Origin: Blasia pusilla
Lineage: Eukaryota
Direction: 5' to 3'
DNA length: 64,000 bases
Assembly: GCA_050084515.1 (NCBI GenBank)
Contig: CM114271.1
Span: 45,818,001-45,882,000, forward strand
Shown: in pieces, positions 1 to 64,000 of the stretch
How the letters are laid out: the number at the start of each line of letters is the position of its first letter
Numbering within the stretch: the first letter of the stretch is position 1
The notes under the pieces: model-generated
Told to the model about the DNA's origin: nothing
Database searches by the model: none
The model's input: the letters and a program-made list of their open reading frames with translations, nothing else
Program-made: the position numbers and the translations under genes

Positions 1-48
1 AGGTTCAAGTTAATACTATTTTAGCATTATTGATAACTATCCAAATGA

Positions 49-351
49 TATTGAAGATTGAGTTATAGTCGAGCTTATTGGAATGCTACATTTGGTAGTC
101 CCACAAAGTAGGAAAGTTTAATCTTGGTTAGTTAGTTAAGCACGATTATATTAACTAGGGTTAGTTAATCACAATTAGTCTAACTTGAGACTGTTAGGAT
201 TAGGATTATGATTGCTTGTACATACCCTATAAAATTGACAAGGGGACCGGCCTCCACTTATTCTCTCCTCCTAAAATTTTGTTCTCCATGGTGGTGTGTG
301 AGTGTGAGAGTCGTATCCTACCAATTATGCTTCTTTAGTAATTTTTCTACA
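49..351 (+). repeat. Copia 5' LTR
   Basis: Diverged direct repeat of 4231-4543, TATTGAAG...TTCTACA, followed by the PBS. Confidence 0.9.
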
Positions 352-3300
352 TGATATTAGAGCGATATGAGAACATCAATTGAAATTCTGGATGTTTGAA
401 GAGGGAACAAAGGAAAAAGAATGTACAATTCCAATTTAGAAGAAGGAATTTTCATTAAGAGCTCAATGGCAGAAGATTTCAAATAGAGTTTTGACCGTGA
501 CAAAACTTTGGAGGTACTTTTAGAGTTTTCCCGATCAATTTACGTATCTGGTCCGCATTGGTCAAATCGACGTTGAAGGTTAGTTTTGACCTTCTTGTAG
601 ATCTTATCAAGAACTTTCCAACGCATCCCAAATCGCTCAACTCTGACATCATGAGCTCTTGCAATAGCAATTTCAATGTAGGAAAGTACAATTAGCGAAG
701 GAGAGTTGTGCAATTTGTTCTCTATAGGCCAATTCCGACTAGTGCTTCCATACATTTGATCAATTTTGGAAAATTTCAAGTCAATTTCTTATTAGGAGTG
801 GTCTATGCTACAATTGGAACACTGTAGAACTCGAAATTATATATTTTTGAGTAAAATCATTTTTCATGGAGTATTCCTGAACAAGAATCATAGATGAGAA
901 GCTAAATAAGCAGAATTATAATGTCTGGAAGTTTCATATGAAACAATTTATCATGGATCAAGAACTTCGAAAGCTTGCTACAAACGATGAGGCCATACCA
1001 AAAGGTGACCTAACAGACTTGAATGTTCGCGTTGGAACAAACGCGTAAGACAAGTAATCCACTCTATTTCAATAACGATCAGTTCGCCAATGATTGGTCA
1101 CATTCAAGATGTTGATACTCTGAAGGAGACCTGGGATGCATTGGAAAAGCTATTCCACATATCTACAAAGGCTAGAAAGCTTAAATTGAACAAAAAATTG
1201 AACGAAGTGAATAAAGGATCGCAAAGCATCAATTACTATGTTTTGAGGATAAAACATGTTGTTGATCAGATGAATAGCATTGGACTGACACTAGAAGATG
1301 ATGATTTGATTTTGTTCACTCTTCAAAGTCTTCAAAAGGATTACAAGTCTTTTGAGACCTCTATCTTTGTGAGAGAAAAATATCCAACCTTGTAAGAGTT
1401 AGTCCTAGTGTTAATTAGTGAAGAGATGCACCTAGTAGGTAGTGTAACTCATCTAATATGCAAGAGGGTGCACTATTTGCAAGTAATGGATCAAATAGAG
1501 GTAGAGATCGTGGTAGAAGCTTTCGTGGTCGTGGTGGATATCAAGTATTTGGAGAAACAGACACTCAATATAACTTCACTCAATCAACTACGACCCAATA
1601 TCAGATATAATCACAATGTGATGATGGTGGAAATTGTTGGGATCGAGGTGAGCAGTAGAGGATCCCTGGATCTTGCAATTACTATGGGATAAAAGATCAC
1701 TATGTAAAGTTTTGCTTCAAGAAGAAGGTAGATATGAGAATAAGAGTCTTACAAGAACAAAACTATGTGGAACAACAACACCAAGGGCAATATTAAAAAC
1801 AATAATATTTACAAACTCAGCATCTATTGGTCATGACTCGTCATATGGAAGCAATGATCAAGAAAGACTCGACAATAGATTGGTAGATCGATTCTGGTGC
1901 ATCAAATCATGTGATCTCATAAGCTAAATGATTCAGGAGTATGGAGCCGGTGAAAGATAATGCAATAGTGCTTATAGAAGATGATACTCAACATCATATC
2001 ACGCAAATCGATAAAATTCCAATTGCATCATATGGTTTTTTTTACTCTTGGAAATATTCTCTATATTCCTACCATTGCAAAAATCTTAATTAATCTTTGT
2101 AAGACCGATATTAGAATAGGGTTATCAAGTGAAGTTTAAAATAGATAATTGTTTCATTGAAATAATTATCTTTGATTATTCATTGAAATAATGAATAATC
2201 ATACTATGATAGCTAAAGGAACTAGATTTGGCAAAATGCTCAAATTAGATGTTTCTATGCTAGATATTCAAATAATAATTTACTGTTAAACTGACCAACA
2301 AGTCATAGATATAAGTGTGTGGCATAAGAGAATTGGGCACATGAATCTTTCATTATCTAATATAGTAATAAGACTTCCTAAATTAGTGAGTCCTACTTTG
2401 TTAGAGGTATGCATGATTTTCCAATTTGCAAAACAAGCTAGATTTTCATTTCCAAAACAAGGTAGAAGACCATCCAAGATATTGAAGTTGATTAACAGTG
2501 ATGTGTGGACAACATCATAACATAGCCGTAGTGGTTGCCAGTACTTTGTTTCATTAAGTGATGAGTTCTCTAGGTCTATATGGGAATACTTTGTGAAAGC
2601 CAAGTCAGAGGTTATATTCTCAATGTTCCAAACATTTAGAATTGTGGTAGAGAGGCAAACTAGAGAACACATTCTCAAATTGTGTTGTGATGGAGGAGGA
2701 GAGTATTTTTTAACAGAGTTTGATGAATAGATTGAAGCTATGGAGGAAGAGTTTGTTGCATTAAGACATTAACGGACTTGGGAGCTAGTTGATATACCTT
2801 CCGATAAGGAAGCTATTGGTTGCAAATGGGTTTACAAAGTCAAGCGTAATCAAGATGGTACAATGAACAGATACAAAGCCAAATTAGTAGCCAAGGGCTA
2901 CACACAAGAATTTGGCATTGATTATGAGGGAACATTTAGCCCTGTTGCAAAGATGACGACTATGAGAATAGTGGTTGCACTTGCACTAAATAAGAAGTGG
3001 AGATTACATTATAGGGACGTCAAGAATGCCTTCTTGAATGAATATGTATATGAGGAGGTATATATGACTCAACTACATGGATATGAGCATATAGAGTTTC
3101 CATTCTACATATGCAAGTTAAAGAAAGCTTTAAGTAGGCTCAAACAAGCTCCAAGAGTTTGGTAGGGCAAGATTACATGCGTCCTACAAGAGTTGGACTT
3201 TAGGCTATGTGATTCGGACTGCTCGTTATTTGTCTTGAGAGGAAAAGACCATACGATTATTATTGTGTTGTATGTTGAGGACCTCTTGATTAGTGGGAGT

Positions 3301-4230
3301 ATTGAGGATATGGTACAATAAGTCAAGCTAAAGTTACAGGCAGAATTTGATATGAAGGACTTGGAAAAACGCAAGTCCTCCCTTAGTGTTGAGTTTATCA
3401 GAGTTGGAGAGAGCATGTGGTTATTACAATGAAAATATGCTCTTCATATGCTTTCAAAATATGGTATGACAACTTATAAGCCAATCTCTACACCATTGGA
3501 CCACAATGTGAAGCTATGAGTGGATGAAGGAGAGTTGATTGCAAATTCTAATATTGTACATGCGCATGGTTGGAAGTTTCATCTATCTGACCATAACCAT
3601 GCCAGATTTGAGCTATGCAGTTTTTCTAGTGAGCCAATTTATGCAAGCATCTCCAAAACATGACTTTGATATTGTGAGGAGGATTATGCAATATGTAAAA
3701 TTCTCTATTCAATTTGGGCTTCAATTTGAACCTTCTTTTAATTTATGATAACAGAGATTTACATATATTGATTGGGCAAGAAGCGTGTCTGATTGACTTT
3801 CCACATTTGGCTATTAATTTATCTTGGGAAACGCAACTATAAGTTGGGCTTTAAAGAAGCAACTTACACTTGCTTTGTCTTCAACACATGCTAAATACAT
3901 AGGAGCAACCAATGTAGCATGTAAGGCGTATGGCTTCATCGATTTTTTGTTGAGATTGGTGTTAGTAACTTAGGACCTAGTGTAATATATGCAGACAATA
4001 TTAAGCTTCAAGCTTGCTAATAACCTTGTGTCTCATACTCGAACAAAGCATGTTGAAATGAAATATCACTTTATCAAAGAGAAAGTGCTTGCAAGAGAAT
4101 TTTCTCTTGAGTATCTAGATACAAATAAGCAAATTGATGATATCTTTACAAAGACATTTTCTAGAGATAAGTTTGAAATATTTAGAAATAATTTAGATAT
4201 TAGAGATATTGATATGAGTTTTAGGGGAAG

Positions 4231-4543
4231 TATTGAAGATTGAGTTATACTCAAGCTCATCAGACATCTGGATTGTTACGTTTGGTACTCACACGAAATA
4301 AGAAAGTTTAATCTTGATTAGTTAGTTAAGCACAATTATCTTAAATATGACTAGTTTATCATAGTTAGTCTAACTCGAGACTATGGTTAGGGTTAGGCTT
4401 TGGGTTGCTTGTACATACCTTATATAATTGAGAAGGCGATCAACCTCCACTCATTCTCTCTTTAAAAAATTTTGTTTTCCATAGTGGTGTGTGAGTGTGA
4501 GAATTGTTTCCCACTAGTTAAGCTTCTTTAACAATTTTCTACA
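4231..4543 (+). repeat. Copia 3' LTR
   Basis: Preceded by the PPT and followed by TSD AATGA. Confidence 0.9.
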
Positions 4544-5320
4544 AATGACACAACTATAGCTAATGAAGTTTCACGTCTTCAATTAGTAATTGACGTATGA
4601 AATTTGATATAGCTCACTTGTCTCACTTCGTACCAACCTCTATGTGCTTAGATGCGATTCTGAATTGCGTCCCTGATGCTCAAGCATTTCATTGACATAT
4701 TTTGTAGGCATTAATTTCTTACGACATCTTAGTTGGGTATGGACCGACTACGCCCCATTTTTTTGAGCTTATTATATCATGGTCAATTAAGGATGGTGCG
4801 AACCTACAACTTTTTCATGCATCACCAGTGGTCATGCTTGAAGACAATTATACTAAGTTCAACATGCATGAGTCTGTCGTATTACTAGTTGTCTATTATA
4901 TCTACTCACCATTTTTTCATGTTTCCAGATCCATCCAACTTCTTTCTCTGGATCTCAATATATCAAGGAATTTACAACCCCTTGTTGGTTCGATGTATTC
5001 TTTTTGACTTCTTGTAGAATAAATGTAATCAGAGGTTTCTATAAGAGTCTTCAAGCAACTAATTTTGCTTAACTCTCAATTCATTGACGAATCCTCCCAC
5101 TATTTTTATGTGGATCTTTGTTATCCTTATGTTGAATTGAACATAGGGTGCATTAGCTATCTATTTATGGGACTGCACTCTTTGCAAATTCATTATAAAT
5201 GACTCTATAGAGTCGCCTTCTTTTCACTATATCGCACCACATGTACATTGAACAAGCTCAAAATCACAAAAACACCCTTCCCTACACCGTTTATATACTA
5301 CGCGTCATTGCTTTGTGATG

Positions 5321-5688
5321 AGCCCATTGTGCATTGATAATCAATAATTCACCATGTACCTAGTCTTTTTTTTATTCTTTCATCCGCTGTGCCGATAATT
5401 CTAAATTCCAATTCCTTTTTGTCTATTTTGCTATTCTAGTTGAAGGCTAATAATTCACTAGTCAAGTATTAGTGGGACCGCTTACTTGTTGTGTGAGCCC
5501 AACATCATCACTTATGTTAATTTTAGCATTCTCACTAGTAGTGAGCTACACCCTAACTAGGCCGTAATCCCACATGGTCCCTCCATAAGTACGGTGTTTG
5601 GGGTTTAAACCCAGAATAAACCTGCGGGGTTAGTAGTGGGACCCTAAGTTTATTTTGTCCATAAGAAGCAGCTATCGATTTAGGGTTT
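5321..5688 (+). promoter_or_regulatory. eIF4E promoter motifs: site II/TCP elements plus telo-box
   Basis: AGCCCA at 5321 and 5496, GTGGGACC at 5472 and 5636, TAGGGTTT (reverse telo-box) at 5681-5688. This combination is typical of plant translation-machinery promoters, but the motifs are short. Confidence 0.5.
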
Positions 5689-5919
5689 GTGATGACTCTG
5701 TTCGAGCTCTCCTGTGTTCGTCGTTGCAGTAGAGCGTCGATAATGCTCTGAAAGCTGAGCTTGCCTTGCAAGAAGTGATCTACAGGAAGAGCGGAGACGG
5801 TCAGAATTCAGTTACGTCCATATTGTACAGACTTGTTCGTCGGTTGTTTCTTTGCGTCGCGGAACAGGACTCGCGGTTGATTCCAGAAGAACAGGAGGAG
5901 CGGGCGCGCTAGGGTGAAG

Positions 5920-8709
5920 ATGGCAGAAATTGAGAAAGCCCCTCCAGTAGCAGACGCATCGGTTTCCGAGATGGAGAACAAGGAGACGGAGGAAGGAGAA
6001 ATTGTCAGCACAGAGGCTCCGGCTCCAGAGAAGGGTTTGGATCTGAAGAAACACCCTTTGGAGCATGCGTGGACGTTCTGGTTTGATAACCCGAATGGAA
6101 AGTCAAAGCAGGCAACCTGGGGCAGCTCTTTGCGACCGGTGTACACTTTTGCGACTGTAGAGGACTTCTGGTGGTAAGTGTGTAATCTGTTCGTAAAGCG
6201 TTTGTGATTGCGACTGTGATCGTTGGTCTTGTTTCGATTTTACGCTTGAATTGTGCCCTTCATTCATGCTCCGGTCTCTGAGAGGTTGGGAAACTGATCA
6301 TTGTGTTGTAATGTGCATGTGTAGCTTGTACAATAATGTATTACAACCGAGCCATCTGATTCCCGGAGCCGACTTCCACTGTTTCAAGGATGGAATTGAA
6401 CCTAAGTGGGAGGATCCCAAGTGTGCCCAGGGAGGAAAATGGAGTACCAGTACTCCAAGGGGGACCAACAACAAGTTAACTCTTGACCAGTTTTGGCTCC
6501 ACACTGTAAGCGAATCGTACAAGATCAATTGTGAATGCGTGACGTAGATAGGGTTGGGGTTTGTGAGAGAATAACTGATAGGGTTAGTCGTTCACGAGGA
6601 TCCCAAGCGACTAGGGAAAACATTTGCCACAAATGACGGTTGATTCGGAGTGCAAGCCTGGAGCAGGAGAGGATTTTGCCTTCTCTGACTTCGAATAGTG
6701 TGACGAATCCTTTCTATTCTGGCAGACCTGGAGATGAGCTCTTTCGGTGCAAAATGTTCATCTGACTGGCCATGGGTTAGTGCGTGGAACCGATTGGGGA
6801 TTTATATGGCATGTCGTACTGTCTGCAGGAAATCACTTAGGCGGGTAGAGATGTCTGCTAGGATTCTAGCAGCTTCAATTGCACCGAGTCCTTGATGTTG
6901 CAAAGCTTGTCATGCGATCGAGTGTGCAAATAGTCCTTCGCCCCGGAGAAATAACAGTTGATCCTCTAAATGCGTGAACGGAATTTATTTTTAGGGTCGC
7001 ACTCACCTGGCTTAACAATTGCAAGAGCTTTTATTACGGGTAGCATCGTGAGGCTGTGCCACGTATCAATTTCACTCTTTCTCTTATCCAATGGTTGTGG
7101 ATTAACCGAACCTATAGACTGATTTGTGGAATTAACTTGCAGTTTATCATCCAGATTAGCTACACGTCCTTTTGTAGGTTCAGAGTTGACACCTTTTGAG
7201 CTGCTGGCCATCGGTATGTGGACAGCTGCGTCTGCACTTGTACCTACAGTCCGGAAGTTACTTCGAGCCTGTAGGGTAGGGTGTAAGTAGGGGCTCCTCG
7301 GTGGGATCCCCTTACCACAACTTCATATCTCGCTGAGCTTCTCTGATAATAAGAGAGAGGTGGGGTCTGTTGGAAAGAAGGGATCGGCATTTAAGATTCA
7401 CTTGTGTGCTGGAGGAATCTAAGTTCAGGTAGGAACCAGTGTTACTAATGTGCAAGGGGTTTCTAGCATATTCTATGATGCTTTCCTATCTGGGTTCTCA
7501 CAGTTCTGTGATTGTAACAGTGTCAAAGAGACGAGACTCTGACTTGTCCTCTAATGTTGCAGCTTTTGGCCATGATCGGTGAGCAGTTTGACGAGTACGA
7601 TGAAATTTGTGGTGCTGTTGTCAGTGTGCGTGCTCGCCAGGATAAGATAGCTTTGTGGACGAAGACAGCAACAAACGAAGCTGCCCAGGTGAGCATTTCT
7701 GTAGAACTTGATGTTATACTACGCAAAGGTGCGTCCACAAGCCTCTTGTGAGCTTGGTTTTGACTGACTGCTGCCTGCCAAGTTCTCAGACCACGTGAAA
7801 CTGGTTTGGTGGAAATCGACCCACCAGTTAAGGAGCCACTACTCATTCTCAGTGGCTTTGGAACTGTCCTGTTGGAAACATTAGGTGGTGTATTTTTTAA
7901 AAGCTTTCTTAGCCTTATCTAAATAAGATCAAAATTCTGGAACTTAGTTGTGAATAGATTCTCTGAAACATAAGAAAGCATTGGAGACAAGGCCGCATAT
8001 CCAGGAAGAGAACATTTCGCAGAGGTGGTCATAGCCTAAGATGTAATATGGATGCTTGGGTTCATAGTAGCAGGCCTTGTGGTGAGGTCATCATGGGCCA
8101 GGACTCATGATCCTGAAAGATGCATGGATGATTGCTGCATGAGTGTTTGAATTTCCCCAGTTATGCTGAGTTCTTGAAGTAGGAAGGCAGCTTCCTGGTT
8201 GTTCACAATCTAAATAGTACTACTTTGATGTACAGACGAGTATTGGGAAGCAGTGGAAAGCTGTGCTGGATACAAGTGACAAAATAGGCTATCTTGTGCA
8301 TGTAAGTATCATGCAAACCTGTAGTGGAAGTTTTCAAAACTGTAGTAGAAGTATCACTGGAAATTCAGCTTGAAGAAGTAAATCTTGCATGGAGCAAACA
8401 AAGGAGTAAGGCTCATGAGGGACAAAATTGCCATTGAGGTTTTAACTGTGGGGGAGCAAGAATATGTTACTCAGAGTGTACACCCACACATCATAGACTA
8501 TTTTTCTGATTTCTGCGTTTAGTGTCAGGTAAATCTTTTACGTCATCTCTGTGTGGTTTATTTCCATGGGTTGATTGTGGAGGATGAAATTGCTTACAAT
8601 TGCATCCACTTAATGGTTTTAAATTGATGAGAGGTTGTGTGTTCAATGTTGCTTGCAGGACGATGCCAAGCGGTTAGATAAGAATGCAAAGAACAAATAT
8701 ACAGTGTAA
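5920..8709 (+). CDS. eIF4E: Translation initiation factor 4E (cap-binding protein), 5 exons: 5920-6173, 6325-6505, 7563-7688, 8236-8301, 8659-8709; 225 aa
   Basis: Motifs [58 protein letters not shown]. All introns are GT-AG and the phases join into one open frame. Confidence 0.96.
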
Positions 8710-11700
8710 GAGATACAGATACTTCGTATATGTGACATCAAATAATTATAGGTTTTCAGTAGTAGCAGGATATCATTTCCTTCCTGAGTTCATACAGTTT
8801 AGAGCTGTTGCATTTTTGCCATGTCATTACAAGCGGTGCTATAGCTATCAATACTTGGGGTGACTTGAAGCTAGTTGGATGGGTGTTCCTTGTATCAAAT
8901 AAACAGTTGAATTGATACTTGGAATTAGTTCGATGTATTACCTTCGTAAGATCAGAGAAATTCTGAAAGTCACCGACAGCTGTAGAAGGCTTATGCCATT
9001 CTGGTGAAGTTGCCACTGGTTTTGCAGTTACTGCTTTTTGAGATTTCGTACCCTTGTCAGAGCACAGAGGTTTGTAACCATATTCCTCCAGTGTGACATT
9101 TTGTTCACTTTACCCAGCTGAGAGTGGGGCTGGCACTATGATCACCTTTCCTCAGACTCCCAAGGAGTACAAAGCGTCTTTTCACATGAATATCTTTGCG
9201 TTTCCATCCACCTTTTTTTCCAGCAGTTATCTACTTGAATGACCAGATATGAAAGAGGGATTTTCTCACACCTACTTACATATTGACCCTTTCACCCACT
9301 TTAAAGTGGGTGGAAACTTTAATGACTTGGGAGTCTGCCATTTTCTGCTTTCCAAAGATATTACGAAAACTTAGTGCATGTCAGATCCTATAACGATTCA
9401 TAAGAATTTGTGGCTGAGGAATGGACGTGACTTTTCATTCCCCATCAACTAAAGGTAATTTGTTTCACCTGTACAGTCAACTAAAAGCAATTCATACTCC
9501 CAATTTTATAATACGCAATCTGAAATCTTCAAGGTAGTCTACCCTTCATCTTGAAAGGTCGTTAAATGTAACTATTTCTATTTAGACAGGAAAGAATTTG
9601 TGTTGCTTCGACTCGTTTTGCGGAAGAATCCGAAGTAATGGAAGTTGGTATCTAAAACTTCATGGAAAACTTCAAAATATTTAAGCCTTTTGTTATTGGC
9701 AGATAGTACGGATGAATGTTTAGGGAATATCTTTGGTGGATGTACGGAGGTAGATAACACAGCAGAAGGCTTCAGAAATAGGAATGTGAAGTAAGTTTCT
9801 AAATGATTTCCTGTCTGAAACTTTCATTGTCCGAAATTTCTGGTGTGGACTCGATACACATTTTGGTGCGCCTAACAAACGTAGCATTTGTGTTATTTCG
9901 CATGATTGTTGTAATTTCAGAACTTTCCACGAAAAATTAATGTGGAGACTAGTATATATCAATTTCATACCCGTGTGAAGGACTGAAATGGTTTTTCCTT
10001 TTCCATACTCCACACCCAAAAAAAATAATTAGAAGGGGTCTCAACCTCTCCTTTAAAGGTTACCAAGCACTAAACTCCTCATAGAGAATGGTATTTTAGG
10101 GTACGAACATTTCTTATTCTTTCACTGCTTTGGGAGAACTAAATAGTTTCTCGTGATCACTCCTCTCTTCAGGAATCATATTCATCTTTTGCGAAGGGCA
10201 ATCTAAAAACCTAAACAATAAGTGAATTACTATTTTGTCTTAATGTATATGTCGTATTGACAATACCAAAATAGGTAGCAGGAAAACAGACGATGCCAAG
10301 TTGTAAGTAAATAATACTGGTTGGTGGATGATCAAATACAGATTATGTCACATTTCATGCTTTGATGTAAAGTCTCTTTAATTTGTGCATCTTATGCAAA
10401 GATCCTCTGACCAAACTCGAGCAACCTCAATGTGCCATGAGGTAGTCTCCATACATTGGGGGAGCTTCTTCATGTTGCCACCTCATCTACTTACTCTCAT
10501 GGTTATGCAACCATTGTAAACTCTATCTTTTTTAATTACTAAGTATAAGGGTAAGCACTAGAAGTCTCTACTCGGATTCATGGTCACAAGCTAATTGCCC
10601 TATATGTACAAGACTTTTTATTTGTGTGCCGCGTATACTTTATATTGCATCGTTGCCATGTCTAAACATAATGGTATAAGCATCTCTTTTGAGAATACAC
10701 TTTTAGTGTCCATTTGAGTGATGGATGCAACACTATTAGTTTTAATTATGTTAAAAGTATAATTTTTTTCTTCAATCTTCAATTCTTATTGCGTATCATG
10801 GTATGATTAGGCCCTTGGCGCTTGAATAGAATTTTATTCCACGTTTGGATGATATATGTCATCCAATGAAAATAGGAGAAATCAAGACTTTGTAGAATAA
10901 ATAATATGAAGACACTAAATATAATCCATTATAGTGGATGCATATAGAAAGACTCATCTTAACAGGTATCATGAAAAGATCTTTCAAAATATGATCCTCT
11001 TATAAAGGATCATCAAGATCCCTTGCAAAGGATCTTTATGTGTATATGGATCCCTAGCAAAATATCTTCGTGAAAAAACAAACCATTCTAAACCATATGC
11101 TATGGGGTTGTCACACTAGTTCAATAATCATTAGTTCAAAATACTAGTTCATTTGCACTCATGGTGTAAAAGAAAGAAAGAAAAATCCCTCTATCTTATA
11201 TTTCAAAAGGTTTGATATCCCTTCTCCATTCTCCCTTTCAAATCCATTCCTTGCTTTAAAAACTAATCCACATCTTTCTTTGGAAAACCCTCGTTTGTTT
11301 TCTTCTCATTTATCTTATTTGGGAAAACTATTCCCTGACCCCCATCTCATTATTTGGGAAAAAGAAAACATCATATCCTCCCTCCTCCTTCATATTAAAA
11401 TTTTAGTGTTTTATGTTTTTTGGTAAAAAATCCCTCAAAATTTGAAAAAAAAACCTAGCATGCTTCATTTCCTAATTCTCTTTTTGAGGAAAAAACCTCA
11501 TTGGCATAGTAATTCCCTTCCTTCCAAAATTTTCTCCTTAGCTTGAAAGCCCACTTTATGACTTTATTTTTCAAAAAATCTGGAAATCTCTCTTCCTCAC
11601 CTCCTTATTTGTAGAAAATGATCATATTATTGCTCATTTTGAAAAAAATAAAATCATAGCTCTTTCCATACTCCTCTCCCTAAACCCTTTCCCCCATTTA

Positions 11701-12188
11701 AAAATCCCACCCTCATATCCCTTCATTCGTTCATGAAATCTTCCGCCCACCTCATGTCCCATTCCCCTTTAAAAACATCAATGAATTGAAAATCAATGCT
11801 TCTCTTTTTATTTCTAGTCATCACAAAGACTCTTTTGTCAAAAAAAAGTCACCTCTCTCCACCATCCCTTGCTCTCTTTCTTATCTATATTATATTATAA
11901 ATAGATGACAAGTTTTGCGAAATTCTCTGAGCTTGATGCATGACGGTGGGATAATGACATGATTTTTTCACAATATTGGCAAATAGAAAATATATTTATG
12001 GGAAGTTGGAATGTTAACTCCTTGCATAGCATAATCTTTAAAAAGATTTAGTAAAAAAATTCTTCCCAAAAATTTTTTAGTAGAAAATATATTATTCCCT
12101 CTGTCATTTCCTTCATTAGTAATGTTGGAATAAAGTAATTTGTCCTAAATCTTGAAATCTGATTCTTCTTATATTTCGTTCATGAAGT

Positions 12189-15100
12189 CTAAAACCATTT
12201 TTTTCTTGGATCTAGTATCAAACATAACGTTCTCTCTCTCGAACATAGATCCTCTCCATTGTCCTCTGATTTCATTGTCAAATTCACATTAGAGATCACC
12301 ATTTCAATATCAATCCATTGCACATCTATTGCATCATAACTGAACAAGGTTTTGGTGTTACCATGGCCGAAAGACTTGTACCAATTACACATAATACGAC
12401 AAATGCTTCCCTTTTGTCCAGGAGGAGGTACAAGCATGTTTAACAAGTCCAAGGCACGATTTTGACCAATGTGAACGATTCTTTTGAATCATAAACACAT
12501 TACGCCCCAACCAATACTCTTTTTGTAACTCCTGCCTCTACTCCAAGTAAGGCATGCAAACACATGCCTTACTTCATGTCCTATTACCTCCATCTCAATG
12601 GATTTCGCATCAATGTCAATATCTATCTCTCCGTTATCTATTACGAAAGGCACATTGATATCACAACTTTCCTCTACAACCGAAGAATCAATATGGTTCA
12701 AATCTTCCCCAGGGTCCTCAAACTCCAAAAACTCCCCAGTTGGCTGCTAATATATTGGAGATACTATTGTGGATCGGTTACCTTAATGTTCTTCAACATC
12801 ATCACATGACACTACTTCCCTTATTGAAGCTGAATGAGGCCATGTCTCGGCCTCTACATCCCATGGATGCATCAACCACCTTCTCTTTGCAATTGGCAAG
12901 GAACTCCTTGGAGACATGTTCAACAACCTCAAAAGCTCTTTTGTTGCATCCAACCCTTCTTTAAGAGCATCAACAACCAACTCATTAGTCCCAACCAATG
13001 AATAATCAAATAGATTCGGAGCCTGGTCTCCTTCACCAAGAGGATGCAGTTTTGCCCAAATATGATCTTGCTTATGATGTGAACGACGTATCTTTAATCC
13101 TTCTGGTCCATACTCTAGGCCAGCCACTCGATTCACTTCTACTACACTATCTAGTAGAGATCCAAAGTCATGGTTTCTTTCATGACCACTCATGCCACCT
13201 ACCTTGCTAAAAAAAATCTCACAACAATCAGATCCTAGCAAGTGAAATGGAACTTGAAGATATGGAAACTTGTCTCGAAATGCAAAAACTAAGAGGACAA
13301 TGAAATGGCAAGACATGTTGATATCATGGAAAGCTTGAATAGAGATCATATTTTCTTCTGTGACACATCATGTATTCCCTTTCACAGACTGGTCACCGTA
13401 CCTCAACCATAGCCTCCACAAACGGAGAAACCAAGATACCTTAGATGCCAATACTATACGAGTTCTCAAGTCATGCTTCACAGAGAAGAAAATGTCGATG
13501 TAATCTGCACAAATCTCAAGGTACAACTTAGTCCCAAAGCTTCTACATGTCGAACATCTTGCCGCTCAAACATGTGGTGTAGGCAGGCTTAGACTCTCCT
13601 AGATGCTATCCGTTGTGGGCAAGCCTAGTTATGTCTTTTGGTCCTATTCACATGATCCCAGTTCAAGCCATGCTCCTCAATTTTATAATGGTTATAAATT
13701 AATGTCACGTAGGACAATGATGCATGTTGGTCACCAAGTACTAACATGGCAACACATCTGTCCAATGGGTTAATAGCCTTTTTCCCATTGTGGATCTTGG
13801 TCTCCAAAGCCATACAAGTCTCCATTTGGAAGAATGGACACAAAATACTGCCACCCTTCCCACCCTACTTTATACCTTGGAAAAGAACCATTCATACCAG
13901 TATAATCTTCCATCATTAATTTCCTACGACGAACATCACCATCACTAGCATGCCCCAATAAAGGACCAACATTGGCTGTGCGATATTCATCCCACATGGA
14001 TTTCAGCTGCACCCAATGTTCCCTCACCCAATCTGCTTTGAATCGATTACAAGTTGCGGTGGCACAGAGCGCCAATTTTGGCATTTTGTCATGCAAAGGA
14101 TTCACAATTACTACTCTAGCATACATACCTTTCACATATTTCTCAAAAGTACTCACAATTTTATCATACCCTTCATTACCTTCCCCAACAAGTACTTCCA
14201 AGCCAAAAGAGCATGTATGTTCTTCCGAGGGACCACAAAAACCAATAAGCGTGTCATATTTAGCCTCCCATCTATCACAACAGCAGTATCAAGTTAGAAC
14301 ATAAGCCCAATGGAAAACAATAAACATGACATATAAATGTGCAAAGTAATATAATCATTATGTTAGTGCATACCAATACATATATCAAGGCCAACTTTCT
14401 CCAGAGATTCAAACACACCTTGGCCTTTCTTTTATCCTTGTTTCATCCTCAATTAACATTAGAGGCACATCTCCCTCGATTCAAAGTGGTTGTTTTGATG
14501 CAAATAGTACTTGGGAGACCTCTTGAAATATCTCTTTTTGTAGCCCAACTCTAAAGGGTGGTAGTTTTGCTTTGTCACGTTTCAAGGTCTTCAGACCTGG
14601 CCCTCCCAAGTTTTCCTGAAAGCAGTGAGCAACTTGTCGGCCACCAATTTGGAACATGGCTTGGGAAAAGGCTTTGGTTCTCTTATTGTAACGATAACCA
14701 TTGGCCACTCTCTGCAAATTCTTAGCCACATCTTTCAAGAAATCCCACAACCCCTCCTTACCACCAAATGCCCCATCCCTATGTCCATTTACTACGTTCC
14801 TAAGAAATAGTCTCAAATCTTTCCTATCTGCAACTACTCCTAACATGTCTTCTAGCTTCTTTCGCCTAATACTCAAGGCACAAATCCTTTGTGATTGTTG
14901 TGCCAAAAGCCAACGTTGTCTCCTAAATTGAGTGTTCAATTTTTCCACATGCTCCCTCAACTGTGTCTTGGTCAAGTACTTCATGGCCATCCCTCTTTGA
15001 GTTGTCTTGCCTCCTCTATGCACTAAAGCTTCCGCTTCCCTGTGCACCCGACCACGAAAATCGTCCTCCCGCTTAATGGAGTCACAATGACTACAAGTGA

Positions 15101-16510
15101 GGTTCTCAAACCCTCCCCCATTACTTGACAATCTAGAGCAAAGCTTGTGCCTAAAACAACCTTGTATACATACAATTGACCGACTACTTGGGTTGAACAC
15201 TTGCGCTGAAGTGGTAAGCTCACAATCCCAAATAGTTCCTCCTGTCTGATCATCTAGTATGGCCTTCACATCCATCAACTCTCCTCTCCATTGGATGTTT
15301 GACTCCCAGAAGCCCCAACAAAGCAAACTTAGTCCAAAATCAATGGAGGAAGCAAACCCACCTTTTCATGAATTGCTTCCTTCCTTAAAGGCATCAAGGT
15401 TAAAGAATTTGGAAATGGAATTTTGAGACGGAAATAAGTCCCTAGGATCTGGCTTCTTTGATCGTCCCTTCTTCCCATACCTCAAGACAAGTTGGGCAGT
15501 GACCTCTCTAGTGTCAAGAGCATCCAAGTGATTACGACTAACCAAGTGTTGTCGTAGATTATGCTCCAAATTGGCCTTTCTTGGGCACATGTCTGTGTGC
15601 AACTTGCCACAAATTAGACATCGTATCTTGAACAAATATGACATGTGTGCAAACTGCGTATCAGCAACAGATGGCGTCACAAAGAACACTATTGTCTCAC
15701 CCCCAACCTCTCCATTCATTTTCTCAACTATTCCTATACCTACGATGATATGATGTTCATGATCCCATTGAGGTTGTTGTATAATGTCACTAGGAGAAAT
15801 CAATGTACTAGGCAGACCTCATCTCTTACAAAAATTCTCCTTATGCTTAGGGTTGTTGAGATGCTTAGTCTTGAAATTGTTGAAGCAATTTGCAATTGAT
15901 TTTAAAACGTGGGAATTAGTTGCATTCCCAAAAGTCTCCCGACACTCTAAGCACTCTAGGTGCCCTCGAACATCTTGCCCCTCAGCCCACGTTTGCACTC
16001 TCCACTTATGCTCATCATATCCTTGTCGCTTTATCCAATCTTTAAGCTTGCTCCACTCCTCATTCCAACTCTTTGCTGCCACCTCAGACATAAGCACTGA
16101 CTCAAATGAACCTGTGACAGGCAATATATTGACTACTTGCTCTTGGGCTGTGGCTTCTGTATATGATTTGGACCCAAAATTTGTGTCCTCTATGATAGAC
16201 AGAGTCGCAGCAGATGAATGCGAGGACACAATTGCAACCGCCTAGTATATCTAGAGGCTTGTTGTGCAATAACAAAAACACACCCTTCAAGTTCACTAAT
16301 CTCAATGAGGTTCTCAATAGGATGTCTAACTCTACCAGGTAGCCTATCATCCCAAAAATCAAATTCAAAGTCAACTGCCCTAGAACATCGTGTGCGGAAG
16401 TCGGCTAGTGTCTGTCCTTCTTTGAAGGACAACACAGAAATTGGTACATCATCCTTCCCTTCTGCATTCTTTTCTACTAGTCTCACTGAGTTGGAACTAG
16501 GGTTTTCCAT
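12189..16510 (-). mobile_element. Decayed P-element/THAP9-like DDE transposase gene with N-terminal C2H2-type zinc fingers
   Basis: Colinear motifs: LIEDET (14439-14450) spliced over GT-AG intron 14272-14418 to RWEAKYDTLIGFCG; GHASDGD (~13935); DQDP-x-HNGKK (frameshifted, ~13790); GSDCCEIFFSKVGG (E at ~13219). Two CxxC...H-x5-H fingers at ~15830-15950 and ~15530-15620. Stops and frameshifts present; termini not found. Confidence 0.7.
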
Positions 16511-16861
16511 TTGTACAATGTGTCAAAGGCATTCAAACTATCATATATGTAGTTCAACTTGTCATGTACCACAACAATAAACAAAAGAGGTCACAAATTA
16601 AGGTTTGTTATGCTTCTACAACAATTGATTGCCATACATAACACCAAATAACTATCCTCATTCCAACTTCAAGACTTAATCCATTTAATTCATTATAATC
16701 CAACCAAAACGTCCATTCAATATGAGTTATAGTTTTAAGTCTGAAGATGCAAAACTCCGAAAACATCAAGGTAATTTGTGCAAAATCTTACACTTGAAAT
16801 ATGTAATGAGACTATAGTCCCATTGTGCTTACCTACAAAATTTCTCTATCATATTCATTAA

Positions 16862-17557
16862 TTAAACCCAAGAGATATGTTGATAATCTGCAGTGCCTAG
16901 TGTAGGGACAATTGGATGATCAGGGCAATAGATCATCCATATGATCTCATTATGTGCAACATGACGCTAGGATTCTCTGCCAGGTGCAAAACCTTCCTCC
17001 TTGCTCGCTGCCAAGCAACCCAAATGCCATGTCTTTGGGCATCTCAAACATTGGACGACGTTTGCTAGATGCTTGGTGCGATGCGTCATGTTGCATGCCA
17101 CACATGTATGGAGAGGGCAACACTGCACATCAAGTGGCAAGCATCCATGATAGAAGAAACGAACACAGAAAGGTTGGGGGCACTGTCTCATATTAGTTTG
17201 AATGGAAGCCATTCTACCACACTTGAAACATTTGTATGTCTCGGAGGTACACTCTGGAAAATACCAAGGGTCGCTCTCCTTGTCCTTTGGAATGACCACG
17301 GTAGGGCAATGGGACACCGTCTGGCCAACTCTACAAACATGGTGAAATTGTTGATGGCAAAGCCTATCACAAATCACTAGATCTCCATGAAAATCGCAAA
17401 TAGCACACAAATGAGGACTGCATTGTCGCAACTCAATATATGAGAATAGGGGAATTTGTGGCAACCTCATGCTCATGTTCTTCCTAGAGTGTGGATTATT
17501 CTTGGCTTGCCCCTTGTACCTTGCCGTTATGGCTAGTGGATATTTAAACATGGACAC
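16862..17557 (-). pseudogene. EDM2/NSD-type tandem PHD-finger cassette with one internal stop
   Basis: CAICDFHGDLVICDRLC...FH; CFKC...CPQPFC...HGC; CPLHTCVAC...CLRCPKTWHLGCL. Reading through TAG at 16967 gives IYCPDHPIVPTLGTADYQHISW. Splice-acceptor-like CTAATTCAG upstream. Confidence 0.7.
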
Positions 17558-17892
17558 TGAATTAGTTATAACTTAACCAAATAGAAGATATAGGCATGCA
17601 TAATTGTAGACAAACTAAAAGACTTAAAAGTCAATTGCTTAGAACTCAACGAAATACTAACTTTCAAAAAAAAAAACTAGTTGACAATATAACTCATGGA
17701 ATTTTTTTTAAGAATGTATGATATTTTAATACCATGATATATGGTGAAGGTACCATATGAGAGTAGTGAGACACTTTGATATAGTGAGAGTGAGATAGAG
17801 AACACATTACATTAGACTTCGTCCTGGTTGGGAGTGCTCACCTTACAAGCATTCATAGGGAGATTCCAATATCAACCAAGATCAACAAATGT

Positions 17893-18079
<187 letters not shown>

Positions 18080-19635
18080 TCTACTTATGAAGTTATGCAT
18101 GTTGTAGTCTTGCAGCCAAAGGCCCAAAGTAGACTGTCACATTTAGTATTAGTGCTTACCATAGATATAGAATGTTCATGGGTAGCTTCCATGTATTAAC
18201 CAAGAAACTCTTTACAATAGAGGAACGGAGCGTTAAACTAATGGTAAATAGTGTTATTTCCATCACGATGCTAAAGAAATGAGCACACTAAGAGTTCATA
18301 CGGTGAGGCATTCAACACAAAGAAGGAAGGGTAGCCAAAAATAGAATTGGAAGTTGTGAATCATGCAGACAATCGTCCGTCCTAGATATATAGTGTGGGC
18401 TAGACCTCTAGTTGATTAGATGGAATTGAGCCTAACTCTTTGGAAAAATCTGAATAAGGATTGTTGCTATTTCATTTGGTAGTACGAGTGGATAAGTGAA
18501 GAAGCTGCAGGCAACGTTCTCATTCATACAATCCTAATAATTAATAATAAAACAGTCACCCGTACTACTTCTGAGAAGCTGAACAAATTCTCATAGGAAT
18601 TCAATTCAGATGACCGGAAATCCACTTCTTCTTTTCTCCACAAGACTTTTGTCCATGATATTGCAAATCATGAGATTTGCAGACATGTAATTATGTAATC
18701 CTAGCAATAGCCGTAGGTCCACGTGAACATTTTGTTTGAATAGAGACGACATATTTTGGAACGAGAATCTAAGCAATCCCAGGTGTATAATCTCGACTCT
18801 CCCTTTCTCTCTGCTACGCATAAGGATAGCAAGGTTCATATGTATACCTACTTTAAAATGCTTCAAGTGAGCCCTGATCCTCACCGCAATACTTGTCTTA
18901 TGGCTGTGATCGAACATGCTAAGCTAGTAATATGAGTGTTGAGTGCATATTTGTTGCTAGTTAGCTACTACGACCAGTCTCATGCACTTAGCTACTACGA
19001 CTGGTCTCATAAAGGTAGATTTTTCGCGACTTATTCCTCCGATACACTAAACTTCCTTATAACGTGACATCTTATAGTCGTCATAATATCACTTTCTTTC
19101 CTAAGCTTTCCATCCGCCTTCCTAGTTATAGATGCACGTTCATCTGATATATCTCATCTTGTGGGGAGCCGCTAGGTTTTCATATATCTCATCTTGTGCT
19201 CGAATGGATTTTTCTGGACGACCGAGGGATTATGCGAAACATCGATAGTTTGGCGTGCACGCCCGTGGCAGCCGAACGTGAGAGCATTGACGTTTGGCCA
19301 ACAGATCCGTAATTTTCAATGTGTCTAAAAGTAAATGCGAACGGGCAGTACTTCAACGAAGCGGCTAGGATCGTCAAGTACGCGTCATGGTACATGGTAC
19401 CGTAGTTTTTACTTCACGATTTCCCCAAGATAAAGGTTATTTTGCCGTGCAAAGTACTGCGTCATTCTTACCCATTCATTTCTTCTACAGTCATTGAAAA
19501 TACAGATGGACTTTCTTCCATGTGGTCAAAGAAGAATTGCATTTAGAAGAGGGATGATTTGCATCACACAGCTATGGATGCCGTCTTCTCAAAGTTGCGG
19601 CAAAATGCGGTTCTAAAAAAATACGTTGCAAAAAA

Positions 19636-20203
19636 ATGGCTGCGGACATATCATGGAGGGGAGCGATGGTGCTGGACGAAAGGAGTGAGCAACAAGGAGA
19701 AGAAGAAGAATTGAAGGTCGAAACAATCAAAGCTACGGATTTGAACTGTGTTCATATCTCGGAAGTTTTAGAATGACTGAGGAGCTCAGAAGATGGTCTA
19801 TCTAGTGAAGAAGTTGAGTGTCGCCTCGAGATATTCGGAAAGTCCTTAGGTTTCTTGGATTCATGTGGAACCCACTGTCTTGGGTGATGGAAATCGCGGC
19901 CATCATGGCCATCACATTAGCGAATGGACAAGGGAGTCCCCCTGAATGGCCAGATTTTTTAGGAATCGTCGTGCTCTTGCTGGAAAACTCGACGATCAAT
20001 TTCATCAAGGAGAACATCGTAGGGAATGATGTTGTAGCTCTCATGGCAAGACTAGCCCTTTTTCCAAGGTGTTGCGAGATGGCCACTAGGTGCAGGTTGA
20101 TGCCGGACTCCTTGTGCCCGGAGACGTGATTGGCATCAAGCTAGGAGACATCATACTAGCAGATGCAAGGCTTTTGGCCGGGGATCCTCTAAAGATCGAT
20201 CAA
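19636..20203 (+). pseudogene. AHA: Plasma-membrane H+-ATPase (P3A/AHA) N-terminal fragment
   Basis: [75 protein letters not shown] followed by a GT donor. Contains stops, a short deletion and frameshifts; the rest of the gene is absent from the window. Confidence 0.88.
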
Positions 20204-20337
20204 GTGAATTATATTTCTCCTTCAACTACTCTTATAATTTTGTTGCTCTGATTTGACACATACATGCTCAGATCTAGAGCCATAACGCTTACCATCCTCC
20301 GCCCTCAACTACGCCGTGCAATCAAAGTTCATCACTA

Positions 20338-20586
<249 letters not shown>

Positions 20587-21223
20587 GCCTCAAGAAAATG
20601 TGGACCTTCCGTGATCTGCCTTGCTAATCCAGATCTTGAGATACCAAAATCATGCCGTGACACCACTTCAAATTGCGTGTGCGCCAATTATAAAGGAAAA
20701 TAAGCGCTCCTGCATTCAATAAGCTCCCATGTTGAATCAAAGAAGGAAGGCATGCAAATGTAGAAACGAAGGAAAGGAAAGCGCTCAAGAGAATAGAGGC
20801 ATGATACGTATACTCTCAAAGAAGAAACCAAGAAAATAAATGAGCATACCAACTGCCAGGCCACTCCCGATCACACTCTCCTACTACGCCACCACTCCTT
20901 GAGCGACAGAACCCAAAGAAATCAGGAGGTAGACTCGAGCCTCTTCCAATCACGCTCTCCTGCTGCACCACCACTCCCTGAGCTACAGAACCCAAAGTTG
21001 TGCACTTTGCTCGGAAGGGGCTTCAAGTCGCGGCTCAATTTTTGGCTCAAAGCTTGTCTCCGAAGACCAAAACCCTAAACCCAACGAACCCAACTCAAAT
21101 TGAGAGGGAAACTTGAAAGTAAGGACTCCCTTCTTCCCTCTAAAGCTTTTCCATAAAATTGATTTTTTTAGCTAGGAAAGCTAATTTTTGTAAAAAATCA
21201 ATTTAATATATGTAGATGTGACA

Positions 21224-21591
21224 TGTCATGACCATACGGATTATGTCGTAGAGTATAGTGTGCTAGTAGAGGCCATTCCTTATGTAGGACCGTAGTGGCT
21301 TGGTAGAGATGCGGTTCCATACATAGGGTTGGGGGTTACTCAATTGGGGGTGACTTTCCCAATAGGGCCCGCTCTTAGGTTGGAGGATATAAGGTGGAGT
21401 ACACTCAAAGAACAGTCAGTTCTTTGAGTTGAGCCTGTTGCGTTGGGAGTTAGCCTTGGTAGTGAGTAGAGCTCTTGGCTATGGTGTTTCCCGCAAGCTC
21501 CGACCTAGATTCTTCCATCATGGAGTGGGTTTGGCTCGATTGTATGTGATTGTATACGTGTTTTATGACAGTAGGTCTTTCACCGATTTCA
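21224..21591 (+). repeat. Terminal repeat A1 of Gypsy copy 1
   Basis: Matches 30325-30677 with about 6 substitutions and one 15-bp indel by eye; contains TATAA at 21388. Confidence 0.95.
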
Positions 21592-24500
21592 CTCAAAGAA
21601 CTGGAGTAGATCGATGGTAGCTTCGATTGACAGATCAAGAGGGATTTGGTTAGGGTGATTGTGTACTCAGCCGTGGATGTTCGTGGCTTGTGGCCTATGT
21701 TGGAGGTATGAATCTGGTGCGTGGTTGGTTGGGAAAGAAGCGCCTTGGTAAGAGCTTTCCAACGCGCTTTAGATCGCCAGATTTTGTCAAGGGAGTTGGA
21801 AGTTATCAAGGATTGAAGATTCTGGTTCGTGTTCAACGGTTTTCTGATGTGGAGAGCTTGGAGTGCGGAAGCTCTGTTGAAGTTCATCCAGATTGGGTGA
21901 GAGGTTCCTGTTGCTACTCGTATTGTGATCTCATGTGAATCTATCTGCTCGAGTGTGTGGAGCGTTGTGGATTTCTGCGTGCATGAAACTTGGCGGAAGC
22001 GCTGTCGGATAAGTGATTCTGGAGGTGTATGGACAACAAGTTTGTCTGATTTTTAGCTCGGAGTACAGAGCTCGGTTGTAGCTGATTTTTTGTGGAGAGA
22101 TAGCTATGGTGGTCAATTGAATTCTGGTTGAAACAGATTTGATTTCAGTCATAGATTTGTGAAGTAATTTCTGATCAAAATTTCGCGGACTAGCTCAAGG
22201 TATGGCTATGGTGGACAGCGGATCGGAGGGGTTGGTTGGTTGGTGACTCGTTCATTGTTGGAGACGCCTATCCCGTTGGGGGCGCCCTGGTTGGGCCTCT
22301 CTCCATAGCAAAGCATGGCAAAGCGTGGCGAACGGGGCGATAGAGGCTTCGAGGCAACTCGTGGTAGCTCGGGGTGAGTGGGCGTGAGAGGCGGAGTAAG
22401 GAGCAAGGAGCAAGCAAGCAAGCTTGCTTGCTTGGGCGTGAGGCAATTTTTGCAGGATTTGGGATTTGAGTGTTGCATAACTGGTCACCCATCTTTGGGC
22501 TATTCTGCCTGGAGGACGCTTAACTGCTGAGTTCTTAACTATGCCAGTGTACACACTGTTGTAGCTCATTTGGTGCTGTTCGGAGATGTGTTAGGCACTT
22601 TATGCATCTCAGGTTTTTGGTTGATGTACCTCTAGCTCATAGTACGGTGTAGCCTCTCCATGCAAGTGATATTTTCAGGTGCTGCGAGTTCGACTAGCAC
22701 GTCATCGACCCGCGGCGGAGTAGCTATTGCGTTAGAATTGTGTGGTGGGTTTTGTGGATTCATGGGGCACCACGTTTGGTGGATTATGTTACCTTGATTT
22801 CCATTTGCGATTGGAGGGTTGTCGTTGGACTTCCTGTGTTTGGATCCCCTCCATCGGTGCTTCTTGCTTGCGCGCCCATTGTTAGGGTTGACGCTGATTT
22901 CCAGAGTAGTGTTACTCCTGTGTGCTACTGATAGTGAGGCTGGAGTGATGACCAGTAGACCGTGGGAGGCTTCTTGTGGTGATGAGAGGTTAGGTTGCCT
23001 ACACCCATAGCTAGTAGAGCTACAATAGTAGAGCGACATCGACGTCACTTGGTTATTTGGTGGTGGTAATTTGGTGGTGGTGCGGCATCGGCATTGGTCA
23101 TCACGGAGCTGTCGGGTGGTCTGGTTGGGGACCGTGGTGCGGACAGTGGTGGTTTCACACGGAGTGGATTTAGGTATCGGCTACCTTTTCCACTTCCGAC
23201 GGTTGATGAAGAGGAGGACGAGGGTGTTCCAAACACCGAGTCTTCTACGTTGTTATCGAGTGTTGCAACTCCATTGATTTGGGACATGGACGGTGGATAT
23301 GGGGCCATGAAGGGCCCACGAAGATACTCGGGTGCAGTGGGTACCATTGAGTTGGAGGACTTCATGCAAGAGTTTGATACGTGGTGTGATATGCAGATGT
23401 TGTGGAACGCCACGTTGTTTACACCCTTCTTGGCTTGGAAGGGGTTGTTTCAGCACTTGGAAGGACCACCCATGGATGATTACCATGAGTTTAGGAAGGA
23501 CCATGTTGCTGAGATTGAGGCATGGAGACAATATTGGTCTCCAGGCTATGTGTCTATCACCCATGGTGGTATTGGTAGTAGTGCTCCTACTATGCCAGCC
23601 AGCCCGACGTTGAGTGGTACGAGTACGAGCCGGAGTGGAGGTACTAGTGGGGGTACTAGTGGAGGTACTAGTGCCCCACCATCGTTCAACTCGGTTGCAG
23701 AGTTCTTCAAGAGGTTGAAGAAGAACTATCAGGGAGTGAAGACGGAGAAGTTGAGGAATCTTCAGGAATTTGAGCGAAAGAGTGGTGAGAGTCTTCGTGA
23801 GGCATACACTCGTATGCGACGCTTGATTTCAGTTACCCAGGGTGTGACGAGGATCAGCGATCCGATTTTGGTATGGGATCTTGGACAGAGATTTGCGCCT
23901 TAGGGTACGTGATGCTACTCTTATGAGTGATGATTCACCCACATTGACCCATGTGTTTGCTCTATCTGAGAAGATTGAGCTTAACATGGTGAAGGAGAGA
24001 GTGGTGACATCCGCATTCAATAGGGATACATCTACTACTTCTCATGTTCAACCGCCCACCTCACAGTCTCGTAGTAGTGGTGGTGGTAGTAGTAGGGGGA
24101 GTCGTGGGGGGTACACACGACCTCATCCAAGTCCTAGAGGTACACTTGCGCAGAGACCATTGCCTTCATTTGCTACCCCGCAGCAAGGACAGTCATGTTG
24201 GACATGTGGAGGTGATCATGTTAGGAAGTTTTGTCCCCAAGAGGATGGGAGACGGACTTTGGAGGATGGGCCTCAGTCGGCCCCAACTCAGTGTGATCAT
24301 TTGCGGGAGACCAGGTCATCCTCGAGAGCGTTGCTTTGATCTTCATCCGTAGTTGAGATCAGGCCGCGGCCGTGGTGGAGTAGCTCGAGAGGTCGAGGTG
24401 GTAGAGGTGGACGGTGGTTGAGAGCCTCGGTGGCTACCCCTACCACTACGACAGAGTCGGCCTATGGTCGCCAGATTGAGTGATTGGAGCAGAAGTTGGC

Positions 24501-25909
24501 TACTATGGTCGGTATCCAAAGATAGATCACGTTCGGGAGCAGGAGCTTCCACCTCTTATGGAGGGGATGATCTCTCTTATATGGCGAGTGCATCACAGGT
24601 TGAGGCATCAGCTGCAGTTACGAGAGGAGCCACTCGAGCGTCAGAGCCACGTGGTGCTACTGTGGAGTTGGACCCACAAAGGGGTGAGGCTGGGAGGCAG
24701 GCTAGGCTTCCCTAGTCATTCTTGTTGTCTGAGGTGCTTAGGAATCCATCCATGGTTCCTACGCAGCCTATTGAGCCGACAGTGGGGACTGAGGCATCTA
24801 CATCGCGTGTAGTAGACACGGATGCAAAGATCAAAGGCAAAGATGTGCGGATGGCAACTTGATGTTGGGATCCCCATTGTTTTTGGCCACGGAGTCGATG
24901 GCTTTAGGAGTTGACTTAGCTCCTATATTTCAGCTAGCAGCCACATTGTGTGAACGTGGGGGTGTTACTGCTACACGTGTTGAGGTGGATGAGGATGTTG
25001 CGGTGGAGCGACCCTCTATGTCAGGTGTAGCATTGAGTACCAGTGCTACTTGGCAGGCAGCAGCGGCGAAGATGGATGCATTACCAGCCCGGCCAGCCAT
25101 TGATCGTGAGAGGCTTACACCTGGTGTATGTATGTTGGACAACAGTGGGATCTTCCGATTGGTGAGTCCTACAGACAGGTGTATAGACCGGATAGAGTCT
25201 TGTTAGACTCGGTGCTCAACCTTGATGTTGGGAAAGGCGGCATGTATTGGTTTGGGTATTCGGAGGTCGAGCTTGAGCCTTGCCCATTCCAGATTCAAAC
25301 ATCACTTGGAGGAGCCAATGATAGGTCTCAATTCATGACACGGGAAAAGTTTGTTTGCGGTTGAGACCAGATCATGCGATCGATAGCTCCCGGTTGGGAG
25401 TATCTCATGCGGAGTCACATAAGCCGAGTCGTATGATGTACTAGTTGGAGGAGCGATTGTACCCGATGGGTTTTCAGATGGATTATCGGATGGAGACAAC
25501 GTCTTCTTAGACCTGGTTGGCAGTCCGGGATGGACGTATGAGCCAAGTTCTTGTGAGATTTATTTATGGGGCTCGACCAGGAGGGTCTTCCCAACAAAGT
25601 GTTAGCATCTGTGGCTGGTTTTAGTGGAGTAGTCACTTGGCCGGAGACTTTTTGAGGGTAATGTTTTTTCTATGGATTCTCCTGCGCATGAGGAGGTAGA
25701 GGAGGTCCCTATTTTTGCAGCAAAGGGAATCCTCATCGTTGGATGTGCCACTTTGGAGTTCAGGCGGTGCACTACGGCAGGAGGCTTGGTGTGAGGCTAT
25801 TATACCTCACGAGGAAGAGGAGGCCCCACGGCGGACTCCTACTTCTGGTCCAGTTGGGTTATCCCCTTTGGATACTACACCCATTGTATGGTAGTATCCG
25901 CCGGAGGGC

Positions 25910-26740
25910 ATTTGTGTGTTAGATCTCTTTGGTGGGATTAGCACTGGTTTGGCTGCAGTGTTGCATGCCGGTATTCTTGTGCGGAGATACGTGTATGTGG
26001 AGCGAGATGAGACGGCCCAGTGAGTCTCATCCCGACATATTGGTCACTTGATCTAGATGGCCATGTCAAGGTCATACACGTGCTGGTCGTGGTGAGGGAT
26101 TACATGACCCTAGGTCTCGATTGTTTTGGGAGATGTTACGGGTGTTACGACATCTTCAGGTTCATCAGGCACGTGCTCTAGCTTACATTCTGGAGAATGT
26201 TCCATTGTTGGGTGACACTCGGACCCGGATGATGGCGAGTGTTCATGAGGTGCGGTCTTGATTGGACCAGCGGTGTTGTTGGATGCGTGAAGTTGGCTCG
26301 CGTGCACATCGCCCACGCTTGTGGTGGACAAACTTGTTGCTTAGGAGATTCTCGTCGAGCATATGATGTAGTGCAAGGGATCCTCGCTTACAGTGGATAG
26401 TATCTTGGATACTGGGCGACTTTCTCAAGTGGTAAGGGTTATTGATCGGTCACCCATGGCAATGGTGAACCGTGTGGGCCAGCCTAGGATGGCACTACCC
26501 ACATTTGTGAATTTTCCCTCGTCACATGCCTACAGGAAGGTGGTCCGGGGCTTGTATGGGATTCTCATGTGCGGCAGTTGGTGGAGCCTAACGCTGATAA
26601 GAGAGAGCGTGCGATGGGATTTGCTCTTTGGTGTGACAAATGGTTGCTTCTATTTCGAGGCTTCACGACGTCATGTGTTGGATCAGGCCATGGACCTGAA
26701 TTGTTTGACTTGGATTTTGAGTCTTGGTATGGCCGAGCAA
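25910..26740 (+). pseudogene. DNMT3-like C5 cytosine methyltransferase domain in Gypsy copy 1
   Basis: ICVLDLFGGISTG (motif I), YVERD (II), WPCQG at 26061 (IV), ILENV at 26193 (VI), HRPRLWWTNL (VIII), RERAMGF (IX), RRHVLDQAMD (X). Has an internal deletion and frameshifts. Confidence 0.88.
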
Positions 26741-29700
26741 GCGTCGACTTCGGACTATGTCGTGGGTCTTCCACCCTTGTAATGAGCTCGATGGCTACCG
26801 GGGACGGTAGAGGCATTGGTCAGGGGAGAGAGTAGTATTTTGCATCCTTGGAGTAAATGGGATGTAATGGCTGGGCATGTGGAGTTGGTTGCTCATGCTG
26901 GTGGAGGAGTTATTTGCTCAGATGATGGTGTAGCTAAGGGTGTACCATCTTGTAAGGGGGTTGCGTAGCAGCCAATGGCATCGTCCTCTCCCTCTAGTGT
27001 GCCAGTGGAGGAGACTTGGGAGCCATTACTTGGGCCCAAGCTTATAGGAGGTGAGAAACGACGCTTGACACAGTTCCTACGGGCTTATAGGAGTTGTTTT
27101 GCCTTTAGCATGAAGGAGTTGGGTTCTCTGGTTGGACCCGGTATACGGATTGATTTGGCTAGTGATACCCCAATCTTCCGTTTTCCCTACCGATATAGTG
27201 ATATGGAGAGGGACTTGATTAAGAGTAGGACGTTGGACCTTTTGGAGGCTGGATTAGTGGAGTTGTCGCATGGAGAGTATGCATTAGCCATTGTCATGCC
27301 TGCTAAAAAGGATATGCATAGCAACTACACGGATAGGCGGATGTGTGGAGATTACCGTCCTATCAATCGGCAAACCAAGGCTGATAAGTATGCATGCCTA
27401 CACCGAGGAGATCTTTGATGTGGTGGGACAGAAAAGATTTTCAGTATTTTGGATCTTGAGGGCAGATACCATCAATTTCCGATTCGGGAGAGTGACAAGG
27501 CCAAGACAAGATTTTGGGGTGTCAACTCATGGCAAGGATTGTTTGTACAGTGGAAATTCTTACCCTTTGGGTTGAAGAATGCACTTGCCGAGTTTCAAAG
27601 AGTGATGGACAGGATCCTAGTGTGGTTGGATTTTGTTCGGTGTTACATTGATGATATCTTGGTGTTCAAAGAACACGGTGGAGGAGCATCGATACATTTG
27701 CAGATGGTGTTTGAGCGGTTGAAAGCTCATGGTCTACGTTTGCATCCAAGAAAGTGTAAGTTCTTCCATGAGGATGTTGAGTACTTGGGTCATGAGATCT
27801 ATCCATGTGGTTTGGGAGTTCAGCAAGCAAAGGTGAAGGTAGATGTGAGTAGAGTTTGAGCATTCATGGGATTGGCGAACTACTATCGGAGGTATGTGAA
27901 AGGATTTAGTGCTATGGCAAAGCCTTTGAACCAATTGTTGAAATCAGATCAAGAGTGGCACTGGGGAGATGATCAGGAGAGAGCTTTTGTGGAGCTTAAG
28001 GCCCAGTTGGTGGCCGCGCCTATCTTGAGGAGACCTATCAGAGGGCGCCCATTTTAGTTACACACTGATTGGAGTAGGTTGGGACTTGGAGCGGTGTTGA
28101 CACAACATGATGATGAGCACATGGAGTTTGTGGTGGCCTATGCAAGTCGTTCGAATAATGCAGCAGAGTCGCGCTATAGTTCATATGAGGGAGAGTGCTT
28201 GGCAGTAGTGTGGGCTGTGGCACACTTTAGGTGTTACTTGTTTGGCACCCAGTTTATCCTTGTTACTGATCACCAACCGCTCAAGTGGTTGATGGAGTCG
28301 GACAAGCTTACAGGGAAGCTTGCACAATGGGCTCTTATCTTACAGGAGTATGACTTCCAGGTGGTACATAGAGACTGGAGTTGCCAACCTTGATGCCGAT
28401 GGGTTGAGTAGGAACCCATGTACTAGCCAAGAGGATACAATCGGGGCTAGATGGCATGGCGAGGTTGATGAGGAGATGGTGCCAGTTGGCATGCATCCGC
28501 CTTTTATGTTGGTTAGGGATGGACTCTAGTATGGAGGACCACATGATATCTTACTCTAGTCGAGGGTAGATGGCCACCTTCAGATCTTAAGGTTGAGATG
28601 GTGGTATGGATCAGCGTGATATTCATGATGATGCGTTAGTGTTGGAGTTCCTACGGACCAAGAGGGTGCCAGGCATAGTGAGTGCCAAGGAGCGAGACCG
28701 TGTTCTTCAACGTGCTAAGAGGTATCGATTGAGGGAACCCATATTCTCGCGTGTGGGAGGATGGTAGAGTACGAGTAGTGCCACATTTGGCTCAGAGAGA
28801 GCGCGACAGCGACATGCCCATGAGGAGTTGGGAAATTTTGGGTAAAGCGACGTAAAGCTTACTCCTTGGCCAAGACATTGGTGGCGTGGCATGCATACTC
28901 AGATGCAGCAGCTTGGTGTCACGTTGTATGGTTTGTGACCGGTGAGGGCATCATTTAATGCCCCTACACCACAATTACACCCTTGCCTATTATGGGGTTG
29001 GTTTACCGTTGGAGTGTGGACTTTTGCGGGACGTTACCGTTGATCGACATCATCATCGATATGTGTTGGTGATGGTGGAGCACTTCTCCAAGTGGATTGA
29101 GTTGGTGGCATTACGGGACAAGGCAAGTGAGGGAACGGCGTATGCATTTCTGGATAGAGTGCTTAGTCATTTTGGTGCACCAACCGAAGTCTTGACCGAC
29201 CAGGTCTGAGTTTGTGGTGAGTTTGGTCTTGTGTGACAAGGCGTTGATTGATCATCGGACCACATCTCGAGATCATCCAGAGGCGGATGGTTTGGCTGAG
29301 CGTGTGGTTCGAGGACGGTGAAGAGGGCATTGCGCAAGTATGGCCTCTGAAGGGCATCTTGAGACAGGATGTTCGGTTGCCATGGTTAGCCATGGGGTAT
29401 AGGGTTTAGTCGCCAAGCATCCTTGGCTTCCTTCTCACCTTATTTTTCTGTTATATGGCGAGATCTAGACTTGCCAAAAAGAATTGTCGGGGAGTCTAGT
29501 GAGGTGGTGAACCTTGATGACCCAGAGATGTGGATGAGGGTGTGTTCTCGGCGGAGCTCTTTCGAGAGTTATGCCACAACGGCCTTTGAGAATCTTGCCA
29601 TTGCTCAACACAAGGATACGTTTGCGGTATGCAACCATTCGAGGTGGAGGTTATCGACCATCGATTCAGAGGTTCCATGTGGGGACTATGTCTATTTGCA

Positions 29701-30216
29701 GCAGATTGCACCGACAACGTTGGATGTGACGCGCAGCCGCACTATTTTACGAAGTGCGCGAGGTGTTACCTTCCGGAGTTCTCATGTTGGAGGGTCGTGA
29801 TGGAGTTGTTTGGAAGGACCATGTGCGTAATTGTGCGCCATGTCATCTTCCAAATGTGGATGGTAATGTTGACCCAAGCTTAGCCATGATATTTGCTAGC
29901 TTGAGGTGCATGTTGTGTGGATCACTGGCAACGCCCGTATGTTGGTGTGTGATCGGTGTTCTAGGGGTTGGCACATGATGTGTTTGACTCCACGTATGGA
30001 TGTTGTTCCTAGTGGAAGGTGGGTTTGTCCTCGATGTACTTAAGAGAGGTAGATGACTTGATCTTTGCATGATATGGATTACAGATGTGCGACTAACGAT
30101 GGGGCAACCTAGCACCCGGCCTTCTGATTCGGGCACCCAAGAAGGTGTATAGCATGTAGTAGATGTATAGGGCTACCTGGGAGTTAGAGGGACCTAACCG
30201 CAAATTAGGGGGGCGA

Positions 30217-30783
30217 GTTGTGGTACACTTGTGTTTGTGGATACTCTCGTCTATGTTATGTATGTATGTGAGTATGGTATGTCAGCAATGTATGTTGTAT
30301 GACGATGTGGATTTGCACGACAACTGTCATGACCATACGGATTATGTCGTAGAGTATAGTGTGCTAGTAGAGGCCATTCCTTATGTAGGACCGTAGTGGC
30401 TTGGTAGAGATGCGGTTCCATACATAGGGTTGGGGGTGACTTTCCCAATAGGGCCCGATCTTAGGTTGGAGGATATAAGGTGGAGTGCACTCAAAGAACA
30501 GTCAGTTCTTTGAGTTGAGCCTGTTGCGTTGGGAGTTAGCCTTGGTAGTGAGTAGAGCTCTTGGCTATGGTGTTTCCCGCAAGCTTTGACCTAGATTCTT
30601 CCATCGTGGAGTGGGTTTGGCTCGATTGTATGTGATTGTATACGTGTTTTATGACAGTAGGTCTTTCACGGATTTCAGTTGTGGTACACTTGTGTTTGTG
30701 GATACTCTCGTCTATGTTATGTATGTATGTGAGTATGGTATGTCAGCGATGTATGTTGTATGACGATGTGGATTCGCACGACA
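30217..30783 (+). repeat. 3' terminal block of Gypsy copy 1: B1 (30217-30322), AC spacer, A2 (30325-30677), B2 (30678-30783)
   Basis: B1 and B2 are 106-bp direct repeats with 2 differences seen; A2 repeats A1. Confidence 0.95.
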
Positions 30784-33679
30784 GACATGTATAAACCCTA
30801 TCTTATCTTAAAATCTTTGGTGGAAGGAAGACTAATAAAAAAGACCCTATTGTTCTTATAAGAGTTTGATGGAATAAATTATGCCCTATTGTTCTTCCAC
30901 AAAACTTAATAAGTCTTCCGAGGGACGCAATTAAAAAACCCCTAACTTTTTCGCACGTGATGGGGCATTTGTGTGGAAGTGAGACCCCCGAGGACCCTCA
31001 AAACCAAATGAACACCAAATATGTGCCAAACGGAACATCAAAAATCTAGTGGACTCACACTACGATAATCGCGTTTTGGAGAGGCTTTTGGAAAGGTCTC
31101 TTGGTAAAGTCCAAAAGACGAAACGCGGAATAGAGTTGTGCATTTCATGTGTTTGTGGTTGCAACCAGGAAACTTGGACCAAACGTGAACCAAGACTTGA
31201 GATGAGTTGAGTCTTGGAAGGTTGGTTGCCATAGAGGTGAGAATCAATTTTCGAACACGACTAGTGTTTGGGGATTTTGATTGCGTTTTGGACCATAAAA
31301 TTTAGTCCCAAGATGTATTCGGAACAAATAAATACGCGTTGGAAAGCTTATATTGAGACGCTTCCAACACACCAAAAACCTCATCAAACGCATAAGTACA
31401 AGCTGAGATATCGGCCAAAAACAATTGTGAGAGCAATCGGGTTGAGGGCCAATCTGGGGGGGCCCAACTGTCTTTCCCTAAAGTTAGGGGGAGGGCGGGG
31501 ATCCCCAGAAGTACTAGTACTGGGAGTCTCTCCAAGGATTCTTGGAACACGAACCCCACTTTGAGCACCAAACGGCGTCTGAAGGGCACGGGATGGAACG
31601 GGAGTTTGGCGTTAGAACTCGAAACCCAAACTTGATGCAAGGGAGTGGACTTCGTAAGCCACACTTGGATTCCAACCCGCGATTCATTTTTGTGACTTGC
31701 GAGTAGGGACTCATTGGATGTCCATTGGACAATTGGAACCGCCAAGCATTCAAACTCCATTTGAGGTTCCTCAACTGACATAAATTTTGTCCCAAGTCTT
31801 CAAAGACTTGCATGTGTTGTAAACCGCGAAATTAGGAAGGTTGAGCTTGATGAGAGGCCGAGTCAAGAACTCGGCAAGTTAGAACCGCTGATTGATCCAG
31901 ACCTGACTAATGTGAGTGCGTGTTTGGATGCAGATCAACGTTGAGAGCGTGTCCTACTAAATGCATGCTTCCGCAACAACGAAGATTAACGTTCAAGGAG
32001 AATAGACCCACAACATAAGGTGACTTGGCAAAAAAAATCATTTTTTTGTCCTAGTCTTTGATGGGTTTAACTAAAGACTTCCTTGGACTGTAGGAACTTT
32101 TCCACTTTTTCCAATGTGAATTTATTTGTTGAACTTCAAGTTTGTTATTATCTTCTACTTATTGGTGATGGTAGTTGATGTTACTTGATCTACACTTGAA
32201 TATCATCATATGTCAATAAATGATACTTGAAGAAACTAATTATTGGTGTTGATAATTGATATATCTCTTCATTTGAATATCACCTTGCAATCAACAAGCT
32301 TAATTATATTAAAGAGGTAAGACTCTTAACGCAAGACTCTAGATATGAAATTTGCCTCAAAACTCTTTTATTGAAATGAAAATATGCAATAAAGTTTTTG
32401 ATCCAACTTGCTTGTTCATACTAGACTATGGTAGTAAATGTGATTGTATTGTCATGTTTTCCACAAAGCCTTCACCAAAGGCTGAAAAATTAACCTTAAC
32501 GTACCATACATCAAAAGTGGACCCTCGCCGAAGTCCTTAAAAAGTACCTCCCTCCCAAGCTGTAAATGGAGCTCTTCTATATAGATATTTGGCTAACAAA
32601 ATTTTCAGGAGCATTAAAACAAGGATGCTAAAATTGGCTAGTAAAGCTTGCCCCAACAAACTTAAGTATTCACAACTAAAAAATTTACATCATAATTTTT
32701 TTCAAGAAGGGAAATGATCAATAAATTCCTACATGTAAATATTCATAAAATAATAATTGCTCTCACTAGTGATATCATGTTACAAAAATTATACCCTCAT
32801 TCTCGAGTGAAATTAGGTGCCTATTAGGTACTCATGCAATGCATGAGAGAGGTACACGTAACTAGCCCCCAATCTATCCCCACGGCTCTAATTGACCCCA
32901 GATTTACCCGACAAACTCCGAACCGACCCCTAACTTGATTGACGTCATAATTGACTCTAAATCACCAAGAACACATGTTAAACGTGAGTGGGTAAAAATA
33001 TGAGATGTCAACGGGAGAAGAGTTTTGGAAAATTAAAGGGAACTTTGCAATAATAATATAGATCATATGTCAAGAATATTGTAATTTCCTTCTTACGGAG
33101 CTTAGAGGAAAACCATTGTCCTCGGATCCCATGGACCTCAACCCTTCGGGCTCATGGTTAGAACAACCATACCGACATTGAGACACTGCATGTGGAATTC
33201 CACTTCACATTCAAATGGGTCTCTTCCCCTCATGCCATCATTTTCCCTGTCGGTTTCTCGATAAAGCGTAACTAGAAAGAGGAGGTATAAGGACTTGCAC
33301 CATGCCTCCTCAGGTCCCATTTGATGCGCGTAGAAAAAAAAATAGACCATAGGGTCAGACGTCAAAATCCCTAATTTCTATATGATCAAATTCGGTCCTC
33401 GAATGCGGAGTGCCCGGGAGGTGGCTGCACACACTCTAAACTCCAGAATCTAATAATATTAAACTTTCTTTTATGTAAATAGAAGTCATCCATATTCAAA
33501 CACTAGAGGACTATTCAAATTTTAAAAAGCCCTCTTCCTCCTTTCCCTTCTTCATTTAATTGTGTCCTCTTACTTGAACTCCTCTTCTTAAAGTGATATG
33601 TGTCAAAACCAAAAGAACTCTTAGAAGACATGTGTCGACGCATGAAGTTTCTTTTAACTCATCTTCTTTTAATTTTTTA

Positions 33680-33787
33680 TATACTAGTTAGAGAAATAAA
33701 AAATAAAAAACTCTCTTTATTTGACACGTGTCAATTTTTTTTCCAAAAATTACTTATATTATTATTTAACGGGTCCTAACTAGTATA
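33680..33787. repeat. Short foldback/MITE-like segment upstream of SMO1
   Basis: 12-bp perfect inverted repeat TATACTAGTTAG / CTAACTAGTATA with an internal palindrome TTGACACGTGTCAA. Confidence 0.45.
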
Positions 33788-34436
33788 CAGACACACAGAT
33801 AGATAGGAAGAATTTGAGTCCGCTATATCAGACGCTATAATTCGTCTCCATAATGGTTCGTAACTCGCTTCCTCGCGTCTGCCGTAGCTCCGGTCGCCGT
33901 TGCAACCGCTGCTGTTTCCTTCTCATCGACTTTCCCTGGTCCGTCTCGTCTCCACGTCGCGGTTCCGTTCGAGCGTTGGCAGAGCCTTTGCGGATCCGTT
34001 CTGACTGCGGGCCCTGACTGCGGGCCCTGACCGTGGGCAGTAACGTCCGTCAGCACTGTGTCCGGCGCCGGGAAGGACGTACACGGCGAATGCAAGCGGC
34101 GGGGACGGGTCACCGGTCCCCGCTGTGCTTTGTAGCGGTCGCGTCGGCATCCGCTCCTCGCGTCTTTCGCGACTGCCCGCCCGCGCGCGCGCGGGGCCCC
34201 CGCGCCCGCCTGCCCGTGCGCTTGCAGCGCCTTCTGTAAGTGTGGCGCGGCTGCGTTTTGTTGGAGGTGAGAATGCAGAGGGGAATTGCAACGAGTGAAG
34301 GGAATGAATGGTGTGAGATCGGAGTGGACAGAACGGGAGGAGGAGGAGGAGGAGGAGGAGGGCTGAATTTTCGAATGCGGGTGATTGGGGTGGAGAAGAG
34401 AGAGGAGGAGGAAGGGGAGGAGAGAAATTGGGAGAG

Positions 34437-37400
34437 ATGATAGAGTATGGGAGCGTAGCGGAGGCGGAGGAAGCCTTGGGGCGGGCGTTGAGCAGTTGGG
34501 AGGTGAGATGGTTCAGTTGGACTGCAGATGTCGGTGATTTCCACCTGTACTGCATGAACATCTTGTTTCTTATGATAGTGTACAATGTCGGTCCGTTGCC
34601 CGCGTTTCTCCTGGATGTCTACAAAGTAAGTGCCTTCGAGAAGTATAAGCTCCAACCTGGAGTCTATAACACCAAGTCGGCTGTGATTCAATGCTACAAA
34701 GCGACGACGATCCTCTTCTTCACCGTTGTCGGGCCTTTACAAGTACTCTCATATCCCGTAATTAAGGTGCTCTCTCTCTCTCAAATTGTCACCAGATCTG
34801 TTCGTCAAATTCACTGGCCTAGATTCTCAGCTCGAAGCCGTTGCTCTGGTATATTGTCTCTTTTGGGTAGTCCGATCCGGTGAGGTAGATAGTGTTATAG
34901 AGATCTTCTTAGTTATTGGCTACAAGCTCCGCATCAAGATTGTGAATTGTAACTTCTAGTACTGCACGAGTTAGTGTAATTTGCCTCAATGTAGTACTTT
35001 CTTTAGTTGTCCCTCCCTCTCCACCCATACAATTGGGATCAATGATGGCAAGGCTCCAACGGCCATCTCTCTCTCTCTCTCTCAGTGTCGTCAAGCACCG
35101 TCCAACCAGGGCGCGGGGTCTATGGTCGCAAGGCTACGACAGGCACTACTTAATGAGTACAGTCTCTCAGTGTCGGAAAGAGCTTCTTGGTTGGGAGTTG
35201 GAAGCCCCGCACCATCACTTTGTATGGTCAGCACTATGTGAGTGTCTCCCGCCTCTCAGACAGGCTCTACTTAATGGGTACAGTCTCCTCATGTCATAAA
35301 CAAAGACTGTCCAATCTGAAATAAACAATGACTTTCCAATCTGAAGGTAGAGCTGTGTCGGTCGGAGGAAACAACAAAATAAGCACAACATTCTGAGATT
35401 ACTAGACACAGCAGAAAAATCTTGCCAGGACCAACAGGGGCCCAAAACAAAGGATTTCACTTGAGAAGTAGAATTAGTGTTTGAAACTGAGAGTAAACGC
35501 TATTACAGCAACACTAGACATGTTTCTGATCAAGGGTGGGTCGTACTTAAATGCGTCATCCCGTGATGCAGTACAGATGATTGGAATACATTCAGGCGTA
35601 CCGCTTCCATCTCTCCAAACTGTACTTTTGCAGTTGGCAGTCTACTTCATCGTTGAGGACTACTCCAATTATTGGCTTCACAGATGGCTTCACTCAAAGT
35701 GGGGCTACGATAATATTCACTATGTGCATCATGAATTCACAGCACCAACGAGCTTCACGGCTGCATACTCTCATGTTGGTGAAATGCTTATACTAGGCAT
35801 TCCTACTTTCCTGGGTCCAGCCCTTGTACCTGGACATATGATCACTCTTTGGATTTGGGTAGCCCTCAGGCAGCTGGAAGCAATCGACACCCACAGCGGG
35901 TATGTTGATGAATCTCAGAATCCAGTGACTTGTTGAGAAATCCTACTAGTACATAGCCTTACTTTTTCTTGGAAATCTTGATCCCATGGCTTTTGAGAGC
36001 TATTGTGAGAACATTGTCAGGTTACTTGGAAAGAAGTGTGTGTGCATGTGGGATCTGCCTTCTTTAAAATGAAGAATCTCAATTCTTCTACTGTTATTGT
36101 TAACTCTGATCGCCTTTTCTTTCCGATCATCGTCTTGGGTTCCCATGGACAAAAATCCAATGTTCCATGTTTCTTATTTATTTTTTCAAAAGTTTCTCTG
36201 ATATGAAGTCCTTCGTGTGATCTGTCTGTATTGTGGGTATTCAGGTACGATTTTCCATTCAGCTGGACAAAATTGATTCCCTTGTATGGAGGTGCAGAGT
36301 ACCATGACTACCATCACCAAATTGGTGGTAAAAGTCAAAGCAACTTTGCGTCGGTTTTCACGTACTGCGACTGGCTATATGGCACAGATAAGGTTGGATA
36401 GAGCTTTGGTGGAAATCATGGAAAACTATTGAAGCAATAGTGTAGCATGCTTGTTTCCCTGCTGGCTGATTGCATACATCTCGAGAGGAGGCTAGAGGAT
36501 GAGAGGGAACACCTTCAGTTCATGCCATCTTTAGACACCTATTTATACCACATATTTAGTGGGTCTAGCACCCTACTTACAAATTTTACGAGATATGCTC
36601 CATGCAGCCCTCTAGAACTCCAATGTACAAGATCTATAATGCATGCCATAATATGTACAAAAGTACTGAAGAATCTAAGTTTCGGTTTTGTCCACTACAA
36701 AACCAAAACGTAGATTGTAGTTGACAGGAACCAGAAACCCCTAAAAGTGTTGTGGAAGTTTGTGGGCTTGTTCTCCTTTGATTGAAGCTCTTGTTTTATG
36801 TGTGACTGACGTCTAGAATCTCATGGTTTTTGAACTTGCAGGGGTACAGGTATTATAAGGATGCAATAAGAAAGGTCAGTCCCTCTCTTTCTGAACTTTT
36901 CTCAGAAAAATAATCATTTTGCACGTTATATCCCAACACTCTCACCGAAGGTGTCAAAGTTGGAATTCAGCTTCTTGCCCAAAGAAGTCTTCCACACTCA
37001 TGAGAAAAAATGAAAGCAGGGGTACGGCTTAGCTGTGGAGCAGCATGAATGGTCATGATGTACTAAGATGCCTTTTAAGTGGGAGGTTAGGAAGAAAGCT
37101 GAGTTCTTAGTAATGTTGAATCTCAATTTCCAAGCTTTATTGCCGTTTTCAAATTGTGCATGTTGATCTTCTCTTCAGCTAATGCAAAGTATATTCGACT
37201 ATCTCATCTCCGTTGTCATAAGATGGTCATGTTTCAGTTGACGAATTAGTTACAGATGGGGATCTTAATCCCTGAGTTGTCTGAGAAACTAATCATGTAC
37301 ATTCACTTTTGTGGGAGAAGGCATTCATGATCCAATCTGCTCGTCACGAAGGTGTTCCTTTTTGAGAGCCTGCATTTGACCTGAGGACAACTATTCAGTG

Positions 37401-37570
37401 GCATTCTCAATACCTCTGTCCAAAGAAATTATGTCCCCCAACTTTACTTTCAGCAAGATATGGTCTAACTTTGTGTGAATGTGGGAAAAACTCTGTAGAT
37501 GCGGACGGAAAATGTCGATGGGACAAATGTCTCATCCAGGAATGATTTCGCAAAGAACAAGGTGGCGTGA
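34437..37570 (+). CDS. SMO1: Sterol 4-alpha-methyl oxidase, SMO1 type, 5 exons: 34437-34766, 35577-35899, 36245-36392, 36842-36874, 37499-37570; 301 aa
   Basis: N-terminus MIEYGSVAEAEEALGR; His boxes HRWLH, HYVHH, HDYHH; GT-AG introns in phase. The last exon is less certain but ends KNKVA*, a KxKxx ER-retrieval signal. Confidence 0.93.
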
Positions 37571-39416
37571 GAACCCATTGTTTGCTACATATTTGACAAG
37601 TCTTTTGGACAATTTAATGTTTAGTTATATCACTGCAAGGAGCCTGGAGCCATGCAAGTGCAGTGATTTTTGGGATTATTGCGATGAACCTATTCATTTC
37701 ATCTTCTATCAAATGTCTGAGCCTTATCTGTAAGAGTCAGCTGTGGTACCAAGATTGAGGGATGTGGGGTGAACTATGAAGGGATATTGCCGTGAGTTGC
37801 CTAGACAGGATCTCACGTTATGTTTGCTCCACAACTACATTCAAATAGTTGTCTTTAGATGTGTCAAGGGAAGTTGAAAGCAAGTGTTGATCAGGATGCT
37901 TATGGTGGAGAGGCAATGTCATTTGCTTAGATTGGTTTAGGACGTGGAAGTATGCCTCCATTAACCGGTGAAAGAGATTTAGATTCAAGTGACAGCCGCA
38001 CCTGTGACAGAGCCCACTCTAGCTTATTTGATCCGGATCTATGTGGAGAGAAGAGAGACTGGACCTACGTTCATGAAGCAACTGCTGATGAAGCAACTTA
38101 GAAAACGTGCTGAGGAGATCATGGCTCTGTTTCAAAGAATTTCATTTATTATGAATCTGTCAATTTTTTTTGTTGCCCACTAGTAAGCTTACTCATTCTG
38201 ATGGGCATGAAGTCAAATCCTTCTTGGATTGGGACTACTTGTTCACAAATTTGAAGAGTAAGATTCCATAGATTATTGCAGTGTTCTATGTTTTTTCCCA
38301 CGTTTCTATTTTTATCCTTAAATTTGGTAAAGATGGACATTTCCTTTTCAGGCACTCAGGGATATAGATTCTTGCATTGAGATTCTCATGTATGCAATGT
38401 GTTTCTATTTATGTAGTGTTTTCATGCATATGTTGGAGATGGATATGTATGATGCACCAAAAAGAATCATGCGTATCTTGTAGTGCCAACCTTGATATAA
38501 CCAAACGCTCCTTGACTATTCCAAGGCATTAGACCCGTCCGTATCCTATAACAATGGGAACATTATCCTACATAAAAGATACTATTTGAAGAATCTTAGA
38601 TATTGCGGTCATTTTACTTAACATTTGAAATTTTTGTTGTGTATTCCTTCTTGGGTACAACGCTCATCCCTTAAACCTTGTTATGTACTAGTTTTGCATC
38701 ACAGTGTCCATTTGTCATGAACTAGTCAGTTCATGTAATGGCTAGCATGTTAGAACATGTATATCTAACATGCGAACCATTACACAAAAAATGTTCATCT
38801 CATGCTAAGCTTCTCATGAAATGAACATTATGTGGGCCATGAAGACCCTTGGGTCATCTCCTAGATGGATCATGGAGACCCTAAGGGTTATGCCCATCTA
38901 CGAGTAATTTGTATGTGTAGCTCATGCTATTTTGAATTTGTGGAGGAATTAATCAAAATTCCTTGACCTATTTTGGAGATACGGATGATGTAGGTGCATT
39001 ATTACTTTATAAGCTTTAGGGAAAATCTATGGTACAAATTATTACAAGTGAATAATGGAGAAGTAGTTTTTTCTAGGATCAAGTTTTTTCTAGTTCTTAC
39101 TTTGAAAAAATGATACCATTAAAGAACTCATGATCTAAATTATCATAAGTTAATGCAATTTTTAAAAAATATGGGAAGAGTCTTATACCATTGATAAACA
39201 TGGTTGAAAGTTGAGAATTCTTTCATTCCCTTTAGAGAGTCTCTTTATCAAGGATTTTGACTCTATGATCATTTCCCTTTCTTTCGAATAACTTACAAGG
39301 TAAATGATAAATGTGTTTGTAACCCATGCTTCTTCCTTCGCAAATACATATTATGGAGCAGTGTCCCTGAATCACTCTTGCCTATGTAGAAGTACACATA
39401 AAGTTGCGGTTAGGTT

Positions 39417-40177
39417 TGTCGTGCACATACACATCGCTACATAACATACATCGTTGTCATCGAACACACACAAACACACACGATCCCATGCTGACTCATG
39501 GCATCCATACACAGAGGCGAGAAGCACCAAAATATCTCCAATCTGTAAAGTAAGATCCAATCTCTCTGTACACCATCTCACACCATAGCATTCAAAGATG
39601 TGCACTATCTCTCATGTCAAACCAAACTCATTCTCCTAATAAAAGGCTTGGGTTACACTCACAAGGCAAGGAACCATAGGTCCGCCGCCTCATGCCAAGA
39701 GGTTCAACAAAGAGAGAATGAGCTCCCAAGTTCTCTTTCCTTGAGGTATACCCCTCCCCTCTCCCAAGCTCTCTCCATGGTAACCTATTCTCCCAAGTCA
39801 CCTCTTTGGCTCTTGACCTGATGTAGGAGGTCAAGGGCCACTTACCAAAAATAAAAAGTCGATCATATATTGAGAATGGTACTTACCTAAAATAGTAAGT
39901 TTCTAAATATGGTCCAAATGAGCCGAAATGAAGGGGAAACCTGCTCTCTCAGGTTTCCTTGGGCCTCAACACGCCATCCTCGAATTCATAGGCCTGTCCT
40001 CCACTACTCGTGCAGACGCTTTGCTAAATCCCACCGATATATCCTAACAATCGTGGCAGCTGTCGTGCGCATACACATCCCTACACAACATACATCGCTG
40101 TCATCGAACACACACGATCCCATCCTAACTCATGGCATCCATACACAAAGGCGAGAAGTACCAAAATATCTCCAATC
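39417..40177 (-). repeat. 3' terminal block of Gypsy copy 2: B1 (40177-40061), GC spacer, A (40058-39544), B2 (39543-39417)
   Basis: 39417-39543 and 40061-40177 are direct repeats differing by a 10-bp indel and substitutions; the element ends GCACGACA. Confidence 0.92.
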
Positions 40178-43100
40178 GCCCCCTAGTTGGTGGTTAGGTC
40201 ACTCTAACTCCAGATAGCCATCTATCCCTACCTACCACGACATACATCTCTAGGACGCTAAGAGCAGAAAGGCCGGGTGCTCATGTGGCCCCATTGTTAG
40301 TCGCCTTCATGTCATCCATGTCACAGAAAAAGTCGGAATCGAAACCTACCTAGTTTCTCCTCTATGTACATGTGGGACACATCCATCGTCCCCGAGGAAC
40401 CCTAGTGAGAGGTGGCGTCAGACATGCCATATGCCAACCTCTCGAACATCCATCATAGACTAGCATCGTGGCCGCACCACGAGCATAACCACACAACATA
40501 CAACGCAAGCTTGCAGGAACTACTACTAAGCTTGGATCTATTGCACCATCAATGTTAGGAAGGTGACATGGCGCACAATTACGCACATAGTCCTTCCATA
40601 CCATACCATCGCGTCCCTCCAGCAAGAGAGCACCGGATGGCAAAACGTCACGCACTCTCAGGATAGTGCGCCTTGTAGTCACATCCAACGTCGTCGATGC
40701 CGTCTGCTGTAAGTAGACATAATCTCCTTGATGAAACCTCCGGATAGTTGGTCGATAATCACACCCCGAATAGTCGCATACCTCAACGTATCCCAATGCT
40801 GCGCAATCGCCAAGTTCTCGAACGCCATGGACATCACTCTCTGAAACAACTCAGCCCTTTGAGAACATGCTCGCATCCATACATCTGGGTCATCAAGGTC
40901 TAACACCTCACCAGCATCTCGACGAATGGCCGTAGGTAAATCTGGCTCTCGGCCATAAAGTAGCAAGTACGGTGAAAAAGATGCTAAGGATGTCTGTCTG
41001 CTGAATATGTATCCCATTTGCCAACCATGGCAACTGGAGGTCCCAATCTCCTAGGTGACCTCTCTGCAAGGTCTTCACCATCTGCACAACTCTCTCCACT
41101 AATCCATCCGCCTCGGGATGATCTCGCGAAGTCGTGCGGTGGTTGATCAACGGCTGATCACACAAGGCCTGGAACTCACCGCGAAACTCGGTACCCTGGT
41201 CTGTCAACACCTCAGCCGGTGCGCCATAATGTCTCAACACTCTATCAAGGAAGGCATAAGCCACTCCCTCACTTGCTTTGTCAGGCAATGTAACCAACTC
41301 GATCCACTTCGAGAAGTGCTCGACCATCACCAACACATAACGACTGTGATGTTCTGTCAAAGGAAAAGGTCCTGCAAAATCCAAACTCCATCTATATCCT
41401 AAGCCCATGATCGGTAATTGATGCAACTGTGGAGTCGGAGCATTGAACGATACTTGGACCCGATCACACACCATGCACTTGGCAACAAACTGGTGAACGT
41501 CAGTCTGCATGCCTCGCCACCAATACTTAATCTGGAGCAAGCTGTACGTCTGCTTCACCCCAAAGTGACCCAACTCCTGGTGGGCATGCTGCACTAGTTG
41601 TGCTCTCTGCAAAGGATGCAGCACTACGCATACTCTACCATCCTCCCAAACCCTCAAAACATGTGTCCCCTCCAAACGGAACTGTCTGGCCCGTTGTAGG
41701 ATCCAATCCCGCTCTCTAGCACCCACGGTGCTTGCAACGCTACCAATACAAAGGTACTCCAAGACTACTCCATCATCATGAATATCTCAGCCACCTGTGG
41801 TCTCCTCACTGGCCTCGGGATCCAAGGACTCTCCACTAGACCTCGCCATCGAAGTCTCCACACTTTGGCTCTCCATAGCCAACATGCCTAAATAGGCTGA
41901 CGCGTGCCATCCTGGCACCAACTCCTCATCACTCTCTCCATGCCATCGAGCTCTAGTCACATCTTGCTGACTCGGGCATGGGTTACGACTCAACCCATCT
42001 GCATCTTGGTTGAGCGTCCGAGGTCTATGTACCACCTGAAAATCATACTCCCGCAACAACAGAGCCCATCTCGCAAGCTTCCATGTAAGCTTGTCGGACT
42101 CCATCAACCACTTGAGTGGTTGATAATCAGTGATGATGGTAAAGGGGTTTCTGAATAAGTAACACATGAAATGCGCGACAACTTACACCGCAGCCAAGCA
42201 CTCACCCTCATACAAGTTGTACTTCGCCTCTGCAGCGTTGTTCGAGTGGCTAGCGTAAGCCACCACGAACTCTCTACCCTCATCATCATGCTGGGTGAGC
42301 ACCGCTCCAAGCCCTAACATGCTCCAATCTATGTGCAATTGGAAAGGACGCCCCCTGATCGGTCTCCTCAAGATGGGTGCAGACGTCAACCTGTCCTTGA
42401 GCAATTGAAATGCTCGCTCTTGCTCATCCCCTCAGTGCCACTCGTGATCCACTTTGGTCAGCAAGGTCAGCGGCTTCTCAATCGAACTAAATCCCTTGAT
42501 GTACCACCGATAGAAGTTCGCCAATCCCATGAATGCGCGAACACGGCTCACATCTGTAGGGCGTGGAATGCGTGAGATAGCCTCTACCTTCGTTTGATGA
42601 ATACCAAGGCCCCCTGGGTATATCGTATAACCCAAGTACTCAATCTGGTCGTAGAAGAACTTGCACTTGCCTGGATGTAGCTTCAGCCCATGTAATTGCA
42701 ATCGTCAAAACACCTCCTCTAGATGTCGCTCATGCTCCTCAACCGTGGCGCTAAAGACTACGATGTCATCAATATAACACCTAACAAAATCCAGACTAGC
42801 CAAGATCCTATCCATGACCCTCTGAAACTCAGCCGAGGCCTTCTTTAACCCAAATGGTAAGAACCGCCACTAGTACAAACAATCCTTCCCGTGAGGATCG
42901 ATGCCCCAAAATGTTGTCTTTTGCTTGTCCTCCAATCTGATTGGCAGCTGATGGTATCTGGCTCGCAAATCCAATGAATTGAAGATCTTTGCCTGACCAA
43001 TCGCATCAAAGATCTCCTCACGGGTGAGCATGGCATACCTATCGGACTTTGTCTACCGATTGATAGGTCGATAATCTCCACACATCCGCCTATCCGTCCA

Positions 43101-43724
43101 GTTGCCATGCACATCCTTCTTAGCGGCCATAATAGTGGCAGATGCATACTCCCCATACGACATCTCCACTAGTCCTGCTCCAACCAAGTCCTGGCTCCTA
43201 CTCTGAATCAAAGCCCTCTCCATATCACTGTACCTGTAGGGTCGTCCGAAGATCGGTGTATCACTCGACAACTCAATGCGGATCCCCGGTCCCTTTAGCG
43301 TACCCAAATCCTCCATGGTAAACGCAAAGCAGCTCCTATAACTCTTGAGGAACTGATGTATTTGGCGCCGCTCTCCTCCTGTCAACTTAGGGCCCATATT
43401 TGGCTCCCAAGTCTCCATCGTGACTACGGTAGGACTCTCCACCGCGGGTATCGGTGGTTGCTATGGTGCAACCCCGTCTCGAACAACAACAATCGGCCTC
43501 TCTCCGGCAGCCAATTGTAAACTCTGATCTCCTCCACGTGGAGTGCCCGTAACCACGCTCGATGCTGTGGCTATCATCTCTTGGCGTACCTGCAAAACAT
43601 CCCAAGAAGTCCAAGGGTGTCTCTCTCGATCTCCCCTAGTGTGTAGATCTCTTCAGGTCTCGTCCCCAACCACTACTTCCACCATCTCGGTAGGCATGGA
43701 GCCCACCAATGCAATCCCTATGAT

Positions 43725-44710
43725 CTATCGCGATCTCATACGACGCTGCTCAACCATTCCCAAGCTGAGGATCCATGTCAAGTAGTTCAGGTCCATTGCT
43801 TGACCCAAGACATGGCGTCGTGATGCCTCTGACAGTGACGATACTGCCGTCACTCCTGGGGGAAATCCCATCGCTCGCTCTCTCTCGTCGGCGTTGGGCT
43901 CCACCAACCGCTAAACCTGGTCATCCCAAACCAAGCCAAGATCGGCCTCCTTGTATGCATAGGAAGCGGGAAAACTCACAAACGTGGGCAAGGCTACCTG
44001 CGGCTTGCCTACCCTGTTGACCACAGTCAACGGTGGTTGATCATCGTGCCTCACTGCCTATGAGCAATGATCAGGATCCAAAATAGAATCCACTAACAAA
44101 TGGGAGGGGCGCTCCACTCTCGCATACGCCCTCCGTAACACCGCATCGGGCACCAAGTTGGTCCACCATAGACGCGGGCGATGGGTTGTAGAACCTACAC
44201 TCGCCGCGTCCAAGAACACTGCTGGGCCAATCCAGGCACGCACCTGATGAGCACTCGTCACCATCCGTGACCTGGAGTCTCCTAAGATCGTCACATTCTC
44301 CAGAATGTAGGTTGGAGAATGAGACTGGTACTCCTGCAACTACCGTAAGACCCTCAACATCTCCCAAAATAACATGGATCGAGTGTCAACCAACCCACTG
44401 CTTTGTCCAGCACTCGATTGGCCTTGACATGGCCAATCGGAAATGACCAAATAAATGGTGCCTAACCGGTCTAAGTCCTGTGTCCCCAGCAATGAAATAT
44501 CCCTCGGTAGGGAACTATGGTACCCTTGTACCGCGGACGCAGACAATAAGTCAGGAAAACATAGGCATAACTGCGCCACATGTCATAGTGAGACGCGTCT
44601 CGCAACATCATCTCTCTCCACATACACGTGCTGCTGCACTCGCACTCATGCCTACAAAACAGCAGCTAACCCGGTGCTAATCCCTCCAAAGAGATCTAAC
44701 ACTCCAATAT
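43725..44710 (-). pseudogene. DNMT3-like C5 cytosine methyltransferase domain in Gypsy copy 2
   Basis: IGVLDLFGGISTGLAAV, YVERD, DWPCQGQS (44424-44432), YILENV (44292-44300), HRPRLWWTNL, ERERAMGFPPG, RRHVLGQAMD; one frame interrupted by stops. Confidence 0.92.
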
Positions 44711-45310
44711 CCTCCTTCGGGATACACCACACAATGGGTGTGGTATCCAAGGGTATCATCGTAACACTCCCTGCTACCTCGGGTTCCTCAGACATGTCAC
44801 GCTCCGGTGCAAACGCCTCGCTCCACACGATCTGCACGTGCTCATCTGCCAATCGTCGAAGCTCCTCAGTCGAGCCCCACAACGGAACCTCTCCTCCACG
44901 GAATGATGCGGCTACCTTAACACTCCTCTCTATAGAAATGTCAGGAACTGGAGTATCCTCTGCATGGACATGTCCCTCAATCAAATCACTGGGCCAAGTG
45001 ATGGCACTGCTAAGGTCGCCATCTCTCCTGGCCGTTGCTCGATCACTGCACCTCTGAATCAAACGGGTAATGAGCTAAGACGCCCATCATCTGACTGCCA
45101 TCCTGGTCTGTAGGACGCTGACTCCTCCCAATAATCCAATGAAAATCCCATCGAATATAACACTGCTCTACTAACCAAGACGTCGTAGGAGTCTGCATCA
45201 GTCACTATCGCCTTGGCTCGCACCACGGACTCATCTGTAGGATGTCCCAAGCGAATCTTCACCACGACCTCCTGTCGGGTGATATATTGTGTGGTACTCG
45301 CTCCACCCAA

Positions 45311-45516
45311 GCCTTCTCAATTATATAGGATATGTACAAGTAACCCTAACACTAATCCTAATCCTAACCATAGTCCCGAGCTATATTAAGTATAGTCAAC
45401 TAATCCTAGTTAAGATAATCATGCTTAACTAACTAACTAACCAAGATCAAGCTTTCCTACTTTGTATGTAGCAGTTTGTATATCCGATGAGTTCGATTAT
45501 AACTCAATCTTCAATA
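45311..45516 (-). repeat. Truncated LTR of the same Copia family as 49-4543
   Basis: Reverse complement reads TATTGAAGATTGAGTTATA...GTTAGTTAGTTAAGCA...CTTGTACATATCCTATATAATTGAGAAGGC, matching the first ~200 bp of the Copia LTRs. Confidence 0.9.
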
Positions 45517-46029
45517 TTAGGGACTGACACATCCATATAGGCTCGACTATCTCCATCTTGCATCCGGGCTAGCCTTGCCCGCATTCCCAAACCCAATCTT
45601 GATTGTGCACTGCACCCCTCCCTCCTCTGGGTTGCATCCCTCATGCAACCTCGACACGCATCCATCCCCTGTAGGAGGGGCGTAGGCAAGATGTGCGCGG
45701 GATGCCTTGGTAGGGTGTGGGCAGACAACCGCCGACATGGGAGTTAGGTTTTCTTATTATTATTTTTTCATTTTTTAGAATAAGAAATATTTTCTTAAAA
45801 AATAAATTACAAAATTCCCATGTATTGCGTGTACCGATAGGATGTAGGCAGGGTTCGAGTTACATGGGTCCGCACCCCACTTGTATCCCTCTTGCATCTG
45901 GCGTGCATAGGAAAGGTGCAAGCCAAATGCTAAAGGGATCTAGGCAGGGGTTGCAATAGAGAAGTGGGCTACATGAGGCATGGTGCAAGAACATGTGCAG
46001 AATGACATTTTCGAACTAGTTCAGAAAAG

Positions 46030-47462
46030 TCCGTCCCATGGATTGACAAGTCCATTTTTGTGCAACCTTGGGTAAATCCCAATTGCAATGTACAAAAATA
46101 TTGTTAAAGAAAAGATGAGCTACTTCCAACACCGTAACAATATTTTAGTTAGAAGGAAAACTCCCATCTTAGAAAATCAATCTACCACTACCATGTTTGA
46201 GTTAAATCCTTTCAATTCAAGTAATCCTATGGTAAAATCCATAGCAATACTTTCCCATCGTCCACATGGAATTGGCAAAGGTTGAAGAAGGCTCGATGCT
46301 TGCCATAATTTGTTTGGTTCTTTTAGCAAACCAAACACACTTTATGGTATCCTTGTCTTGAGATGGCTTGTAGGAATATTTCTAAAGAATATCTAAGGTT
46401 GATACTTGACTTGGATGTCCCACATGAGGTGCATCATGATGAACCTTAAGAACCTTTATCTTTTAACTCTCAAAAAATATATATCCTTTTTTCTTGAGTT
46501 TAGTGTTCCATTTTACAATACCATCCACAAGTACAATGCGTCTCACGCTTGCCCCCTTCTTCAGAGCTCCTAACCATCCTTGGGCCATTTCATCGAGTTG
46601 GCAAGCCACCTTCTCCAAGTTTCTCGAATTGATTTCCAACACCCAAGTTCCTCTCAAATATTTCTCTTGCCTACTCAAGGCATCAACTATCATATTTTCC
46701 TTGCTTGCTTTATAAAAAAATTCCATATCGAATCTTGCTAGGTATTCTTGCCAATAGACTCATTTTGATAATAGCTTCTCCTAACTCGAAAAATACTTGA
46801 AAATGATATTGTCGGTGTAAACCTTGAAGTGTGGACTATGAAACAAGTATACTTGCCACTTCTTGAGGCAATGAATTACCACATACATCTCCCTTTCATG
46901 ATCATGAGTTATCTAGTTGTTCTCTAACTTGGTTGACTCGTAAGAAATTGGTCAACCTGCTTGTTTCAACACTCATCTAATCACAAAGATAGATGCATGG
47001 TTCCAAACTTCAAATGGGATCCCGATTTCTGACAACTTGAGTACATGAGGGTCGCTTATTAGAAACTCTAATTTCTGAAATACCTCTTCACACTCCTAAG
47101 ACCATTAGAAAAATGTTGCTTTCAGTGTTAAGTCATAGTGTAGTTTAGCAATCTTGGAAAAATACTAGATGTATCTTCTATAGAAAGTGACAAATCCAAC
47201 AAATGACCATCTTTCGGTCAAATTCCTTGGCGTTGGCCATAACTTAATAGCCTCAAGCTTATCATGGCTAGGTCGTATGCCCAAAATTTTCAATGTGTGT
47301 CCCTAGAATTCCATGAGGAATTCCATTTCTTGGACCATGAAGCAATGCTTAGAAAATTTCATGAAAAGTTTGTTCTTCCTCAAACGCACCAAGACTTCTT
47401 TGGGGAGAACCTTGTGTTTCTCTTGGATCTTCAAATATATAAGTATGTCATCAAAGAACATC
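46030..47462 (-). mobile_element. Decayed fragment of an unrelated, conventional Gypsy pol (RT end, RNase H, integrase start)
   Basis: VFFDDILIY (~47430-47460), YKASKENMIVDALSR, HDAPHVGHP, RWESIAMDF; many stops. Confidence 0.8.
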
Positions 47463-49024
47463 ACTCACGGGCGCTTGAACCCTCGTCACTTTCCTCTTGG
47501 CCTCCCCACTAACCTTTCTCTTCACAAGCGGTGACTCCTTGGGTTCATCCCTTTGGGTATTTAAGCACTTGAGATCAAGTTCCTCCAACGAGTTGCTACG
47601 AGACTTGGGTTGAAGTTTTTGCCAATTGGTGTTTCGTCCCCCAAACCACCATCCTAATTGGGTAAGTCATTGAAGTCTCAAGGGAGGTCGGGCCTAATTA
47701 GCTCATTCATATTACCCCGCAAACCTTCCCCAAGCCGAGGGGGTTCGAGATCCATGACCTTCTTCTTACTCTTACGAGGCTTGTCCTCATCCTTGGCCAT
47801 GCTAATTATTGCCACTGAAATCTCCCACTAACCATGGCCTATTCAATGGTGTATTTTTATACCAAATCATAGAGTCTGACTACTAGTTCTCCAAGATTTC
47901 CCTCAAAGCACTCATAACCTTGAGATTTATAAGTGAAAGACTTAGTTTGAGTCCCAAAGACTCAACAAGTTTGCTCGTTTGGTAGGTAGTGAGAAACTGC
48001 CAAGTGCAAATCATATTGATTCTCCCCTATGCGTACGGTCTCCATTATAAGTCTCTTCCCCAAGCCTCGACCAATCTCCCTAAGTCGCTTGTCTATACCA
48101 AATTAAAGCGTGTTGGCTAATTCCTTAAGGTGTGTCCAAGTAACTCAAACTGAAGACACAACTAAACATGCATCAAGGTTAGTTCCTAGTTCAAGGACTT
48201 GAGCGGGTAGGGAGGGAGAGTGTCCTCCCCTATAGGTACTTCTAGGGTTCTTCAGGGGAACCCCATCTTCCATATTGCTCCCCTTGGACCCTTAATTTTG
48301 GCCCTGAACCCAAACGTAGTTTGCGACCCACAGACCTACGTTAACGTTCCACTAGTTATTCATCAAGATTGCTTGGCGAAGGCTTCTTACGGATTATAAA
48401 ACTCTCAACTTCTCAAATGCATCTTTGAGCTTGGATCCGCATTTATGTGTCTCATGGCTAGCGTCTATCTTAACTCCCGATTTGATGTCTATGGTTGTCT
48501 TGCTGCCCTTTGTGTTTTGTAACTAGTCTTGAGGCGTCTTTCCCATCTTGACTAGTTACGTGTTTCTTGCTTCTCGCCCTTGACTCAAAGGTCTCAAACG
48601 TTAGGTGCTTGTCTTTTTTCCTTGCCAATAGATATGCTCCATATATTCTTGCCTACGGCTAGTCAGAAGACACATGCATGTCTCGCCTAGCATTTGTCTC
48701 GCGGTTGATCCCACGGCCCTTCCCAATCTCGTAACTAGCTAGTCTAGGTTCCGACTTTAGTGGTTCATGCTAAGGTCTTTCCTCCCTAGACCCAAGATTA
48801 TAATTCACTTCCCATGTTTTGCGTAAATCCCTATTGTGAATATAGTTTGCTTTTCATTTCGAGAAGTGGCCCTTGATCCACTATTGTAGATAAAGAGCCA
48901 AACAGATGGATTGCAAACACATGTTACTAAGAAGACAACTTTAAGAGATGAAAAGGATATACCCTCAGAGATTTGTGGTCCTCCTTGTCCAAGCCTCTCA
49001 CTAGGAGAGTGGGTTTGGTTTGAC

Positions 49025-49026
<2 letters not shown>

Positions 49027-49064
<38 letters not shown>
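49027..49064. repeat. (GA)19 microsatellite
   Basis: Perfect dinucleotide run. Confidence 0.95.
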
Positions 49065-49069
<5 letters not shown>

Positions 49070-49720
49070 GTTCCATATACCATTAGAAATATTTTGGTAC
49101 ATGATTGTCTATATGTATAGATGGCATGAGTGGGTATTTTTATTTTATTTTTATGTATGTGTGGATGGTGACATCGATATATATTGTGTAGCGATGTTTA
49201 TGTCCACTATAGGTATTCTAACATGGATAGAAGTGCGGTACTACTTTTGGGTGTGGAGAGAGATGAGAAAATATGGTCATGTTAATCTTGATGTGTTGGT
49301 TTGGCATCATTGGCTCATCTTACCAATTTTAGGAGCGTGGTTTTTTATGAGCTTGTATGGAATATATTCCATGATTGAGTAGAGGTGGAACATGCAAGTG
49401 GAAGTGTAGTCAAGATGTTAGTTGCAAATGGTTGTTTGTGAGGAACAATGGTCTAAGGCATTCTTGATGTCAATCTTGGGTGTGCTTCCTTTGGGTGATG
49501 GCTATCCTAGATGTATAGTATGCTACATGATCAATTGTCATCACAAGTGGGCAACTAACAATTGAGCAAGTCACCATCCAATCTCTTGATCTTCTCACCA
49601 AAAATATGCATATAATTTTAAATGGGTCGGCTGACTACCTAGAGTTGGAAAGACCTAACCATTAGCTCGAGGAGGGGGATTGTGTGTCCCTTTAACATCT
49701 GCATGATGATGTGTACTTAT

Positions 49721-50415
49721 ATCCCATAATTGACATTTTTGACACTTTCCTACTTGCATGAAACAAAATGTTATAGCATAAATTGCTTATCAACACTTGT
49801 ATCCTAAACCCCAAACGCGACGTCTCCTCACTATTTGTTTGTAAAATCAAGACAACGTATTTCTGCGTGAATTTACAAGGTGATGTCCATGTGACTAGCT
49901 CTGAATTAAATGTTCGAGAATCAAACTAGACATCCGGTATGCTGCCTCCAAAAGGGCCATATATTGGTTTCATCCATAGGAAACAATCCCATAATTGACA
50001 TTTTTTGGCACTTCTAAATCCCAAACGTGACGTCTGCTTGCTATTTGTTTGTAAAATCAAGACAACGTATTTGTGTGTGAATTTGCAAGGTGATGTCCAT
50101 GTGACTAGCTCCGAATTAAATGCTCGGAATCATAATAGACGTCCGGGATGGTATGTCCAAAAGGGCCATACATTGGTTTCATCCCTAGGAAACAATCCCA
50201 TAATTGACATTTTTTGACACTTGCCTACTTGCATGAAACAAAATGTTATAGCATAAATTGCTTGTCGGATTACTATCCTAAACCACAAACGCCACTTCTC
50301 GTCACTATTTGTCTCTAAAATCAAGACAATGTATTTCTACGTTTGAAGGTGTGAATTTGCAAGGTAAACTCCATGTGACTAACTCCGGATTAAATGCTTT
50401 GGAATCAAACTAGAC
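49721..50415. repeat. Diverged tandem repeat, about 3 units starting at 49721, 49986 and 50195
   Basis: Each unit begins ATCCCATAATTGACATTTTT and contains AAAATCAAGACAA and CCATGTGACTA. Units are 265 bp, 209 bp and a partial third. Confidence 0.9.
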
Positions 50416-50813
50416 TTCCACTACCCCCACATCCCTCCACTAGAAACAACCAAAAACCGTAAAACTAACTACGGAGCTTAATTTGAGACGCCCTAATGAC
50501 ACGCCCTATGGGAGGGCAACGGGGCGGGACCCGTACAGGGAGGGCAGAGTTGGGATGGGGAAGAGTCGTGCTCAGTTCCGTCCGTCTGTCCGTCCGTCCG
50601 TCCGTCAACGCAGGAGCCCTTGTTCCGGAGGAGGAGGAGAGGAGAGGAGCGGAAGCAGGAGCAGCAGGAGCAGTGAAACATCTGTTCTGATCGAGCCGGG
50701 ACCCGGAGGAGAGGAGCTGATCGGTGCGATTGCAAGGGAGTCGGGAAGGCGGTGCACAGGGAGGGCCTTAGGGGGAGCTTTTTAGGAAGGAGATTGGATC
50801 AGTGTGCGCAAAG

Positions 50814-53800
50814 ATGGGGACGTTGGGGCGAGCTCTGTACACCGTGGGGTTCTGGGTGCGGGAGACGGGGCAGGCGATAGATCGTCTCGGATCACGTTTG
50901 CAGGGACACTATGCATTCAAGGAGCAATGTGAGTGGCTTCATTCAGGGATTCGTGTTTTGTTTTGGAAGCTTCATTCTATCATGACGGGTGTAGATGGTG
51001 TTTGCGAGGCTTGGAATGTATGTCTACTGTTAGGGATTGCGTGGTCTGGTCTCTGTTTGAATTGGATTGGGACACCACAGATCACTGGTTGCTTGGTGGA
51101 GCTGCTGAATGTTCACCTGTCTTTCCTGTGATGAGCGCTCTACTTAGTCTCGCATTCTGCAAGATCTATTATGTTCTTCCTTGAATCGGGCATTTTCTCA
51201 TTGTCAAGGTGTTACTCCTTCGTTTCTCTCGCTCTCATTTCGCCATCCTTCACATCTTTCGGAGGCGTATCTGTGCACGTGGGCGTAGACGTTCATGAAT
51301 TTCAGGGTTACGAGTACGTCGTGCAGGTTGTGATTCCGACTGCTCCCGGGACTGTAATTCTCCGTGTGAGCAACTCTAGCTGTCTGTAGCTGGACGTTGC
51401 TGAATATATTGATGATTTGAGCGGTCCATGATCAGCTTGCCGAGCCCATTCTTGCCTTTTTCCGTTTTATGAATAGCATCTCTTTATGAGAAGGAGCTCT
51501 ACAAGCGCTTGATTGGGGGAAGGGAGTTTGGGAATTCTTGAAGCCAATTGTGTTGGAGAGCCGAGCAGTTGATTCACCGAAGAAGTCGTCCCATAGAGCA
51601 GTAGGAGTTACCGCTCATGCTGTTCGTGACCCCATATAGAAAACATTTCAAGGTCATGCGTGATTTTTTTTGCGTTCTGGTTTTGAACTGGATTATCCAG
51701 AGGATCTTGTCTTGGTAGCTGGAAGTCATAGAAGCGCGGGACTTTGAGAATAGTGATGACCATGGGATCCCTGGCTGGACTGAACCACAGATTCAAGTAC
51801 TACTGTTCTTGGGTGACGAACTGATACTTAAGATTATCAGATAATCACTATCGCAGAAATGGCCAGAGCGAGTCAGTCTCTCATATGGTCTCCCGAAAAT
51901 TTCCTTGCTGCTGGAATAGTGCCCTTATCTTGGCAGGTCTAGACTTTGAAAGTGCATGAGACACATAGAATGCGGGTACTGTAGATGAGGATGAATGTCC
52001 TCTGGCTTTTCTAATTTTGTGACAGATTAATGAGCGCACATCCTTGCACCTCGTCCTGCATCGTTCGGAAGTCCATTTGCCATTATACTTATCGTGCAGT
52101 AGAGTTCTTATTAGGGTAAGGGCATGTAAACCCTGAAAGCACAACGAACCTAGCTTTCTTCACTATGATATGAAACATAAAAGATGTTCTTTTTGCGTCA
52201 ACAAGTTGCCTTCGGACAACAGAAACTTATGAGAGGGACATCAGGTTATTCCTGAATTTTGTTGTTGGTGAACATATGGCCTCTCTTAGGTAGTTAACAG
52301 ATTGTATGCATTATGTGACCTTAAGCTCTATGACTGTAGAAAGCTCTAAGGACTGGGGCTAGCTGCTAACAATCTTGAGATGGAAATGGTTGTGCAGTGT
52401 CCAGGCACCGAACAGTGATGAATCTGTTTGACAAGAAGCCTGAGATTGCAGACAATGTCTTTGTCGCTCCCAGCGCTGCAGTAATTGGTGATGTTCGGAT
52501 TGGTGAGAAATCATCAATATGGTATGGCTGTGTCCTGAGAGGTAAGAGCAATACTCCTTTTTGTTGGCTGGATGGTCATGAGCTGAGAACGGAGAGTGTT
52601 TAATTCGTACAGATTTTTGGTAGTTCTTGAATGTGCGGACTAGCATAATTGTCTTGGTATTGTTGTTGTGGTCCTTTTCCCAGCGCTCATGGATATAGCC
52701 ATGCAACACAGAACTCACTGAAGTACTGACATGTAGTAAATACCTTCAGTCTTCTGCTGTTGCAGTCAAATCACCACTGGCAGCTTTCCGTTAGGCATGA
52801 TCCCTTGTGTTTTATTGACCTTAAATCAAAAGTAGGTTGTGAGAAATTCAAAGAAAATTACACTTAATTGTGTATCCTCAAGTAACAGTCTAACTGGTTG
52901 TTGCCTTCACCATCACTTGAATATCCGCAACATGGGGTGCAGAACCCTCCAGAGATCTATTGCTTCTGTTAATCTCTTACAAATTGTTCAATTGTCTCAT
53001 AATATCATCAGATCCTGACCGAATGCTCTTACGTATGTGATTTGTCAGCAGCACTTGAATGAGTATATCCTCATGGTTACTCTATTTAGTGGATGTCAAG
53101 GCAGAAACTGCTATCTGCAGTGGACCTGAAGATGCTTCAATGGTTGTTGATTTATTTTTGTTTCCCTTTTTCAGGAGATGTTAACAGCATCAGTGTGGGA
53201 TCTGAAACGAACATTCAGGATAACACACTCGTACATGTGGCCAAAACAAATGTCAGTGGAAACATTGCTCCCACCATCATTGGTGACAAAGTTACTGTTG
53301 GTAAGATCCCTAGTTTATCCTGTCTTCAGCACTGTGATGTTTTGCAAAAATTACTTCAGGTGCAACATTCCTTGTTGGTTTGTAATTATGGGTGTAAGGC
53401 CAGACTAGTGACTGGAATCTTGTACCAGTGGCCAACTTGTAAGGCCAGCTCGAGTGGATGTTACAATGGATGGGATGAAAGGCCAAGGTGTAGGTGCACC
53501 AGCTTCTCATTATTTTTGTGAAGAAATTTCCTGATCCTTGGTGGTAGAAACTTCCTGCATGTTCAGTGTTTCCCGGATATCTGTGTTTTGAACTTTTTTG
53601 TTCTTAGTGGATTGTGTTTTTTGGTGGTGACCAGGTCATAATGCAGTACTACATGCTTGCACTGTCGAGGATGAGGCATTTGTAGGAATGGGTGCAACAC
53701 TTCTAGACGGTGTAGTGGTGGAGAAGGGAGCCATTGTTGCTGCTGGAGCATTGGTCACTCAAAACACCCGGGTGCCTGCTGGACAGGTGGGCCATTCATG

Positions 53801-54907
53801 TTCCCAAGTAGTTCAGATTGTATATGCTTTTTGTTGTGCGATACACTGCACTCTGTATGGTCTTTGTGTTGAAAGAGAACTTAAGAGATAGCAAACATAT
53901 GTAATCTTGAGGCAAGATTAAATGGGGGAGTTCGTTATTGTTCACGCAGTGGTGACTTTTTTGACTTCTTGTTGGAAGTGCAAGTTGTGTTGATAAATGT
54001 GAAGCTCAGCTGCTTGTGACGAAATATTACCTCACCATATAGAAGCTCCCCTTCAGTATGGAGCCCAAAATTCTGCACGGTCCTATCGGCACTTGATTTT
54101 TCCTTCCTAGTTGTTTTTAAAAGTGAGGGTATGTCTATCCATGAGAACCCAATGTCAACTAAGCACTGGATGTGCTGATGACTTCCTGTGCACTGGGATG
54201 TTACTCTAATCTTAAAGGTGTGAAGACGTTTGTGGAATTAGGTGACCAGCCTTAGTGAATGAACAGCAATTTATCAAGAGCAATAAATTTTCAATGTCTA
54301 GTGAAGGACACATCCTAAATCTAAGGACAGTCTGAACTTGGTGAATGCTCATTTGAATCAAATTCTTTGTCCCAACAAATTCAGCTAGGGTCTTGGGGCA
54401 TTAGTCACGATAGTTCTGACTTCAGTTCCAAGAGCCTAGCTGAAAGTTTCCTTCAATCTTGATTCCATTCCTAACTCGTTCCTTTTGTGTAGTAAACATT
54501 TTGGTCATTCTAGTTCCTTTCCTGCCTCATGCATGTTATGTCCATATCATTGATGACAAAAAGTATGTTTTGTAGACATTTTGCAAATGAATATTGTATA
54601 GATTAATGCTCATGGGAATTTGTTTTGTCTTGGTCAGATCTGGGCTGGAAATCCTGCAAAATTTTTGAGGAATCTTTCGGGTGAGGAGCGGTCTTTTATT
54701 GGAAAGTCAGCAGATAATTATGCCGGCTTGGGAGCTACTCATGCTCTGGAGAATGCGAAAACCTTCGAACAGATTGAAGGAGACAAGGAGCGCCGAAAGA
54801 AAGTCTCACAGCAAAGTGATGACTACGATTCCCATCTTGGTATTGTACGAGAAAAGCACCCTGACTTGGCTTTCCCAGATAAGTTTGGCTCGAGGGGCCC
54901 TCAGTGA
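50814..54907 (+). CDS. GAMMACA: Mitochondrial gamma carbonic anhydrase (complex I CA subunit), 5 exons: 50814-50928, 52398-52541, 53175-53300, 53635-53786, 54638-54907; 268 aa
   Basis: MGTLGRALYTVGFWVRETGQAIDRLG, hexapeptide repeats, IWYGCVLRGDVN, IQDN, three His ligands (LVHVAK, GHNAVLH), WAGNPAKFLR; GT-AG introns in phase. Confidence 0.96.
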
Positions 54908-56489
54908 TTCTCTGAATCCCAACTTTGGGAGATGTGGTCAGGTATCATTATTGAAGTATGTGCCGTTGTCCTTTGTAATAATCTGATCTTTATTCTGGGT
55001 GTGGTTAATTCAATTCATCCATATCCTTCTTACAAGAAAGTGAAGATGGCTCTGCCTTGAGTTTTGAGAAAAGAATGACTGAAGTCTCTACTGTTCAAGG
55101 AGAGAACCCTCAATGTTTCAAAAGATTGCTGGAACTTGCTGGGGATTGTTCTGACTCTCGGTTTTCAATCCTGAGAGAGGGAGCCCTGCCACTGCTGTGA
55201 CCGGGAAACAATTCTAGGCTAACAGAAATTGGATTGGTTTTCTTCTTTCCTCTCTTGGCTTTTTGGGGTCAGAAAGGTTTTTGGAGATACTATGTGGAGA
55301 TGTCACTCTACTACAATTTTATGTGAAGTTGAGTTGTAATAAGAATGTGGAAAACCAAGTAGGGTTCAGATGGCAAGAGTGAGTCTTCATTCCTCAGTAA
55401 TGAGAGAATGGAGAAGCTAAAAATATTGAACAGTGACATTTGGTGCTTCATCTGAAGCAGCACCCATCAAAAGTACCAGGTTCAGAAGTTGAGGTTTCTC
55501 CCACAATTGCACAAAAGGCTCTGTCGATGGGGACCTGACTTATCGAATGTCGTTGTTTTTGTCTTGTCAAGGCTGTGCATTTCTTGGTGTATGGACAGCT
55601 TGCTTGCTTGTACACACTTTTGCTTACATTTTCTTCCTGCCCATTGTTGTTGAGTGTCTTCATATTTCCTTTGTGAGAATCAACCTTTCGCGGGCGTGGA
55701 AATCACTTACTCAGTATCTCACTCTAGCACATTTATGCATGGGTGAATTGTCTTGTATGGTCATGCAAACCTTCGAGCACATTGTGCAAATCGAACTAAT
55801 GAAATTTATGGCTGAAAAAATTGTGCCTATGGTTTTTTGTGGAGGACTAGTATTTTGCTTTCAAGTGGGAGTCCAAAAATCTACTCAGCTAGAAATTTCT
55901 CTTAAGTTGGAATCCGAGTCGACTTGTCAAATGTAGAAGTGATGGTGCACCACCTTCAGCTTATTAGATTAAATGACATGAAATTTACAGATCAACGATG
56001 GCCAGGAAGTAAATACTAGAACTCCCTATTAAGTATGGATTTGCCATCCTCTCCTCTTCAGACAGAAGCTCCCAATTAGGATATCAACTTGCATTTAGAG
56101 GGCCATGTTCCTTGTAGCTTAGATCGTTATTGACTTATGTGGGTTGAGAATGGAAAGAACGCCTGCAGGTCAGAATTCTGCAACCATTCACTGTCCATTT
56201 GTAGTGTTGGATAACATTGGTATTAGTTTCTTGGAGGTCTGCTTGCTTAGAAGTGAATCCTCAATAGAAAGCGGGTAATGGAAAACCCCTGAAGTGTACA
56301 AAAGACTGGGATTCAAATAGTCAAACACATGACGTTATGATTTGAGGAAAAGATAAGGGGCCCCCTTTCATAGTGATCCATAAACTTACCAAATTATGAC
56401 TATCATGAATTGTGTTTCTAGTGATAGCCTGAGCTCGCCCCCAAAATTCTGCAAAGTTATGGAGACCTGGCTCCTTAGAGTGCTCCTTT

Positions 56490-57667
56490 GGGGAGTTAGA
56501 TTGTATACATGCTTTCTTGGCTGATTGCCTTTGGCGGAGTAAGTCGTATATCGAATGAGTCAGTGGTATCCTCGGCTTGTTTAGGGAGTTTGGCTACTCT
56601 AGCACCTTTCTTTGCTCCCGATTTTTGGTTAGGGATAGACCGTTCCTTTTACAATATGTTTTCCATGTTGAGAATGGCCTTTTTCCACTTCAATCTTCAT
56701 TCACAGCTTATAGAGATTCCCTTCTAGTTGAAGCCAGAACCGTTCTTCCCACTTTCTCCTCCTTAGTTACCTCCGGGCAATCTAGGTTCCAATCTTCTTT
56801 GATGGAAGCCCATTTTGAGGCAATGTTCAAAGATACTATGTGGGATGGGAATATCCCCACGGAGGTTCTGGCCTGTATTCACTCTTGCTCCGGAAAGGAG
56901 CCATACCCATGGGTGGGGGCTCGCCCCCTCATCCCAACTTTCCGCAACTACAGCGATCCAAATCTGACTCGGCCTCCCCCAACCATTGGTGGTTGGTTTG
57001 ACACATTGCGAGTCTCGTCGGAGTTTGGATCCACTTGGCGTGCATTTGGCACACGTTGTACAGTTGGGGGTGAGAGGATAGTCACTCATGATGCAATGCG
57101 AGATATCATGTTGAGTGTTGCTCGTGAGAGTGGCTTCCATGTGCAGAGAGAGAGGCACTACTCCATGCAGGATTCCCTTATCCGAGCTTATCTTTACATG
57201 ACGTGGGAGTGTGAGGTGGTGGTGGCGGATGTTGTAGTGATGGATCCTATGCGGGAGGCGGTGCGAGCCCAAGTGGTTGCACAAGGGAGATTGCTACAAG
57301 GAGCTATGGCGGCGGTAAAGAATACCCACATTTATAGTCGATTTCATGATGGACATCGATCTGCCCCCCCTAGCCATTGAGATGTACGGGGCTATGGGGG
57401 AGAGGTTTGTCTCGTTCCTTGCGGATTGCGTCCATCATTTCCAGTCGAGAAATGGGTTGTCCTTAGCAACTGCGATTCTTTATTGGAGCTAGGCAACAGG
57501 TCTCCATAGCTTTGCAACATGCCTCGACAAACGGGCTTTTGGGGCGGGCTCAGACGTAGTGGATGGAGACACCAATGGTAGAAGCCCTTCTTTGATTTCA
57601 AAGCCGGACTTGGCATAGGGGTTTTTGGCTTTCTATGCCGCCTCTTTTGTATGGGGGGTATAAAAAA
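56490..57667 (+). mobile_element. 5'-truncated non-LTR retrotransposon remnant with restriction-like endonuclease (CRE-like)
   Basis: RT-thumb-like IAFGG...ACLGS; C..GGER..HDAMRD knuckle remnant; VVADVVV, K...Y, PLAIE.YG endonuclease pattern; short A-tract at ~57662. Confidence 0.6.
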
Positions 57668-58986
57668 CGTTCGGTAAAAACGTTTATCTTTCCATGTGGC
57701 GCTGGATCGTCCCGTGGTGTTTGGTTACAGATTTCTTAAGGTCTGGCCGTAGTCGAGATTGCAAGCAGTTTGTGACGCCGAGGTTTGGAAGGAGGGAAGC
57801 AGGTGATGAGATGATCGAGGCGGCTTCCAACGGTTCGTGAGGGAGGTGTTTTCACCATAGAGTGATTCCATGGGAGTGGCGTTTCCGAAAACGATTGTGG
57901 AGTTCTCGTAAATGGAGGTTCCTGACGTTGCGGTGGAGTTGGAATTCCAATCTGGAGACCTGAACCACTGGTTGCAGAGCAGAAACTTCTGAGAAGTTCT
58001 TACGTACAAGTAGAATCCGTCACTCAGGGGTCTGCTCTCCAGTAGCAGATTAGGGGGATGCAAAACTTATGGAGAGTGGTCTAGATTTGCTAACTCATGG
58101 CAGTAAGAAAATATTTCTCCTCCTACCGGTAAATTGTGTGCAGAATGAAATTTGTTTTGGATTACTGTGGTGTATGGTTATCCGTTCCTCACGGTGCATT
58201 CTCATACCACGCGCCGTTTTCGTTATTCCACCAGAAGTAGCAGTAAACTCAGTCGTGCAAAAGATGCTCCCCATGAAAGTCCACGTCTACTCCTGATCAA
58301 ACAATAGGTCATGAATTCCGAGATCATTATCGGCTGATAAGCAGTGAGCCCGCAGAAGACTGCCTCTCGTCAACTCGCTCTGGATCGTAACACTCGACTT
58401 ACACTGATCAGTGCACCCACTCACACTGCTCTGCTCTGCTCTGCTGTGCTCTGCTGTTCAGTGCTGCGCTCCACGCTCAGCAGCACCACAGCGAATCCAA
58501 TCACCACCGCACCGTCCGCTTTGACCTTCGCTAATAACAAACCTCCCGGCACCAAACGGTAGACCCGAGCGACTGCATCCTCTTCTCAGACTCGCGCTAT
58601 GAACACACTTCCAGCAATCCGTCACGCCTGCTTTTGAACAAACCAGATTATCGACAATGAAGACGAAAACTTCTCGTTCGAAAATACCTTTCCTTGCCCC
58701 CGATTGCACCGGCCCCGAAAGTTTTGCTCATGACATTTTCTCACCGAGAACTCTCTCCTCAGCGTCCGTTTTCGCGCGCACGTCCTCCTCCGCACGAGAT
58801 ACTACGAGCGGTAGGTCCACGAGATTGATATGTCGGTCTTATCGGGGGAGCGGTGGCCACATGACACCGACAACATCGTGGATATGCCGCACTCATCGAA
58901 AATTCGAGGAGTGACACAAGTGCTCCATCTCCTGGTGCCACTTACCATCGCGGCGCGTGGACGGGAATTTGGGCTTCAACCGGAAA

Positions 58987-61900
58987 CTAGTAAGATGTGC
59001 ATTAATTAAATGAATCCGAATATTCTATTTCCATAAGGATTTCCATAAGTGTATAAATTATTTTTTTTATGGAAATAAAGAATCCAAAGGAAATTAATTA
59101 TGTCGAATACAAAATCTTTTGTAGTGTCCTTAAAAGAGAGAAATATTTTCTTGATGTCATGTGTAGGGCGGACAACGAAGTGTTTGCAAATAAAAAAGGC
59201 ATCCTCCAATAATATAACAAAATTTCTTTATATATTATATTTAGAGCGTAGTGACCTTTATTTGAATGTTCCTCGTTTCCAATTGTAATATGGATGGTAT
59301 TTTTCTTTCCTACCCTAGACAATGCTATATATAATTGGTCAAGAGAGAAAATTGGAGTAGGCAAGTAAATTCCAACGGTTTGTAGAGTTTGACCTTGAGA
59401 CTTATTAATAGTCATAGCGAAAGTTGGACGAAAGGGAATAGGGAATTGAAATCTACACATATCAAATGGCAAACCAGAGTCAGGTGCAATCAATAGGATA
59501 CATGGAATAAAAACTCGATCTCCAATATTCTTCCCTGTGATGATTTCAGCGTCGTTGCAATGTTGCATGAATCCAAGAATCACAAATCTAGTCCCGTTCG
59601 CTTGTCCTTGTGATCCATTCATGTTTCGTAAAAGTATGATTGGTGCACCAATCTTCAAACACAAACAATGTGGAGGTATTCCATATCTTTTGTGATAATC
59701 ATGAATTCAAAAATTATGTGGGATATGTATATATAAGTCGTCCCCTCGTTTGGAATAGAGTCAACATTGAGAGAGAGATATGCTCCTATAAAAAATAAAA
59801 GAGTATGTTATGAGAAGAATGGTAAGAATACTTTATTAAATAATTAATGAAATCAAATGGAAATAAGAAAGGATAAGTGCAAAATAACTATTATCTTTCT
59901 AGGAAATCAAGGCATGACATCTGCATTTATATCGTCAACATCTTTGTTTCTTGATATGAGAATAGTTGTATCTCTTAAGAAATCAATATTATGGAATTAC
60001 CTATATGTAATTATGGCGTGAACAAGAAATTTGAGTCCTACAATATGCAAACAAGCGCACCGTGCGGACAGAAGTAAAAAAATCCGCTATGGAATGCACT
60101 TTGGAAATATATATGTGCCCGTACGATGTGTAATACCTATAATGTAGATAATCATTTTAAGAAAAAATTGGTAAGGTGCCTAATAAATATATAGTTTGTC
60201 AATTGTATGATCAATTGAATGTTTTATGTTGAATCTTCAATCTTTTAATTGGAGATTTATACAATATATAATCTATTTTTGCGTATAGTCATTTTCTTGA
60301 TTGGAGTTTTCATCGTCTTCGATCTTGTTACTTTTTACAATTGACCGTGAGAGAATACGACAATAAGCAAATAAATCCCAATCTTTTGCAGAGTTTGACC
60401 TTGCAATTTATTAATAATCATAGTAAAAGTTGGACAAATAGGAAATTGAAACTTACATAAAGCAAATGAAAAATCGATGCGATCAATAAGATACGTGGAA
60501 TAAAAACGTGATTCCAAATATTCTTCCATGTGATGATTTTAATGCAATGTTGTATGAATCAACCAATCAACAATCTAGTTCCGTTTGAATGTTCGTGTGA
60601 CCCATTCATGTTTTTGAAAAGCATGATTGCTAATATTCAAATATATACTATAATGGGAGAGTGCCTTTTTTATTTGCAAACAACTCTCTTTTTGACACTT
60701 GGCAACTAGGCGGTAAGAAAATATTTCACATGCTATAGGCAGCAAGAAAAAAATTTGAATTTTTGTGTATCATCATTAGTCCCTTCCCTTCACGGGCTAC
60801 ACACTAGAAAAACTCAACAGACATTTTTGTCTTTCTCGGGCACCTTACTAGTACAAATGATGTGGAGGTAGTCTAGCAAGCAAGCATGTGTTTAGAAATT
60901 CAGTATGATACATATGATTCATCCCCTCATTTGGAATAGAATTGACGCTAGGAAAAATATGTTCGTGCATGCAAATGTATGTAAAGTAGTGAGAACAAGC
61001 AATATTTGATTAGTATTCAAAATCTCATAAAAGAAGACTCTTAAAAAAATTATACAAAGTATAGATTTCCAAGAAATCAAGATATGATGTCTGCATTTAT
61101 ATCGTCAACATCGGTGTTTCTCGATGTCAAAATGGCCGTATCTCTCAAGAAGTTAATGTCATGGAATTAGCTAAGAAAATGTCCATAGATAAGGCGAATA
61201 AGGTTGCATATCTTATTACTATTGATAATCATTTCAAATGGAAATTGGATAAAGTCTTCACCTAAATGAGGGTGCAAAGGTACATGACCCTCTCCCACCT
61301 CCAATAATCAATCCGCAAAAGCTTGTTGTTCAACACACATATTACCTTCCAACCTTTGAACTTGCATATTTTTTGTTAACTTCGACATTTTTACGAAATA
61401 CTATAGAGATGACATGTGGATAGTGGTTTGGATGATTTGTGGATGATCCCCATGACAAACAATCGGTAAGACTTGACGAAAGTCACCATCAAATATCATG
61501 AGTTTTTCGCCAAATGATAATTATCGTAAAAAGCAGAGACCACTCCCATAATATCTTGCAAAGTGAGATTCACTACCTCAAATGCATGACGTTGAGTGAT
61601 AAGAGCTTCATCCCATATAATTAGCTTTGAAGCACAAATTACGTGCACCTCAACAATATTGACCGTTAAACTACAAATGGAAGGAAACAAGTATTTAGAG
61701 AAGGAAATGGTTTATTCAAAGAAATGAAATAGTATGTATTTAGAGAATTTGATATAAAATGTAAAAAAATACTTATGTGCAAGTAGAGCTCTCATGAAGA
61801 TTAATGGAAATCTTGAAGCAGGAATGTGTTGTACATCCTCCATCCAACAATAGAGCAACTATTCCAAATAAGGCCACAACCAAAGCTATACCACTTGCAC

Positions 61901-64000
61901 TTTACACAATTGCAAGTATAAGATCGTACAAAAAGGTCTTTCCTGTTCCATCTGGACAATCAATAAAGAATAATTTTGGAGATCATGGAGCATTCCAAAA
62001 AAATTTGATCAAGCTCATCATGTATGGCATCCCAAATAACATATTGTCCTTCATTCAAACACACTTCTCCTAATTATAGTCACTCACATAAGTCCTTGAT
62101 ATCATAACATGACTCTTGTTCCTCTAAATATGAATATGCATGAAGGCTTTGGAAGTTAGTTTGGGACATATCTGGAAAAAAAAATTCTCTTTCTTTAATC
62201 TTGTAAATAATAATGCACTTCCAATAATGCATTACTAATGATAGCATCATGAGCAATAAGATTAGAAATTCCTATTGTTTGCAAAAAAAAAGGTCAAAAA
62301 TATTGAAATCAATGTTAAATTTTTGTCAATTGAAAAGAGCATAGTATAAGAAAGAATAAATAATGTAAAAAGTGGTGCAAATGAGCGCTCTTGACTTCGC
62401 TCATATAAGAGATCTTCTAGGAGTGGAATCAAAAATTGATTCCATAACGTACCTAGTTGAGCAGATGTGTTGTAAGCTAAAATAATATCAAATAGACGAA
62501 GAAGAGAAGAACCCATACAAATCGCACAAGTTTCTTCAAAGTAGGAGAACAATTCCCTATCATCCTCAAGAAGTATCATTTGGATAGTAGCCTCCTTAAA
62601 TGTGGGATGTAATACTCCATTCATAATTCTCAAGAATTCAAATGTAGTAGCTCCTCAAACCTATAAGAGGAGTAATCTCAAACAATGAAATTCTCCTTCA
62701 CTTATGAAAAATAGGAATAAATTAGTTCATCCCAATCTAGAATACTTCCATACTTTAGAATATGGCATCTAAAAGTAGAACCCAATTTATATAAAATTAA
62801 CTAAATTAAGTGAAGAGTATTTACCTTGATGAGTCAGGTATAAGAGACTAATGGGATGGCTATAACCATTTTGTTTTTGGAACCTACGAATCCAAGTCTT
62901 CTTACTTCAATGATAGTGTGAAGGAAAATCAATGTATGGATATTGTCGAGCATTGGAGTCAAATAGATTAGTTGATAACCATTGTGTTAGAGTCGTCTCT
63001 CTATTTTTTTTAGAACATTCTGAGGAGCATGGACATCATGGAAATAAATTATTTGTTGGTTTGGAAGATGGACAGCCAATTGCACAATACTTGGATGTTT
63101 TGCATGTAGATTGAACTTGAAAAGTTGCCAACATACCTCTGAAGAAGATATACATTTGGGAAAATAAGTAATAGTACTAAAATACAATAAGTAACTTGCA
63201 TTTTGGGGAAAATAGTAAAGTAAGAGAGAATAGAGTTATTAAGAGCATACCTCGGATCAAGATATGATATTGTCTCATTACTAATGCTTGTTGGTCTTGA
63301 TATATTCATATCTTTTGAAAACTTAAATGAATCTGCATCAGATCCCTTACATACATATTTATATAAGTATTTGATATTTGAAACAGTTCTTGTAATCTCT
63401 AGATTAATGTGAGAATTGAAGAGGGTGCACAACAAAGGATTATAGGGCACCATCCAACGATTATCCAATGAATGTTCGTGCTTCATTACTACCCTCTCAT
63501 TCTCCCTCCTACAAAAATGCAATAATGAATGAGGAATAGGTCATTTCATATGGTCCTACTTGAAGTAAACGTAAGTCATAGATAGAATGAATAGTATCTA
63601 CGATAGATTGAATAATTGTCTTCCATCTCTATAGTGCTCGTTGCAAAAGCTTTCGGATACACTTTTGTACAATTTTTAGTGTTCTTCTTATCCACACATG
63701 CTGCACCTGAATTTTACGGTCCACATGGACTGTGAATCATGCAATTAACAACTGTAAATGAAGTCTTGAATGGCTAGTTTGATTCAAAATTTCCGCGGAA
63801 ATTATATGGTCATAATTAGAAGAGATATGTGGCTTGTCTTCACGACCTAGCTAAAATAATAAGAACATGCACATGCGGTAGACCCCTCTTTTGGATTTTC
63901 ATCAGTTGAAAGCATCCTATAACTTGACCCAATATGTGCTTGTTGAAGATAAGTCGCAATAACTCCTTCCTCTTAAATACTCACATAACCAAATCTAGTC
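58987..64000 (-). mobile_element. Decayed Helitron Rep/PIF1-helicase, running off the window edge, with a duplicated 3' part
   Basis: HUH motif QKRGLPHVH (~63865-63895), MIHSPCG, DNRWMVPYNP, IKYLYKYVCKG, Walker A DGTGKTFLY (~61940), IIWDEA, GDFRQVLP, QFPI..TFAMTINKSQGQTL; CTAG at 58987-58990. Confidence 0.9.

Follow-up and report, generated by a model that had tools for sequence, protein, structure and literature searches.

The closest described system to the element analysed here is KnitGypsy-Dnmt3 of Klebsormidium nitens, which carries a Dnmt3 inside the Gypsy Pol and repeats in a DIRS-like A-coding-B-A-B order (de Mendoza et al. 2018, Nat Commun, PMC5890265). The main text of that paper reports purifying selection on the methyltransferase (MTase; Ka/Ks < 0.2), offers as a suggestion that the element methylates its own cDNA, regards the MTase as having been acquired in the K. 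nitens lineage specifically, and makes no mention of a PHD finger, of a PBS or self-priming, or of target duplications. It also describes SymbioDIRS-Dnmt3, which carries a Dnmt3 as well. Retrotransposons that encode a PHD exist, and the finger has been proposed to recognise histone tails and direct insertion (de Mendoza et al. 2019, PMC6673714, citing Perez-Alegre 2005). Neumann et al. [quoted passage not shown] The family shares with KnitGypsy-Dnmt3, as described in that main text, the Dnmt3-type MTase in a Gypsy Pol, the A-coding-B-A-B layout, purifying selection and the green-lineage RT clade, but differs in its liverwort-like land-plant host and in having relatives annotated in Marchantia, Calypogeia and Sphagnum. 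An earlier note on this DNA had known of no description of such a combination; that statement is not supported, since KnitGypsy-Dnmt3 has the Gypsy domains, the Dnmt3 and the A-coding-B-A-B repeats (PMC5890265).

Boundaries and repeats of copy 1

Copy 1 is a single element at 21224-30783 of the window, and all of its features are given on the plus strand. It starts with TGTCATG, ends with CGACA (TG...CA) and is flanked by identical 5′ and 3′ target-site duplications, GACA, at 21220-21223 and 30784-30787. Repeat A1 (21224-21591, 368 nt), which begins with the TGTCATG start, contains a TATA-like motif at 21387-21392 and a putative R-U5. Further downstream is a leader of ~1.5 kb (21604-23069) with no recognised ORF, which is dissimilar in the relative L055. 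At the other end, the polypurine tract aaattagggggg (30204-30215) lies directly 5′ of repeat B1 (30216-30322, 107 nt), which ends in GCACGACA and is followed by the 2-nt spacer AC (30323-30324), the B1/A2 joint reading CA-AC-TG. Repeat A2 (30325-30677, 353 nt) and repeat B2 (30677-30783, ending in CA) complete the element, with one A common to the A2/B2 joint. A1 and A2 are 98-99% alike, one 15-nt indel aside, and B1 and B2 are 98% alike (2 mismatches/107). From these repeat pairs and their positions, the layout of copy 1 is therefore A...B-A-B.

Coding domains of copy 1

The domain order of copy 1 is gag-PR-Dnmt3-like MTase-RT-RNaseH-integrase-PHD. The gag region (23070-24339) gives a weak Retrotrans_gag match, below the Pfam cut-off (E 0.0014), and has a CCHC knuckle, CWTCGGDHVRKFC, within 23848-24339. 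The aspartic protease region (24862-25560) is frameshifted and aligns to the LLDSGAQ region of the Marchantia protein P0001. The Dnmt3-like C5 MTase (25901-26750) is broken, with motifs I, IV (PCQ), VI (ENV), AHRPRLWWTN and ERERAMGF distributed over three frames. Pfam identified DNA_methylase (PF00145) at 26052-26261 (E 4e-7), a match that spans PCQ and ENV; motif I (VLDLFGGISTGL) near 25925 is in a different frame from it, and ~137 nt are deleted between 26041 and 26053. All of the MTase PDB sequence matches (26/26) are DNMT3A/B/C. The RT and RNase H (RVT_1 and RT_RNaseH by Pfam) occupy a single frame with three in-frame stops at 26969-28393, followed by a frameshifted integrase (28597-29800) composed of a zinc-binding part and an rve core, the latter at 28946-29209 by Pfam.

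The PHD finger remnant (29898-30037) reads CMLCGS... before a frameshift, and copy 2 has a Pfam PHD at the corresponding place. The best PDB matches of the PHD are CHD4, KAT6A, PHF12, KDM5A/B PHD1, ATXR5, PHF21A and AIRE. In copy 1, the protease and the PHD remnant are detectable solely by tblastn with intact relatives. A PHD finger is a feature shared with PHD-bearing retrotransposons, but here it is joined with a Dnmt3-like MTase and split repeats; the 2005 work on such elements reportedly concerns REM1 of Chlamydomonas. With its stops, its frameshifts and the MTase deletion, copy 1 is dead. All of the other loci inspected are degenerate as well.

Copy 2 and an A-B fragment

Copy 2 is found on the minus strand at 39417-45310, its DNA ~68-78% alike to that of copy 1. 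Between 40300 and 44702, one frame with stops encodes DNMT-RVT-RNaseH-Integrase_H2C2-rve-PHD, with the DNMT at 43740-44702 (Pfam E 6.5e-7), RT-RH at ~41790-43202, the integrase at ~40908-41786 and the PHD at 40368-40502 (E 1.1e-7). A protease fragment lies at 45056-45310, 5′ of which the element is cut off, and copy 2 is without gag and the 5′ A. Its B′-A′-B′ end (39417-40177) is composed of the terminal repeat B2′ (39417-39543), repeat A2′ (39544-40058), the spacer GC (40059-40060) and repeat B1′ (40061-40177), preceded by the polypurine tract aactaggggg (40179-40188). Copy 2 is an older, 5′-truncated copy of the family of copy 1. A third, older A-B fragment on the plus strand (48817-49207), ending in ...CACTATA, may be a solo A-B.

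The earlier note had read copy 1 as one element with TG...CA ends and a 4-bp duplication, with the domain order given above and a DDE integrase, in a land plant. The host is taken up below; the rest of this reading is borne out by the ends and the GACA duplication, as well as by the domains recovered by Pfam and tblastn in copy 1, the order from DNMT to PHD repeated in copy 2, and the integrase matches (rve in copy 1, Integrase_H2C2 and rve in copy 2).

Relatives and host

The window comes from the genome of a liverwort-like land plant: a host gene has its best named matches in liverworts, and the nearest named relatives of the element are Marchantia polymorpha gene models with PF00145 and RT (70-74% identity). 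The MTase has additional matches in Calypogeia, in Sphagnum and in at least 14 models of Marchantia. In an RT-RH tree of 133 rows, built with FastTree only, both window copies group with two Marchantia proteins and with loci L055 and L050 (support 100), and this group is nested in a 124-row green-lineage clade that includes Klebsormidium proteins. The MTase-bearing Klebsormidium protein P0085 is long-branched and falls in the opposite half of that clade, and its nearest branch is one other than the window family. The MTase is present in 61/120 related proteins, with Pfam overlooking it in some relatives. The names of these MTase-bearing relatives span chlorophytes and streptophytes, unlike the lineage-specific acquisition described in the main text of PMC5890265.

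Repeat ends and joints across the family

The B-A-B 3′ end is present at 16 independent metagenome loci as well as in the two window copies, and occurs in subfamilies that are ~70% alike. A further 12 independent loci end in a single B (the A-int-B form). The mirror form, A-B-A-int-B, was found in 0/20 elements with a visible 5′ side, and ordinary paired LTRs were found at none of the family loci examined. Among the 16 family members with both ends readable, the 4-bp duplication flanking the A-start and B-end is perfect in eight, where chance would give a perfect match in 1/256 per element; four match at 3/4 bases and four are mismatched. Seven A-int-B loci have both ends visible, with perfect 4-bp duplications at three (L003, L020 and L073) and matches at 3/4 bases at two. 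A G-run lies directly 5′ of B1 in family elements.

The B1/A2 joint is CA-NN-TG, with exactly 2 nt, at 16/17 independent loci and in both window copies, whereas the A2/B2 joint is ragged (an indel or retained PBS bases) in 9/18 elements. The inner B/A joint, ...CA-NN-TG... with inverted arms TGTCRTG, is like the junction of a retroviral 2-LTR circle, and the A/B joint is like such junctions in its PBS-derived bases and small deletions. The retroviral 2-LTR circle is a dead end; in the window family, by contrast, the joined form would be the obligate substrate. DIRS, Ngaro and PAT elements are likewise laid out A1...B1-A2-B2, and in them too the inner joint is a mirror of the outer ends once these are joined. 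Unlike them, the window family is without a tyrosine recombinase, none being found in any frame tested, and has a DDE integrase (H2C2, rve), TG...CA ends, 4-bp duplications and a Gypsy-type RT in a PR-RT-RH-INT backbone.

Priming of reverse transcription

A tRNA-type PBS was looked for as a TGG at most 5 nt from the A1 end and was found in 0/10 elements with a 5′ side. Tf1/sushi and Tcn1 chromoviruses self-prime. Compared by features rather than by sequence, the window family is like them in having no tRNA PBS and a predicted RNA 5′ stretch that complements a site by the 5′ repeat over 11-15 nt, and unlike them in having a PHD finger instead of a chromodomain, an MTase and split repeats. In copy 1, the putative self-primer CAGTTCTTTGAGT (21417-21429), located 29 nt downstream of the TATA-like motif, is perfectly complementary over 13 nt to the PBS-like site ACTCAAAGAACTG at the A1 end (21591-21603). 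At 21402-21413 the PBS sequence recurs as a direct copy, which forms a hairpin with the self-primer. The PBS-like site is kept in L055, L003 and L050. In L032, L033 and L002, another 15-mer beside A1 complements a 15-mer located 32 nt after GTATAAAAGG; this pair differs from that of the window, and primer and PBS-like site therefore covary between subfamilies. This strong sequence evidence suggests that the family elements very probably self-prime reverse transcription. The earlier note had called the split repeats a family trait and had proposed self-priming in place of a tRNA PBS; both points agree with the family-wide results, in which no locus showed ordinary paired LTRs.

Transcription and selection

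Related copies under the same species label are transcribed, as seen in strand-biased RNA-seq reads. Three RNA runs gave 1851, 1737 and 1969 aligned reads that covered all 30 bins, with the first mate on the minus strand by at least 10 to 1, a strand call that presumes a dUTP-type library. Most reads include 1-nt indels and the MTase segment absent from copy 1, and in run X21, 1784/1851 reads were 95-99% alike to the window element, i.e. from other copies. Depth falls from 36-60 over 30256-30582 to 6.5-10 over 30583-30900. Reads are not assignable between A1 and A2, nor between B1 and B2. The sole read-start pile is at 21385 (15 of depth 44 in X21, 10 of 40 in X23), 32-34 nt upstream of the predicted RNA start; family members differ by a 5-nt indel at this point, and the pile may be an alignment break. 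Purifying selection has acted on the MTase. Comparing the window subfamily with the L055 group gives dN/dS values of 0.20-0.31 (MTase), 0.12-0.16 (RT-RH) and 0.16-0.21 (integrase).

Proposed replication cycle and alternatives

The best explanation, taken as a whole, combines the family identity with a self-primed cycle that has joined ends and an inner cut, and we hold it to be somewhat probable. The RNA would start ~30 nt downstream of the TATA box inside A1 and end inside A2, so B2 would be untranscribed. The first 11-15 nt of the RNA would fold onto the complementary site beside A1 and prime the minus strand, as in Tf1, and the polypurine tract adjoining B1 would prime the plus strand; the cDNA would therefore have B-NN-A repeats on both sides. 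The integrase would leave the outer cDNA ends unused; in most subfamilies these lack TG/CA. Joining of the U5 end to the B start would come first, through a circle or an end-to-end template switch, and would give the ragged A/B joint. The integrase would then make a double-strand cut at the ...CA-NN-TG... inside the left repeat, a site that resembles a circle junction, and insertion with a 4-bp duplication would produce A-int-B-NN-A-B. The A-int-B and solo A-B forms would arise from other CA-NN-TG site pairs or from later recombination between repeats. The whole scheme is read from genomic scars, and its integration route, with joined ends and an inner cut, is put forward tentatively, as a possibility that falls a little short of probable. 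Most likely, the MTase would methylate new cDNA or the insertion site, and the PHD finger would steer the integrase to H3K4-unmethylated chromatin. That the element may methylate its own cDNA was proposed in the earlier note, and it matches the suggestion in PMC5890265.

A free 2-LTR circle with two identical CA-NN-TG sites should yield the mirror form, which is seen in 0/20 elements, so the circle scheme needs an added asymmetry, e.g. a limited template switch. Ragged A/B joints and short forms are also explicable by later mutation and recombination.

It is unlikely, but conceivable, that no circle is involved and that the integrase, acting like a cut-and-paste transposase, pairs any two CA-NN-TG sites of a linear or concatemeric cDNA. 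Two adjacent sites would give A-int-B elements, born short and dead on arrival; where an extra template switch had lengthened the cDNA, pairing with a site one step further away would give A-int-B-A-B. The 12 independent A-int-B loci, with three perfect duplications and two at 3/4 among the seven with both ends, and the solo-like A-B fragment at 48817-49207 are consistent with this, and limited post-switch extension would account for the mirror form at 0/20. However, B1/B2 or A1/A2 recombination after insertion predicts the short and solo forms equally, the duplications do not discriminate, and no concatemers were seen. To our knowledge, retroelement integrases do not usually cut 100-300 nt from a DNA end.

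Still harder to credit is a DIRS/Ngaro-like cycle in which the integrase replaces the tyrosine recombinase. RNA would run from inside A1 into B2, the B1-A2 joint would serve as template or splint to restore the outer parts and close the circle, the B2/A1 joint would copy B1/A2, and the integrase would open B2/A1. The legends of Fig. 1e and 4c in PMC5890265 call this repeat layout typical of DIRS elements, the inner joint resembles an uncut integrase site at 16/17 loci, and a tRNA primer would likewise be unnecessary. The RNA depth nevertheless drops inside A2 and B2 is barely covered, while a polypurine tract exactly 5′ of B1 and a self-primer site exactly 3′ of A1 form the arrangement of an ordinary LTR cycle. 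The A2/B2 joint, ragged in 9/18 elements, better fits one remade each cycle than one transcribed and inherited, and a tyrosine recombinase is absent from every frame tested.

An ordinary LTR element (LTR = B-A or A-B) with rearranged, nested or misassembled ends and the MTase as a decaying passenger is highly improbable and already close to refuted: although copy 1 and every inspected locus are degenerate and the window has just two copies, the identical layout recurs at 18 independent sites whose flanks differ, with duplications bordering the A-start and B-end, and is seen in subfamilies ~70% alike and, according to PMC5890265, in Klebsormidium; paired LTRs are found nowhere among the loci, the MTase has a dN/dS of 0.16-0.31 between subfamilies and is present in 61/120 related proteins, and transcribed copies retain the MTase segment missing in copy 1.

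Significance

The novelty that the earlier note had claimed fails in part. The MTase, Gypsy and split-repeat design was already published (PMC5890265), but the points on bryophytes, joints and priming were not found in print: the family in bryophytes (Marchantia, Calypogeia and Sphagnum gene models), the B-A-B end common to 16 independent metagenome loci, the 4-bp duplications at A-start and B-end, the CA-NN-TG inner B/A joint versus the ragged A/B joint, and the self-primer and site beside A1 covarying between subfamilies. The same applies to strand-biased RNA reads from related copies and to purifying selection on the MTase of this family. A design already reported from a green alga is here found, with related copies transcribed, in a liverwort-like land plant.

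Organization and coding capacity of the element

The first element copy in the window (copy 1, 21224–30783, forward strand) is framed by split terminal repeats, designated A and B. Repeat A1 (21224–21591) is 98–99% alike to repeat A2 (30325–30677) with a single 15-nt indel, and repeat B1 (30216–30322) is 98% alike to repeat B2 (30677–30783), all four being on the forward strand. This comparison of the repeats in the window bears out the A...B-A-B layout put forward in the earlier note. The element begins with TGTCATG, ends with CGACA and has GACA on either flank. Pfam searches identified RVT_1, RT_RNaseH, RT_RNaseH_2, Integrase_H2C2 and rve in sequence, giving the Gypsy-type Pol order of protease (PR), reverse transcriptase (RT), RNase H (RH) and integrase (INT), with the position of the protease set by alignment with relatives and not by Pfam.

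The gag of copy 1 gives only a weak Pfam match. A C5 DNA methylase (MTase, PF00145) is detected in both copies; the match in copy 1 has an E value of 4e-7 and includes the motifs PCQ and ENV. The RT and RNase H of copy 1 share one frame containing three stops, and the rve integrase core is also detected by Pfam. Three-frame reading and alignment of intact relatives place a frameshift in the protease, and three-frame reading puts motif I of the MTase in a frame other than that of PCQ and ENV. The MTase has lost approximately 137 nt between 26041 and 26053, and a remnant of a PHD finger was found through the alignment of intact relatives. Copy 1 is dead. The leader between the primer site (PBS) and gag (21604–23069, approximately 1.5 kb) contains no recognised ORF on either strand and is unlike the shorter leader of the related metagenome locus L055; RNA reads cover the copy 1 leader at low depth. 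Nothing was returned by Pfam for nine leader and antisense ORFs, with neither a tyrosine recombinase nor an env-like ORF found. Just upstream of copy 1 is a long GA-type simple repeat (20278–20703) that is open in several frames (RERERE...).

The second copy (39417–45310, reverse strand) is truncated at its 5' side and ends in B'-A'-B' at 39417–40177. The region 40300–44702 is one frame with stops that encodes MTase-RT-RNaseH-Integrase_H2C2-rve-PHD according to Pfam. Neither a 5' A' nor a gag belonging to this copy was found in the window using blastn and tblastx. Adjoining the truncated side is a different Gypsy-type RT fragment (46664–47482, reverse strand), approximately 25% identical to the family RT by tblastn. 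The family is represented a third time by an older A-B fragment at 48817–49207 on the forward strand; this fragment is approximately 70% like the A'-B' of copy 2, ends in ...CACTATA, has no adjoining Pol and may be a solo A-B that arose through recombination or through a different cut by the integrase.

Transposon remnants are abundant in the window. ORFs at 2773–3165 (forward), 59098–59706 (reverse) and 63049–63540 (reverse) resemble, by eye only, a Copia-type RT piece and Helitron/Pif1-type helicase pieces. A Cys/His-rich ORF at 16967–17572 (reverse) has PHD-like spacing by eye (CAICDFHGDLVICDRLCHQQFHHVC...), and its position sets it apart from the element. The host is represented by a fatty-acid-hydroxylase/sterol-4-alpha-methyl-oxidase exon at 35478–35936 (forward), whose best named matches are liverworts at only 72–76%; the exon is either from a diverged paralogue or from a host liverwort absent from the database. 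On the strength of these matches, obtained for 35565–35930, the window is assigned to a liverwort-like land plant.

Element ends across the family

An alignment of 13 Pol proteins carrying the MTase was used to scan metagenome contigs and yielded 80 loci of degenerate sequence. The repeats were self-compared in 30 loci with long matches, the A and B repeats of relatives were mapped onto 31 loci, and loci sharing flanks were removed. The B-A-B end is present at 16 independent metagenome loci, or 18 independent copies when both window copies are counted. A single-B end is present at 12 independent loci, seven of which have both ends visible as A-int-B, where int is the coding interior. The earlier note held that other copies with ordinary paired LTRs would refute its proposal; none was found among the independent loci examined or the window copies, and the B-A-B end recurs as described. 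The mirror form, A-B-A-int-B, occurs in none of the 20 elements whose 5' side is visible.

Among the 16 elements with both ends visible, the 4-bp duplication at the A-start and B-end is perfect in eight, agrees at three of four bases in four and has no match in four. Inverted arms (TGTCRTG) are made up of the A start and the reverse of the B end. The inner B1|A2 joint reads ...CA-NN-TG... with a spacer of exactly two bases (AC, GC, AT, AA, GT or TC) at 16 of 17 independent loci, the exception being a locus (L023) with a deletion at this joint, and likewise in the two window copies. The A2|B2 joint shows indel differences in 9 of 18 elements, with 0–3 PBS bases kept, 0–5 B-start bases missing or insertions of 18–19 nt. 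A G-run is located directly 5' of B1, and neither the A-end nor the B-start is a TG/CA end in the subfamily of metagenome locus L019. Three loci (L055, L068 and L021) occupy the same insertion site, with identical flanks and the target site duplication CATA; the inner-joint spacer is TC in L055 and GC in L068 and L021, a difference that is either allelic or due to assembly variation.

Classification

The family has the TG...CA termini and short DDE-integrase target duplication of Ty3/Gypsy elements (TGTCATG...CGACA and 4 bp, respectively), but the two identical LTRs expected at the ends of that group are replaced by A...B-A-B in 18 independent copies and by A...B in 12. Two features of the Gypsy-DNMT3 kind were found, namely a Dnmt3-related C5 MTase inside Pol, represented by PF00145 in both window copies, and the DIRS-like A-coding-B-A-B arrangement, seen in the window copies and the metagenome loci. 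The DIRS order itself was rejected on two counts. No Phage_integrase match was obtained from 27 ORFs and read-through frames of the two copies, in which an rve integrase is present. Insertion without a target-site duplication is a defining trait of DIRS elements, and 4-bp duplications were found here. The chromodomain that chromoviruses have at the integrase C-terminus was not found either; Pfam returned no Chromo match, and a PHD finger (PF00628) takes its place.

KnitGypsy-Dnmt3, an element of Klebsormidium nitens, has the same domain idea and repeat layout as the window family (de Mendoza et al. 2018, PMC5890265), and a 2026 preprint mentions "streptophytes (Gypsy-DNMT3)". The combination is therefore already known, and the suggestion in the earlier note that it was undescribed does not hold. 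In the literature searched, no account was found of the family in Marchantia or any land plant, nor of its PHD finger, self-priming, duplications or junction structure, though published figures and supplements may contain some.

Relatives and position of the methyltransferase

All 26 sequence matches of the MTase query to solved structures are DNMT3A, B or C. The best matches in the RT-RNaseH search are two Marchantia polymorpha gene models with 70–74% identity, both containing PF00145. The lower matches include many green-lineage RT-RH-INT-PHD proteins, some with PF00145 and some without, and the genera named among them are Klebsormidium, Closterium, Chara, Haematococcus and Pleodorina. One related protein, P0016 (2358 aa), is intact and displays the complete order gag-knuckle-PR-MTase-RT-RH-INT-PHD. 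With the copy 2 MTase as query, 44 proteins were returned, including proteins from Calypogeia fissa and two Sphagnum species and at least 14 Marchantia models. Many Marchantia and Sphagnum models are pieces of this family, under the names "hypothetical protein", "CCHC-type domain-containing" or "DNA (cytosine-5-)-methyltransferase".

In a quick FastTree phylogeny of 133 RT-RH rows, both window copies group with the two Marchantia proteins and the metagenome loci L055 and L050 (support 100). They are enclosed by a green-lineage clade of 124 rows, outside of which are arachnid and frog sequences. The window and Klebsormidium elements share this clade against the animal outgroup (support 99), with the K. 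nitens protein P0085 forming a long branch in the other subclade.

An MTase-like region, called by blastp against positions 941–1300 of P0016 (E < 1e-5), is present in 61 of 120 related proteins, and Pfam overlooks the MTase in three of these relatives. The region precedes the RT, as in the window, in 26 of the 61; in the remaining 35 it is placed after RNase H and ahead of the integrase. These 35 proteins constitute one subclade of the RT tree, which includes Haematococcus P0066 and Pleodorina P0092 (among P0063–P0120). It follows that the MTase was either relocated within Pol or acquired on two occasions.

Selection and the PHD finger

The dN/dS ratio was calculated by the Nei-Gojobori method for the window subfamily against the L055 group. 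Between subfamilies it is 0.20–0.31 for the MTase, 0.12–0.16 for RT-RH and 0.16–0.21 for the integrase. Between close copies it is 0.4–0.7 in all three regions alike, which is expected from decay after insertion. The PHD finger is closest to those of CHD4, KAT6A, PHF12, KDM5A/B (PHD1), ATXR5, PHF21A and AIRE, which are mostly readers of unmethylated H3K4.

Predicted self-priming

A 13-nt stretch at the A1 end (21591–21603) is the perfect complement of 21417–21429, a putative self-primer word that starts 29 nt past a TATA-like motif. In three metagenome loci of a second subfamily (L032, L033 and L002), a different 15-mer beside A1 complements a 15-mer located 32 nt past GTATAAAAGG. By our own arithmetic (positions times 4^-13), fewer than 1e-4 chance matches of such complementarity are expected per element. 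The TATA box, primer word and PBS word are all conserved within the window subfamily. The PBS word (CACTCAAAGAAC) recurs as a direct copy immediately 5' of the primer word, with which it pairs in an 11-bp hairpin (21402–21429); both the copy and the hairpin are conserved in the window subfamily and not in the L019 subfamily. TGG does not occur within 5 nt of A1 in any of ten elements. A tRNA-type PBS candidate, TGGTAGC at 24 nt past A1, was dropped, as it is not conserved in the loci L055, L003 and L050. At the DNA level, the element is predicted to prime itself, with the predicted RNA 5' end complementary to the site adjoining A1 and no tRNA PBS. The complementarity beside A1 matches the known self-priming of Tf1/sushi elements, and also the kind that PMC6317226 predicts in the Tcn1 and TAR lineages of plants.

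Transcription

Three RNA runs carrying the species label of the best DNA match were mapped to 21100–30900. The runs gave 1851, 1737 and 1969 mapped reads, of which only 67, 49 and 66 are at least 99% alike to the window. Nearly all of the reads are 95–99% alike to copy 1 and so derive from related copies. Coverage was obtained in 30 of 30 bins of the mapped region, and first mates fall on the minus strand rather than the plus strand by at least 10 to 1, which means sense transcripts if the libraries are of the usual stranded type. Most reads differ from the window by 1-nt indels, and loose read ends at 26052 and 26056 reveal the MTase segment that is missing from copy 1. Depth drops from 36–60 (30256–30582) to 6.5–10 (30583–30900), and from 17–32 (21100–21426) to 2–5 (21427–21753); these drops fit RNA 3' ends located within A, with B2 little transcribed or untranscribed. 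A pile of read starts at 21385, composed of short reads from other copies in two of the runs, coincides with a 5-nt family indel and is ambiguous as an RNA 5' end.

Proposed replication cycle

The primer site beside A1 and the polypurine tract beside B1 predict a cDNA that carries B-NN-A on either end. It is nevertheless the A-start and B-end that the integrase uses, as the duplications and inverted arms show. In the simplest reconciliation that we infer between the predicted cDNA ends and those used by the integrase, the cDNA ends would become joined, creating the ragged A|B joint, and both strands would then be cut at the left CA-NN-TG site to release A-int-B-NN-A-B. End joining with a left-site cut would account for all five of the end features considered, and it leaves the absence of mirror forms unexplained. 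That absence would be accounted for if a free circle were replaced by a limited end-to-end template switch. Either alternative site choice or later recombination would fit the short A-int-B copies as well as the A-B fragment located at 48817–49207.

The furthest-reaching reading is a tentative one, to which we give less than an even chance. The family would be an old Gypsy clade extending from chlorophytes to bryophytes that exchanged the ordinary LTR cycle for a permuted version, in which Tf1-like self-priming produces B-NN-A cDNA, the ends are joined and the integrase uses the inner CA-NN-TG site, which resembles a circle junction, with joined or circular cDNA as the obligate substrate. The cycle would have converged on the DIRS/Ngaro layout with a DDE enzyme, and the family would carry a selected Dnmt3 and an H3K4me0-type PHD finger, still be transcribed in a land plant and perhaps be able to methylate its own new copies.

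Significance

Both the scheme for replication and the functions given to the MTase and PHD finger are proposals drawn from sequence. The 4-bp duplications, exact CA-NN-TG inner joint, ragged outer joint and covarying self-primer together provide a testable scheme by which a DDE integrase would yield DIRS-like split repeats. The MTase comes ahead of the RT in one half of the clade, and in the other it falls between RNase H and the integrase; these two positions bear on whether the domain was captured once or multiple times. That annotated gene models are pieces of the element matters for counting host DNMT genes, and bryophyte counts may be inflated.

Retrotransposons with their own de novo DNA methyltransferase reverse the usual picture of host versus transposon, and those described to date are from dinoflagellates and one charophyte. 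With the Gypsy-DNMT3 kind now in bryophytes, where it is transcribed and its MTase is under selection, this question becomes testable in tractable land plants such as Marchantia.

Follow-up and report, generated by a model that had tools for sequence, protein, structure and literature searches.

How does a retrotransposon begin minus-strand DNA synthesis when no TGG-type primer-binding site (PBS) follows its left terminal repeat? The question is raised by an element, copy 1 (21224–30783), in the 64 kb stretch of DNA analysed here, which we refer to as the window. Numerous stop codons mark copy 1 as a dead relic; judging by the domains recognised in it, the element is a degenerate Ty3/gypsy-type retrotransposon with gag, reverse transcriptase (RT), RNase H and rve integrase. 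All of its parts lie on the forward strand. The gag remnant with a CCHC knuckle (23070–24339) gave a weak Retrotrans_gag match (E 0.0014) that falls short of the Pfam cut-off, and is followed by remnants of the RT (27419–27859; RVT_1, E 2.3e-24), RNase H (28058–28393; RT_RNaseH, E 2.1e-35) and integrase core (28946–29209; rve, E 2.4e-8). The left end is a 368 nt repeat, A1 (21224–21591), with the termini TG...CA. Towards the right end, a polypurine tract (PPT), AGGGGGGCGA (30207–30216), which is conserved at this place in relatives, adjoins repeat B1 (30217–30322), which ends in CACGACA and is 98% identical to B2. A 2 nt spacer, AC (30323–30324), part of a conserved junction CACGACA-NN-TGTCATG, separates B1 from A2 (30325–30677). 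A1 and A2 are 94.3% identical over 368 nt, and B2 (30678–30783), also ending in CACGACA, forms the right terminus. A 4 bp target-site duplication, GACA, flanks the element (21220–21223 and 30784–30787). The empty site was found in contigs of DNA run X1, which join 21220 to 30785 with 6 letters shared.

The initial annotation reported that no TGG-type PBS follows A1, and this held. The nearest TGG is 11 nt past the end of A1, in a stretch that is not conserved in relatives, and a TGG directly after A was found in none of the three subfamilies described below. No tRNA genes were found in the window or in the 42 of 80 loci scanned, a count that describes these sequences and not the host tRNA set. 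At the end of A1, ACTCAAAGAACTG (21591–21603) had been recognised as the exact 13 nt reverse complement of CAGTTCTTTGAGT (21417–21429), which lies within A1, 30 nt downstream of a TATAA box (21388–21392), and a second, hairpin-forming copy, ACTCAAAGAAC (21403–21413), had been placed near the presumed start; all of these coordinates proved exact. The candidate PBS abuts the repeat, with base 21591 serving both as the final base of A1 (CA) and as the first base of the complementary stretch. Its partner, AGTTCTTTGAGT (21418–21429), is the putative self-primer, the predicted first 12 nt of the RNA, and is the complement of 21591–21602; in the window copy the pairing runs one base beyond this 12-mer, to C21417. 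The RNA 5′ end is predicted to lie at this site by one criterion, its distance of 29–32 nt from a TATA box. Three presumed RNA runs gave short contigs from both strands, and contigs cannot reveal RNA ends. The same PBS is present in L008, L010, L018, L019 and L022, and the TATA box aligns at the same place in five of seven relatives from subfamily 1 and in subfamily 2. L008 and L009 have GGTATGAAG at the TATA position, and L022 has GGTATAGG.

The 13 nt match in copy 1 is not due to chance. None of 1984 random 18 nt windows drawn from the window sequence had a 13 nt reverse-complement match in A1, and the longest match was 10 nt. Allowing at most one mismatch, the 12-mer occurs five times in the 64 kb, against 0.64 expected, and five occurrences were reached in 0 of 100 shuffles. 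The five are the hairpin arms of A1 and A2 together with the site after A1.

Relatives of copy 1 were identified in metagenome contigs. They comprise three diverged subfamilies, and the window copy belongs to subfamily 1. Among the A and B repeats of the three subfamilies, blastn returned no cross-matches in the comparisons made except in the last ~45–65 nt of B, where copy 1 and a second copy in the window, the one pair compared, share 75–84% identity. A check suggested from the outset was that the PBS and the 5′ end should co-vary in other subfamilies, and they do: the sequences differ and the complementarity is kept. In all three subfamilies, the 12 nt adjoining the end of A pair with a site 29–32 nt past the TATA box. 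In subfamily 1, AGTTCTTTGAGT pairs with ACTCAAAGAACT in the window copy, L008, L010 and L019, and the complementarity is down to 10 nt in the decayed copies L018 and L022. In L080, the subfamily 2 counterparts, AGTTTTTCTAGA and TCTAGAAAAACT, pair over 12–13 nt; in L076 they pair over 11. For subfamily 3, pairing was seen only between different copies, with ACTTTTGGTGAT occurring in the A repeats of L040 and of the L076 minus-strand copy, and ATCACCAAAAGT after A1 in L038 and L032. As L038 and L032 are the same locus, they supply a single independent subfamily 3 5′ junction, and the hairpin loop is inverted within their own A1.

Four of the 12 positions distinguish subfamily 1 from subfamily 2, and each of these differences is compensated. 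Complementarity of at least 10 nt was present at 8 of the 12 5′ junctions examined; with about 1900–2000 random windows per locus, this level was reached 0–1 times for seven junctions and 14 times in 1932 for L022. The 5′ site of L015 has gone through a 16 nt deletion, and the complementarity in L050 has decayed to 9 nt. Because the core is invariant within subfamily 1, the covariation counts three lineages and not many separate events. At that count, the pattern of sequence change supports self-priming in the style of Tf1.

The minimum-energy RNA fold pairs nt 1–12 with the PBS in five of six folded elements, and the summed pair probability of the PBS helix is 10.65–10.84 of 11, falling to 3.8 in L076, in which the PBS is altered. 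The 204 nt leader has a modest advantage in stability over shuffled sequences (z = -1.9; 7 of 200 shuffles equally stable). RNAalifold, given eight sequences, predicted the helix and scored changes on both sides at 2 of its 10 pairs; the remaining compensated positions, two in number, drop out of that count owing to alignment gaps. The left arm of the hairpin (21403–21413), upstream of the predicted start, has almost the same sequence as the PBS, and in A2 the 11 bp hairpin has a predicted energy of -16 kcal/mol. It had been proposed that this hairpin masks the 3′ copy of the site. As a general feature this fails: predicted energies are -10 to -16 kcal/mol in subfamilies 1 and 3, and the hairpin is absent from subfamily 2 (about -2 kcal/mol).

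We consider it probable that the 12–13 nt at 21591–21603 are the minus-strand PBS of a Ty3/gypsy-type family that is primed by its own RNA. The Tf1-like scheme of the initial annotation is partly supported: its core agrees with the comparison between subfamilies, and the general hairpin masking is dropped. The transcription start, the cleavage and the priming event are what we infer from the observed complementarity, position, conservation with compensatory changes and predicted fold. Transcription would start ~30 nt past the TATA box of repeat A, near A21418, and nt 1 to 11–12 of the RNA would fold back on the complementary site after A1, closing a domain of ~170 nt. As shown in Tf1, a cut by RNase H behind this duplex would then release a 3′ end for extension. 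The plus strand would be primed from the PPT before B1.

The alternative that survives best, though we regard it as unlikely, is that the pairing is a functional long-range RNA contact, and that the minus strand is primed by something else. The contact might take the form of a 5′ panhandle or cyclise the RNA through the post-A1 and A2 sites, and would serve packaging, translation control or strand transfer. The covariation shows selection on pairing and not on priming, the site occurs twice in a read-through RNA, and the A...B-A-B layout described below indicates replication off the textbook route, all of which such a contact would accommodate. Against it, the paired site adjoins the end of A in three subfamilies, exactly where a minus-strand primer must sit, no alternative adjacent PBS (TGG) is available, and in most copies the predicted start falls on the 5′ edge of the complementarity. 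Less probable again is a host RNA, either an internal or half tRNA or some other small RNA, that primes at the post-A1 site, with the similarity to A being secondary. Priming by half tRNAs and internal parts of tRNAs is known in Ty1/copia lineages, according to the accessible text of PMC6317226. The family has three different 12-mers, each matched by the A repeat of its own subfamily at an equal distance from the TATA box, so that three host RNAs would be required, each copied into the repeat, and here too a TGG is lacking. Very improbable, and disfavoured already by the subfamily 2 pairing and the RNAalifold result, is a functionless by-product, in which part of the A palindrome was duplicated beside A1 and retained by common descent: the subfamily 1 PBS is indeed almost the same as the hairpin left arm in A, and its core is identical by descent in all subfamily 1 copies, but subfamily 2 has neither hairpin nor left arm and still carries a 12 nt complement of other sequence, and the pairing persists across repeats that share no blastn match beyond the B end noted above for copies 1 and 2.

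Copy 2 in the window (39417–45153, minus strand) represents a diverged subfamily and is 5′-truncated. It comprises B2 (39417–39543), A2 (39545–40060) and B1 (40061–40177), and inward of B1 a PPT and then pol, in which Integrase_H2C2, rve and a PHD finger (E 6.2e-9) were recognised. A TATA, hairpin and TCATTC layout like that of copy 1 had been described at 39750–39711 on the minus strand. The TCATTC is there and the hairpin is imperfect, and GGTATACC is found in place of TATAA. The 5′ end was lost to another insertion, so copy 2 provides no PBS for comparison. Its expected PBS, CAAAGAGAGAAT, matched exactly only at the site itself (39708–39719), and two other matches elsewhere, with one mismatch each, can be put down to chance (three hits in 7 of 100 shuffles). 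A third, diverged A-B fragment (48817–49207, forward strand) was detected by repeat comparison. AB repeats without an element are also found among Ngaro/PAT-type elements, as far as the accessible descriptions go, and this fragment may be a repeat of the same sort.

The more unusual feature of the family is not self-priming, and was absent from the initial annotation: split direct repeats occur together with a DDE integrase. The layout is A1-PBS-genes-PPT-B1-A2-B2, with A alone at the left end and B-A-B at the right. This A...B-A-B arrangement was seen in the window and, among the metagenome loci, in 8 subfamily 1, 16 subfamily 2 and 5 subfamily 3 rows; in the more distant relatives L069 and L045 the second B is not clear. 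The family therefore lacks the two equal long terminal repeats (LTRs) of Ty3/gypsy elements, and has their pol order, RT-RNase H-integrase (H2C2 + rve). The 4 bp target duplications are perfect in the window copy, L008, L022, L010 and L015, and agree at three of four letters in L076 and L019. The termini, TGTCATG...CACGACA, are conserved and form imperfect inverted ends. A PHD finger forms the C-terminus of the integrase in copy 2, P0006, P0037 and P0040, and the profile scan found no match to a chromodomain. By domain content the family would fall outside the Tf1/sushi-Tcn1 chromovirus clade. A tyrosine recombinase (PF00589) was found in none of 120 relatives among the matches listed and in none of six proteins scanned.

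The observed form, A...B-A-B, is not the (B-A)...(B-A) molecule that textbook priming from the PBS and PPT gives, so that replication would depart from the textbook in at least one step. The integrated form would be a circularly permuted version of that molecule, with the DDE integrase inserting it by its conserved ends, TGTCATG...CACGACA. Of the two possible permutations, a single one was seen. A 2-LTR circle opened randomly at either B|A junction is insufficient as an account, with B found upstream of A1 at none of seven subfamily 1 and none of three subfamily 2 5′ ends. Our tentative reading, which we put at slightly below an even chance, is that these elements form a bryophyte clade of Ty3/gypsy retrotransposons with PHD-finger integrases and split repeats, in which the repeat borders are the PPT and the self-priming PBS and integrated copies are LTR elements in circularly permuted form. 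On this reading, a cDNA that resembles a 2-LTR circle, or that has jumped end to end, would be opened by the integrase at the internal palindrome CACGACA-NN-TGTCATG.

The Tf1 primer is 11 nt long and is freed by an RNase H cut, a length similar to that of the primer predicted here. Self-priming is established for Tf1 and has been proposed for Tj1; in Tf1 and Tf2 of Schizosaccharomyces pombe and Tj1 of S. japonicus, the PBS that directly follows the 5′ repeat pairs with the start of the element's own mRNA and not with a tRNA (PMC4600332), the arrangement predicted here. Those elements have fungal hosts, a chromodomain and two equal LTRs, whereas the present family has a bryophyte-type plant host, a PHD finger and the A...B-A-B layout, and its likeness to the Tf1-type mechanism is read from sequence. 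Among plant LTR elements, a survey predicted self-priming for 12%, belonging to the Tcn1 (Ty3/gypsy; mosses and club-mosses) and TAR (Ty1/copia) lineages, on the same type of in silico evidence and likewise in non-seed plants (Neumann et al. 2019, PMC6317226). Tcn1 has chromodomains and ordinary LTRs, in contrast to the PHD finger and split repeats described here, and the accessible text of that survey does not mention 'PHD', 'Marchantia' or 'liverwort'.

Split direct repeats of the same type, A1-[ORFs]-B1A2B2, have been described in Ngaro and PAT/Toc elements of the DIRS order (PMC8547959, PMC4157794, PMC5890265). Ngaro and PAT elements have a tyrosine recombinase 'instead of the rve-INT', while our family has Integrase_H2C2 and rve, 4 bp target duplications and TGTCATG...CACGACA ends. 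Descriptions of the split layout have so far been confined to elements that integrate by another enzyme. No integrase-encoding element with split direct repeats came up in the literature searched, a negative that carries little weight. That a DDE integrase can cut an internal CA-nn-TG palindrome, which the B|A junction resembles, has a precedent in the cleavage of the palindromic 2-LTR circle junction reported for foamy virus and for HIV-1 integrase in vitro (PMC1180852, PMC1905944). The viral palindrome consists of joined LTR ends, and that of the present family lies inside the unit delimited by the PPT and PBS.

The integrase belongs to the same family as those of green-lineage PHD-finger Ty3/gypsy elements, with 43–74% identity. 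Its relatives come from liverworts, Sphagnum, charophytes and chlorophytes, and among the matches listed most of 120 have PF00628. One such element, KnitGypsy-Dnmt3 from Klebsormidium, has been described as an LTR Gypsy element, and neither split repeats nor a self-priming PBS are mentioned for it and its kin in the available text (PMC5890265). The copies in the window lack a methyltransferase, unlike KnitGypsy-Dnmt3. The 1988 description of TOC1, from Chlamydomonas reinhardtii, is reportedly titled 'a transposon with an unusual arrangement of long terminal repeats', and its layout, A-int-B-A-B, resembles that of our family. TOC1 is also a green-lineage retroelement, and has been classed as a non-autonomous DIRS element (PMC9940879); it does not encode an integrase.

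Self-priming alone would extend the fission yeast mechanism to one more plant lineage, after the predictions for Tcn1 and TAR. The family shows in addition that split direct repeats and tyrosine recombinases need not go together. For annotation, LTR finders built around a pair of equal repeats will place the borders of such elements wrongly or overlook them. The A and B borders lie at the two sites where an LTR-type replication cycle is primed, and this correspondence makes the origin of DIRS/Ngaro-type termini testable. If the circularly permuted reading is true, it would link the LTR and DIRS/Ngaro architectures and provide a sequence-level handle on the origin of split repeats.

The element at 21224-30783 (copy 1) is a Ty3/gypsy-type retrotransposon. 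Between its terminal repeat units A1 and A2 lie, in order, gag (a weak match), reverse transcriptase, RNase H and rve integrase remnants, which are interrupted by many stops (longest stop-to-stop frame 277 aa). A second, diverged copy (copy 2, 39417-45153, minus strand), with 71% nucleotide identity to copy 1 in pol, retains a 292 aa integrase frame (Integrase_H2C2 and rve) followed by a PHD finger (40362-40850, minus strand, E 6.2e-9) in the position that a chromodomain occupies in chromoviruses. Upstream of 45300, copy 2 is interrupted by a retroelement fragment (~46000-47500, minus strand), RT/RNase H-like by eye, that removes its 5' end. Integrase relatives with 43-74% identity were found in liverworts (Riccia, Calypogeia), Sphagnum, Klebsormidium, Closterium and chlorophytes. 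Among the 120 relatives listed, most include a PHD finger, eight include a cytosine methyltransferase domain (PF00145) and none has an annotated tyrosine recombinase.

The left end of copy 1 is the 368 nt A1 alone (21224-21591), and the right end is not a second LTR but B1 (30217-30322), a 2 nt spacer, AC (30323-30324), A2 (30325-30677) and B2 (30678-30783), all on the plus strand. A1 and A2 are 94% identical, B1 and B2 98%, and the polypurine tract (PPT) AGGGGGGCGA (30207-30216, plus strand) abuts B1. The 3' end of copy 2 has the same B1-A2-B2 order, with an A sequence unrelated to that of copy 1. GACA flanks A1...B2 on either side, and contigs from DNA sequencing run X1 connect 21214-21220 directly to 30784-30785, with 6 letters shared at one of three joints (21220 to 30785). 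The entire A1...B2 unit is a single insertion. As run X1 contains both the empty and the filled target site, the insertion is polymorphic or has an unfilled paralogue.

Within A1, the plus strand includes a TATAA box (21388-21392), ACTCAAAGAAC (21403-21413) and the predicted start-site segment CAGTTCTTTGAGT (21417-21429). The exact reverse complement of this segment, ACTCAAAGAACTG (21591-21603, plus strand), begins at the last A of A1, base 21591, and is the candidate primer-binding site (PBS). This 13 nt complementarity had been reported in the initial annotation, and inspection of the sequence confirmed it, coordinates included. None of 1984 random 18 nt segments of the window had a 13 nt reverse-complement match to A1 (longest 10). 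With up to one mismatch, the 12-mer occurs five times in the 64 kb against 0.64 expected, and each of the five is either a hairpin arm of A1 or A2 or the site that follows A1. The complementarity is far above chance in the window copy. In folds of the predicted leaders, each running from the start site to 30 nt beyond the PBS, five of six elements had nt 1-12 paired with the PBS; the whole-leader fold of the window copy is only modestly stable (z = -1.9).

Relatives came from 80 metagenome loci encoding integrase relatives, and three subfamilies were assigned by repeat sequence, with the window element in subfamily 1. The 5' junctions (A1 and downstream) comprise 12 rows, with L009 excluded as a 99% duplicate of L008 and L038/L032 being one locus. 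In subfamily 1, the 12 nt following A are ACTCAAAGAACT, and their complement, AGTTCTTTGAGT, lies 30-31 nt past the TATA box (GGTATAAAG) in the window element, L010 and L019. L008 shares AGTTCTTTGAGT, but its aligned box is GGTATGAAG; the match has decayed to 10 nt in L018 and L022, and a 16 nt deletion has removed the site from L015. The repeats of subfamily 2 cannot be aligned with those of subfamily 1. There, the site AGTTTTTCTAGA lies 32 nt past GTATAAAAGG, and the post-A 12 nt, TCTAGAAAAACT, are paired over 12-13 nt in L080, 11 in L076 and 9 in L050, which is decayed. Between subfamilies 1 and 2, the 12-mers show four differences, each of them compensated. In subfamily 3, the 12 nt following A1 in L038/L032, ATCACCAAAAGT, pair 12/12 with ACTTTTGGTGAT of other copies (in A of L040, and in A of L076's minus-strand copy), ~30 nt past GGGATATAATCCC. 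The sole 5' repeat available for this subfamily (L038 4215-4489, L032 1968-2244) has an inverted start-site hairpin loop (CCAAAGT vs CTTTTGG), and its A1 therefore bears a direct copy of the PBS, not the complement. RNAalifold, applied to eight sequences from subfamilies 1 and 2, predicted a terminal helix with both-sided changes at 2 of 10 pairs and 2 more masked by alignment gaps. As the initial annotation had anticipated, PBS and 5' site co-vary, the 12-mers differing yet staying complementary, and the pairing is under selection. A functionless duplication, set against these compensated changes, is highly improbable.

The minus-strand primer of a retrotransposon binds at the repeat end. Here, the paired site adjoins the end of A, its complement starts where the TATA box predicts the RNA start, and, in agreement with the initial annotation, the 5' junctions have no TGG-type PBS next to the A end. 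Selected pairing, repeat-end position, TATA-predicted start and lack of TGG form the signature used elsewhere to infer self-priming, and the family probably primes reverse transcription with its own RNA. The same pairing could instead be a long-range RNA interaction, with the minus strand primed by something else, which we consider unlikely; a host small RNA as the primer is more doubtful still. For Tf1-like self-priming, as first proposed, complementarity, position and covariation are in place; RNA would start at the predicted site, undergo an RNase H cut and act as primer. According to passages in the literature, self-priming has been demonstrated in Tf1 and has been suggested for Tj1 (PMC4600332), and 12% of plant LTR elements, from the Tcn1 and TAR lineages, are predicted to use it (PMC6317226). 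Whereas it is demonstrated in Tf1, in the window family we infer it from sequence.

The initial annotation also had the 3' copy of the site masked by a hairpin. Subfamilies 1 and 3 have a 9-11 bp hairpin (-10 to -16 kcal/mol) whose loop or right arm contains the predicted start, such that only the 3' copy would be sequestered, and masking is possible there. As subfamily 2 has no start-site hairpin (fold ~-2 kcal/mol), masking is not a general requirement.

PPT-B-A-B endings were found in nine rows of subfamily 1 (window included), 16 of subfamily 2 and five of subfamily 3, counts that contain duplicate loci (L035 = L036, L075 = L076). Ten rows of subfamily 1 (nine distinct) and nine of subfamily 2 have a shorter PPT-B form, and such single-B endings, without A2-B2, make up a third to a half of copies. 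The loci are L003, L010 (= L013), L014, L015, L017, L019, L023, L024 and L051, and, in a second group, L047, L050, L052, L054, L055, L058, L059, L061 and L065. They arose either by recombination between B1 and B2 or because a non-redundant form inserted directly; L010 and L015 still have perfect 4 bp target duplications (TGTT, TACA). Duplications are also perfect in the window element, L008 and L022, and in L076 and L019 three of the four letters match. All subfamilies keep the ends TGTCATG...CACGACA as well as the internal junction CACGACA-NN-TGTCATG, and both recur in L025/L026 and L069. From the target duplications and conserved ends, we conclude that the family is integrase-driven; the integrase sites lie where A starts and where B ends.

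With the PPT next to the start of B and the PBS next to the end of A, the product expected from textbook reverse transcription is (B-A)-PBS-genes-PPT-(B-A). The observed layout departs from this product. The A2/B2 junction is an exact blunt join of two predicted DNA 5' ends, and the integrated form is a circular permutation of the (B-A)...(B-A) molecule, which would have been opened at the B/A palindrome. For an integrase that cuts palindromic 2-LTR junctions, precedents are reported (PMC1180852, PMC1905944). Opening of a circle at either B/A junction was judged insufficient: it also predicts A-B-A-PBS-...-B, a form absent among the 5' ends, where B was found upstream of A1 in 0/7 cases in subfamily 1 and 0/3 in subfamily 2.

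The constancy of the A2/B2 junction within subfamily 1 argues that it is inherited, and scars hint that it is sometimes re-made. One is a 20 nt insert at this junction in L016 (~2670-2692), a partial repeat of the A end plus the last PPT letters (CGAG) that resembles a junction-formation scar. A further example is subfamily 2, where the A end varies (...TTCAAT, ...TTCA, ...TTCAA or a 17 nt duplication) at the junctions of L042, L049, L053, L056, L060, L063, L064, L066, L067, L068, L071, L074-L077 and L079, and indels are few elsewhere in A. This variation could stem from re-formation of the junction or from slippage within an AT-rich run.

Elsewhere in the window, at 49646-49690 (plus strand), a fourth PPT-like tract, GGAGGGGGA, and a B-like start precede ~210 bp tandem repeats (49736-50390). 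A direct repeat pair (79-345 and 4269-4538; 4.19 kb apart, 82-83% identity) may be an older LTR pair. The stretch 59325-61173 contains repeats of ~1 kb period, and long (AG)n microsatellites lie at 17893-18080 and 20341-20586.

The A1-[ORFs]-B1A2B2 layout of the window element is that of Ngaro, PAT/Toc and DIRS-type elements, which, in the passages describing them, rely on a tyrosine recombinase 'instead of the rve-INT' (PMC8547959, PMC4157794, PMC5890265); the window element, in contrast, has an rve integrase. A full-text literature search, outside Repbase, the original REM1 and TOC1 descriptions and the additional files of Neumann et al., returned no Ty3/gypsy clade that combines an encoded integrase with split direct repeats, and the passages cited here describe none. 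A self-priming plant element would add to a mechanism already known or predicted, and the combination of split repeats with an integrase would be the less familiar part.

Follow-up and report, generated by a model that had tools for sequence, protein, structure and literature searches.

Introduction

In textbook LTR retrotransposons, it is the natural ends of a linear cDNA that enter the target, whereas joined-LTR circles are regarded as waste or as a dead-end by-product. Ngaro, PAT and VIPER, members of the DIRS order, carry a gene for a tyrosine recombinase and are not known to duplicate their target site. Their split direct repeats are arranged A1–coding–B1-A2-B2, and the internal B1-A2 corresponds to two ends joined, as described in the relevant excerpts of PMC4157794.

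An arrangement of this kind has also been noted for an element with Gypsy domains. KnitGypsy-Dnmt3 of Klebsormidium nitens is credited with a DIRS-like repeat arrangement in the legend to Fig 4c of de Mendoza et al. (2018, PMC5890265); its ends, duplications, priming sites, junction and mechanism are not given in the available excerpts of that paper. In the excerpted literature, KnitGypsy appears only in PMC5890265 and in one preprint, which cites the DNMT capture. Judged by title and abstract opening, publications on split-direct-repeat retrotransposons concern tyrosine-recombinase elements, reviews or unrelated subjects, and no description of an A–internal–B–NN–A–B layout was found in the available portions of the literature on PHD/gypsy, REM1, bryophyte and circularly permuted retroelements. 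Within the sources so covered, the layout has been remarked in print once, as a figure legend for one alga, without a mechanism.

Relevant precedents also exist for the priming and integration steps. Self-priming is described for Tf1/sushi elements and predicted for plant Tcn1 (excerpts of PMC6317226), and the integrases of foamy virus and HIV-1 cleave palindromic LTR-LTR junctions (excerpts of PMC1180852, PMC1905944).

The element considered here, at positions 21224–30783 of the window (the whole 64-kb stretch of DNA that was analysed), is a decayed copy of a Ty3/gypsy-order retrotransposon lineage with split terminal repeats. The structure of integrated copies makes it reasonably probable that the integrated, replication-competent form of this lineage is A–internal–B–NN–A–B, and that joined cDNA is re-opened at an internal junction and then inserted.

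Structure of the element

Direct reading of the sequence gives an element of 9,560 bp in the order A1–internal–PPT–B1–AC–A2–B2, with GACA at either flank. A preliminary description had proposed this order, with A alone at the 5ʹ end and a target-site duplication after B2, and every repeat was recovered where it had been placed. The features, all on the plus strand, are as follows.

21220–21223, +: left copy of the target-site duplication, GACA (sequence; empty-site joint 21219 to 30784)
21224–21591, +: A1, the sole terminal repeat at the 5ʹ end, beginning TGTCATGA and finishing TTTCA (sequence, repeat comparison)
21387–21394, +: TATA-like box ATATAAGG within A1 (sequence; in relatives, equal spacing from the TATAAAAGG box to the self-primer word)
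21417–21429, +: putative self-primer, the predicted RNA 5ʹ end, CAGTTCTTTGAGT (13-nt complementarity to the site after A1; fold)
21591–21603, +: candidate self-primer binding site ACTCAAAGAACTG, adjoining the A1 end (complementarity, fold, covariation in relatives)
21592–30203, +: internal region (many short frames)
30204–30216, +: polypurine tract (PPT) ending AGGGGGGCGA, adjoining B1 (sequence; G-run before B1 kept in relatives)
30217–30322, +: B1, ending GCACGACA; start 30216/7 by repeat comparison (sequence, repeat comparison)
30315–30331, +: internal junction GCACGACA-AC-TGTCATG, right and left ends head to tail, near-palindromic (sequence; same motif and place in relatives)
30325–30677, +: A2, beginning TGTCATGA (sequence, repeat comparison)
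30677–30678, +: A2/B2 joint, U5 end to U3 start (sequence; variable among relatives)
30678–30783, +: B2, the 3ʹ terminus of the element (sequence, repeats, reads leaving at 30783)
30784–30787, +: right copy of the target-site duplication, GACA (sequence; empty-site joint)

A1 and A2 match over 117 nt (99%) and, beyond a 15-bp indel, over a further 248 nt (98%); B1 (30216/7–30322) matches B2 (30677/8–30783) over 107 nt at 98%. A global alignment places 6 differences between A1 and A2 over 353 aligned bases (98.3% identical) and 2 between B1 and B2 over 106 (98.1% identical). The A pair and the B pair are thus equally diverged, as expected from a single duplication event. The two borders have 7 bases (GACATGT) in common, so that a duplication of 4 bp presupposes an element with the ends TG...CA. 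At the junction of B1 with A2, the element ends stand head to tail around a 2-nt spacer; this had been remarked before, and both the sequence reading and the relatives bear it out.

Priming and the expected cDNA

In every related locus read, a polypurine G-run adjoins B1. At the 5ʹ end, a word in A is complementary to the site after A1 over 13, 17, 10, 8, 11, 15 and 7 nt in seven elements. The words form two differing pairs, CTCAAAGAAC/GTTCTTTGAG and TTCTAGAAAAACT/AGTTTTTCTAGAA. In relatives the word in A lies ~30 nt downstream of the TATA box, and the second word pair begins 31–32 nt downstream of the TATAAAAGG box. Moreover, the self-primer site covaries in loci L006, L015, L062 and L069, its sequence shifting among sub-lineages while complementarity to the word in A is kept, and in the minimum-energy fold of the window copy's RNA, nt 1–12 are paired with the primer site (z −2.75). 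Transcription should begin in A, ~30 nt past the TATA box, and the first ~11–15 nt of the predicted RNA would be complementary to the site directly after A1, a configuration that suggests Tf1-like self-priming.

The likeness to Tf1, sushi and Tcn1 lies in this predicted RNA 5ʹ end, complementary to a site directly past the 5ʹ repeat, a relation found in the seven elements and in the fold. In Tf1/sushi-type priming, RNase H cleavage frees the first ~11 nt of the RNA to act as primer. Those elements, however, have ordinary LTR pairs and a chromodomain, whereas the present lineage has split repeats and a PHD finger after the integrase, and no chromodomain entry was seen by eye among the Pfam domains of the 120 relatives listed.

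A Tf1-like self-priming site directly after A1 would make A's end the U5 end, and the PPT adjoining B1 would make B's start the U3 start. With the primer site beside the end of A and the PPT beside the start of B, reverse transcription should make B-NN-A as the LTR at both cDNA ends. The same assignment of B+A as the true LTR had been advanced in the preliminary description, and it agrees with the PPT before B1 and the covarying self-primer site after A1.

Copies in the window and in related loci

The window holds only one full copy with both ends, together with a second, diverged element and a degraded fragment.

39417–40190, −: 3ʹ end of the second element, with the PPT at about 40184–40176, B1ʹ 40175–40061, spacer GC, Aʹ 40058–39544 and B2ʹ 39541–39417 (repeat comparison)
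40362–44753, −: coding remnant of the second element, with a PHD finger at 40362–40850, the integrase zinc-binding domain Integrase_H2C2 and the core domain rve at 40908–41786, and RNase H and RT fragments (profile matches)
48817–49207, +: third, degraded fragment, an A-end then B, 68–87% identical to the second element and broken by a (GA)n run (sequence comparison)

The 5ʹ part of the second element and its A1ʹ were sought in the window and not found. Motif searches of the window returned 12 matches where 4.8 were expected and 5 where 2.8 were expected, close to the chance level, with no copy beyond the two elements and the fragment.

The comparison covers 80 related metagenome loci, which probably derive from few host genomes; the counts refer to independent insertions and not to independent lineages. 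Among them, 20 independent insertions have the B–NN–A–B right end, and in the 6 independent loci in which A1 is also visible, A2 lies exactly between B1 and B2. Most copies having B upstream of A1 would have spoken for a one-off rearrangement; B was found upstream of A1 in 0 of 8 independent left ends.

TGTCATG opens seven left ends, and the right ends close with CACGACA or with a form of it altered at one base, in keeping with the fixed TG/CA termini that had been forecast. The accompanying forecast of 4-bp duplications held as well: perfect duplications (GACA, AAGG, AATC, CTTT and TACA) flank 5 of the 7 testable elements, whereas L062 matches at 3 of 4 positions and L069 lacks a match.

Also common is a second integrated form, A–internal–B, with 13 independent insertions that stop directly at B1. 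This form was not foreseen in the preliminary description, and the proposed model has no need of it. Such copies may have arisen by B1×B2 deletion or may be primary products of a second kind; among 7 insertions covered by two contigs, none was found in both states.

A proposed route of integration

The model under consideration begins with a cDNA that would carry a B-NN-A LTR at each end, made by reverse transcription. The two cDNA ends would then be joined, U5 end to U3 start, most simply by host end-joining into a two-LTR circle or as a head-to-tail dimer. Integrase would next cut both strands after CA at CACGACA-NN-TGTCATG in the LTR nearer the primer binding site. This cut would re-open the molecule as A–internal–B–NN–A/B with ordinary processed ends, which would be inserted by way of A's TG start and B's CA end, with a 4-bp duplication made at the target. 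Transcription of the new copy from A1 to A2 would again yield an RNA with B-NN-A, so that the cycle could repeat, and the A2/B2 joint would be formed afresh each time. On the evidence of integrated copies, the model as first put forward is supported overall, and each of its listed predictions held in the relatives.

The proposed cleavage resembles the use of two-LTR circles by foamy virus and HIV-1 integrases, as given in the excerpts of the studies cited above, in that a cut at a palindromic CA…TG junction of joined ends would regenerate insertion-competent ends. There, however, the cut falls at the circle joint itself and constitutes a side path, whereas here a built-in copy of the junction in each LTR would be cut, the joint would be kept in the insert and the route would be obligatory.

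Besides the A–internal–B insertions and the duplications of L062 and L069, one further result counts against the model. Random opening of a two-LTR circle at either junction should yield A-B-NN-A-internal-B as often as the observed form, and this other permutation was seen in 0 of 8 left ends, a weak test in that only 2 of the 8 come from B-only copies. The form could be erased by A×A recombination. Its absence was a point that the preliminary description had not anticipated.

Conserved junction, variable joint and alternative routes

The internal junction and the A2/B2 joint differ in their constancy. CACGACA-NN-TGTCATG is a conserved near-palindrome; every one of the 29 junctions read has a 2-nt spacer, and in 28 the spacer is purine-pyrimidine. 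A2/B2 joints, by contrast, show differences of 0–3 nt among relatives, mostly matching the start of the primer site. Among the 13 independent insertions of the ATACATG sub-lineage, TTCA is followed by AT in 5, by A in 2 (in one of these with an ambiguous G), by no further base in 3, and by T, ATC or ATA in 1 each. The window's own sub-lineage has the joint TTTTC/AGTTGTGG in 6 of 8 cases, substitutions allowed. Two loci have lost part of A's end and gained CGA from the PPT side, the loss amounting to 2 nt in L001 and about 22 nt in L010. The sequences flanking the joint, 14 nt of B and TTCA of A, are free of indels. Somewhat variable joints had been predicted, and these length differences and end losses, set against the fixed spacer, confirm the prediction. 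The variation between close relatives resembles non-templated joining of cDNA ends, although some of it could be ordinary indels at an A/T-rich spot.

The same joints may be read in another way, if reverse transcriptase itself jumped from the U5 end to the U3 start at the end of plus-strand synthesis. The resulting linear cDNA, LTR–internal–LTR–B-NN…, would offer integrase the left-LTR junction together with the first or the second right junction. Such a jump predicts exactly the two forms observed, A-internal-B-NN-A-B (20) and A-internal-B (13), without the unseen A-B-NN-A-internal-B. Reverse transcriptases add non-templated bases during end-to-end jumps, and the 1–3 extra bases at the joints fit such addition. 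At the L010 joint, however, the loss of about 22 nt from A's end rather suggests that the ends were resected before they were joined; the pathway is undocumented for this lineage at every step, and making the second strand of the extension requires further unproven steps. We consider this route unlikely.

A second alternative, to which we assign a similarly low probability, is that the A2/B2 joint is inherited. The RNA would extend through B2, a homology switch of the minus strand from B1 to B2 of a co-packaged RNA would produce tandem LTRs bearing the parental joint, and integrase would pick two internal junctions. If polyadenylation took place beyond B2, B1 and B2 would form direct repeats of 100–180 nt in one transcript. 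TGTA/TGTG words, which we take to resemble plant upstream polyadenylation elements, are plentiful in B and at A's end, and the predominance of one joint in the window's sub-lineage also fits inheritance. On the other hand, joints of close relatives differ in length, in primer-site or PPT-side bases and in end loss, while the flanks beside them are without indels; inheritance predicts the opposite.

Insertion as a single unit

The most prosaic explanation of the B-NN-A-B end, a post-insertion rearrangement or an assembly error in an ordinary LTR element, draws on the fact that the window's single full copy is decayed, but is very improbable: the layout recurs in the second window element and in the 20 independent insertions found in other assemblies, target duplications lie beside the start of A and the end of B, empty sites fit the whole unit, and divergence is equal for the A pair and the B pair. 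In 22 reads of set X21 and 23 reads of set X22, copies of the flanking repeat with an empty site run from 21219 straight to 30784, skipping 9,564 bases, and contigs in sets X1 and X3 make the same direct join. These empty sites indicate that A1...B2 went in as a single unit. Additionally, 607 reads (X21) and 650 reads (X22) run past 30783 into unrelated sequence, with a consensus agreement of 0.33. Mis-assembly and a one-off rearrangement had been named beforehand as outcomes that would overturn the model. Neither is borne out: mis-assembly is unlikely given the empty-site reads and contigs and the recurrence of the layout on independently assembled insertions from other sources, and the second window element shares the 3ʹ end.

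Three other assignments were rejected. One takes A alone as the LTR and B as duplicated target, but the PPT adjoins B1, B is kept from family to family and B2 is absent from the empty site. Another has reverse transcription build A+B as the LTR, but the primer site lies after A rather than after B, and the PPT before B rather than before A. The A/B joint is not a product of splicing, as its borders lack GT…AG.

Coding content and relation to known elements

The internal region (21592–30203) consists of many short broken frames, with deletions relative to the family majority at about 26052–26056 and 28786–28841. Profile matches within it are as follows.

23070–23903, +: gag-like frame (Retrotrans_gag, E 0.0014, a weak match under the Pfam cut-off)
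27419–27859, +: reverse transcriptase fragment (RVT_1, 2.3e-24)
28058–28393, +: RNase H fragment (RT_RNaseH, 2.1e-35)
28946–29209, +: DDE integrase core fragment (rve, 2.4e-08)

The order RT, RNase H, DDE integrase is that of the Ty3/gypsy order. As counted by eye, about 94 of the 120 listed relatives have a PHD and 8 have the cytosine methyltransferase domain PF00145, and in relatives RT, RNase H, integrase and PHD lie within one polyprotein. The lineage encodes RT and RNase H together with a DDE integrase that usually has a PHD finger at its C-terminus.

The window element resembles canonical plant Ty3/gypsy elements in having Gag, RT, RNase H and integrase in order, a primer site after the 5ʹ repeat, a PPT before the 3ʹ repeat and, like its relatives, TG…CA termini with a short target-site duplication, of 4 bp. 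It differs in that no identical LTR pair forms its two termini, since A stands alone on the left and B-NN-A-B on the right.

This coding content also bears on membership of the DIRS order. Split direct repeats in the order A1…B1-A2-B2, found here as well, are the hallmark of PAT, Ngaro and VIPER in the excerpts of PMC4157794, and the integrase fragments could in principle be foreign to an element that used a tyrosine recombinase. No tyrosine recombinase match was found, however, in the 19 window frames scanned or among the Pfam entries given for the 120 relatives listed, and the single polyprotein of the relatives, the DDE integrase, the TG/CA ends and the 4-bp duplications separate this lineage from that order. 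To our knowledge, tyrosine recombinases leave no such target duplication. An origin in the DIRS order is hardly credible.

KnitGypsy-Dnmt3 is closer. As far as its figure legend goes, it shares with the window element both Gypsy domains and the A–coding–B-A-B layout, and Klebsormidium proteins combining RT-RNaseH-integrase with a cytosine methyltransferase are among the relatives of the window integrase, at 46% identity. The difference lies in the host and in the methyltransferase domain, which was not found in the window frames scanned (19 frames, a subset of all).

Implications

Were the proposed route correct, the natural cDNA ends (B start, A end) would never be termini of an inserted copy; the former cDNA ends would be joined inside the element, and the inserted ends would derive from a conserved palindrome within the LTR. 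A wider generalization stands at about even odds: that joined-end cDNA is the obligatory insertion substrate, each LTR carrying a palindromic copy of the joined ends at which the DDE integrase resolves it, that split direct repeats are a general footprint of joined or circular cDNA insertion by any enzyme, and that this lineage forms a bridge between integrase elements and DIRS/Ngaro elements.

The finding may also affect element inventories. In the excerpts of PMC6317226, the LTR-finder survey requires an LTR pair adjoining the duplication. LTR finders that expect two identical terminal repeats beside the duplication probably mis-bound or drop elements of this kind, which may therefore be under-counted in bryophyte and algal genomes. 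If the model is true, the family is abundant in the host genome, with relatives in bryophytes and green algae, and would allow one to ask whether integrase uses a joined-end molecule, what joins the ends and how split direct repeats arise.

Structure of the element in the window

The retroelement at 21224-30783 was delimited by sequence reading and repeat comparison, which confirmed the layout given in the preliminary description: A alone at the 5ʹ end and, at the 3ʹ end, a polypurine tract (PPT), B1, AC, A2, B2 and a target-site duplication. The window also contains the 3ʹ end of a second, diverged element and a third fragment.

Features of the elements in the window
21224-30783, + strand, retroelement, 9,560 bp
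21224-21591, + strand, A1, 368-bp repeat at the 5ʹ end
directly before B1 (30217), + strand, G-run PPT
30217-30322, + strand, B1
between B1 and A2, + strand, spacer AC
30325-30677, + strand, A2
30678-30783, + strand, B2
40175-40061, minus strand, B1ʹ of the second element, preceded by a PPT and followed by GC
40058-39544, minus strand, Aʹ of the second element
39541-39417, minus strand, B2ʹ of the second element
48817-49207, third fragment, degraded, A-end plus B

The A1/A2 alignment has 6 mismatches in 353 bases and one 15-bp indel, and the B1/B2 alignment 2 mismatches in 106, a near-equal divergence by which the two pairs look equal in age. Because GCACGACA ends both B1 and the whole element, and TGTCATGA begins both A2 and the whole element, the B1-AC-A2 junction reproduces the two element ends head to tail around 2 nt, as originally proposed. 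The coding region is split into many short frames, in which reverse transcriptase, RNase H and a DDE integrase core are still detectable, in that order. Two repeat tracts in the window are unrelated to the element: a 79-bp spaced pair in its 5ʹ flank (20860-20997) and tandem or near-tandem repeats with units of about 210-260 bp (49736-50390).

The second element is about 71% identical to the first across 3.3 kb of coding sequence. Its integrase frame is intact, covers the zinc-binding and core domains, and precedes a PHD finger. Its 5ʹ part was not found within the window. Its 3ʹ layout is the same as that of the window element, so the arrangement is not a one-off.

Read evidence for a single insertion unit

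Two raw whole-genome read sets (X21 and X22) and two contig sets with the same species label were aligned on window positions 21000-31000. In 22 and 23 reads of the two sets, and in contigs of both contig sets, 21219 is joined straight to 30784, so that 9,564 bases are missing. The flank belongs to a repeat, and its other copies are empty sites, with neither the element nor a second copy of the 4-bp duplication. GACATGT (7 bases) is common to both borders, and the duplication is 4 bp only if the ends are taken as TG and CA. Among the best-supported joints listed, 607 and 650 reads leave the last base of B2 into mutually disagreeing sequence (agreement 0.33), and very many copies thus terminate, on the 3ʹ side, at the B end. 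Read depth is about 800-1,100 over the element versus 20-30 on the flank, and the A1 bin (~815) and A2 bin (~930) sum to roughly twice the internal depth, which fits two A copies per element.

Reads also depart from the window copy at 26052-26056 and 28786-28841, hundreds per run, into agreeing sequence (0.84-0.96), so at these points this copy has lost or replaced sequence that most of its family carries. In X21, differences from the window copy over 21000-31000 comprise C>T at 373 places and G>A at 409, with 26-170 for other types; this excess is the pattern expected of methylated-cytosine deamination in repeats. A further 24 and 34 reads connect the B end plus G, mostly with an intervening C, to the A start (30784 to 21224), matching the B-GC-A junctions of other copies. 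Six reads (X21) and four (X22) connect the B end (30783) back to 29811.

Distribution of the split layout among relatives

A search with the integrase frame against longer proteins returned 126 relatives at E <= 1e-10. These are RT-RNaseH-integrase polyproteins, with liverworts, Sphagnum, Klebsormidium, Closterium and chlorophyte algae among the source names. A PHD finger is present in about 94 (counted by eye) of the best 120 of the 126, and an entry for a tyrosine recombinase or a chromodomain in none. A cytosine-5 DNA methyltransferase domain occurs in 8 of the 120 listed (P0010, P0019, P0028, P0030, P0043, P0054, P0086 and P0098), most of which also have a PHD finger. An alignment of 19 relatives was used to retrieve 80 loci (L numbers) from metagenome contigs, with integrase identities of 41-73%. 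The window element is 76-78% identical to L006, L015 and L009 over about 8 kb, and L006 is collinear with it as far as the last base of B2.

Architecture was scored by self-comparison in the 42 loci that extend 2.5 kb or more past the integrase match. A short direct-repeat pair lies downstream in 27, including four doubtful tandem-repeat cases; it is typically about 100-200 nt long with a spacing of 380-497 nt, and begins about 630-850 nt after the integrase match (about 1,500-1,600 nt in some loci). In seven loci, representing six independent insertions because L022 and L023 are one, a second repeat lies exactly inside this pair, with its partner 4-11 kb upstream. When the A and B repeats from seven reference elements were mapped on all loci and contigs with a common right flank were merged, 20 independent insertions ended in B-NN-A-B, NN being the 2-nt spacer, and 13 ended directly at B1 (the A-internal-B form); the latter class omits L026, which is broken off 57 nt into A2. 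Truncated or unclear right ends include L024, L027, L031, L051, L053 and L070. The flank starts with the usual spacer, AC or GC, in 5 of the 13 B1-ending copies (L002, L011, L048, L072 and L079), and the flank after B2 does so in only 1 of the 20 B-NN-A-B insertions; some B-only ends may be breaks just past the spacer, not ordinary insertion ends. L066 stops exactly at the last base of A2, ~1,146 nt beyond the integrase match, and unrelated DNA follows, in which an inverted B fragment lies some 320 nt away; two readings of this end are an insertion at the joint and an occasional use of the natural U5 end.

A one-off rearrangement had been the expected reading if most copies carried B upstream of A1. 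B-like sequence was found there at none of eight independent left ends, seven of which start cleanly with TGTCATG (L028 is truncated). With TG/CA termini as predicted, the 4-bp duplications were perfect in five of seven elements (window element, GACA; L006, AAGG; L015, AATC; L073, CTTT; and L009, of the A-internal-B form, TACA), each match having a chance of 1 in 256; L062 matches at 3 of 4 positions (ATTA/ACTA) and L069 not at all (CTCT/AAAA). L022, with a truncated B2, was left out. The B pair is more similar than the A pair in five of six complete relatives (L006, L015, L022, L062, L069 and L073), as in L015 (95.7% versus 88.1%), although each pair should be identical at the outset; the neighbouring B copies may have undergone gene conversion, or A may decay faster.

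Priming and the predicted LTR

A G-run adjoins B1 in all loci read, and the word directly after A1 is complementary to a word inside A, over 13 nt in the window element and 17, 10, 8, 11, 15 and 7 nt in L006, L015, L022, L062, L069 and L073. One sub-lineage pairs CTCAAAGAAC with GTTCTTTGAG and a second TTCTAGAAAAACT with AGTTTTTCTAGAA; the words differ, and complementarity is kept in both. The A word starts 31-32 nt after a TATAAAAGG box in the second sub-lineage and about 30 nt after ATATAAGG in the window element. In an unbiased fold of 21418-21612, nt 1-12 pair with the site after A1 (-63 kcal/mol, z -2.75). This matches the self-priming arrangement known in Tf1/sushi and predicted for plant Tcn1 elements (PMC6317226). 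Since the self-primer site follows A1 and the PPT adjoins B1, the A end would be the U5 end and the B start the U3 start, and the reverse-transcribed LTR should be B-NN-A, in support of the earlier proposal of a B+A LTR. No inserted copy has these predicted natural cDNA ends as its own termini.

A fixed junction and a variable joint

The internal junction, CACGACA plus two bases plus TGTCATG or point variants, lies at a fixed place in relatives. Its spacer is exactly 2 nt in 29 of 29 junctions read and purine then pyrimidine in 28 (listed as AC 11, GC 11, AT 4 and GT 3), L070 having TC; a GC or AT spacer makes the core perfectly palindromic.

Unlike this junction, the A2/B2 joint varies in length and bases between close relatives, as the preliminary description had anticipated. 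In 13 independent insertions of the ATACATG sub-lineage, TTCA is followed by nothing (3), T (1), A (2, one with an ambiguous G), AT (5), ATC (1) or ATA (1). As the site after A1 begins ATT…, most of these extras are the first bases of the primer site. In the window sub-lineage, six of eight joints read TTTTC joined to AGTTGTGG, substitutions allowed. The L001 and L010 joints lack 2 nt and about 22 nt of the A end, respectively, and carry CGA, the bases preceding B1 on the PPT side. Trimmed ends and extra bases from the primer site are both features of LTR-LTR joints made by joining unintegrated cDNA ends. Cutting of the self-primer at variable positions would likewise account for the 0-3 bases taken from the primer site.

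Proposed mechanism and alternatives

All steps of the mechanism are deduced from integrated copies. RNA running from the A1 start site to A2 would comprise R-U5, the primer site, the coding region, the PPT, B1-NN and the U3-R of A2. Self-primed reverse transcription would yield cDNA with B-NN-A at both ends, which would be joined, U5 to U3. Integrase would then cut after CA on both strands at the palindrome in the LTR adjoining the primer site, leaving recessed CA-3ʹ ends with 2-nt overhangs, as in any processed retroelement cDNA, and insertion with a 4-bp stagger would give A-internal-B-NN-A-B. The internal junction would pass through RNA, and the A2/B2 joint would be made anew each cycle. 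Integrase cleavage of palindromic LTR-LTR junctions has been reported (PMC1180852, PMC1905944).

On the integrated copies, this model came through the tests proposed for it, and joined ends with internal cleavage are moderately probable. A closed circle specifically deserves less weight, because its random opening predicts a further permutation, A-B-NN-A-internal-B, which was not seen among the loci mapped, and because a reverse-transcriptase jump from the U5 end to the U3 start would yield the two forms seen (A-internal-B-NN-A-B and A-internal-B) and no other. The sample is small, and recombination between A copies could erase the missing form, so its absence weighs less. The A-internal-B copies may be deletions between B1 and B2, or may arise directly when a linear cDNA is cut at both of its LTR junctions; among seven insertions found on two contigs, none was present in both states.

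Relation to known elements

Split direct repeats define the PAT, Ngaro and VIPER elements, which use a tyrosine recombinase (PMC4157794); this lineage has the same repeats but differs from them in enzyme and target duplication. A large plant survey picked elements by LTR pair, duplication and TG/CA, and the passages of its text consulted make no mention of the split layout (PMC6317226). The mechanistic reading, joined ends re-opened at the internal junction, was likewise not found in the literature searched. The only gypsy mention of such repeats in that literature is Klebsormidium KnitGypsy-Dnmt3, with repeats arranged as in DIRS and domains of Gypsy (de Mendoza et al. 2018, Fig. 4c legend, PMC5890265); the passages of that paper on this element give no ends, priming sites or mechanism, and the one later paper found on KnitGypsy names just methyltransferase capture. 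The window element is a new, decayed member of this barely described kind.

Follow-up and report, generated by a model that had tools for sequence, protein, structure and literature searches.

The 3' end of a retrotransposon lies on the minus strand of the 64-kb window (the whole stretch of DNA analysed here), where positions 40186 to 39417 read, in order, as a polypurine tract (PPT), a repeat unit B1, the dinucleotide GC, a unit A and a second B unit, B2. This arrangement had been proposed in a sequence-only reading of the same DNA, and its coordinates and lengths are confirmed by our analysis. These positions close a Ty3/gypsy-type element that lacks its 5' part and belongs to a high-copy, transcribed family. 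This element, referred to as copy 2, comprises the following features.

39417..39543, minus strand: B2, 127 nt, the terminal repeat, with the element end GCACGACA
39544..40058, minus strand: A, in the A2 position, 515 nt, starting with TGCCACGA and containing a TATA-like GGTATACC
40059..40060, minus strand: 2-nt spacer GC of the B1/A2 junction
40061..40177, minus strand: B1, 117 nt
40178..40186, minus strand: polypurine tract ctagggggc, directly adjoining B1
40362..41786, minus strand: integrase (H2C2 zinc domain, rve core), then a C-terminal PHD finger, frames interrupted
41787..43460, minus strand: RNase H and reverse transcriptase fragments
44058..45074, minus strand: C5 cytosine DNA methyltransferase fragments, with a PF00145 match at 44340-44582
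45059..45316, minus strand: protease-like fragment, read by eye, without a Pfam match

An unrelated repeat truncates copy 2 near 45320, and neither an A1 nor a gag homologue belonging to its 5' end was found within the 64-kb window. Pfam matches in its coding remains comprise rve, Integrase_H2C2, PHD, RT_RNaseH, RVT_1 and DNA_methylase, and the same set plus Asp_protease_2 is recovered from two long frames of L054, a related metagenome locus that, together with L057, has the least interrupted frames and was used for domain annotation only. Both copy 2 and L054 have the Pol order protease, reverse transcriptase, RNase H and DDE integrase, with PF00145 placed between protease and reverse transcriptase. 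The best solved-structure matches of the methyltransferase part are DNMT3A/3B/3C (E about 2e-7), and a motif I-like DLFGG and an ENV can be read by eye in adjacent fragments of copy 2. No match to a tyrosine recombinase (PF00589) was obtained in 10 copy 2 fragments or in the two long frames of L054. The coding order of the family is gag, protease, Dnmt3-like C5-methyltransferase, reverse transcriptase, RNase H, DDE integrase and PHD finger.

The window holds a full-length relative, copy 1 (21224-30783, plus strand), which reads A1-internal-PPT-B1-AC-A2-B2 with the 4-bp duplication GACA on both sides, as well as an old remnant.

21220..21223, plus strand: copy 1 5' target-site duplication GACA
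21224..21591, plus strand: copy 1 A1, starting with TGTCATGA; TATA box at 21384-21393, stretch complementary to the primer binding site at 21417-21429
21591..21603, plus strand: copy 1 primer binding site (PBS) ACTCAAAGAACTG, the reverse complement of 21417-21429
23070..30212, plus strand: copy 1 gag and pol, heavily interrupted; gag zinc knuckle seen by eye
30207..30215, plus strand: copy 1 polypurine tract aggggggcg
30216..30322, plus strand: copy 1 B1
30323..30324, plus strand: copy 1 spacer AC, 2 nt
30325..30677, plus strand: copy 1 A2, 94.3% identical to A1, with a 15-nt indel
30677..30783, plus strand: copy 1 B2, 98.1% identical to B1, the element end
30784..30787, plus strand: copy 1 3' target-site duplication GACA
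48778..49207, plus strand: third copy, an old degenerate remnant with the 3' two thirds of a copy-2-like A, then B

Three contigs of DNA run X1 connect the flanks of copy 1 directly, with no element between them (21214>30784, 21219>30785 and 21220>30785). Positions 25865-30212 of copy 1 share 68-78% nucleotide identity with copy 2, and in copy 2 the alignment of B1 with B2 spans 127 columns at 85.8% identity and contains one 10-nt indel. The sequence-only reading had held that the A units of the two copies lack obvious similarity beyond their first bases and that a B tail is shared; in agreement with both statements, copy 2 A gives no blastn match to copy 1 A at E<=1e-3 and the last 44-64 nt of copy 2 B match copy 1 B at 75-84%. 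Upstream of the third remnant, no B unit was found.

A split-repeat layout across the family

To describe the family beyond the window, we surveyed 80 related metagenome loci. The PPT-B-A-B arrangement recurs in 21 of them, corresponding to 15 distinct insertions from several subfamilies, and the split layout is common to subfamilies that share only about 50-70% identity in their integrases. At the 5' end, neither B before A nor A-B-A was seen in any of the 19 loci that retain a 5' A, and none of the 80 loci has a B-A...B-A or A-B...A-B layout. The two complete, identical direct LTRs of an ordinary element are thus absent, since the 5' end consists of A only and the 3' end of B-A-B; split direct repeats, A1...B1-A2-B2, are present instead in the window copies and metagenome loci. 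Within copies, A1 and A2 are 85-94% identical and B1 and B2 80-98%, and A cannot be aligned across subfamilies, from which it follows that both pairs are renewed in each cycle. A scan of viral_contigs found no relative.

That window copy 1 is the only full-length copy in the window, and that metagenome contigs are short-read assemblies, could be taken to mean that a canonical LTR element (with an LTR of B-A or A-B) was rearranged after insertion or mis-assembled, making B-A-B an accident. We hold this to be very improbable, because it is already contradicted by the presence of the layout in both family 3' ends within the window and in the 15 metagenome insertions, by target-site duplications that flank exactly the start of A and the end of B, and by the absence of B-A...B-A and A-B...A-B layouts from the 80 loci. 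Equally, B is short and has TG...CA at its limits, and it might be a small element in its own right, such as a MITE or solo repeat, that inserted twice near the 3' LTR, a possibility that the sequence-only reading had named as its own potential refutation. We give it virtually no credence: no target-site duplication brackets B itself, the start of B1 always lies at the PPT, B2 always begins at the last base of A and ends the element, and B diverges together with the element, B1 and B2 being 80-98% identical within a copy as against 75-84% between the window copies. A further candidate, in which A would be the LTR and B2 a long target duplication, was rejected, since every copy retains a conserved, internal B1.

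A second class of 26 loci (21 distinct insertions) passes from PPT-B into flanking DNA, giving A-coding-B without A2-B2. These may be real dead-end insertions, deletions between B1 and B2, or collapses of the B-A-B loop in short-read assembly; no insertion was found to belong to one class in one sample and to the other class in another. In L054 and L057, PPT-B-A runs straight into PBS and leader. These two contigs probably follow the repeat graph and are therefore uninformative on B2.

Target-site duplications and the B1/A2 junction

With up to one mismatch, GCACGACANNTGYCAYGA occurs twice in the window (30315-30332, plus strand; 40051-40068, minus strand) as compared to a chance expectation of 0.01, and two matches were reached in none of 100 shuffles. 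Both occurrences fall exactly on a B1/A2 junction downstream of the family pol, and a relaxed form of the motif is found once each in 14 of the 80 loci, always on that junction. The two junction strings quoted in the sequence-only reading, with GC and AC spacers, are present in the window, and its proposal that an att-like junction is conserved extends to the whole family; the enrichment beside family members that it had put forward as a test is seen in the window and in the related loci alike.

The boundaries of the inserted unit were defined by target-site duplications. Perfect 4-bp duplications bracket the start of A and the end of B in nine of 13 elements tested (GACA in the window copy, AAGG in L009, TCTC in L021, AATC in L047, TACA in L022, ATTA in L039, TACA in L045, TGTG in L052 and TTCA in L076), two further elements match at three of four positions, and no duplication was found in the remaining two, L055 and L063, the latter with a damaged A1 start. 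The integrated unit extends from the first base of A (TG) to the last base of B (CA), with ends TGTC...GACA, and these TG...CA ends together with the 4-bp duplication therefore indicate insertion by a DDE integrase, not a recombinase. Tyrosine-recombinase retrotransposons (the DIRS order: DIRS1, PAT, Ngaro, VIPER) are not known to duplicate the target site on insertion. Because the start of A and the end of B are the ends of the integrated unit, B1/A2 places two integrase-recognised ends next to each other, 2 nt apart. Overall, these observations support the att-like reading, in which the B1/A2 junction (GACA-NN-TGTC) would represent joined integrase termini.

Predicted reverse-transcription ends and a proposed cycle

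The edges of the repeat units coincide with the sites at which reverse transcription is expected to start and end. The PPT adjoins B1 in 16 of 17 copies examined, the exception being L068, in which the pair is an unrelated repeat. In every subfamily the left edge of B begins exactly at the PPT end; on the right, B1 is bounded by the 2-nt spacer that precedes A, and B2 by the end of the element. The right edge of A, in turn, exactly meets the start of the PBS, which is complementary to sequence within A itself, lying about 30 nt downstream of its TATA box. This complementarity spans 13 nt in the window copy, 17 nt in L009, 10 nt in L047, 16 nt in L054 and, between L062 and the A of L040, 15 nt, such that pairing is kept across four subfamilies (five elements, 10-17 nt) despite completely different sequences; a perfect PBS complement of at least 8 nt was found in neither L063 nor L021, two of the first five elements tested. 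Collectively, the conserved pairing suggests Tf1-like self-priming of reverse transcription. Tf1-type elements have two ordinary LTRs and a PBS complementary to the first bases of their own transcript. As in the Tf1/sushi group, the PBS of the present family lies beside the 5' repeat and is complementary not to a tRNA 3' end but to sequence of the element itself, shortly after the putative promoter; the family differs from Tf1-type elements in its split repeats. Self-primed reverse transcription in the Tf1/sushi (Tcn1) group of Ty3/gypsy elements is mentioned in PMC6317226.

With the PPT at the left edge of B and the PBS at the right edge of A, A2/B2 in every genomic copy would correspond to the two reverse-transcription termini joined to one another. 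In L021 and L023, 20-22 extra nucleotides lie at A2/B2 and end in CGA, the tail of the PPT, which would be the residue expected from imprecise joining of cDNA ends.

We regard it as probable, if only modestly so, that this Ty3/gypsy-type family replicates by self-primed canonical reverse transcription, after which the ends are joined and an integrase cut at the B/A junction inserts A-...-B-A-B. Canonical, Tf1-like self-primed synthesis would yield a linear DNA, B-A-PBS-coding-PPT-B-A, whose ends (B-start and A-end) would be out of phase with those used by the integrase (A-start and B-end). Joining of the cDNA ends might occur through formation of a circle, or through plus-strand synthesis that continues past the A-end into B. 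The integrase would then cut the B/A junction nearest the PBS, and if both strands are cleaved 3' of each CA, the products would be two recessed CA-OH ends that each carry a 2-nt 5' overhang; the internal B1/A2 would be the same site, merely copied along. From the arrangement of sequences we infer both the end joining and the choice of junction. A plain 2-LTR circle predicts cuts at either B/A junction, and only one outcome is observed. A read-on linear form, B-A-...-B-A-B, would account for the absence of A-B-A-coding-B.

A different route to the same product would be restoration of the DIRS/Ngaro type, in which the RNA lacks both tips, B1/A2 serves as a splint or template for completing the cDNA ends, as does the internal complementary region of DIRS-1, and the integrase then inserts the finished linear or circular DNA. 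In layout the family matches exactly the A-coding-B-A-B order known from tyrosine-recombinase elements (PMC5890265, Fig. 1e legend; PMC4157794), and for DIRS-1 the internal junction copy has been shown to be essential (PMC7192593). Nonetheless, we judge this route unlikely, since all subfamilies have a PPT at the left edge of B and a self-complementary PBS at the right edge of A, positions that predict canonical strong-stop transfers with ends at B-start and A-end, so that no splint is needed; in addition, no tyrosine recombinase was found in the copy 2 fragments or the long frames of L054, and target-site duplications are present.

Returning to the proposed cycle, a bolder version of it, to which we assign rather less than an even chance, would have the integrated form be a circular permutation of the reverse-transcription product, generated by obligatory end joining and cutting of an internal palindromic att (GACA-NN-TGTC) in the manner of an IS circle. 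The family would then have converged on the split layout of tyrosine-recombinase elements, with A-coding-B loci as dead-end by-products.

Relation to known elements and evidence from RNA

Textbook LTR retrotransposons integrate the same ends that reverse transcription makes. In the present family the reverse-transcription and integration ends would lie one repeat unit out of phase, despite an ordinary integrase and target duplications. In the circles of IS3/IS30-family elements abutted ends are cut at the junction, and retroviral 2-LTR junctions are cleaved by integrase in vitro. The B1/A2 junction resembles both in having two end sites a few bp apart, which here too would be cut on both strands; those junctions are transient or off-pathway, whereas the junction copy of this family is fixed in every integrated element.

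Split direct repeats, A-coding-B-A-B, are the layout of tyrosine-recombinase retrotransposons (PMC5890265, Fig. 1e legend; PMC4157794). Like Ngaro, PAT-like and SymbioDIRS-Dnmt3 elements (PMC4157794, PMC7192593 and PMC5890265), the present family has A1-coding-B1-A2-B2 with an internal joined-ends copy near the 3' end. Those elements carry a tyrosine recombinase and neither a DDE integrase nor a protease; the present family, unlike them, combines a DDE integrase with 4-bp duplications, a PPT and a PBS. Closer still is the streptophyte Gypsy-DNMT3 element KnitGypsy-Dnmt3 of Klebsormidium nitens, for which A-coding-B-A-B with Gypsy domains is reported in the Fig. 4c legend of de Mendoza et al. 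2018 (PMC5890265); the portions of that paper that treat its layout mention no target-site duplication, PBS, PPT or mechanism. Compared by description, the two share a Gypsy-type Pol containing a Dnmt3-type methyltransferase and DIRS-like repeats, and they differ in host, since ours lies in a plant-like genome and has its relatives on metagenome contigs. Pfam searches of ten further open reading frames in the window gave no match that would place this host. Given that the layout with Gypsy domains and Dnmt3 is already in print in that legend, our element joins a known kind. In the literature we found no account of how an integrase element regenerates a split-repeat layout. If the proposed route is true, split direct repeats would cease to be diagnostic of tyrosine-recombinase elements, members of the present family will be mis-called by automated LTR finders, and they would offer a natural case of a retroviral-type integrase that acts at an internal junction.

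Since the family is both transcribed and present in high copy number in its host, its intermediates can be searched for by observation alone. Reads of three RNA runs that carry the same species label were aligned at 90% likeness, about a third of them only partly. Along the whole element, sense-orientation reads outnumber antisense reads by 10-100 times in these three runs. Depth falls to 11-15 in the last bin (30583-30900), against 57-90 earlier on, as fits an RNA that ends before or near B2. Read starts do not confirm the predicted transcription start: they peak at 21385, a position within the TATA box that precedes the predicted primer start (21417) by 32 nt; this peak may reflect clipping, because reads of diverged copies were aligned at that likeness and so many aligned only partly. 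An RNA joint, 30627>21253, is supported by four and six reads in two runs and may derive from a rearranged copy.

Terminal organization of copy 2 and its relatives

The sequence-only reading had proposed that copy 2, on the minus strand, ends in a polypurine tract (PPT) followed by terminal repeat units in the order B-A-B, and that conservation of an att-like junction across subfamilies pointed to function rather than accident. Read on the minus strand, 40186-39417 has exactly this end, PPT-B1-GC-A-B2, with B1 and B2 85.8% identical apart from a shared layout that includes a single 10-nt indel between the two sequences. The proposed junction pattern is present at two places in the 64 kb window, where 0.01 occurrences are expected, and both lie where B1 meets A2; by every available sequence test the junction is functional. 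The pol region of copy 2 shares about 68-78% nucleotide identity with that of copy 1, a plus-strand element (21224-30783) that is complete at both ends and has no B adjoining its A1.

Terminal features of copy 1, copy 2 and a third remnant
21224-21591, plus strand: copy 1 A1
30207-30215, plus strand: copy 1 PPT
30216-30322, plus strand: copy 1 B1, followed by an AC spacer
30325-30677, plus strand: copy 1 A2
30677-30783, plus strand: copy 1 B2
first part of 40186-39417, minus strand: copy 2 PPT, ctagggggc
within 40186-39417, minus strand: copy 2 B1, 117 nt, then a GC spacer
within 40186-39417, minus strand: copy 2 A, 515 nt, first bases TGCCACGA
3' end of 40186-39417, minus strand: copy 2 B2, 127 nt, last bases GCACGACA
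48778-49207, plus strand: third, old remnant, a partial A then B

Upstream of the copy 2 PPT, interrupted frames on the same strand match the Pfam domains PHD finger, rve (the integrase core), Integrase_H2C2, RT_RNaseH, RVT_1 and C-5 DNA_methylase, the last lying between a protease-like stretch and RT. An unrelated repeat truncates copy 2 near 45320, and neither a gag nor a 5' repeat of this copy was found within the 64 kb window. Exactly at the truncation point, 45311-45517 is an inverted relative of two direct repeats (79-345 and 4269-4538; 4190 bp apart, 82-83% identical) that resemble the LTRs of another small element. Long (GA)n microsatellites lie at 17897-18077, 20341-20586 and 49027-49067, and one disrupts A in the third remnant.

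Scanning metagenome contigs with the 292-aa integrase frame of copy 2 yielded 80 loci at 49-73% identity, in which A and B were mapped using six A/B pairs drawn from the window and the loci, and distinct insertions were told apart by their 3' flanks. The order integrase-PPT-B-NN-A-B is present in 21 of the 80 (15 distinct insertions), across subfamilies with unrelated A sequences. No locus has a canonical layout (B-A...B-A or A-B...A-B), and among the 19 in which A lies upstream of pol, not one has B ahead of this 5' A or shows A-B-A. One locus, L054, carries two long frames, with a single stop codon between them, that jointly match Asp_protease_2, DNA_methylase, RVT_1, RNase H, H2C2, rve and PHD, with no tyrosine recombinase among the domain matches; the best solved-structure matches of its methyltransferase part are DNMT3A/3B/3C (E about 2e-7).

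In a further 26 loci (21 distinct insertions) the PPT and B run directly into flank without A2-B2 (L003, L010, L018, L019, L022, L024, L027, L029, L031, L034, L039, L043, L045, L048, L050, L052, L053, L055, L056, L061, L064, L068, L073, L075, L076 and L079); the remaining 33 are partial, too short downstream or too diverged for the A/B queries. This class may represent real A-coding-B insertions, deletions between B1 and B2, or short-read assembly collapse of the B-A-B loop. B1/B2 identity is 98.1% or less in every metagenome B-A-B copy, which fits collapse of younger copies, but the class of each insertion is constant across samples. In five of eight such loci tested, matching 4-bp duplications flank A-start and B-end.

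Ends defined by integrase and by reverse transcription

GACA both precedes A1 and follows B2 of copy 1. Three contigs of the DNA run X1 lack the element and connect the copy 1 flanks to each other; they represent empty sites, paralogous or allelic, with matched sides of only 20-24 nt. Among 12 loci with both termini placeable, eight have perfect 4-bp duplications, two match at 3/4 positions and two lack a match, one of the latter having a damaged A1 start. Perfect duplications thus flank 9 of 13 elements including copy 1, against a chance expectation of 1 in 256 per element, which indicates that the inserted unit begins at A-start, finishes at B-end and carries TGTC...GACA as inverted termini. 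Cutting with a 4-bp stagger is characteristic of a DDE integrase.

The ends expected of reverse transcription lie elsewhere. In every subfamily the PPT ends exactly where B1 starts, with B2 starting at the same base. A1, for its part, stops exactly at the first base of a primer binding site (PBS). The reverse complement of the PBS lies within A, about 30 nt past a TATA box, and the complementarity extends over 13 nt in copy 1 (21591-21603 versus 21417-21429), 17 nt in L009, 10 nt in L047 and 16 nt in L054, and over 15 nt between the PBS of L062 and the A of L040; two degenerate copies, L063 and L021, have no perfect complement of at least 8 nt. Since the paired sequences differ wholly between subfamilies, the pairing covaries. 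A PBS complementary to the element's own A resembles the layout of elements such as Tf1, which primes its own reverse transcription. Self-priming is also mentioned for the plant Tcn1 clade in PMC6317226. Immediately downstream of A's TATA box, 21403-21429 (and 30489-30515) forms an 11-bp inverted repeat (ACTCAAAGAAC agtca GTTCTTTGAGT) whose left arm has the same sequence as the PBS; L009 and L054 have equivalent hairpins.

A candidate replication cycle

Canonical reverse transcription would yield B-A-PBS-coding-PPT-B-A, whereas genomic copies read A-PBS-coding-PPT-B-A-B, a circular permutation of this content by one B. At A2-B2 (..TTTCA/GTTGTGG..) an A-end is joined precisely to a B-start, and at B1-A2 (..GACA NN TGTC..) a B-end abuts an A-start, with a spacer of 2 nt and variable sequence in the copies read. 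Within copies A1/A2 (85-94% identity) and B1/B2 (80-98%) are similarly diverged, so both pairs are renewed each cycle. The phase shift between reverse-transcription and integrase ends is a sharp, testable puzzle.

We infer a four-step cycle as the simplest one consistent with the ends, PPT, PBS and duplications. Sense RNA would run from A1 to inside A2 and undergo canonical, self-primed reverse transcription; the two cDNA ends would then be joined, whether through circularization or because plus-strand synthesis continues past the A-end into B; and integrase would cut both strands at the PBS-side B-A junction, leaving recessed CA-OH ends with 2-nt overhangs to be inserted with a 4-bp duplication. 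A read-on linear B-A-...-B-A-B would permit only A-...-B-A-B, A-...-B and solo A-B products, which agrees with the observed layouts and accounts for the lack of A-B-A-...-B copies. Between A2 and B2, L021 (10837-10858) and L023 (2669-2690) have an extra 20-22 nt that terminate, like the PPT, in CGA and partly repeat the A end, and these look like imprecise cDNA end-joining. No intermediates of the proposed cycle were seen.

Sense-strand reads in the RNA runs span the whole family consensus and drop in the last bin, which contains B2; read starts peak at 21385 rather than the predicted 21417, which may count against the proposed cycle. In the RNA runs X21 and X22, 4 and 6 reads join 30627 to 21253, going back 9375 from A position 303 to A position 30.

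Described relatives and other features of the window

The kind to which these elements belong is already in print. The Fig. 1e legend of PMC5890265 gives 'A-coding region-B-A-B' as the typical DIRS retrotransposon arrangement, PMC4157794 and PMC7192593 call it split direct repeats, and a 2026 preprint names 'streptophytes (Gypsy-DNMT3)'. Judging by the Fig. 4c legend of PMC5890265, the window elements share Gypsy domains, Dnmt3 and a DIRS-like layout with KnitGypsy-Dnmt3 of Klebsormidium nitens, all three being descriptive features of that kind. They fall outside the DIRS order, having target-site duplications and no recombinase, and lack one defining feature of ordinary LTR elements, two complete LTRs. 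The full texts searched describe neither target-site duplications, PBS and PPT nor a model of replication for split-repeat elements of this integrase type, though further detail may be in the supplements of PMC5890265.

The family is very high-copy in its host, summed contig depth in X1 reaching tens of thousands per bin across 21100-30900, and it is also detected at small shares in air metagenomes. Elsewhere in the window, a minus-strand ORF fragment at 59098-59706 matches the Pif1 helicase 2B domain (E 8e-13) and may be a Helitron-type remnant; a minus-strand ORF at 16967-17572 weakly matches an NSD-like PHD finger; the motif of another at 46463-46759 (minus) resembles by eye the RNase H/integrase linker of plant chromoviruses, with no Pfam match at E<=0.001; and 49804-50390 is a tandem array of three units of ~210 nt, 61-91% identical.

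Follow-up and report, generated by a model that had tools for sequence, protein, structure and literature searches.

In a rare reversal of the customary arms race, some retrotransposons carry the class of enzyme used by their hosts for silencing. The published green-lineage case, as presented in the main text of its report, comes from one alga, Klebsormidium nitens, in which the Gypsy elements named KnitGypsy-Dnmt3 contain a DNMT3 domain within pol (de Mendoza et al. 2018, PMC5890265). The methylase of these elements has a Ka/Ks below 0.2, and the legend of Fig. 4c describes their repeats as DIRS-like, in the arrangement A-coding-B-A-B (PMC5890265). When placed in yeast, the Klebsormidium Gypsy DNMT3 domain produced no methylation in an assay that was called inconclusive; the DNMT3 domain of SymbioDIRS-Dnmt3, an element of Symbiodinium, methylated CG de novo in yeast (PMC5890265). 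The same authors proposed, as speculation, that a packaged enzyme methylates the element cDNA, and they listed alternative substrates and roles, namely host DNA near the target, RNA, or a slowing of the element's own spread (PMC5890265). A recent preprint gives "streptophytes (Gypsy-DNMT3)" as a known case (bioRxiv 10.64898/2026.05.21.726589). Our literature search on bryophyte, Marchantia or green-algal Gypsy-DNMT3 elements, or on DNMT combined with PHD, returned nothing beyond the 2018 report and this phrase of the preprint; the supplements and figures of these papers may list more species.

Here we analysed a window of 64,000 nucleotides of the Blasia pusilla genome, for which the original prediction, made from the letters of the sequence, had placed a DNMT3-like methyltransferase in frame with the polymerase domains of a retroelement. 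We conclude that the methylase in this window very probably belongs to a dead LTR-type retrotransposon from the bryophyte branch of a green-lineage, Ty3/gypsy-like group with DNMT3 in pol, of the KnitGypsy-Dnmt3 kind as judged by published description.

Two decayed copies with one pol layout

The window contains two copies of the element, on opposite strands (Table 1). In copy 2, the minus-strand frame running from 45074 to 40365 is free of frameshifts and contains 19 in-frame stops (nine TAG, nine TGA and one TAA). Reading through these stops, each written as X, yielded a translation of 1570 residues (P0002), whose Pfam matches appear in the order DNA_methylase, RVT_1, RT_RNaseH, Integrase_H2C2 with rve, and a C-terminal PHD. 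All nine open-reading-frame starts listed in the original prediction fall in the frame of 45074, with no frameshift needed. Upstream of this frame, tblastn with the Marchantia protein P0125 aligned only its residues 672-775 to the protease remnant, in frame -1, followed by residues 777-1243 in frame -3; the remnant therefore lies in another frame, which implies one frameshift near 45010. Since neither a 5′ A repeat within 36000-50000 nor a gag upstream was found beyond this remnant, copy 2 is truncated within the protease region. Accordingly, the pol order is protease, DNMT3-like methyltransferase, reverse transcriptase (RT), RNase H, DDE integrase and PHD finger.

Table 1 Features of the two element copies, in window coordinates.
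Feature	Position	Strand	Basis
Copy 1, more broken, sister subfamily	21224-30783	plus	
Copy 1, 5′ repeat A1 (TGTCATG...GATTTCA), preceded by GACA	21224-21591	plus	blastn of copy 1 against the window, flank alignment
Copy 1, gag (about 23286-24300) and protease region (about 24862-25473), with frame changes	23286-25473	plus	tblastn of P0125, HSPs in frames 3, 1, 2, 1
Copy 1, DNMT3-like domain with stops and at least 2 frame changes	25850-26911	plus	blastn to copy 2; tblastn frames 2, 3, 2
Copy 1, RT, RNase H, integrase and PHD region, decayed	27010-30212	plus	blastn to 43416-40179, 71% DNA identity
Copy 1, 3′ end: B1 30216-30322, 2-nt spacer, A2 30325-30677, B2 30678-30783, then GACA	30216-30783	plus	
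Copy 2, dead, 5′-truncated element	about 45316-39417	minus	
Copy 2, protease region, C-terminal remnant	45008-45316	minus	tblastn of Marchantia P0125; other frame than remaining pol
Copy 2, DNMT3-like C5 cytosine methyltransferase, motifs I-X in canonical order, 7 in-frame stops	43725-44768	minus	Pfam, PDB sequences, Foldseek, family profile
Copy 2, reverse transcriptase (RVT_1)	42621-43091	minus	Pfam PF00078 E 1e-26, P0002 residues 662-818
Copy 2, RNase H-like domain, Ty3/gypsy type	42045-42428	minus	Pfam PF17917 E 1e-28, PF17919 E 2e-26, residues 883-1010
Copy 2, integrase, H2C2 zinc domain and DDE core	41115-41609	minus	Pfam PF17921 E 5e-16, PF00665 E 1e-12, residues 1156-1320
Copy 2, PHD finger, pol C-terminus	40368-40502	minus	Pfam PF00628 32 bits, E 1.3e-7
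Copy 2, 3′ end: purine tract (..CTAGGGGGC), B1′ 40177-40061, A′ about 40060-39544, B2′ 39543-39417	39417-40190	minus	direct repeats D1/D2

Copy 1 shares 68-78% DNA identity with copy 2 by blastn; within the methylase, the aligned stretches are 25865-26010 at 78% and 26058-26746 at 68%, and remnants of motifs IX and X are visible in the list of open reading frames. Its gag is matched by the Marchantia protein P0125 at 70% identity, which suggests a liverwort related to Marchantia as the probable source of the window, and its RT-RNase H portion forms a single tblastn HSP interrupted by 9 stops. Both copies in the window are dead.

The prediction that methyltransferase, RT, RNase H and integrase had formed one polyprotein is borne out by uninterrupted relatives: P0155 is a stop-free protein of 2324 aa with the order CCHC-PR-DNMT-RT-RH-INT, and P0153 has the order DNMT-RT-RH-INT-PHD. 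Taken by itself, copy 2 is broken and truncated, and this state is the sole support for regarding its layout as a chance juxtaposition, in which a host DNMT3 pseudogene came to lie beside an unrelated gypsy insertion. The same layout recurs in the second copy of the window, at 71% DNA identity, the DNMT and RT trees described below share one split, and the uninterrupted polyproteins found elsewhere with this layout refute the idea, leaving it a negligible probability.

Deamination of C to T was considered as the source of the 19 stops in copy 2 but is not supported: only six of them fall opposite Q, R or W of relatives and the remaining ones opposite L (5), H (3), G (2), E, V and P, with the caveat that these relatives are too distant for the changes to be polarised. 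For CpG, the observed/expected ratio of 0.64 in copy 1 and of 0.74 in copy 2 compares with a range of 0.50-0.69 for the remaining window stretches that were measured, so the elements show no special depletion. In two raw RNA runs from the same species, of which about 6% and 12% of reads were examined, 35 and 40 reads fell on 6.7 kb. Every read covering the listed places in 40334-40693 carried another letter there, and these reads are therefore likely to derive from other copies. Reads at 44853-44882 fitted just about 30 nt, and the methylase bins (43780-44675) received zero reads in this sample of the two runs.

Identity and state of the methylase domain

All of the motifs quoted in the original prediction were recovered from the minus-strand translation of 43725-44774, namely LDLFGGISTG, ERD, WPCQ, ENV, HRPRLWWTNL, ERAMGFP and RHVLGQAM, in the order I to X. 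The predicted end of the domain at 43725 was kept, but the family profile, with an envelope spanning residues 103-450 of P0002, moved the start about 60 nt farther upstream, to about 44768. An HMM check on the read-through translation agreed with a DNA methylase, scoring 29.4 bits against PF00145 (cut-off 22, E 7e-7); intact relatives score 35-50 bits.

We compared the domain with the sequences of solved structures by phmmer. The best matches were DNMT3A (E 5e-9), DNMT3C (3e-7) and DNMT3B (4e-6), followed by the weaker DRM2 (0.01), M.HaeIII (0.05) and DNMT2 (0.12), and the DNMT3A alignment was collinear across motifs I-VIII and IX-X. A plant DRM, which is circularly permuted with motifs VI-X before I-IV, was ruled out by the I to X order. 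The earlier statement that the domain is not a captured DRM thus stands, supported by the motif order, the collinearity with DNMT3A and the weakness of the DRM2 match. In that match, query residues 21-146 aligned to about residues 226-346 of DRM2, placing the N-terminal motifs of the query on the C-terminal part of DRM2, as expected because DRM2 is a permuted enzyme.

Furthermore, an AF2 model of the methylase, built from a 24-sequence family alignment, reached a pLDDT of 74.5 and a pTM of 0.81. Its top Foldseek matches (top chains shown) were all catalytic domains of DNMT3A/B/C, at E about 1e-13, with TM scores of 0.73-0.79 normalised to catalytic-domain-only chains. Model confidence was low for residues 241-279, which lie between motifs VIII and IX, so that target specificity is unreadable from the model. 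By the sequence and predicted fold of its nearest solved relatives, DNMT3A/B/C, and by its unpermuted order, the domain is DNMT3-like, in line with the class proposed initially. In the protein atlas, the domain carries the label "C5 methylase, Streptophyta".

The catalytic motifs I (FxGxG), IV (Pro-Cys), VI (ENV), VIII (RxR), IX and X are found in copy 2 and are conserved over the 24 family members, which are 41-64% identical and share 18 invariant and 38 nearly invariant columns, catalytic motifs included. As for the state of the copy 2 domain, the catalytic Cys described as intact is present, but the GWPCQG of the family reads DWPCQG here and the domain holds 7 stops. The Gly preceding Trp-Pro-Cys is nearly universal in the family and is replaced by Asp in copy 2. 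The copy 2 methylase is a relic and cannot yield an enzyme.

Relatives, selection and the role of the methylase

The domain proved not to be confined to the copies in the window, with relatives in liverworts, Sphagnum, Closterium and chlorophytes. When used as a query, it matched 153 proteins of similar length (192-613 aa) at E<=1e-3, the best being 64% identical (E 9e-138); among the 120 of these matches listed, named sources were Calypogeia fissa, Sphagnum species, Marchantia polymorpha, M. paleacea and Riccia sorocarpa. A further 30 longer proteins (863-2748 aa) matched at E<=1e-3, 15 of which are M. polymorpha gene models that carry the annotation "hypothetical protein", with one other coming from Sphagnum fallax. 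In a more distant set of 172 matches, the methylase lies between RNase H and integrase, and the PHD follows the integrase; among the 120 listed are proteins of Scenedesmus, Haematococcus and Monoraphidium. The Closterium sp. protein P0310 (CCHC and DNMT) is a family member. No proteins named as Klebsormidium appeared among the matches listed (120 of 153, 30 of 30 and 120 of 172). Searching 1.84 billion representatives with the family profile returned 491 clusters at E<=1e-30, a number that rose to 1926 at E<=1e-10 and to 8202 at E<=1e-3.

Domain order was determined in 122 fetched proteins with both domains, giving RT first in 111 and DNMT first in 11; judged from these arrangements, the methylase is a module that shifts between two sites within pol. 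We built trees of the DNMT and RT-RNase H domains from the same 29 rows, comprising four DNMT-first rows, two of which (P0153 and P0131) fell below the length filters and were added nonetheless, and 25 RT-first rows hand-picked from the 96 passing these filters. In both trees, which are unrooted, without an outgroup and from a quick search, the DNMT-first and RT-first groups are separated by a single branch, with SH-aLRT values of 99 (DNMT) and 97 (RT-RNase H), and several subclades agree between the two. The trees are compatible with one capture followed by one rearrangement, without proving it.

To the question raised by the original prediction of whether the domain evolves neutrally across copies, the answer was purifying selection, with dN/dS of 0.10-0.27. 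The sequences compared included metagenome loci, of which 80 were kept from 314 pattern matches, 155 of them encoding relatives. By the NG86 method, the ratio was 0.142 between L058 and L059 (dS 0.25), 0.12 between L058 and L060 (dS 1.37) and 0.10 between L059 and L060 (dS 1.48). Between L001 and the L002 group it was 0.155-0.178, a rough value at a dS of 1.7-2.0, near saturation. The two window copies gave an equally near-saturated and rough 0.27 over 277 codons of the DNMT domain (dS 1.57), alongside 0.18 for RT and 0.09 for RNase H, both at a dS near saturation. Pairs of window and metagenome sequences, having a dS above 2, were left out. Within the young L002 group, where dS is low, ratios ranged from 0.33 to 1.06, as post-insertion decay would be expected to produce, and they show that most copies are not under selection. 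No stop was present in the domain in 6 of the 17 loci examined closely.

The L002-group ratios could be taken as a sign that the methylase is a neutral passenger, a functionless fragment of a host DNMT3 captured once, and the same could be said of the decay of most copies, with a stop-free frame of at least 390 aa around the domain in only 8 of the 80 metagenome loci. We consider this very improbable in view of the dN/dS of 0.10-0.14 between intact lineages, the 18 invariant and 38 nearly invariant columns across 24 sequences with the catalytic motifs among them, the 491 profile clusters at E<=1e-30, and the retention of the domain in chlorophytes, a zygnematophyte and bryophytes.

What function is selected is a separate matter. 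In active members, the methylase would be translated within Gag-Pol and would then serve as a de novo cytosine methyltransferase acting on the DNA that the element has reverse-transcribed from itself or on its new insertion. That methylation of its own cDNA or new insertion is the selected function is a tentative reading drawn from the sequence comparisons, possible rather than probable. The benefit may be camouflage, protection of the cDNA, self-limitation or another effect, among which sequence alone cannot tell. Purifying selection and motif conservation indicate that the domain retains a catalytic function but do not identify it, and they fit equally a methylase retained for another job, such as methylating host DNA around the target site, methylating RNA, or holding back the spread of the element in a way that serves both it and its host. 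The two positions in pol, before RT and between RNase H and integrase, point to a free-standing module and so lend weight to this second possibility, whose variants were listed by de Mendoza et al. in 2018 (PMC5890265). The nearest solved relatives, on the other hand, are de novo DNA methyltransferases and not the RNA enzyme DNMT2 (E 0.12), and we hold another job to be possible, though less likely than not.

Elements of this kind occur commonly among bryophytes, the model liverwort Marchantia polymorpha being one of their hosts, and intact members exist in public data. The finding thus points to a large green-lineage family with members in a model liverwort, and the bryophyte members offer a tractable land-plant setting for the function of a transposon-borne DNMT3. 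It also carries a caution for annotation, as DNA_methylase matches in bryophyte and algal genomes can be fragments of transposon pol and not host genes.

Termini, PHD finger and comparison with described elements

The termini of the element are arranged in an unusual manner. Copy 1 consists of A1, the coding part, a purine tract, B1, two bases, A2 and B2. The alignment of A1 with A2 shows 6 mismatches in 353 bases and one 15-nt indel, and that of B1 with B2 shows 2 mismatches in 107. Copy 2 shows the B-A-B portion after the same purine tract, and its B2′ terminates in ..GCACGACA; blastn found no similarity between its A and B and those of copy 1. The full A-coding-B-A-B arrangement was also present at the metagenome locus L057, and neither the B repeat nor this pattern was found in locus L066; loci L007 and L062 end before their termini could be judged. 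Target duplications of 4 bp flank copy 1 (GACA) and L057 (TCTC). The repeat unit begins with TG and finishes with CA, and the sequence that closes B recurs in inverted form where A begins. No primer-binding site was identified.

A canonical Ty3/gypsy LTR pair was rejected for these termini, the left end being A alone, the right end B-A-B, and B not following A1. A DIRS-like element was likewise rejected on the basis of the rve and Integrase_H2C2 domains and the 4-bp duplications, with no phage-integrase match in the Pfam scan. In view of the terminal sequences, the internal joint of B with A looks like an end-to-end junction retained inside the element, an interpretation also given to split direct repeats in DIRS-like and PAT-like elements. 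Termini of this type nevertheless coexist here with a DDE integrase and the target duplications it makes, an oddity that was also remarked on for KnitGypsy-Dnmt3 (PMC5890265).

The PHD finger best matched, among PDB sequences, the PHD of CHD4 (E 1.4e-13), followed by KDM5/Lid, PHF12, KAT6A, ATXR5, PHF21A, AIRE and UHRF1. Most of these fingers bind unmodified or specifically marked H3 tails, and the chromodomains of chromoviruses steer integration. Given its place at the chromodomain position, the PHD finger may, by analogy, steer integration as well; attached to the integrase, it would direct insertion to chromatin with a particular state of the histone H3 tail. One chlorophyte-type relative among the 120 matches listed, P0293, contains both PF00385 and PF00628.

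On a broader reading, Gypsy-DNMT3 elements would be more than an isolated capture in Klebsormidium and would form one old clade spanning chlorophytes, zygnematophytes and bryophytes, in which the methylase was inherited with RT, a PHD finger replaced the chromodomain, and an internal joint of B with A was combined with a DDE integrase. We hold this to be plausible, if somewhat short of even. Were it true, the methylase would be a long-standing, essential part of an unusual cycle of replication and integration that survived into land plants.

With respect to known systems, the animal enzymes DNMT3A/3B/3C are the best matches in sequence and fold, with motifs I, IV, VI, VIII, IX and X collinear, whereas the window domain is only 18-20% identical to them in structural alignments and has a longer stretch between motifs VIII and IX. 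The element also lacks a PWWP or ADD domain, its sole reader being the PHD located about 1075 residues downstream in pol. In chromoviruses, too, the gypsy-type integrase has a chromatin-reader module attached at its C-terminus, a chromodomain in their case and a PHD finger here. The DAM-LTR or "EpiLTR" elements, as described in the preprint (bioRxiv 10.64898/2026.05.21.726589), are Ty3/gypsy-like elements with DNA methyltransferase modules, but they carry adenine methyltransferases, and the cytosine module that they have clusters with DNMT4 and not with DNMT3. SymbioDIRS-Dnmt3, by its published description, has a DNMT3-type domain in the pol polyprotein with two domain orders coexisting, as in the family studied here, and differs in using a tyrosine recombinase, in contrast to the DDE integrase with H2C2 and the 4-bp target duplications of the window element.

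The closest counterpart is KnitGypsy-Dnmt3. The relatives named here are bryophytes, a zygnematophyte and chlorophytes rather than Klebsormidium, and a PHD follows the integrase here, a domain that the main text of PMC5890265 (figures and supplements lying outside this comparison) leaves unmentioned. Judged by the published description, the two nevertheless share an unpermuted DNMT3-type domain inside a pol ORF with gypsy-type domains, the same A-coding-B-A-B repeats, and purifying selection on the methylase, with a Ka/Ks below 0.2 in the alga and 0.10-0.27 here.

Terminal motifs and repeat divergence

When the 3′ ends of three elements, the two decayed Ty3/gypsy-like copies with a DNMT3-like methylase in pol (copies 1 and 2) and the related metagenome locus L057, were compared, a purine tract together with its upstream context (..CTAACC.C.AA.TAGGGGG..) was found to be kept in all three, as was the end of terminal repeat B (..GCACGACA). 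The start of terminal repeat A was likewise conserved, reading TGTCATGACC in copy 1 and L057 and TGCCACG in copy 2. Despite these conserved end motifs, the bodies of A and B were otherwise unlike among the three elements.

The flanking repeats of copy 1 have diverged by only ~1.7-1.9% (6/353 and 2/107 differences), whereas its coding part shows at least 10 frame changes and many stops, of which the RT-RNase H stretch by itself holds nine. Near-identical repeats around a broken coding part indicate either that copy 1 was defective before insertion and was mobilised in trans, or that its repeats were homogenised.

Repeat abundance and strand composition

In DNA contigs of the coded sequencing run X1, summed word depth, which does not equal copy number, reached ~90,000-99,000 over the A repeat of copy 2, compared with ~300-28,000 across the bulk of that copy's coding part. 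The A repeat may be far commoner than the full element.

Across copies 1 and 2 and the metagenome loci L002 and L007, which hold related elements, the coding strand was rich in G (0.30-0.31) and poor in C (0.18-0.21), in decayed and stop-free copies alike. The strong GC skew of copies 1 and 2 in the composition profile therefore follows from the base composition of the family coding strand.

Coordinates of the features compared or observed (window positions unless a locus is named)
Feature	Position	Strand
Copy 1	21224-30783	+
Copy 1, 3′ end compared	30216-30783	+
Copy 1, composition	23286-30212	+
Copy 2, 3′ end compared	39417-40190	-
Copy 2, A repeat	39524-39971	-
Copy 2, composition	40365-45316	-
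L057, 3′ end compared	L057 10340-10963	
Pif1-matching ORF (202 aa)	59101-59706	-
PHD-matching ORF (201 aa)	16970-17572	-
Block of long ORFs	12.7-17.6 kb	-
RT/RNase H fragment	46670-47464	-
Direct repeats (153 nt each)	193-345, 4386-4538	

Other possible mobile-element remnants

The 202-aa ORF has a match to the 2B domain of Pif1 helicase (E 8e-13) and is possibly what remains of a Helitron or Pif1-like element. In the 201-aa ORF, the matches to NSD-like PHD fingers were weak (E 2e-5, under the cut-off). This ORF belongs to a run of long minus-strand ORFs in a block with strongly negative GC skew and may represent another mobile element. A fragment of a different gypsy-type RT/RNase H, with 24% identity to the protein P0151, is found immediately past the point where copy 2 is truncated on its 5′ side. 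Finally, the two direct repeats, 82% identical and spaced 4.2 kb apart, are possibly the ends of another element.

Chlorophyte-type relatives

In P0150 and P0152, chlorophyte-type relative proteins from outside the window, the ~330-350 residues C-terminal to the PHD finger gave no Pfam match. In both proteins the methylase sits after RNase H and before integrase, and in P0150 it is followed by a G-patch match.
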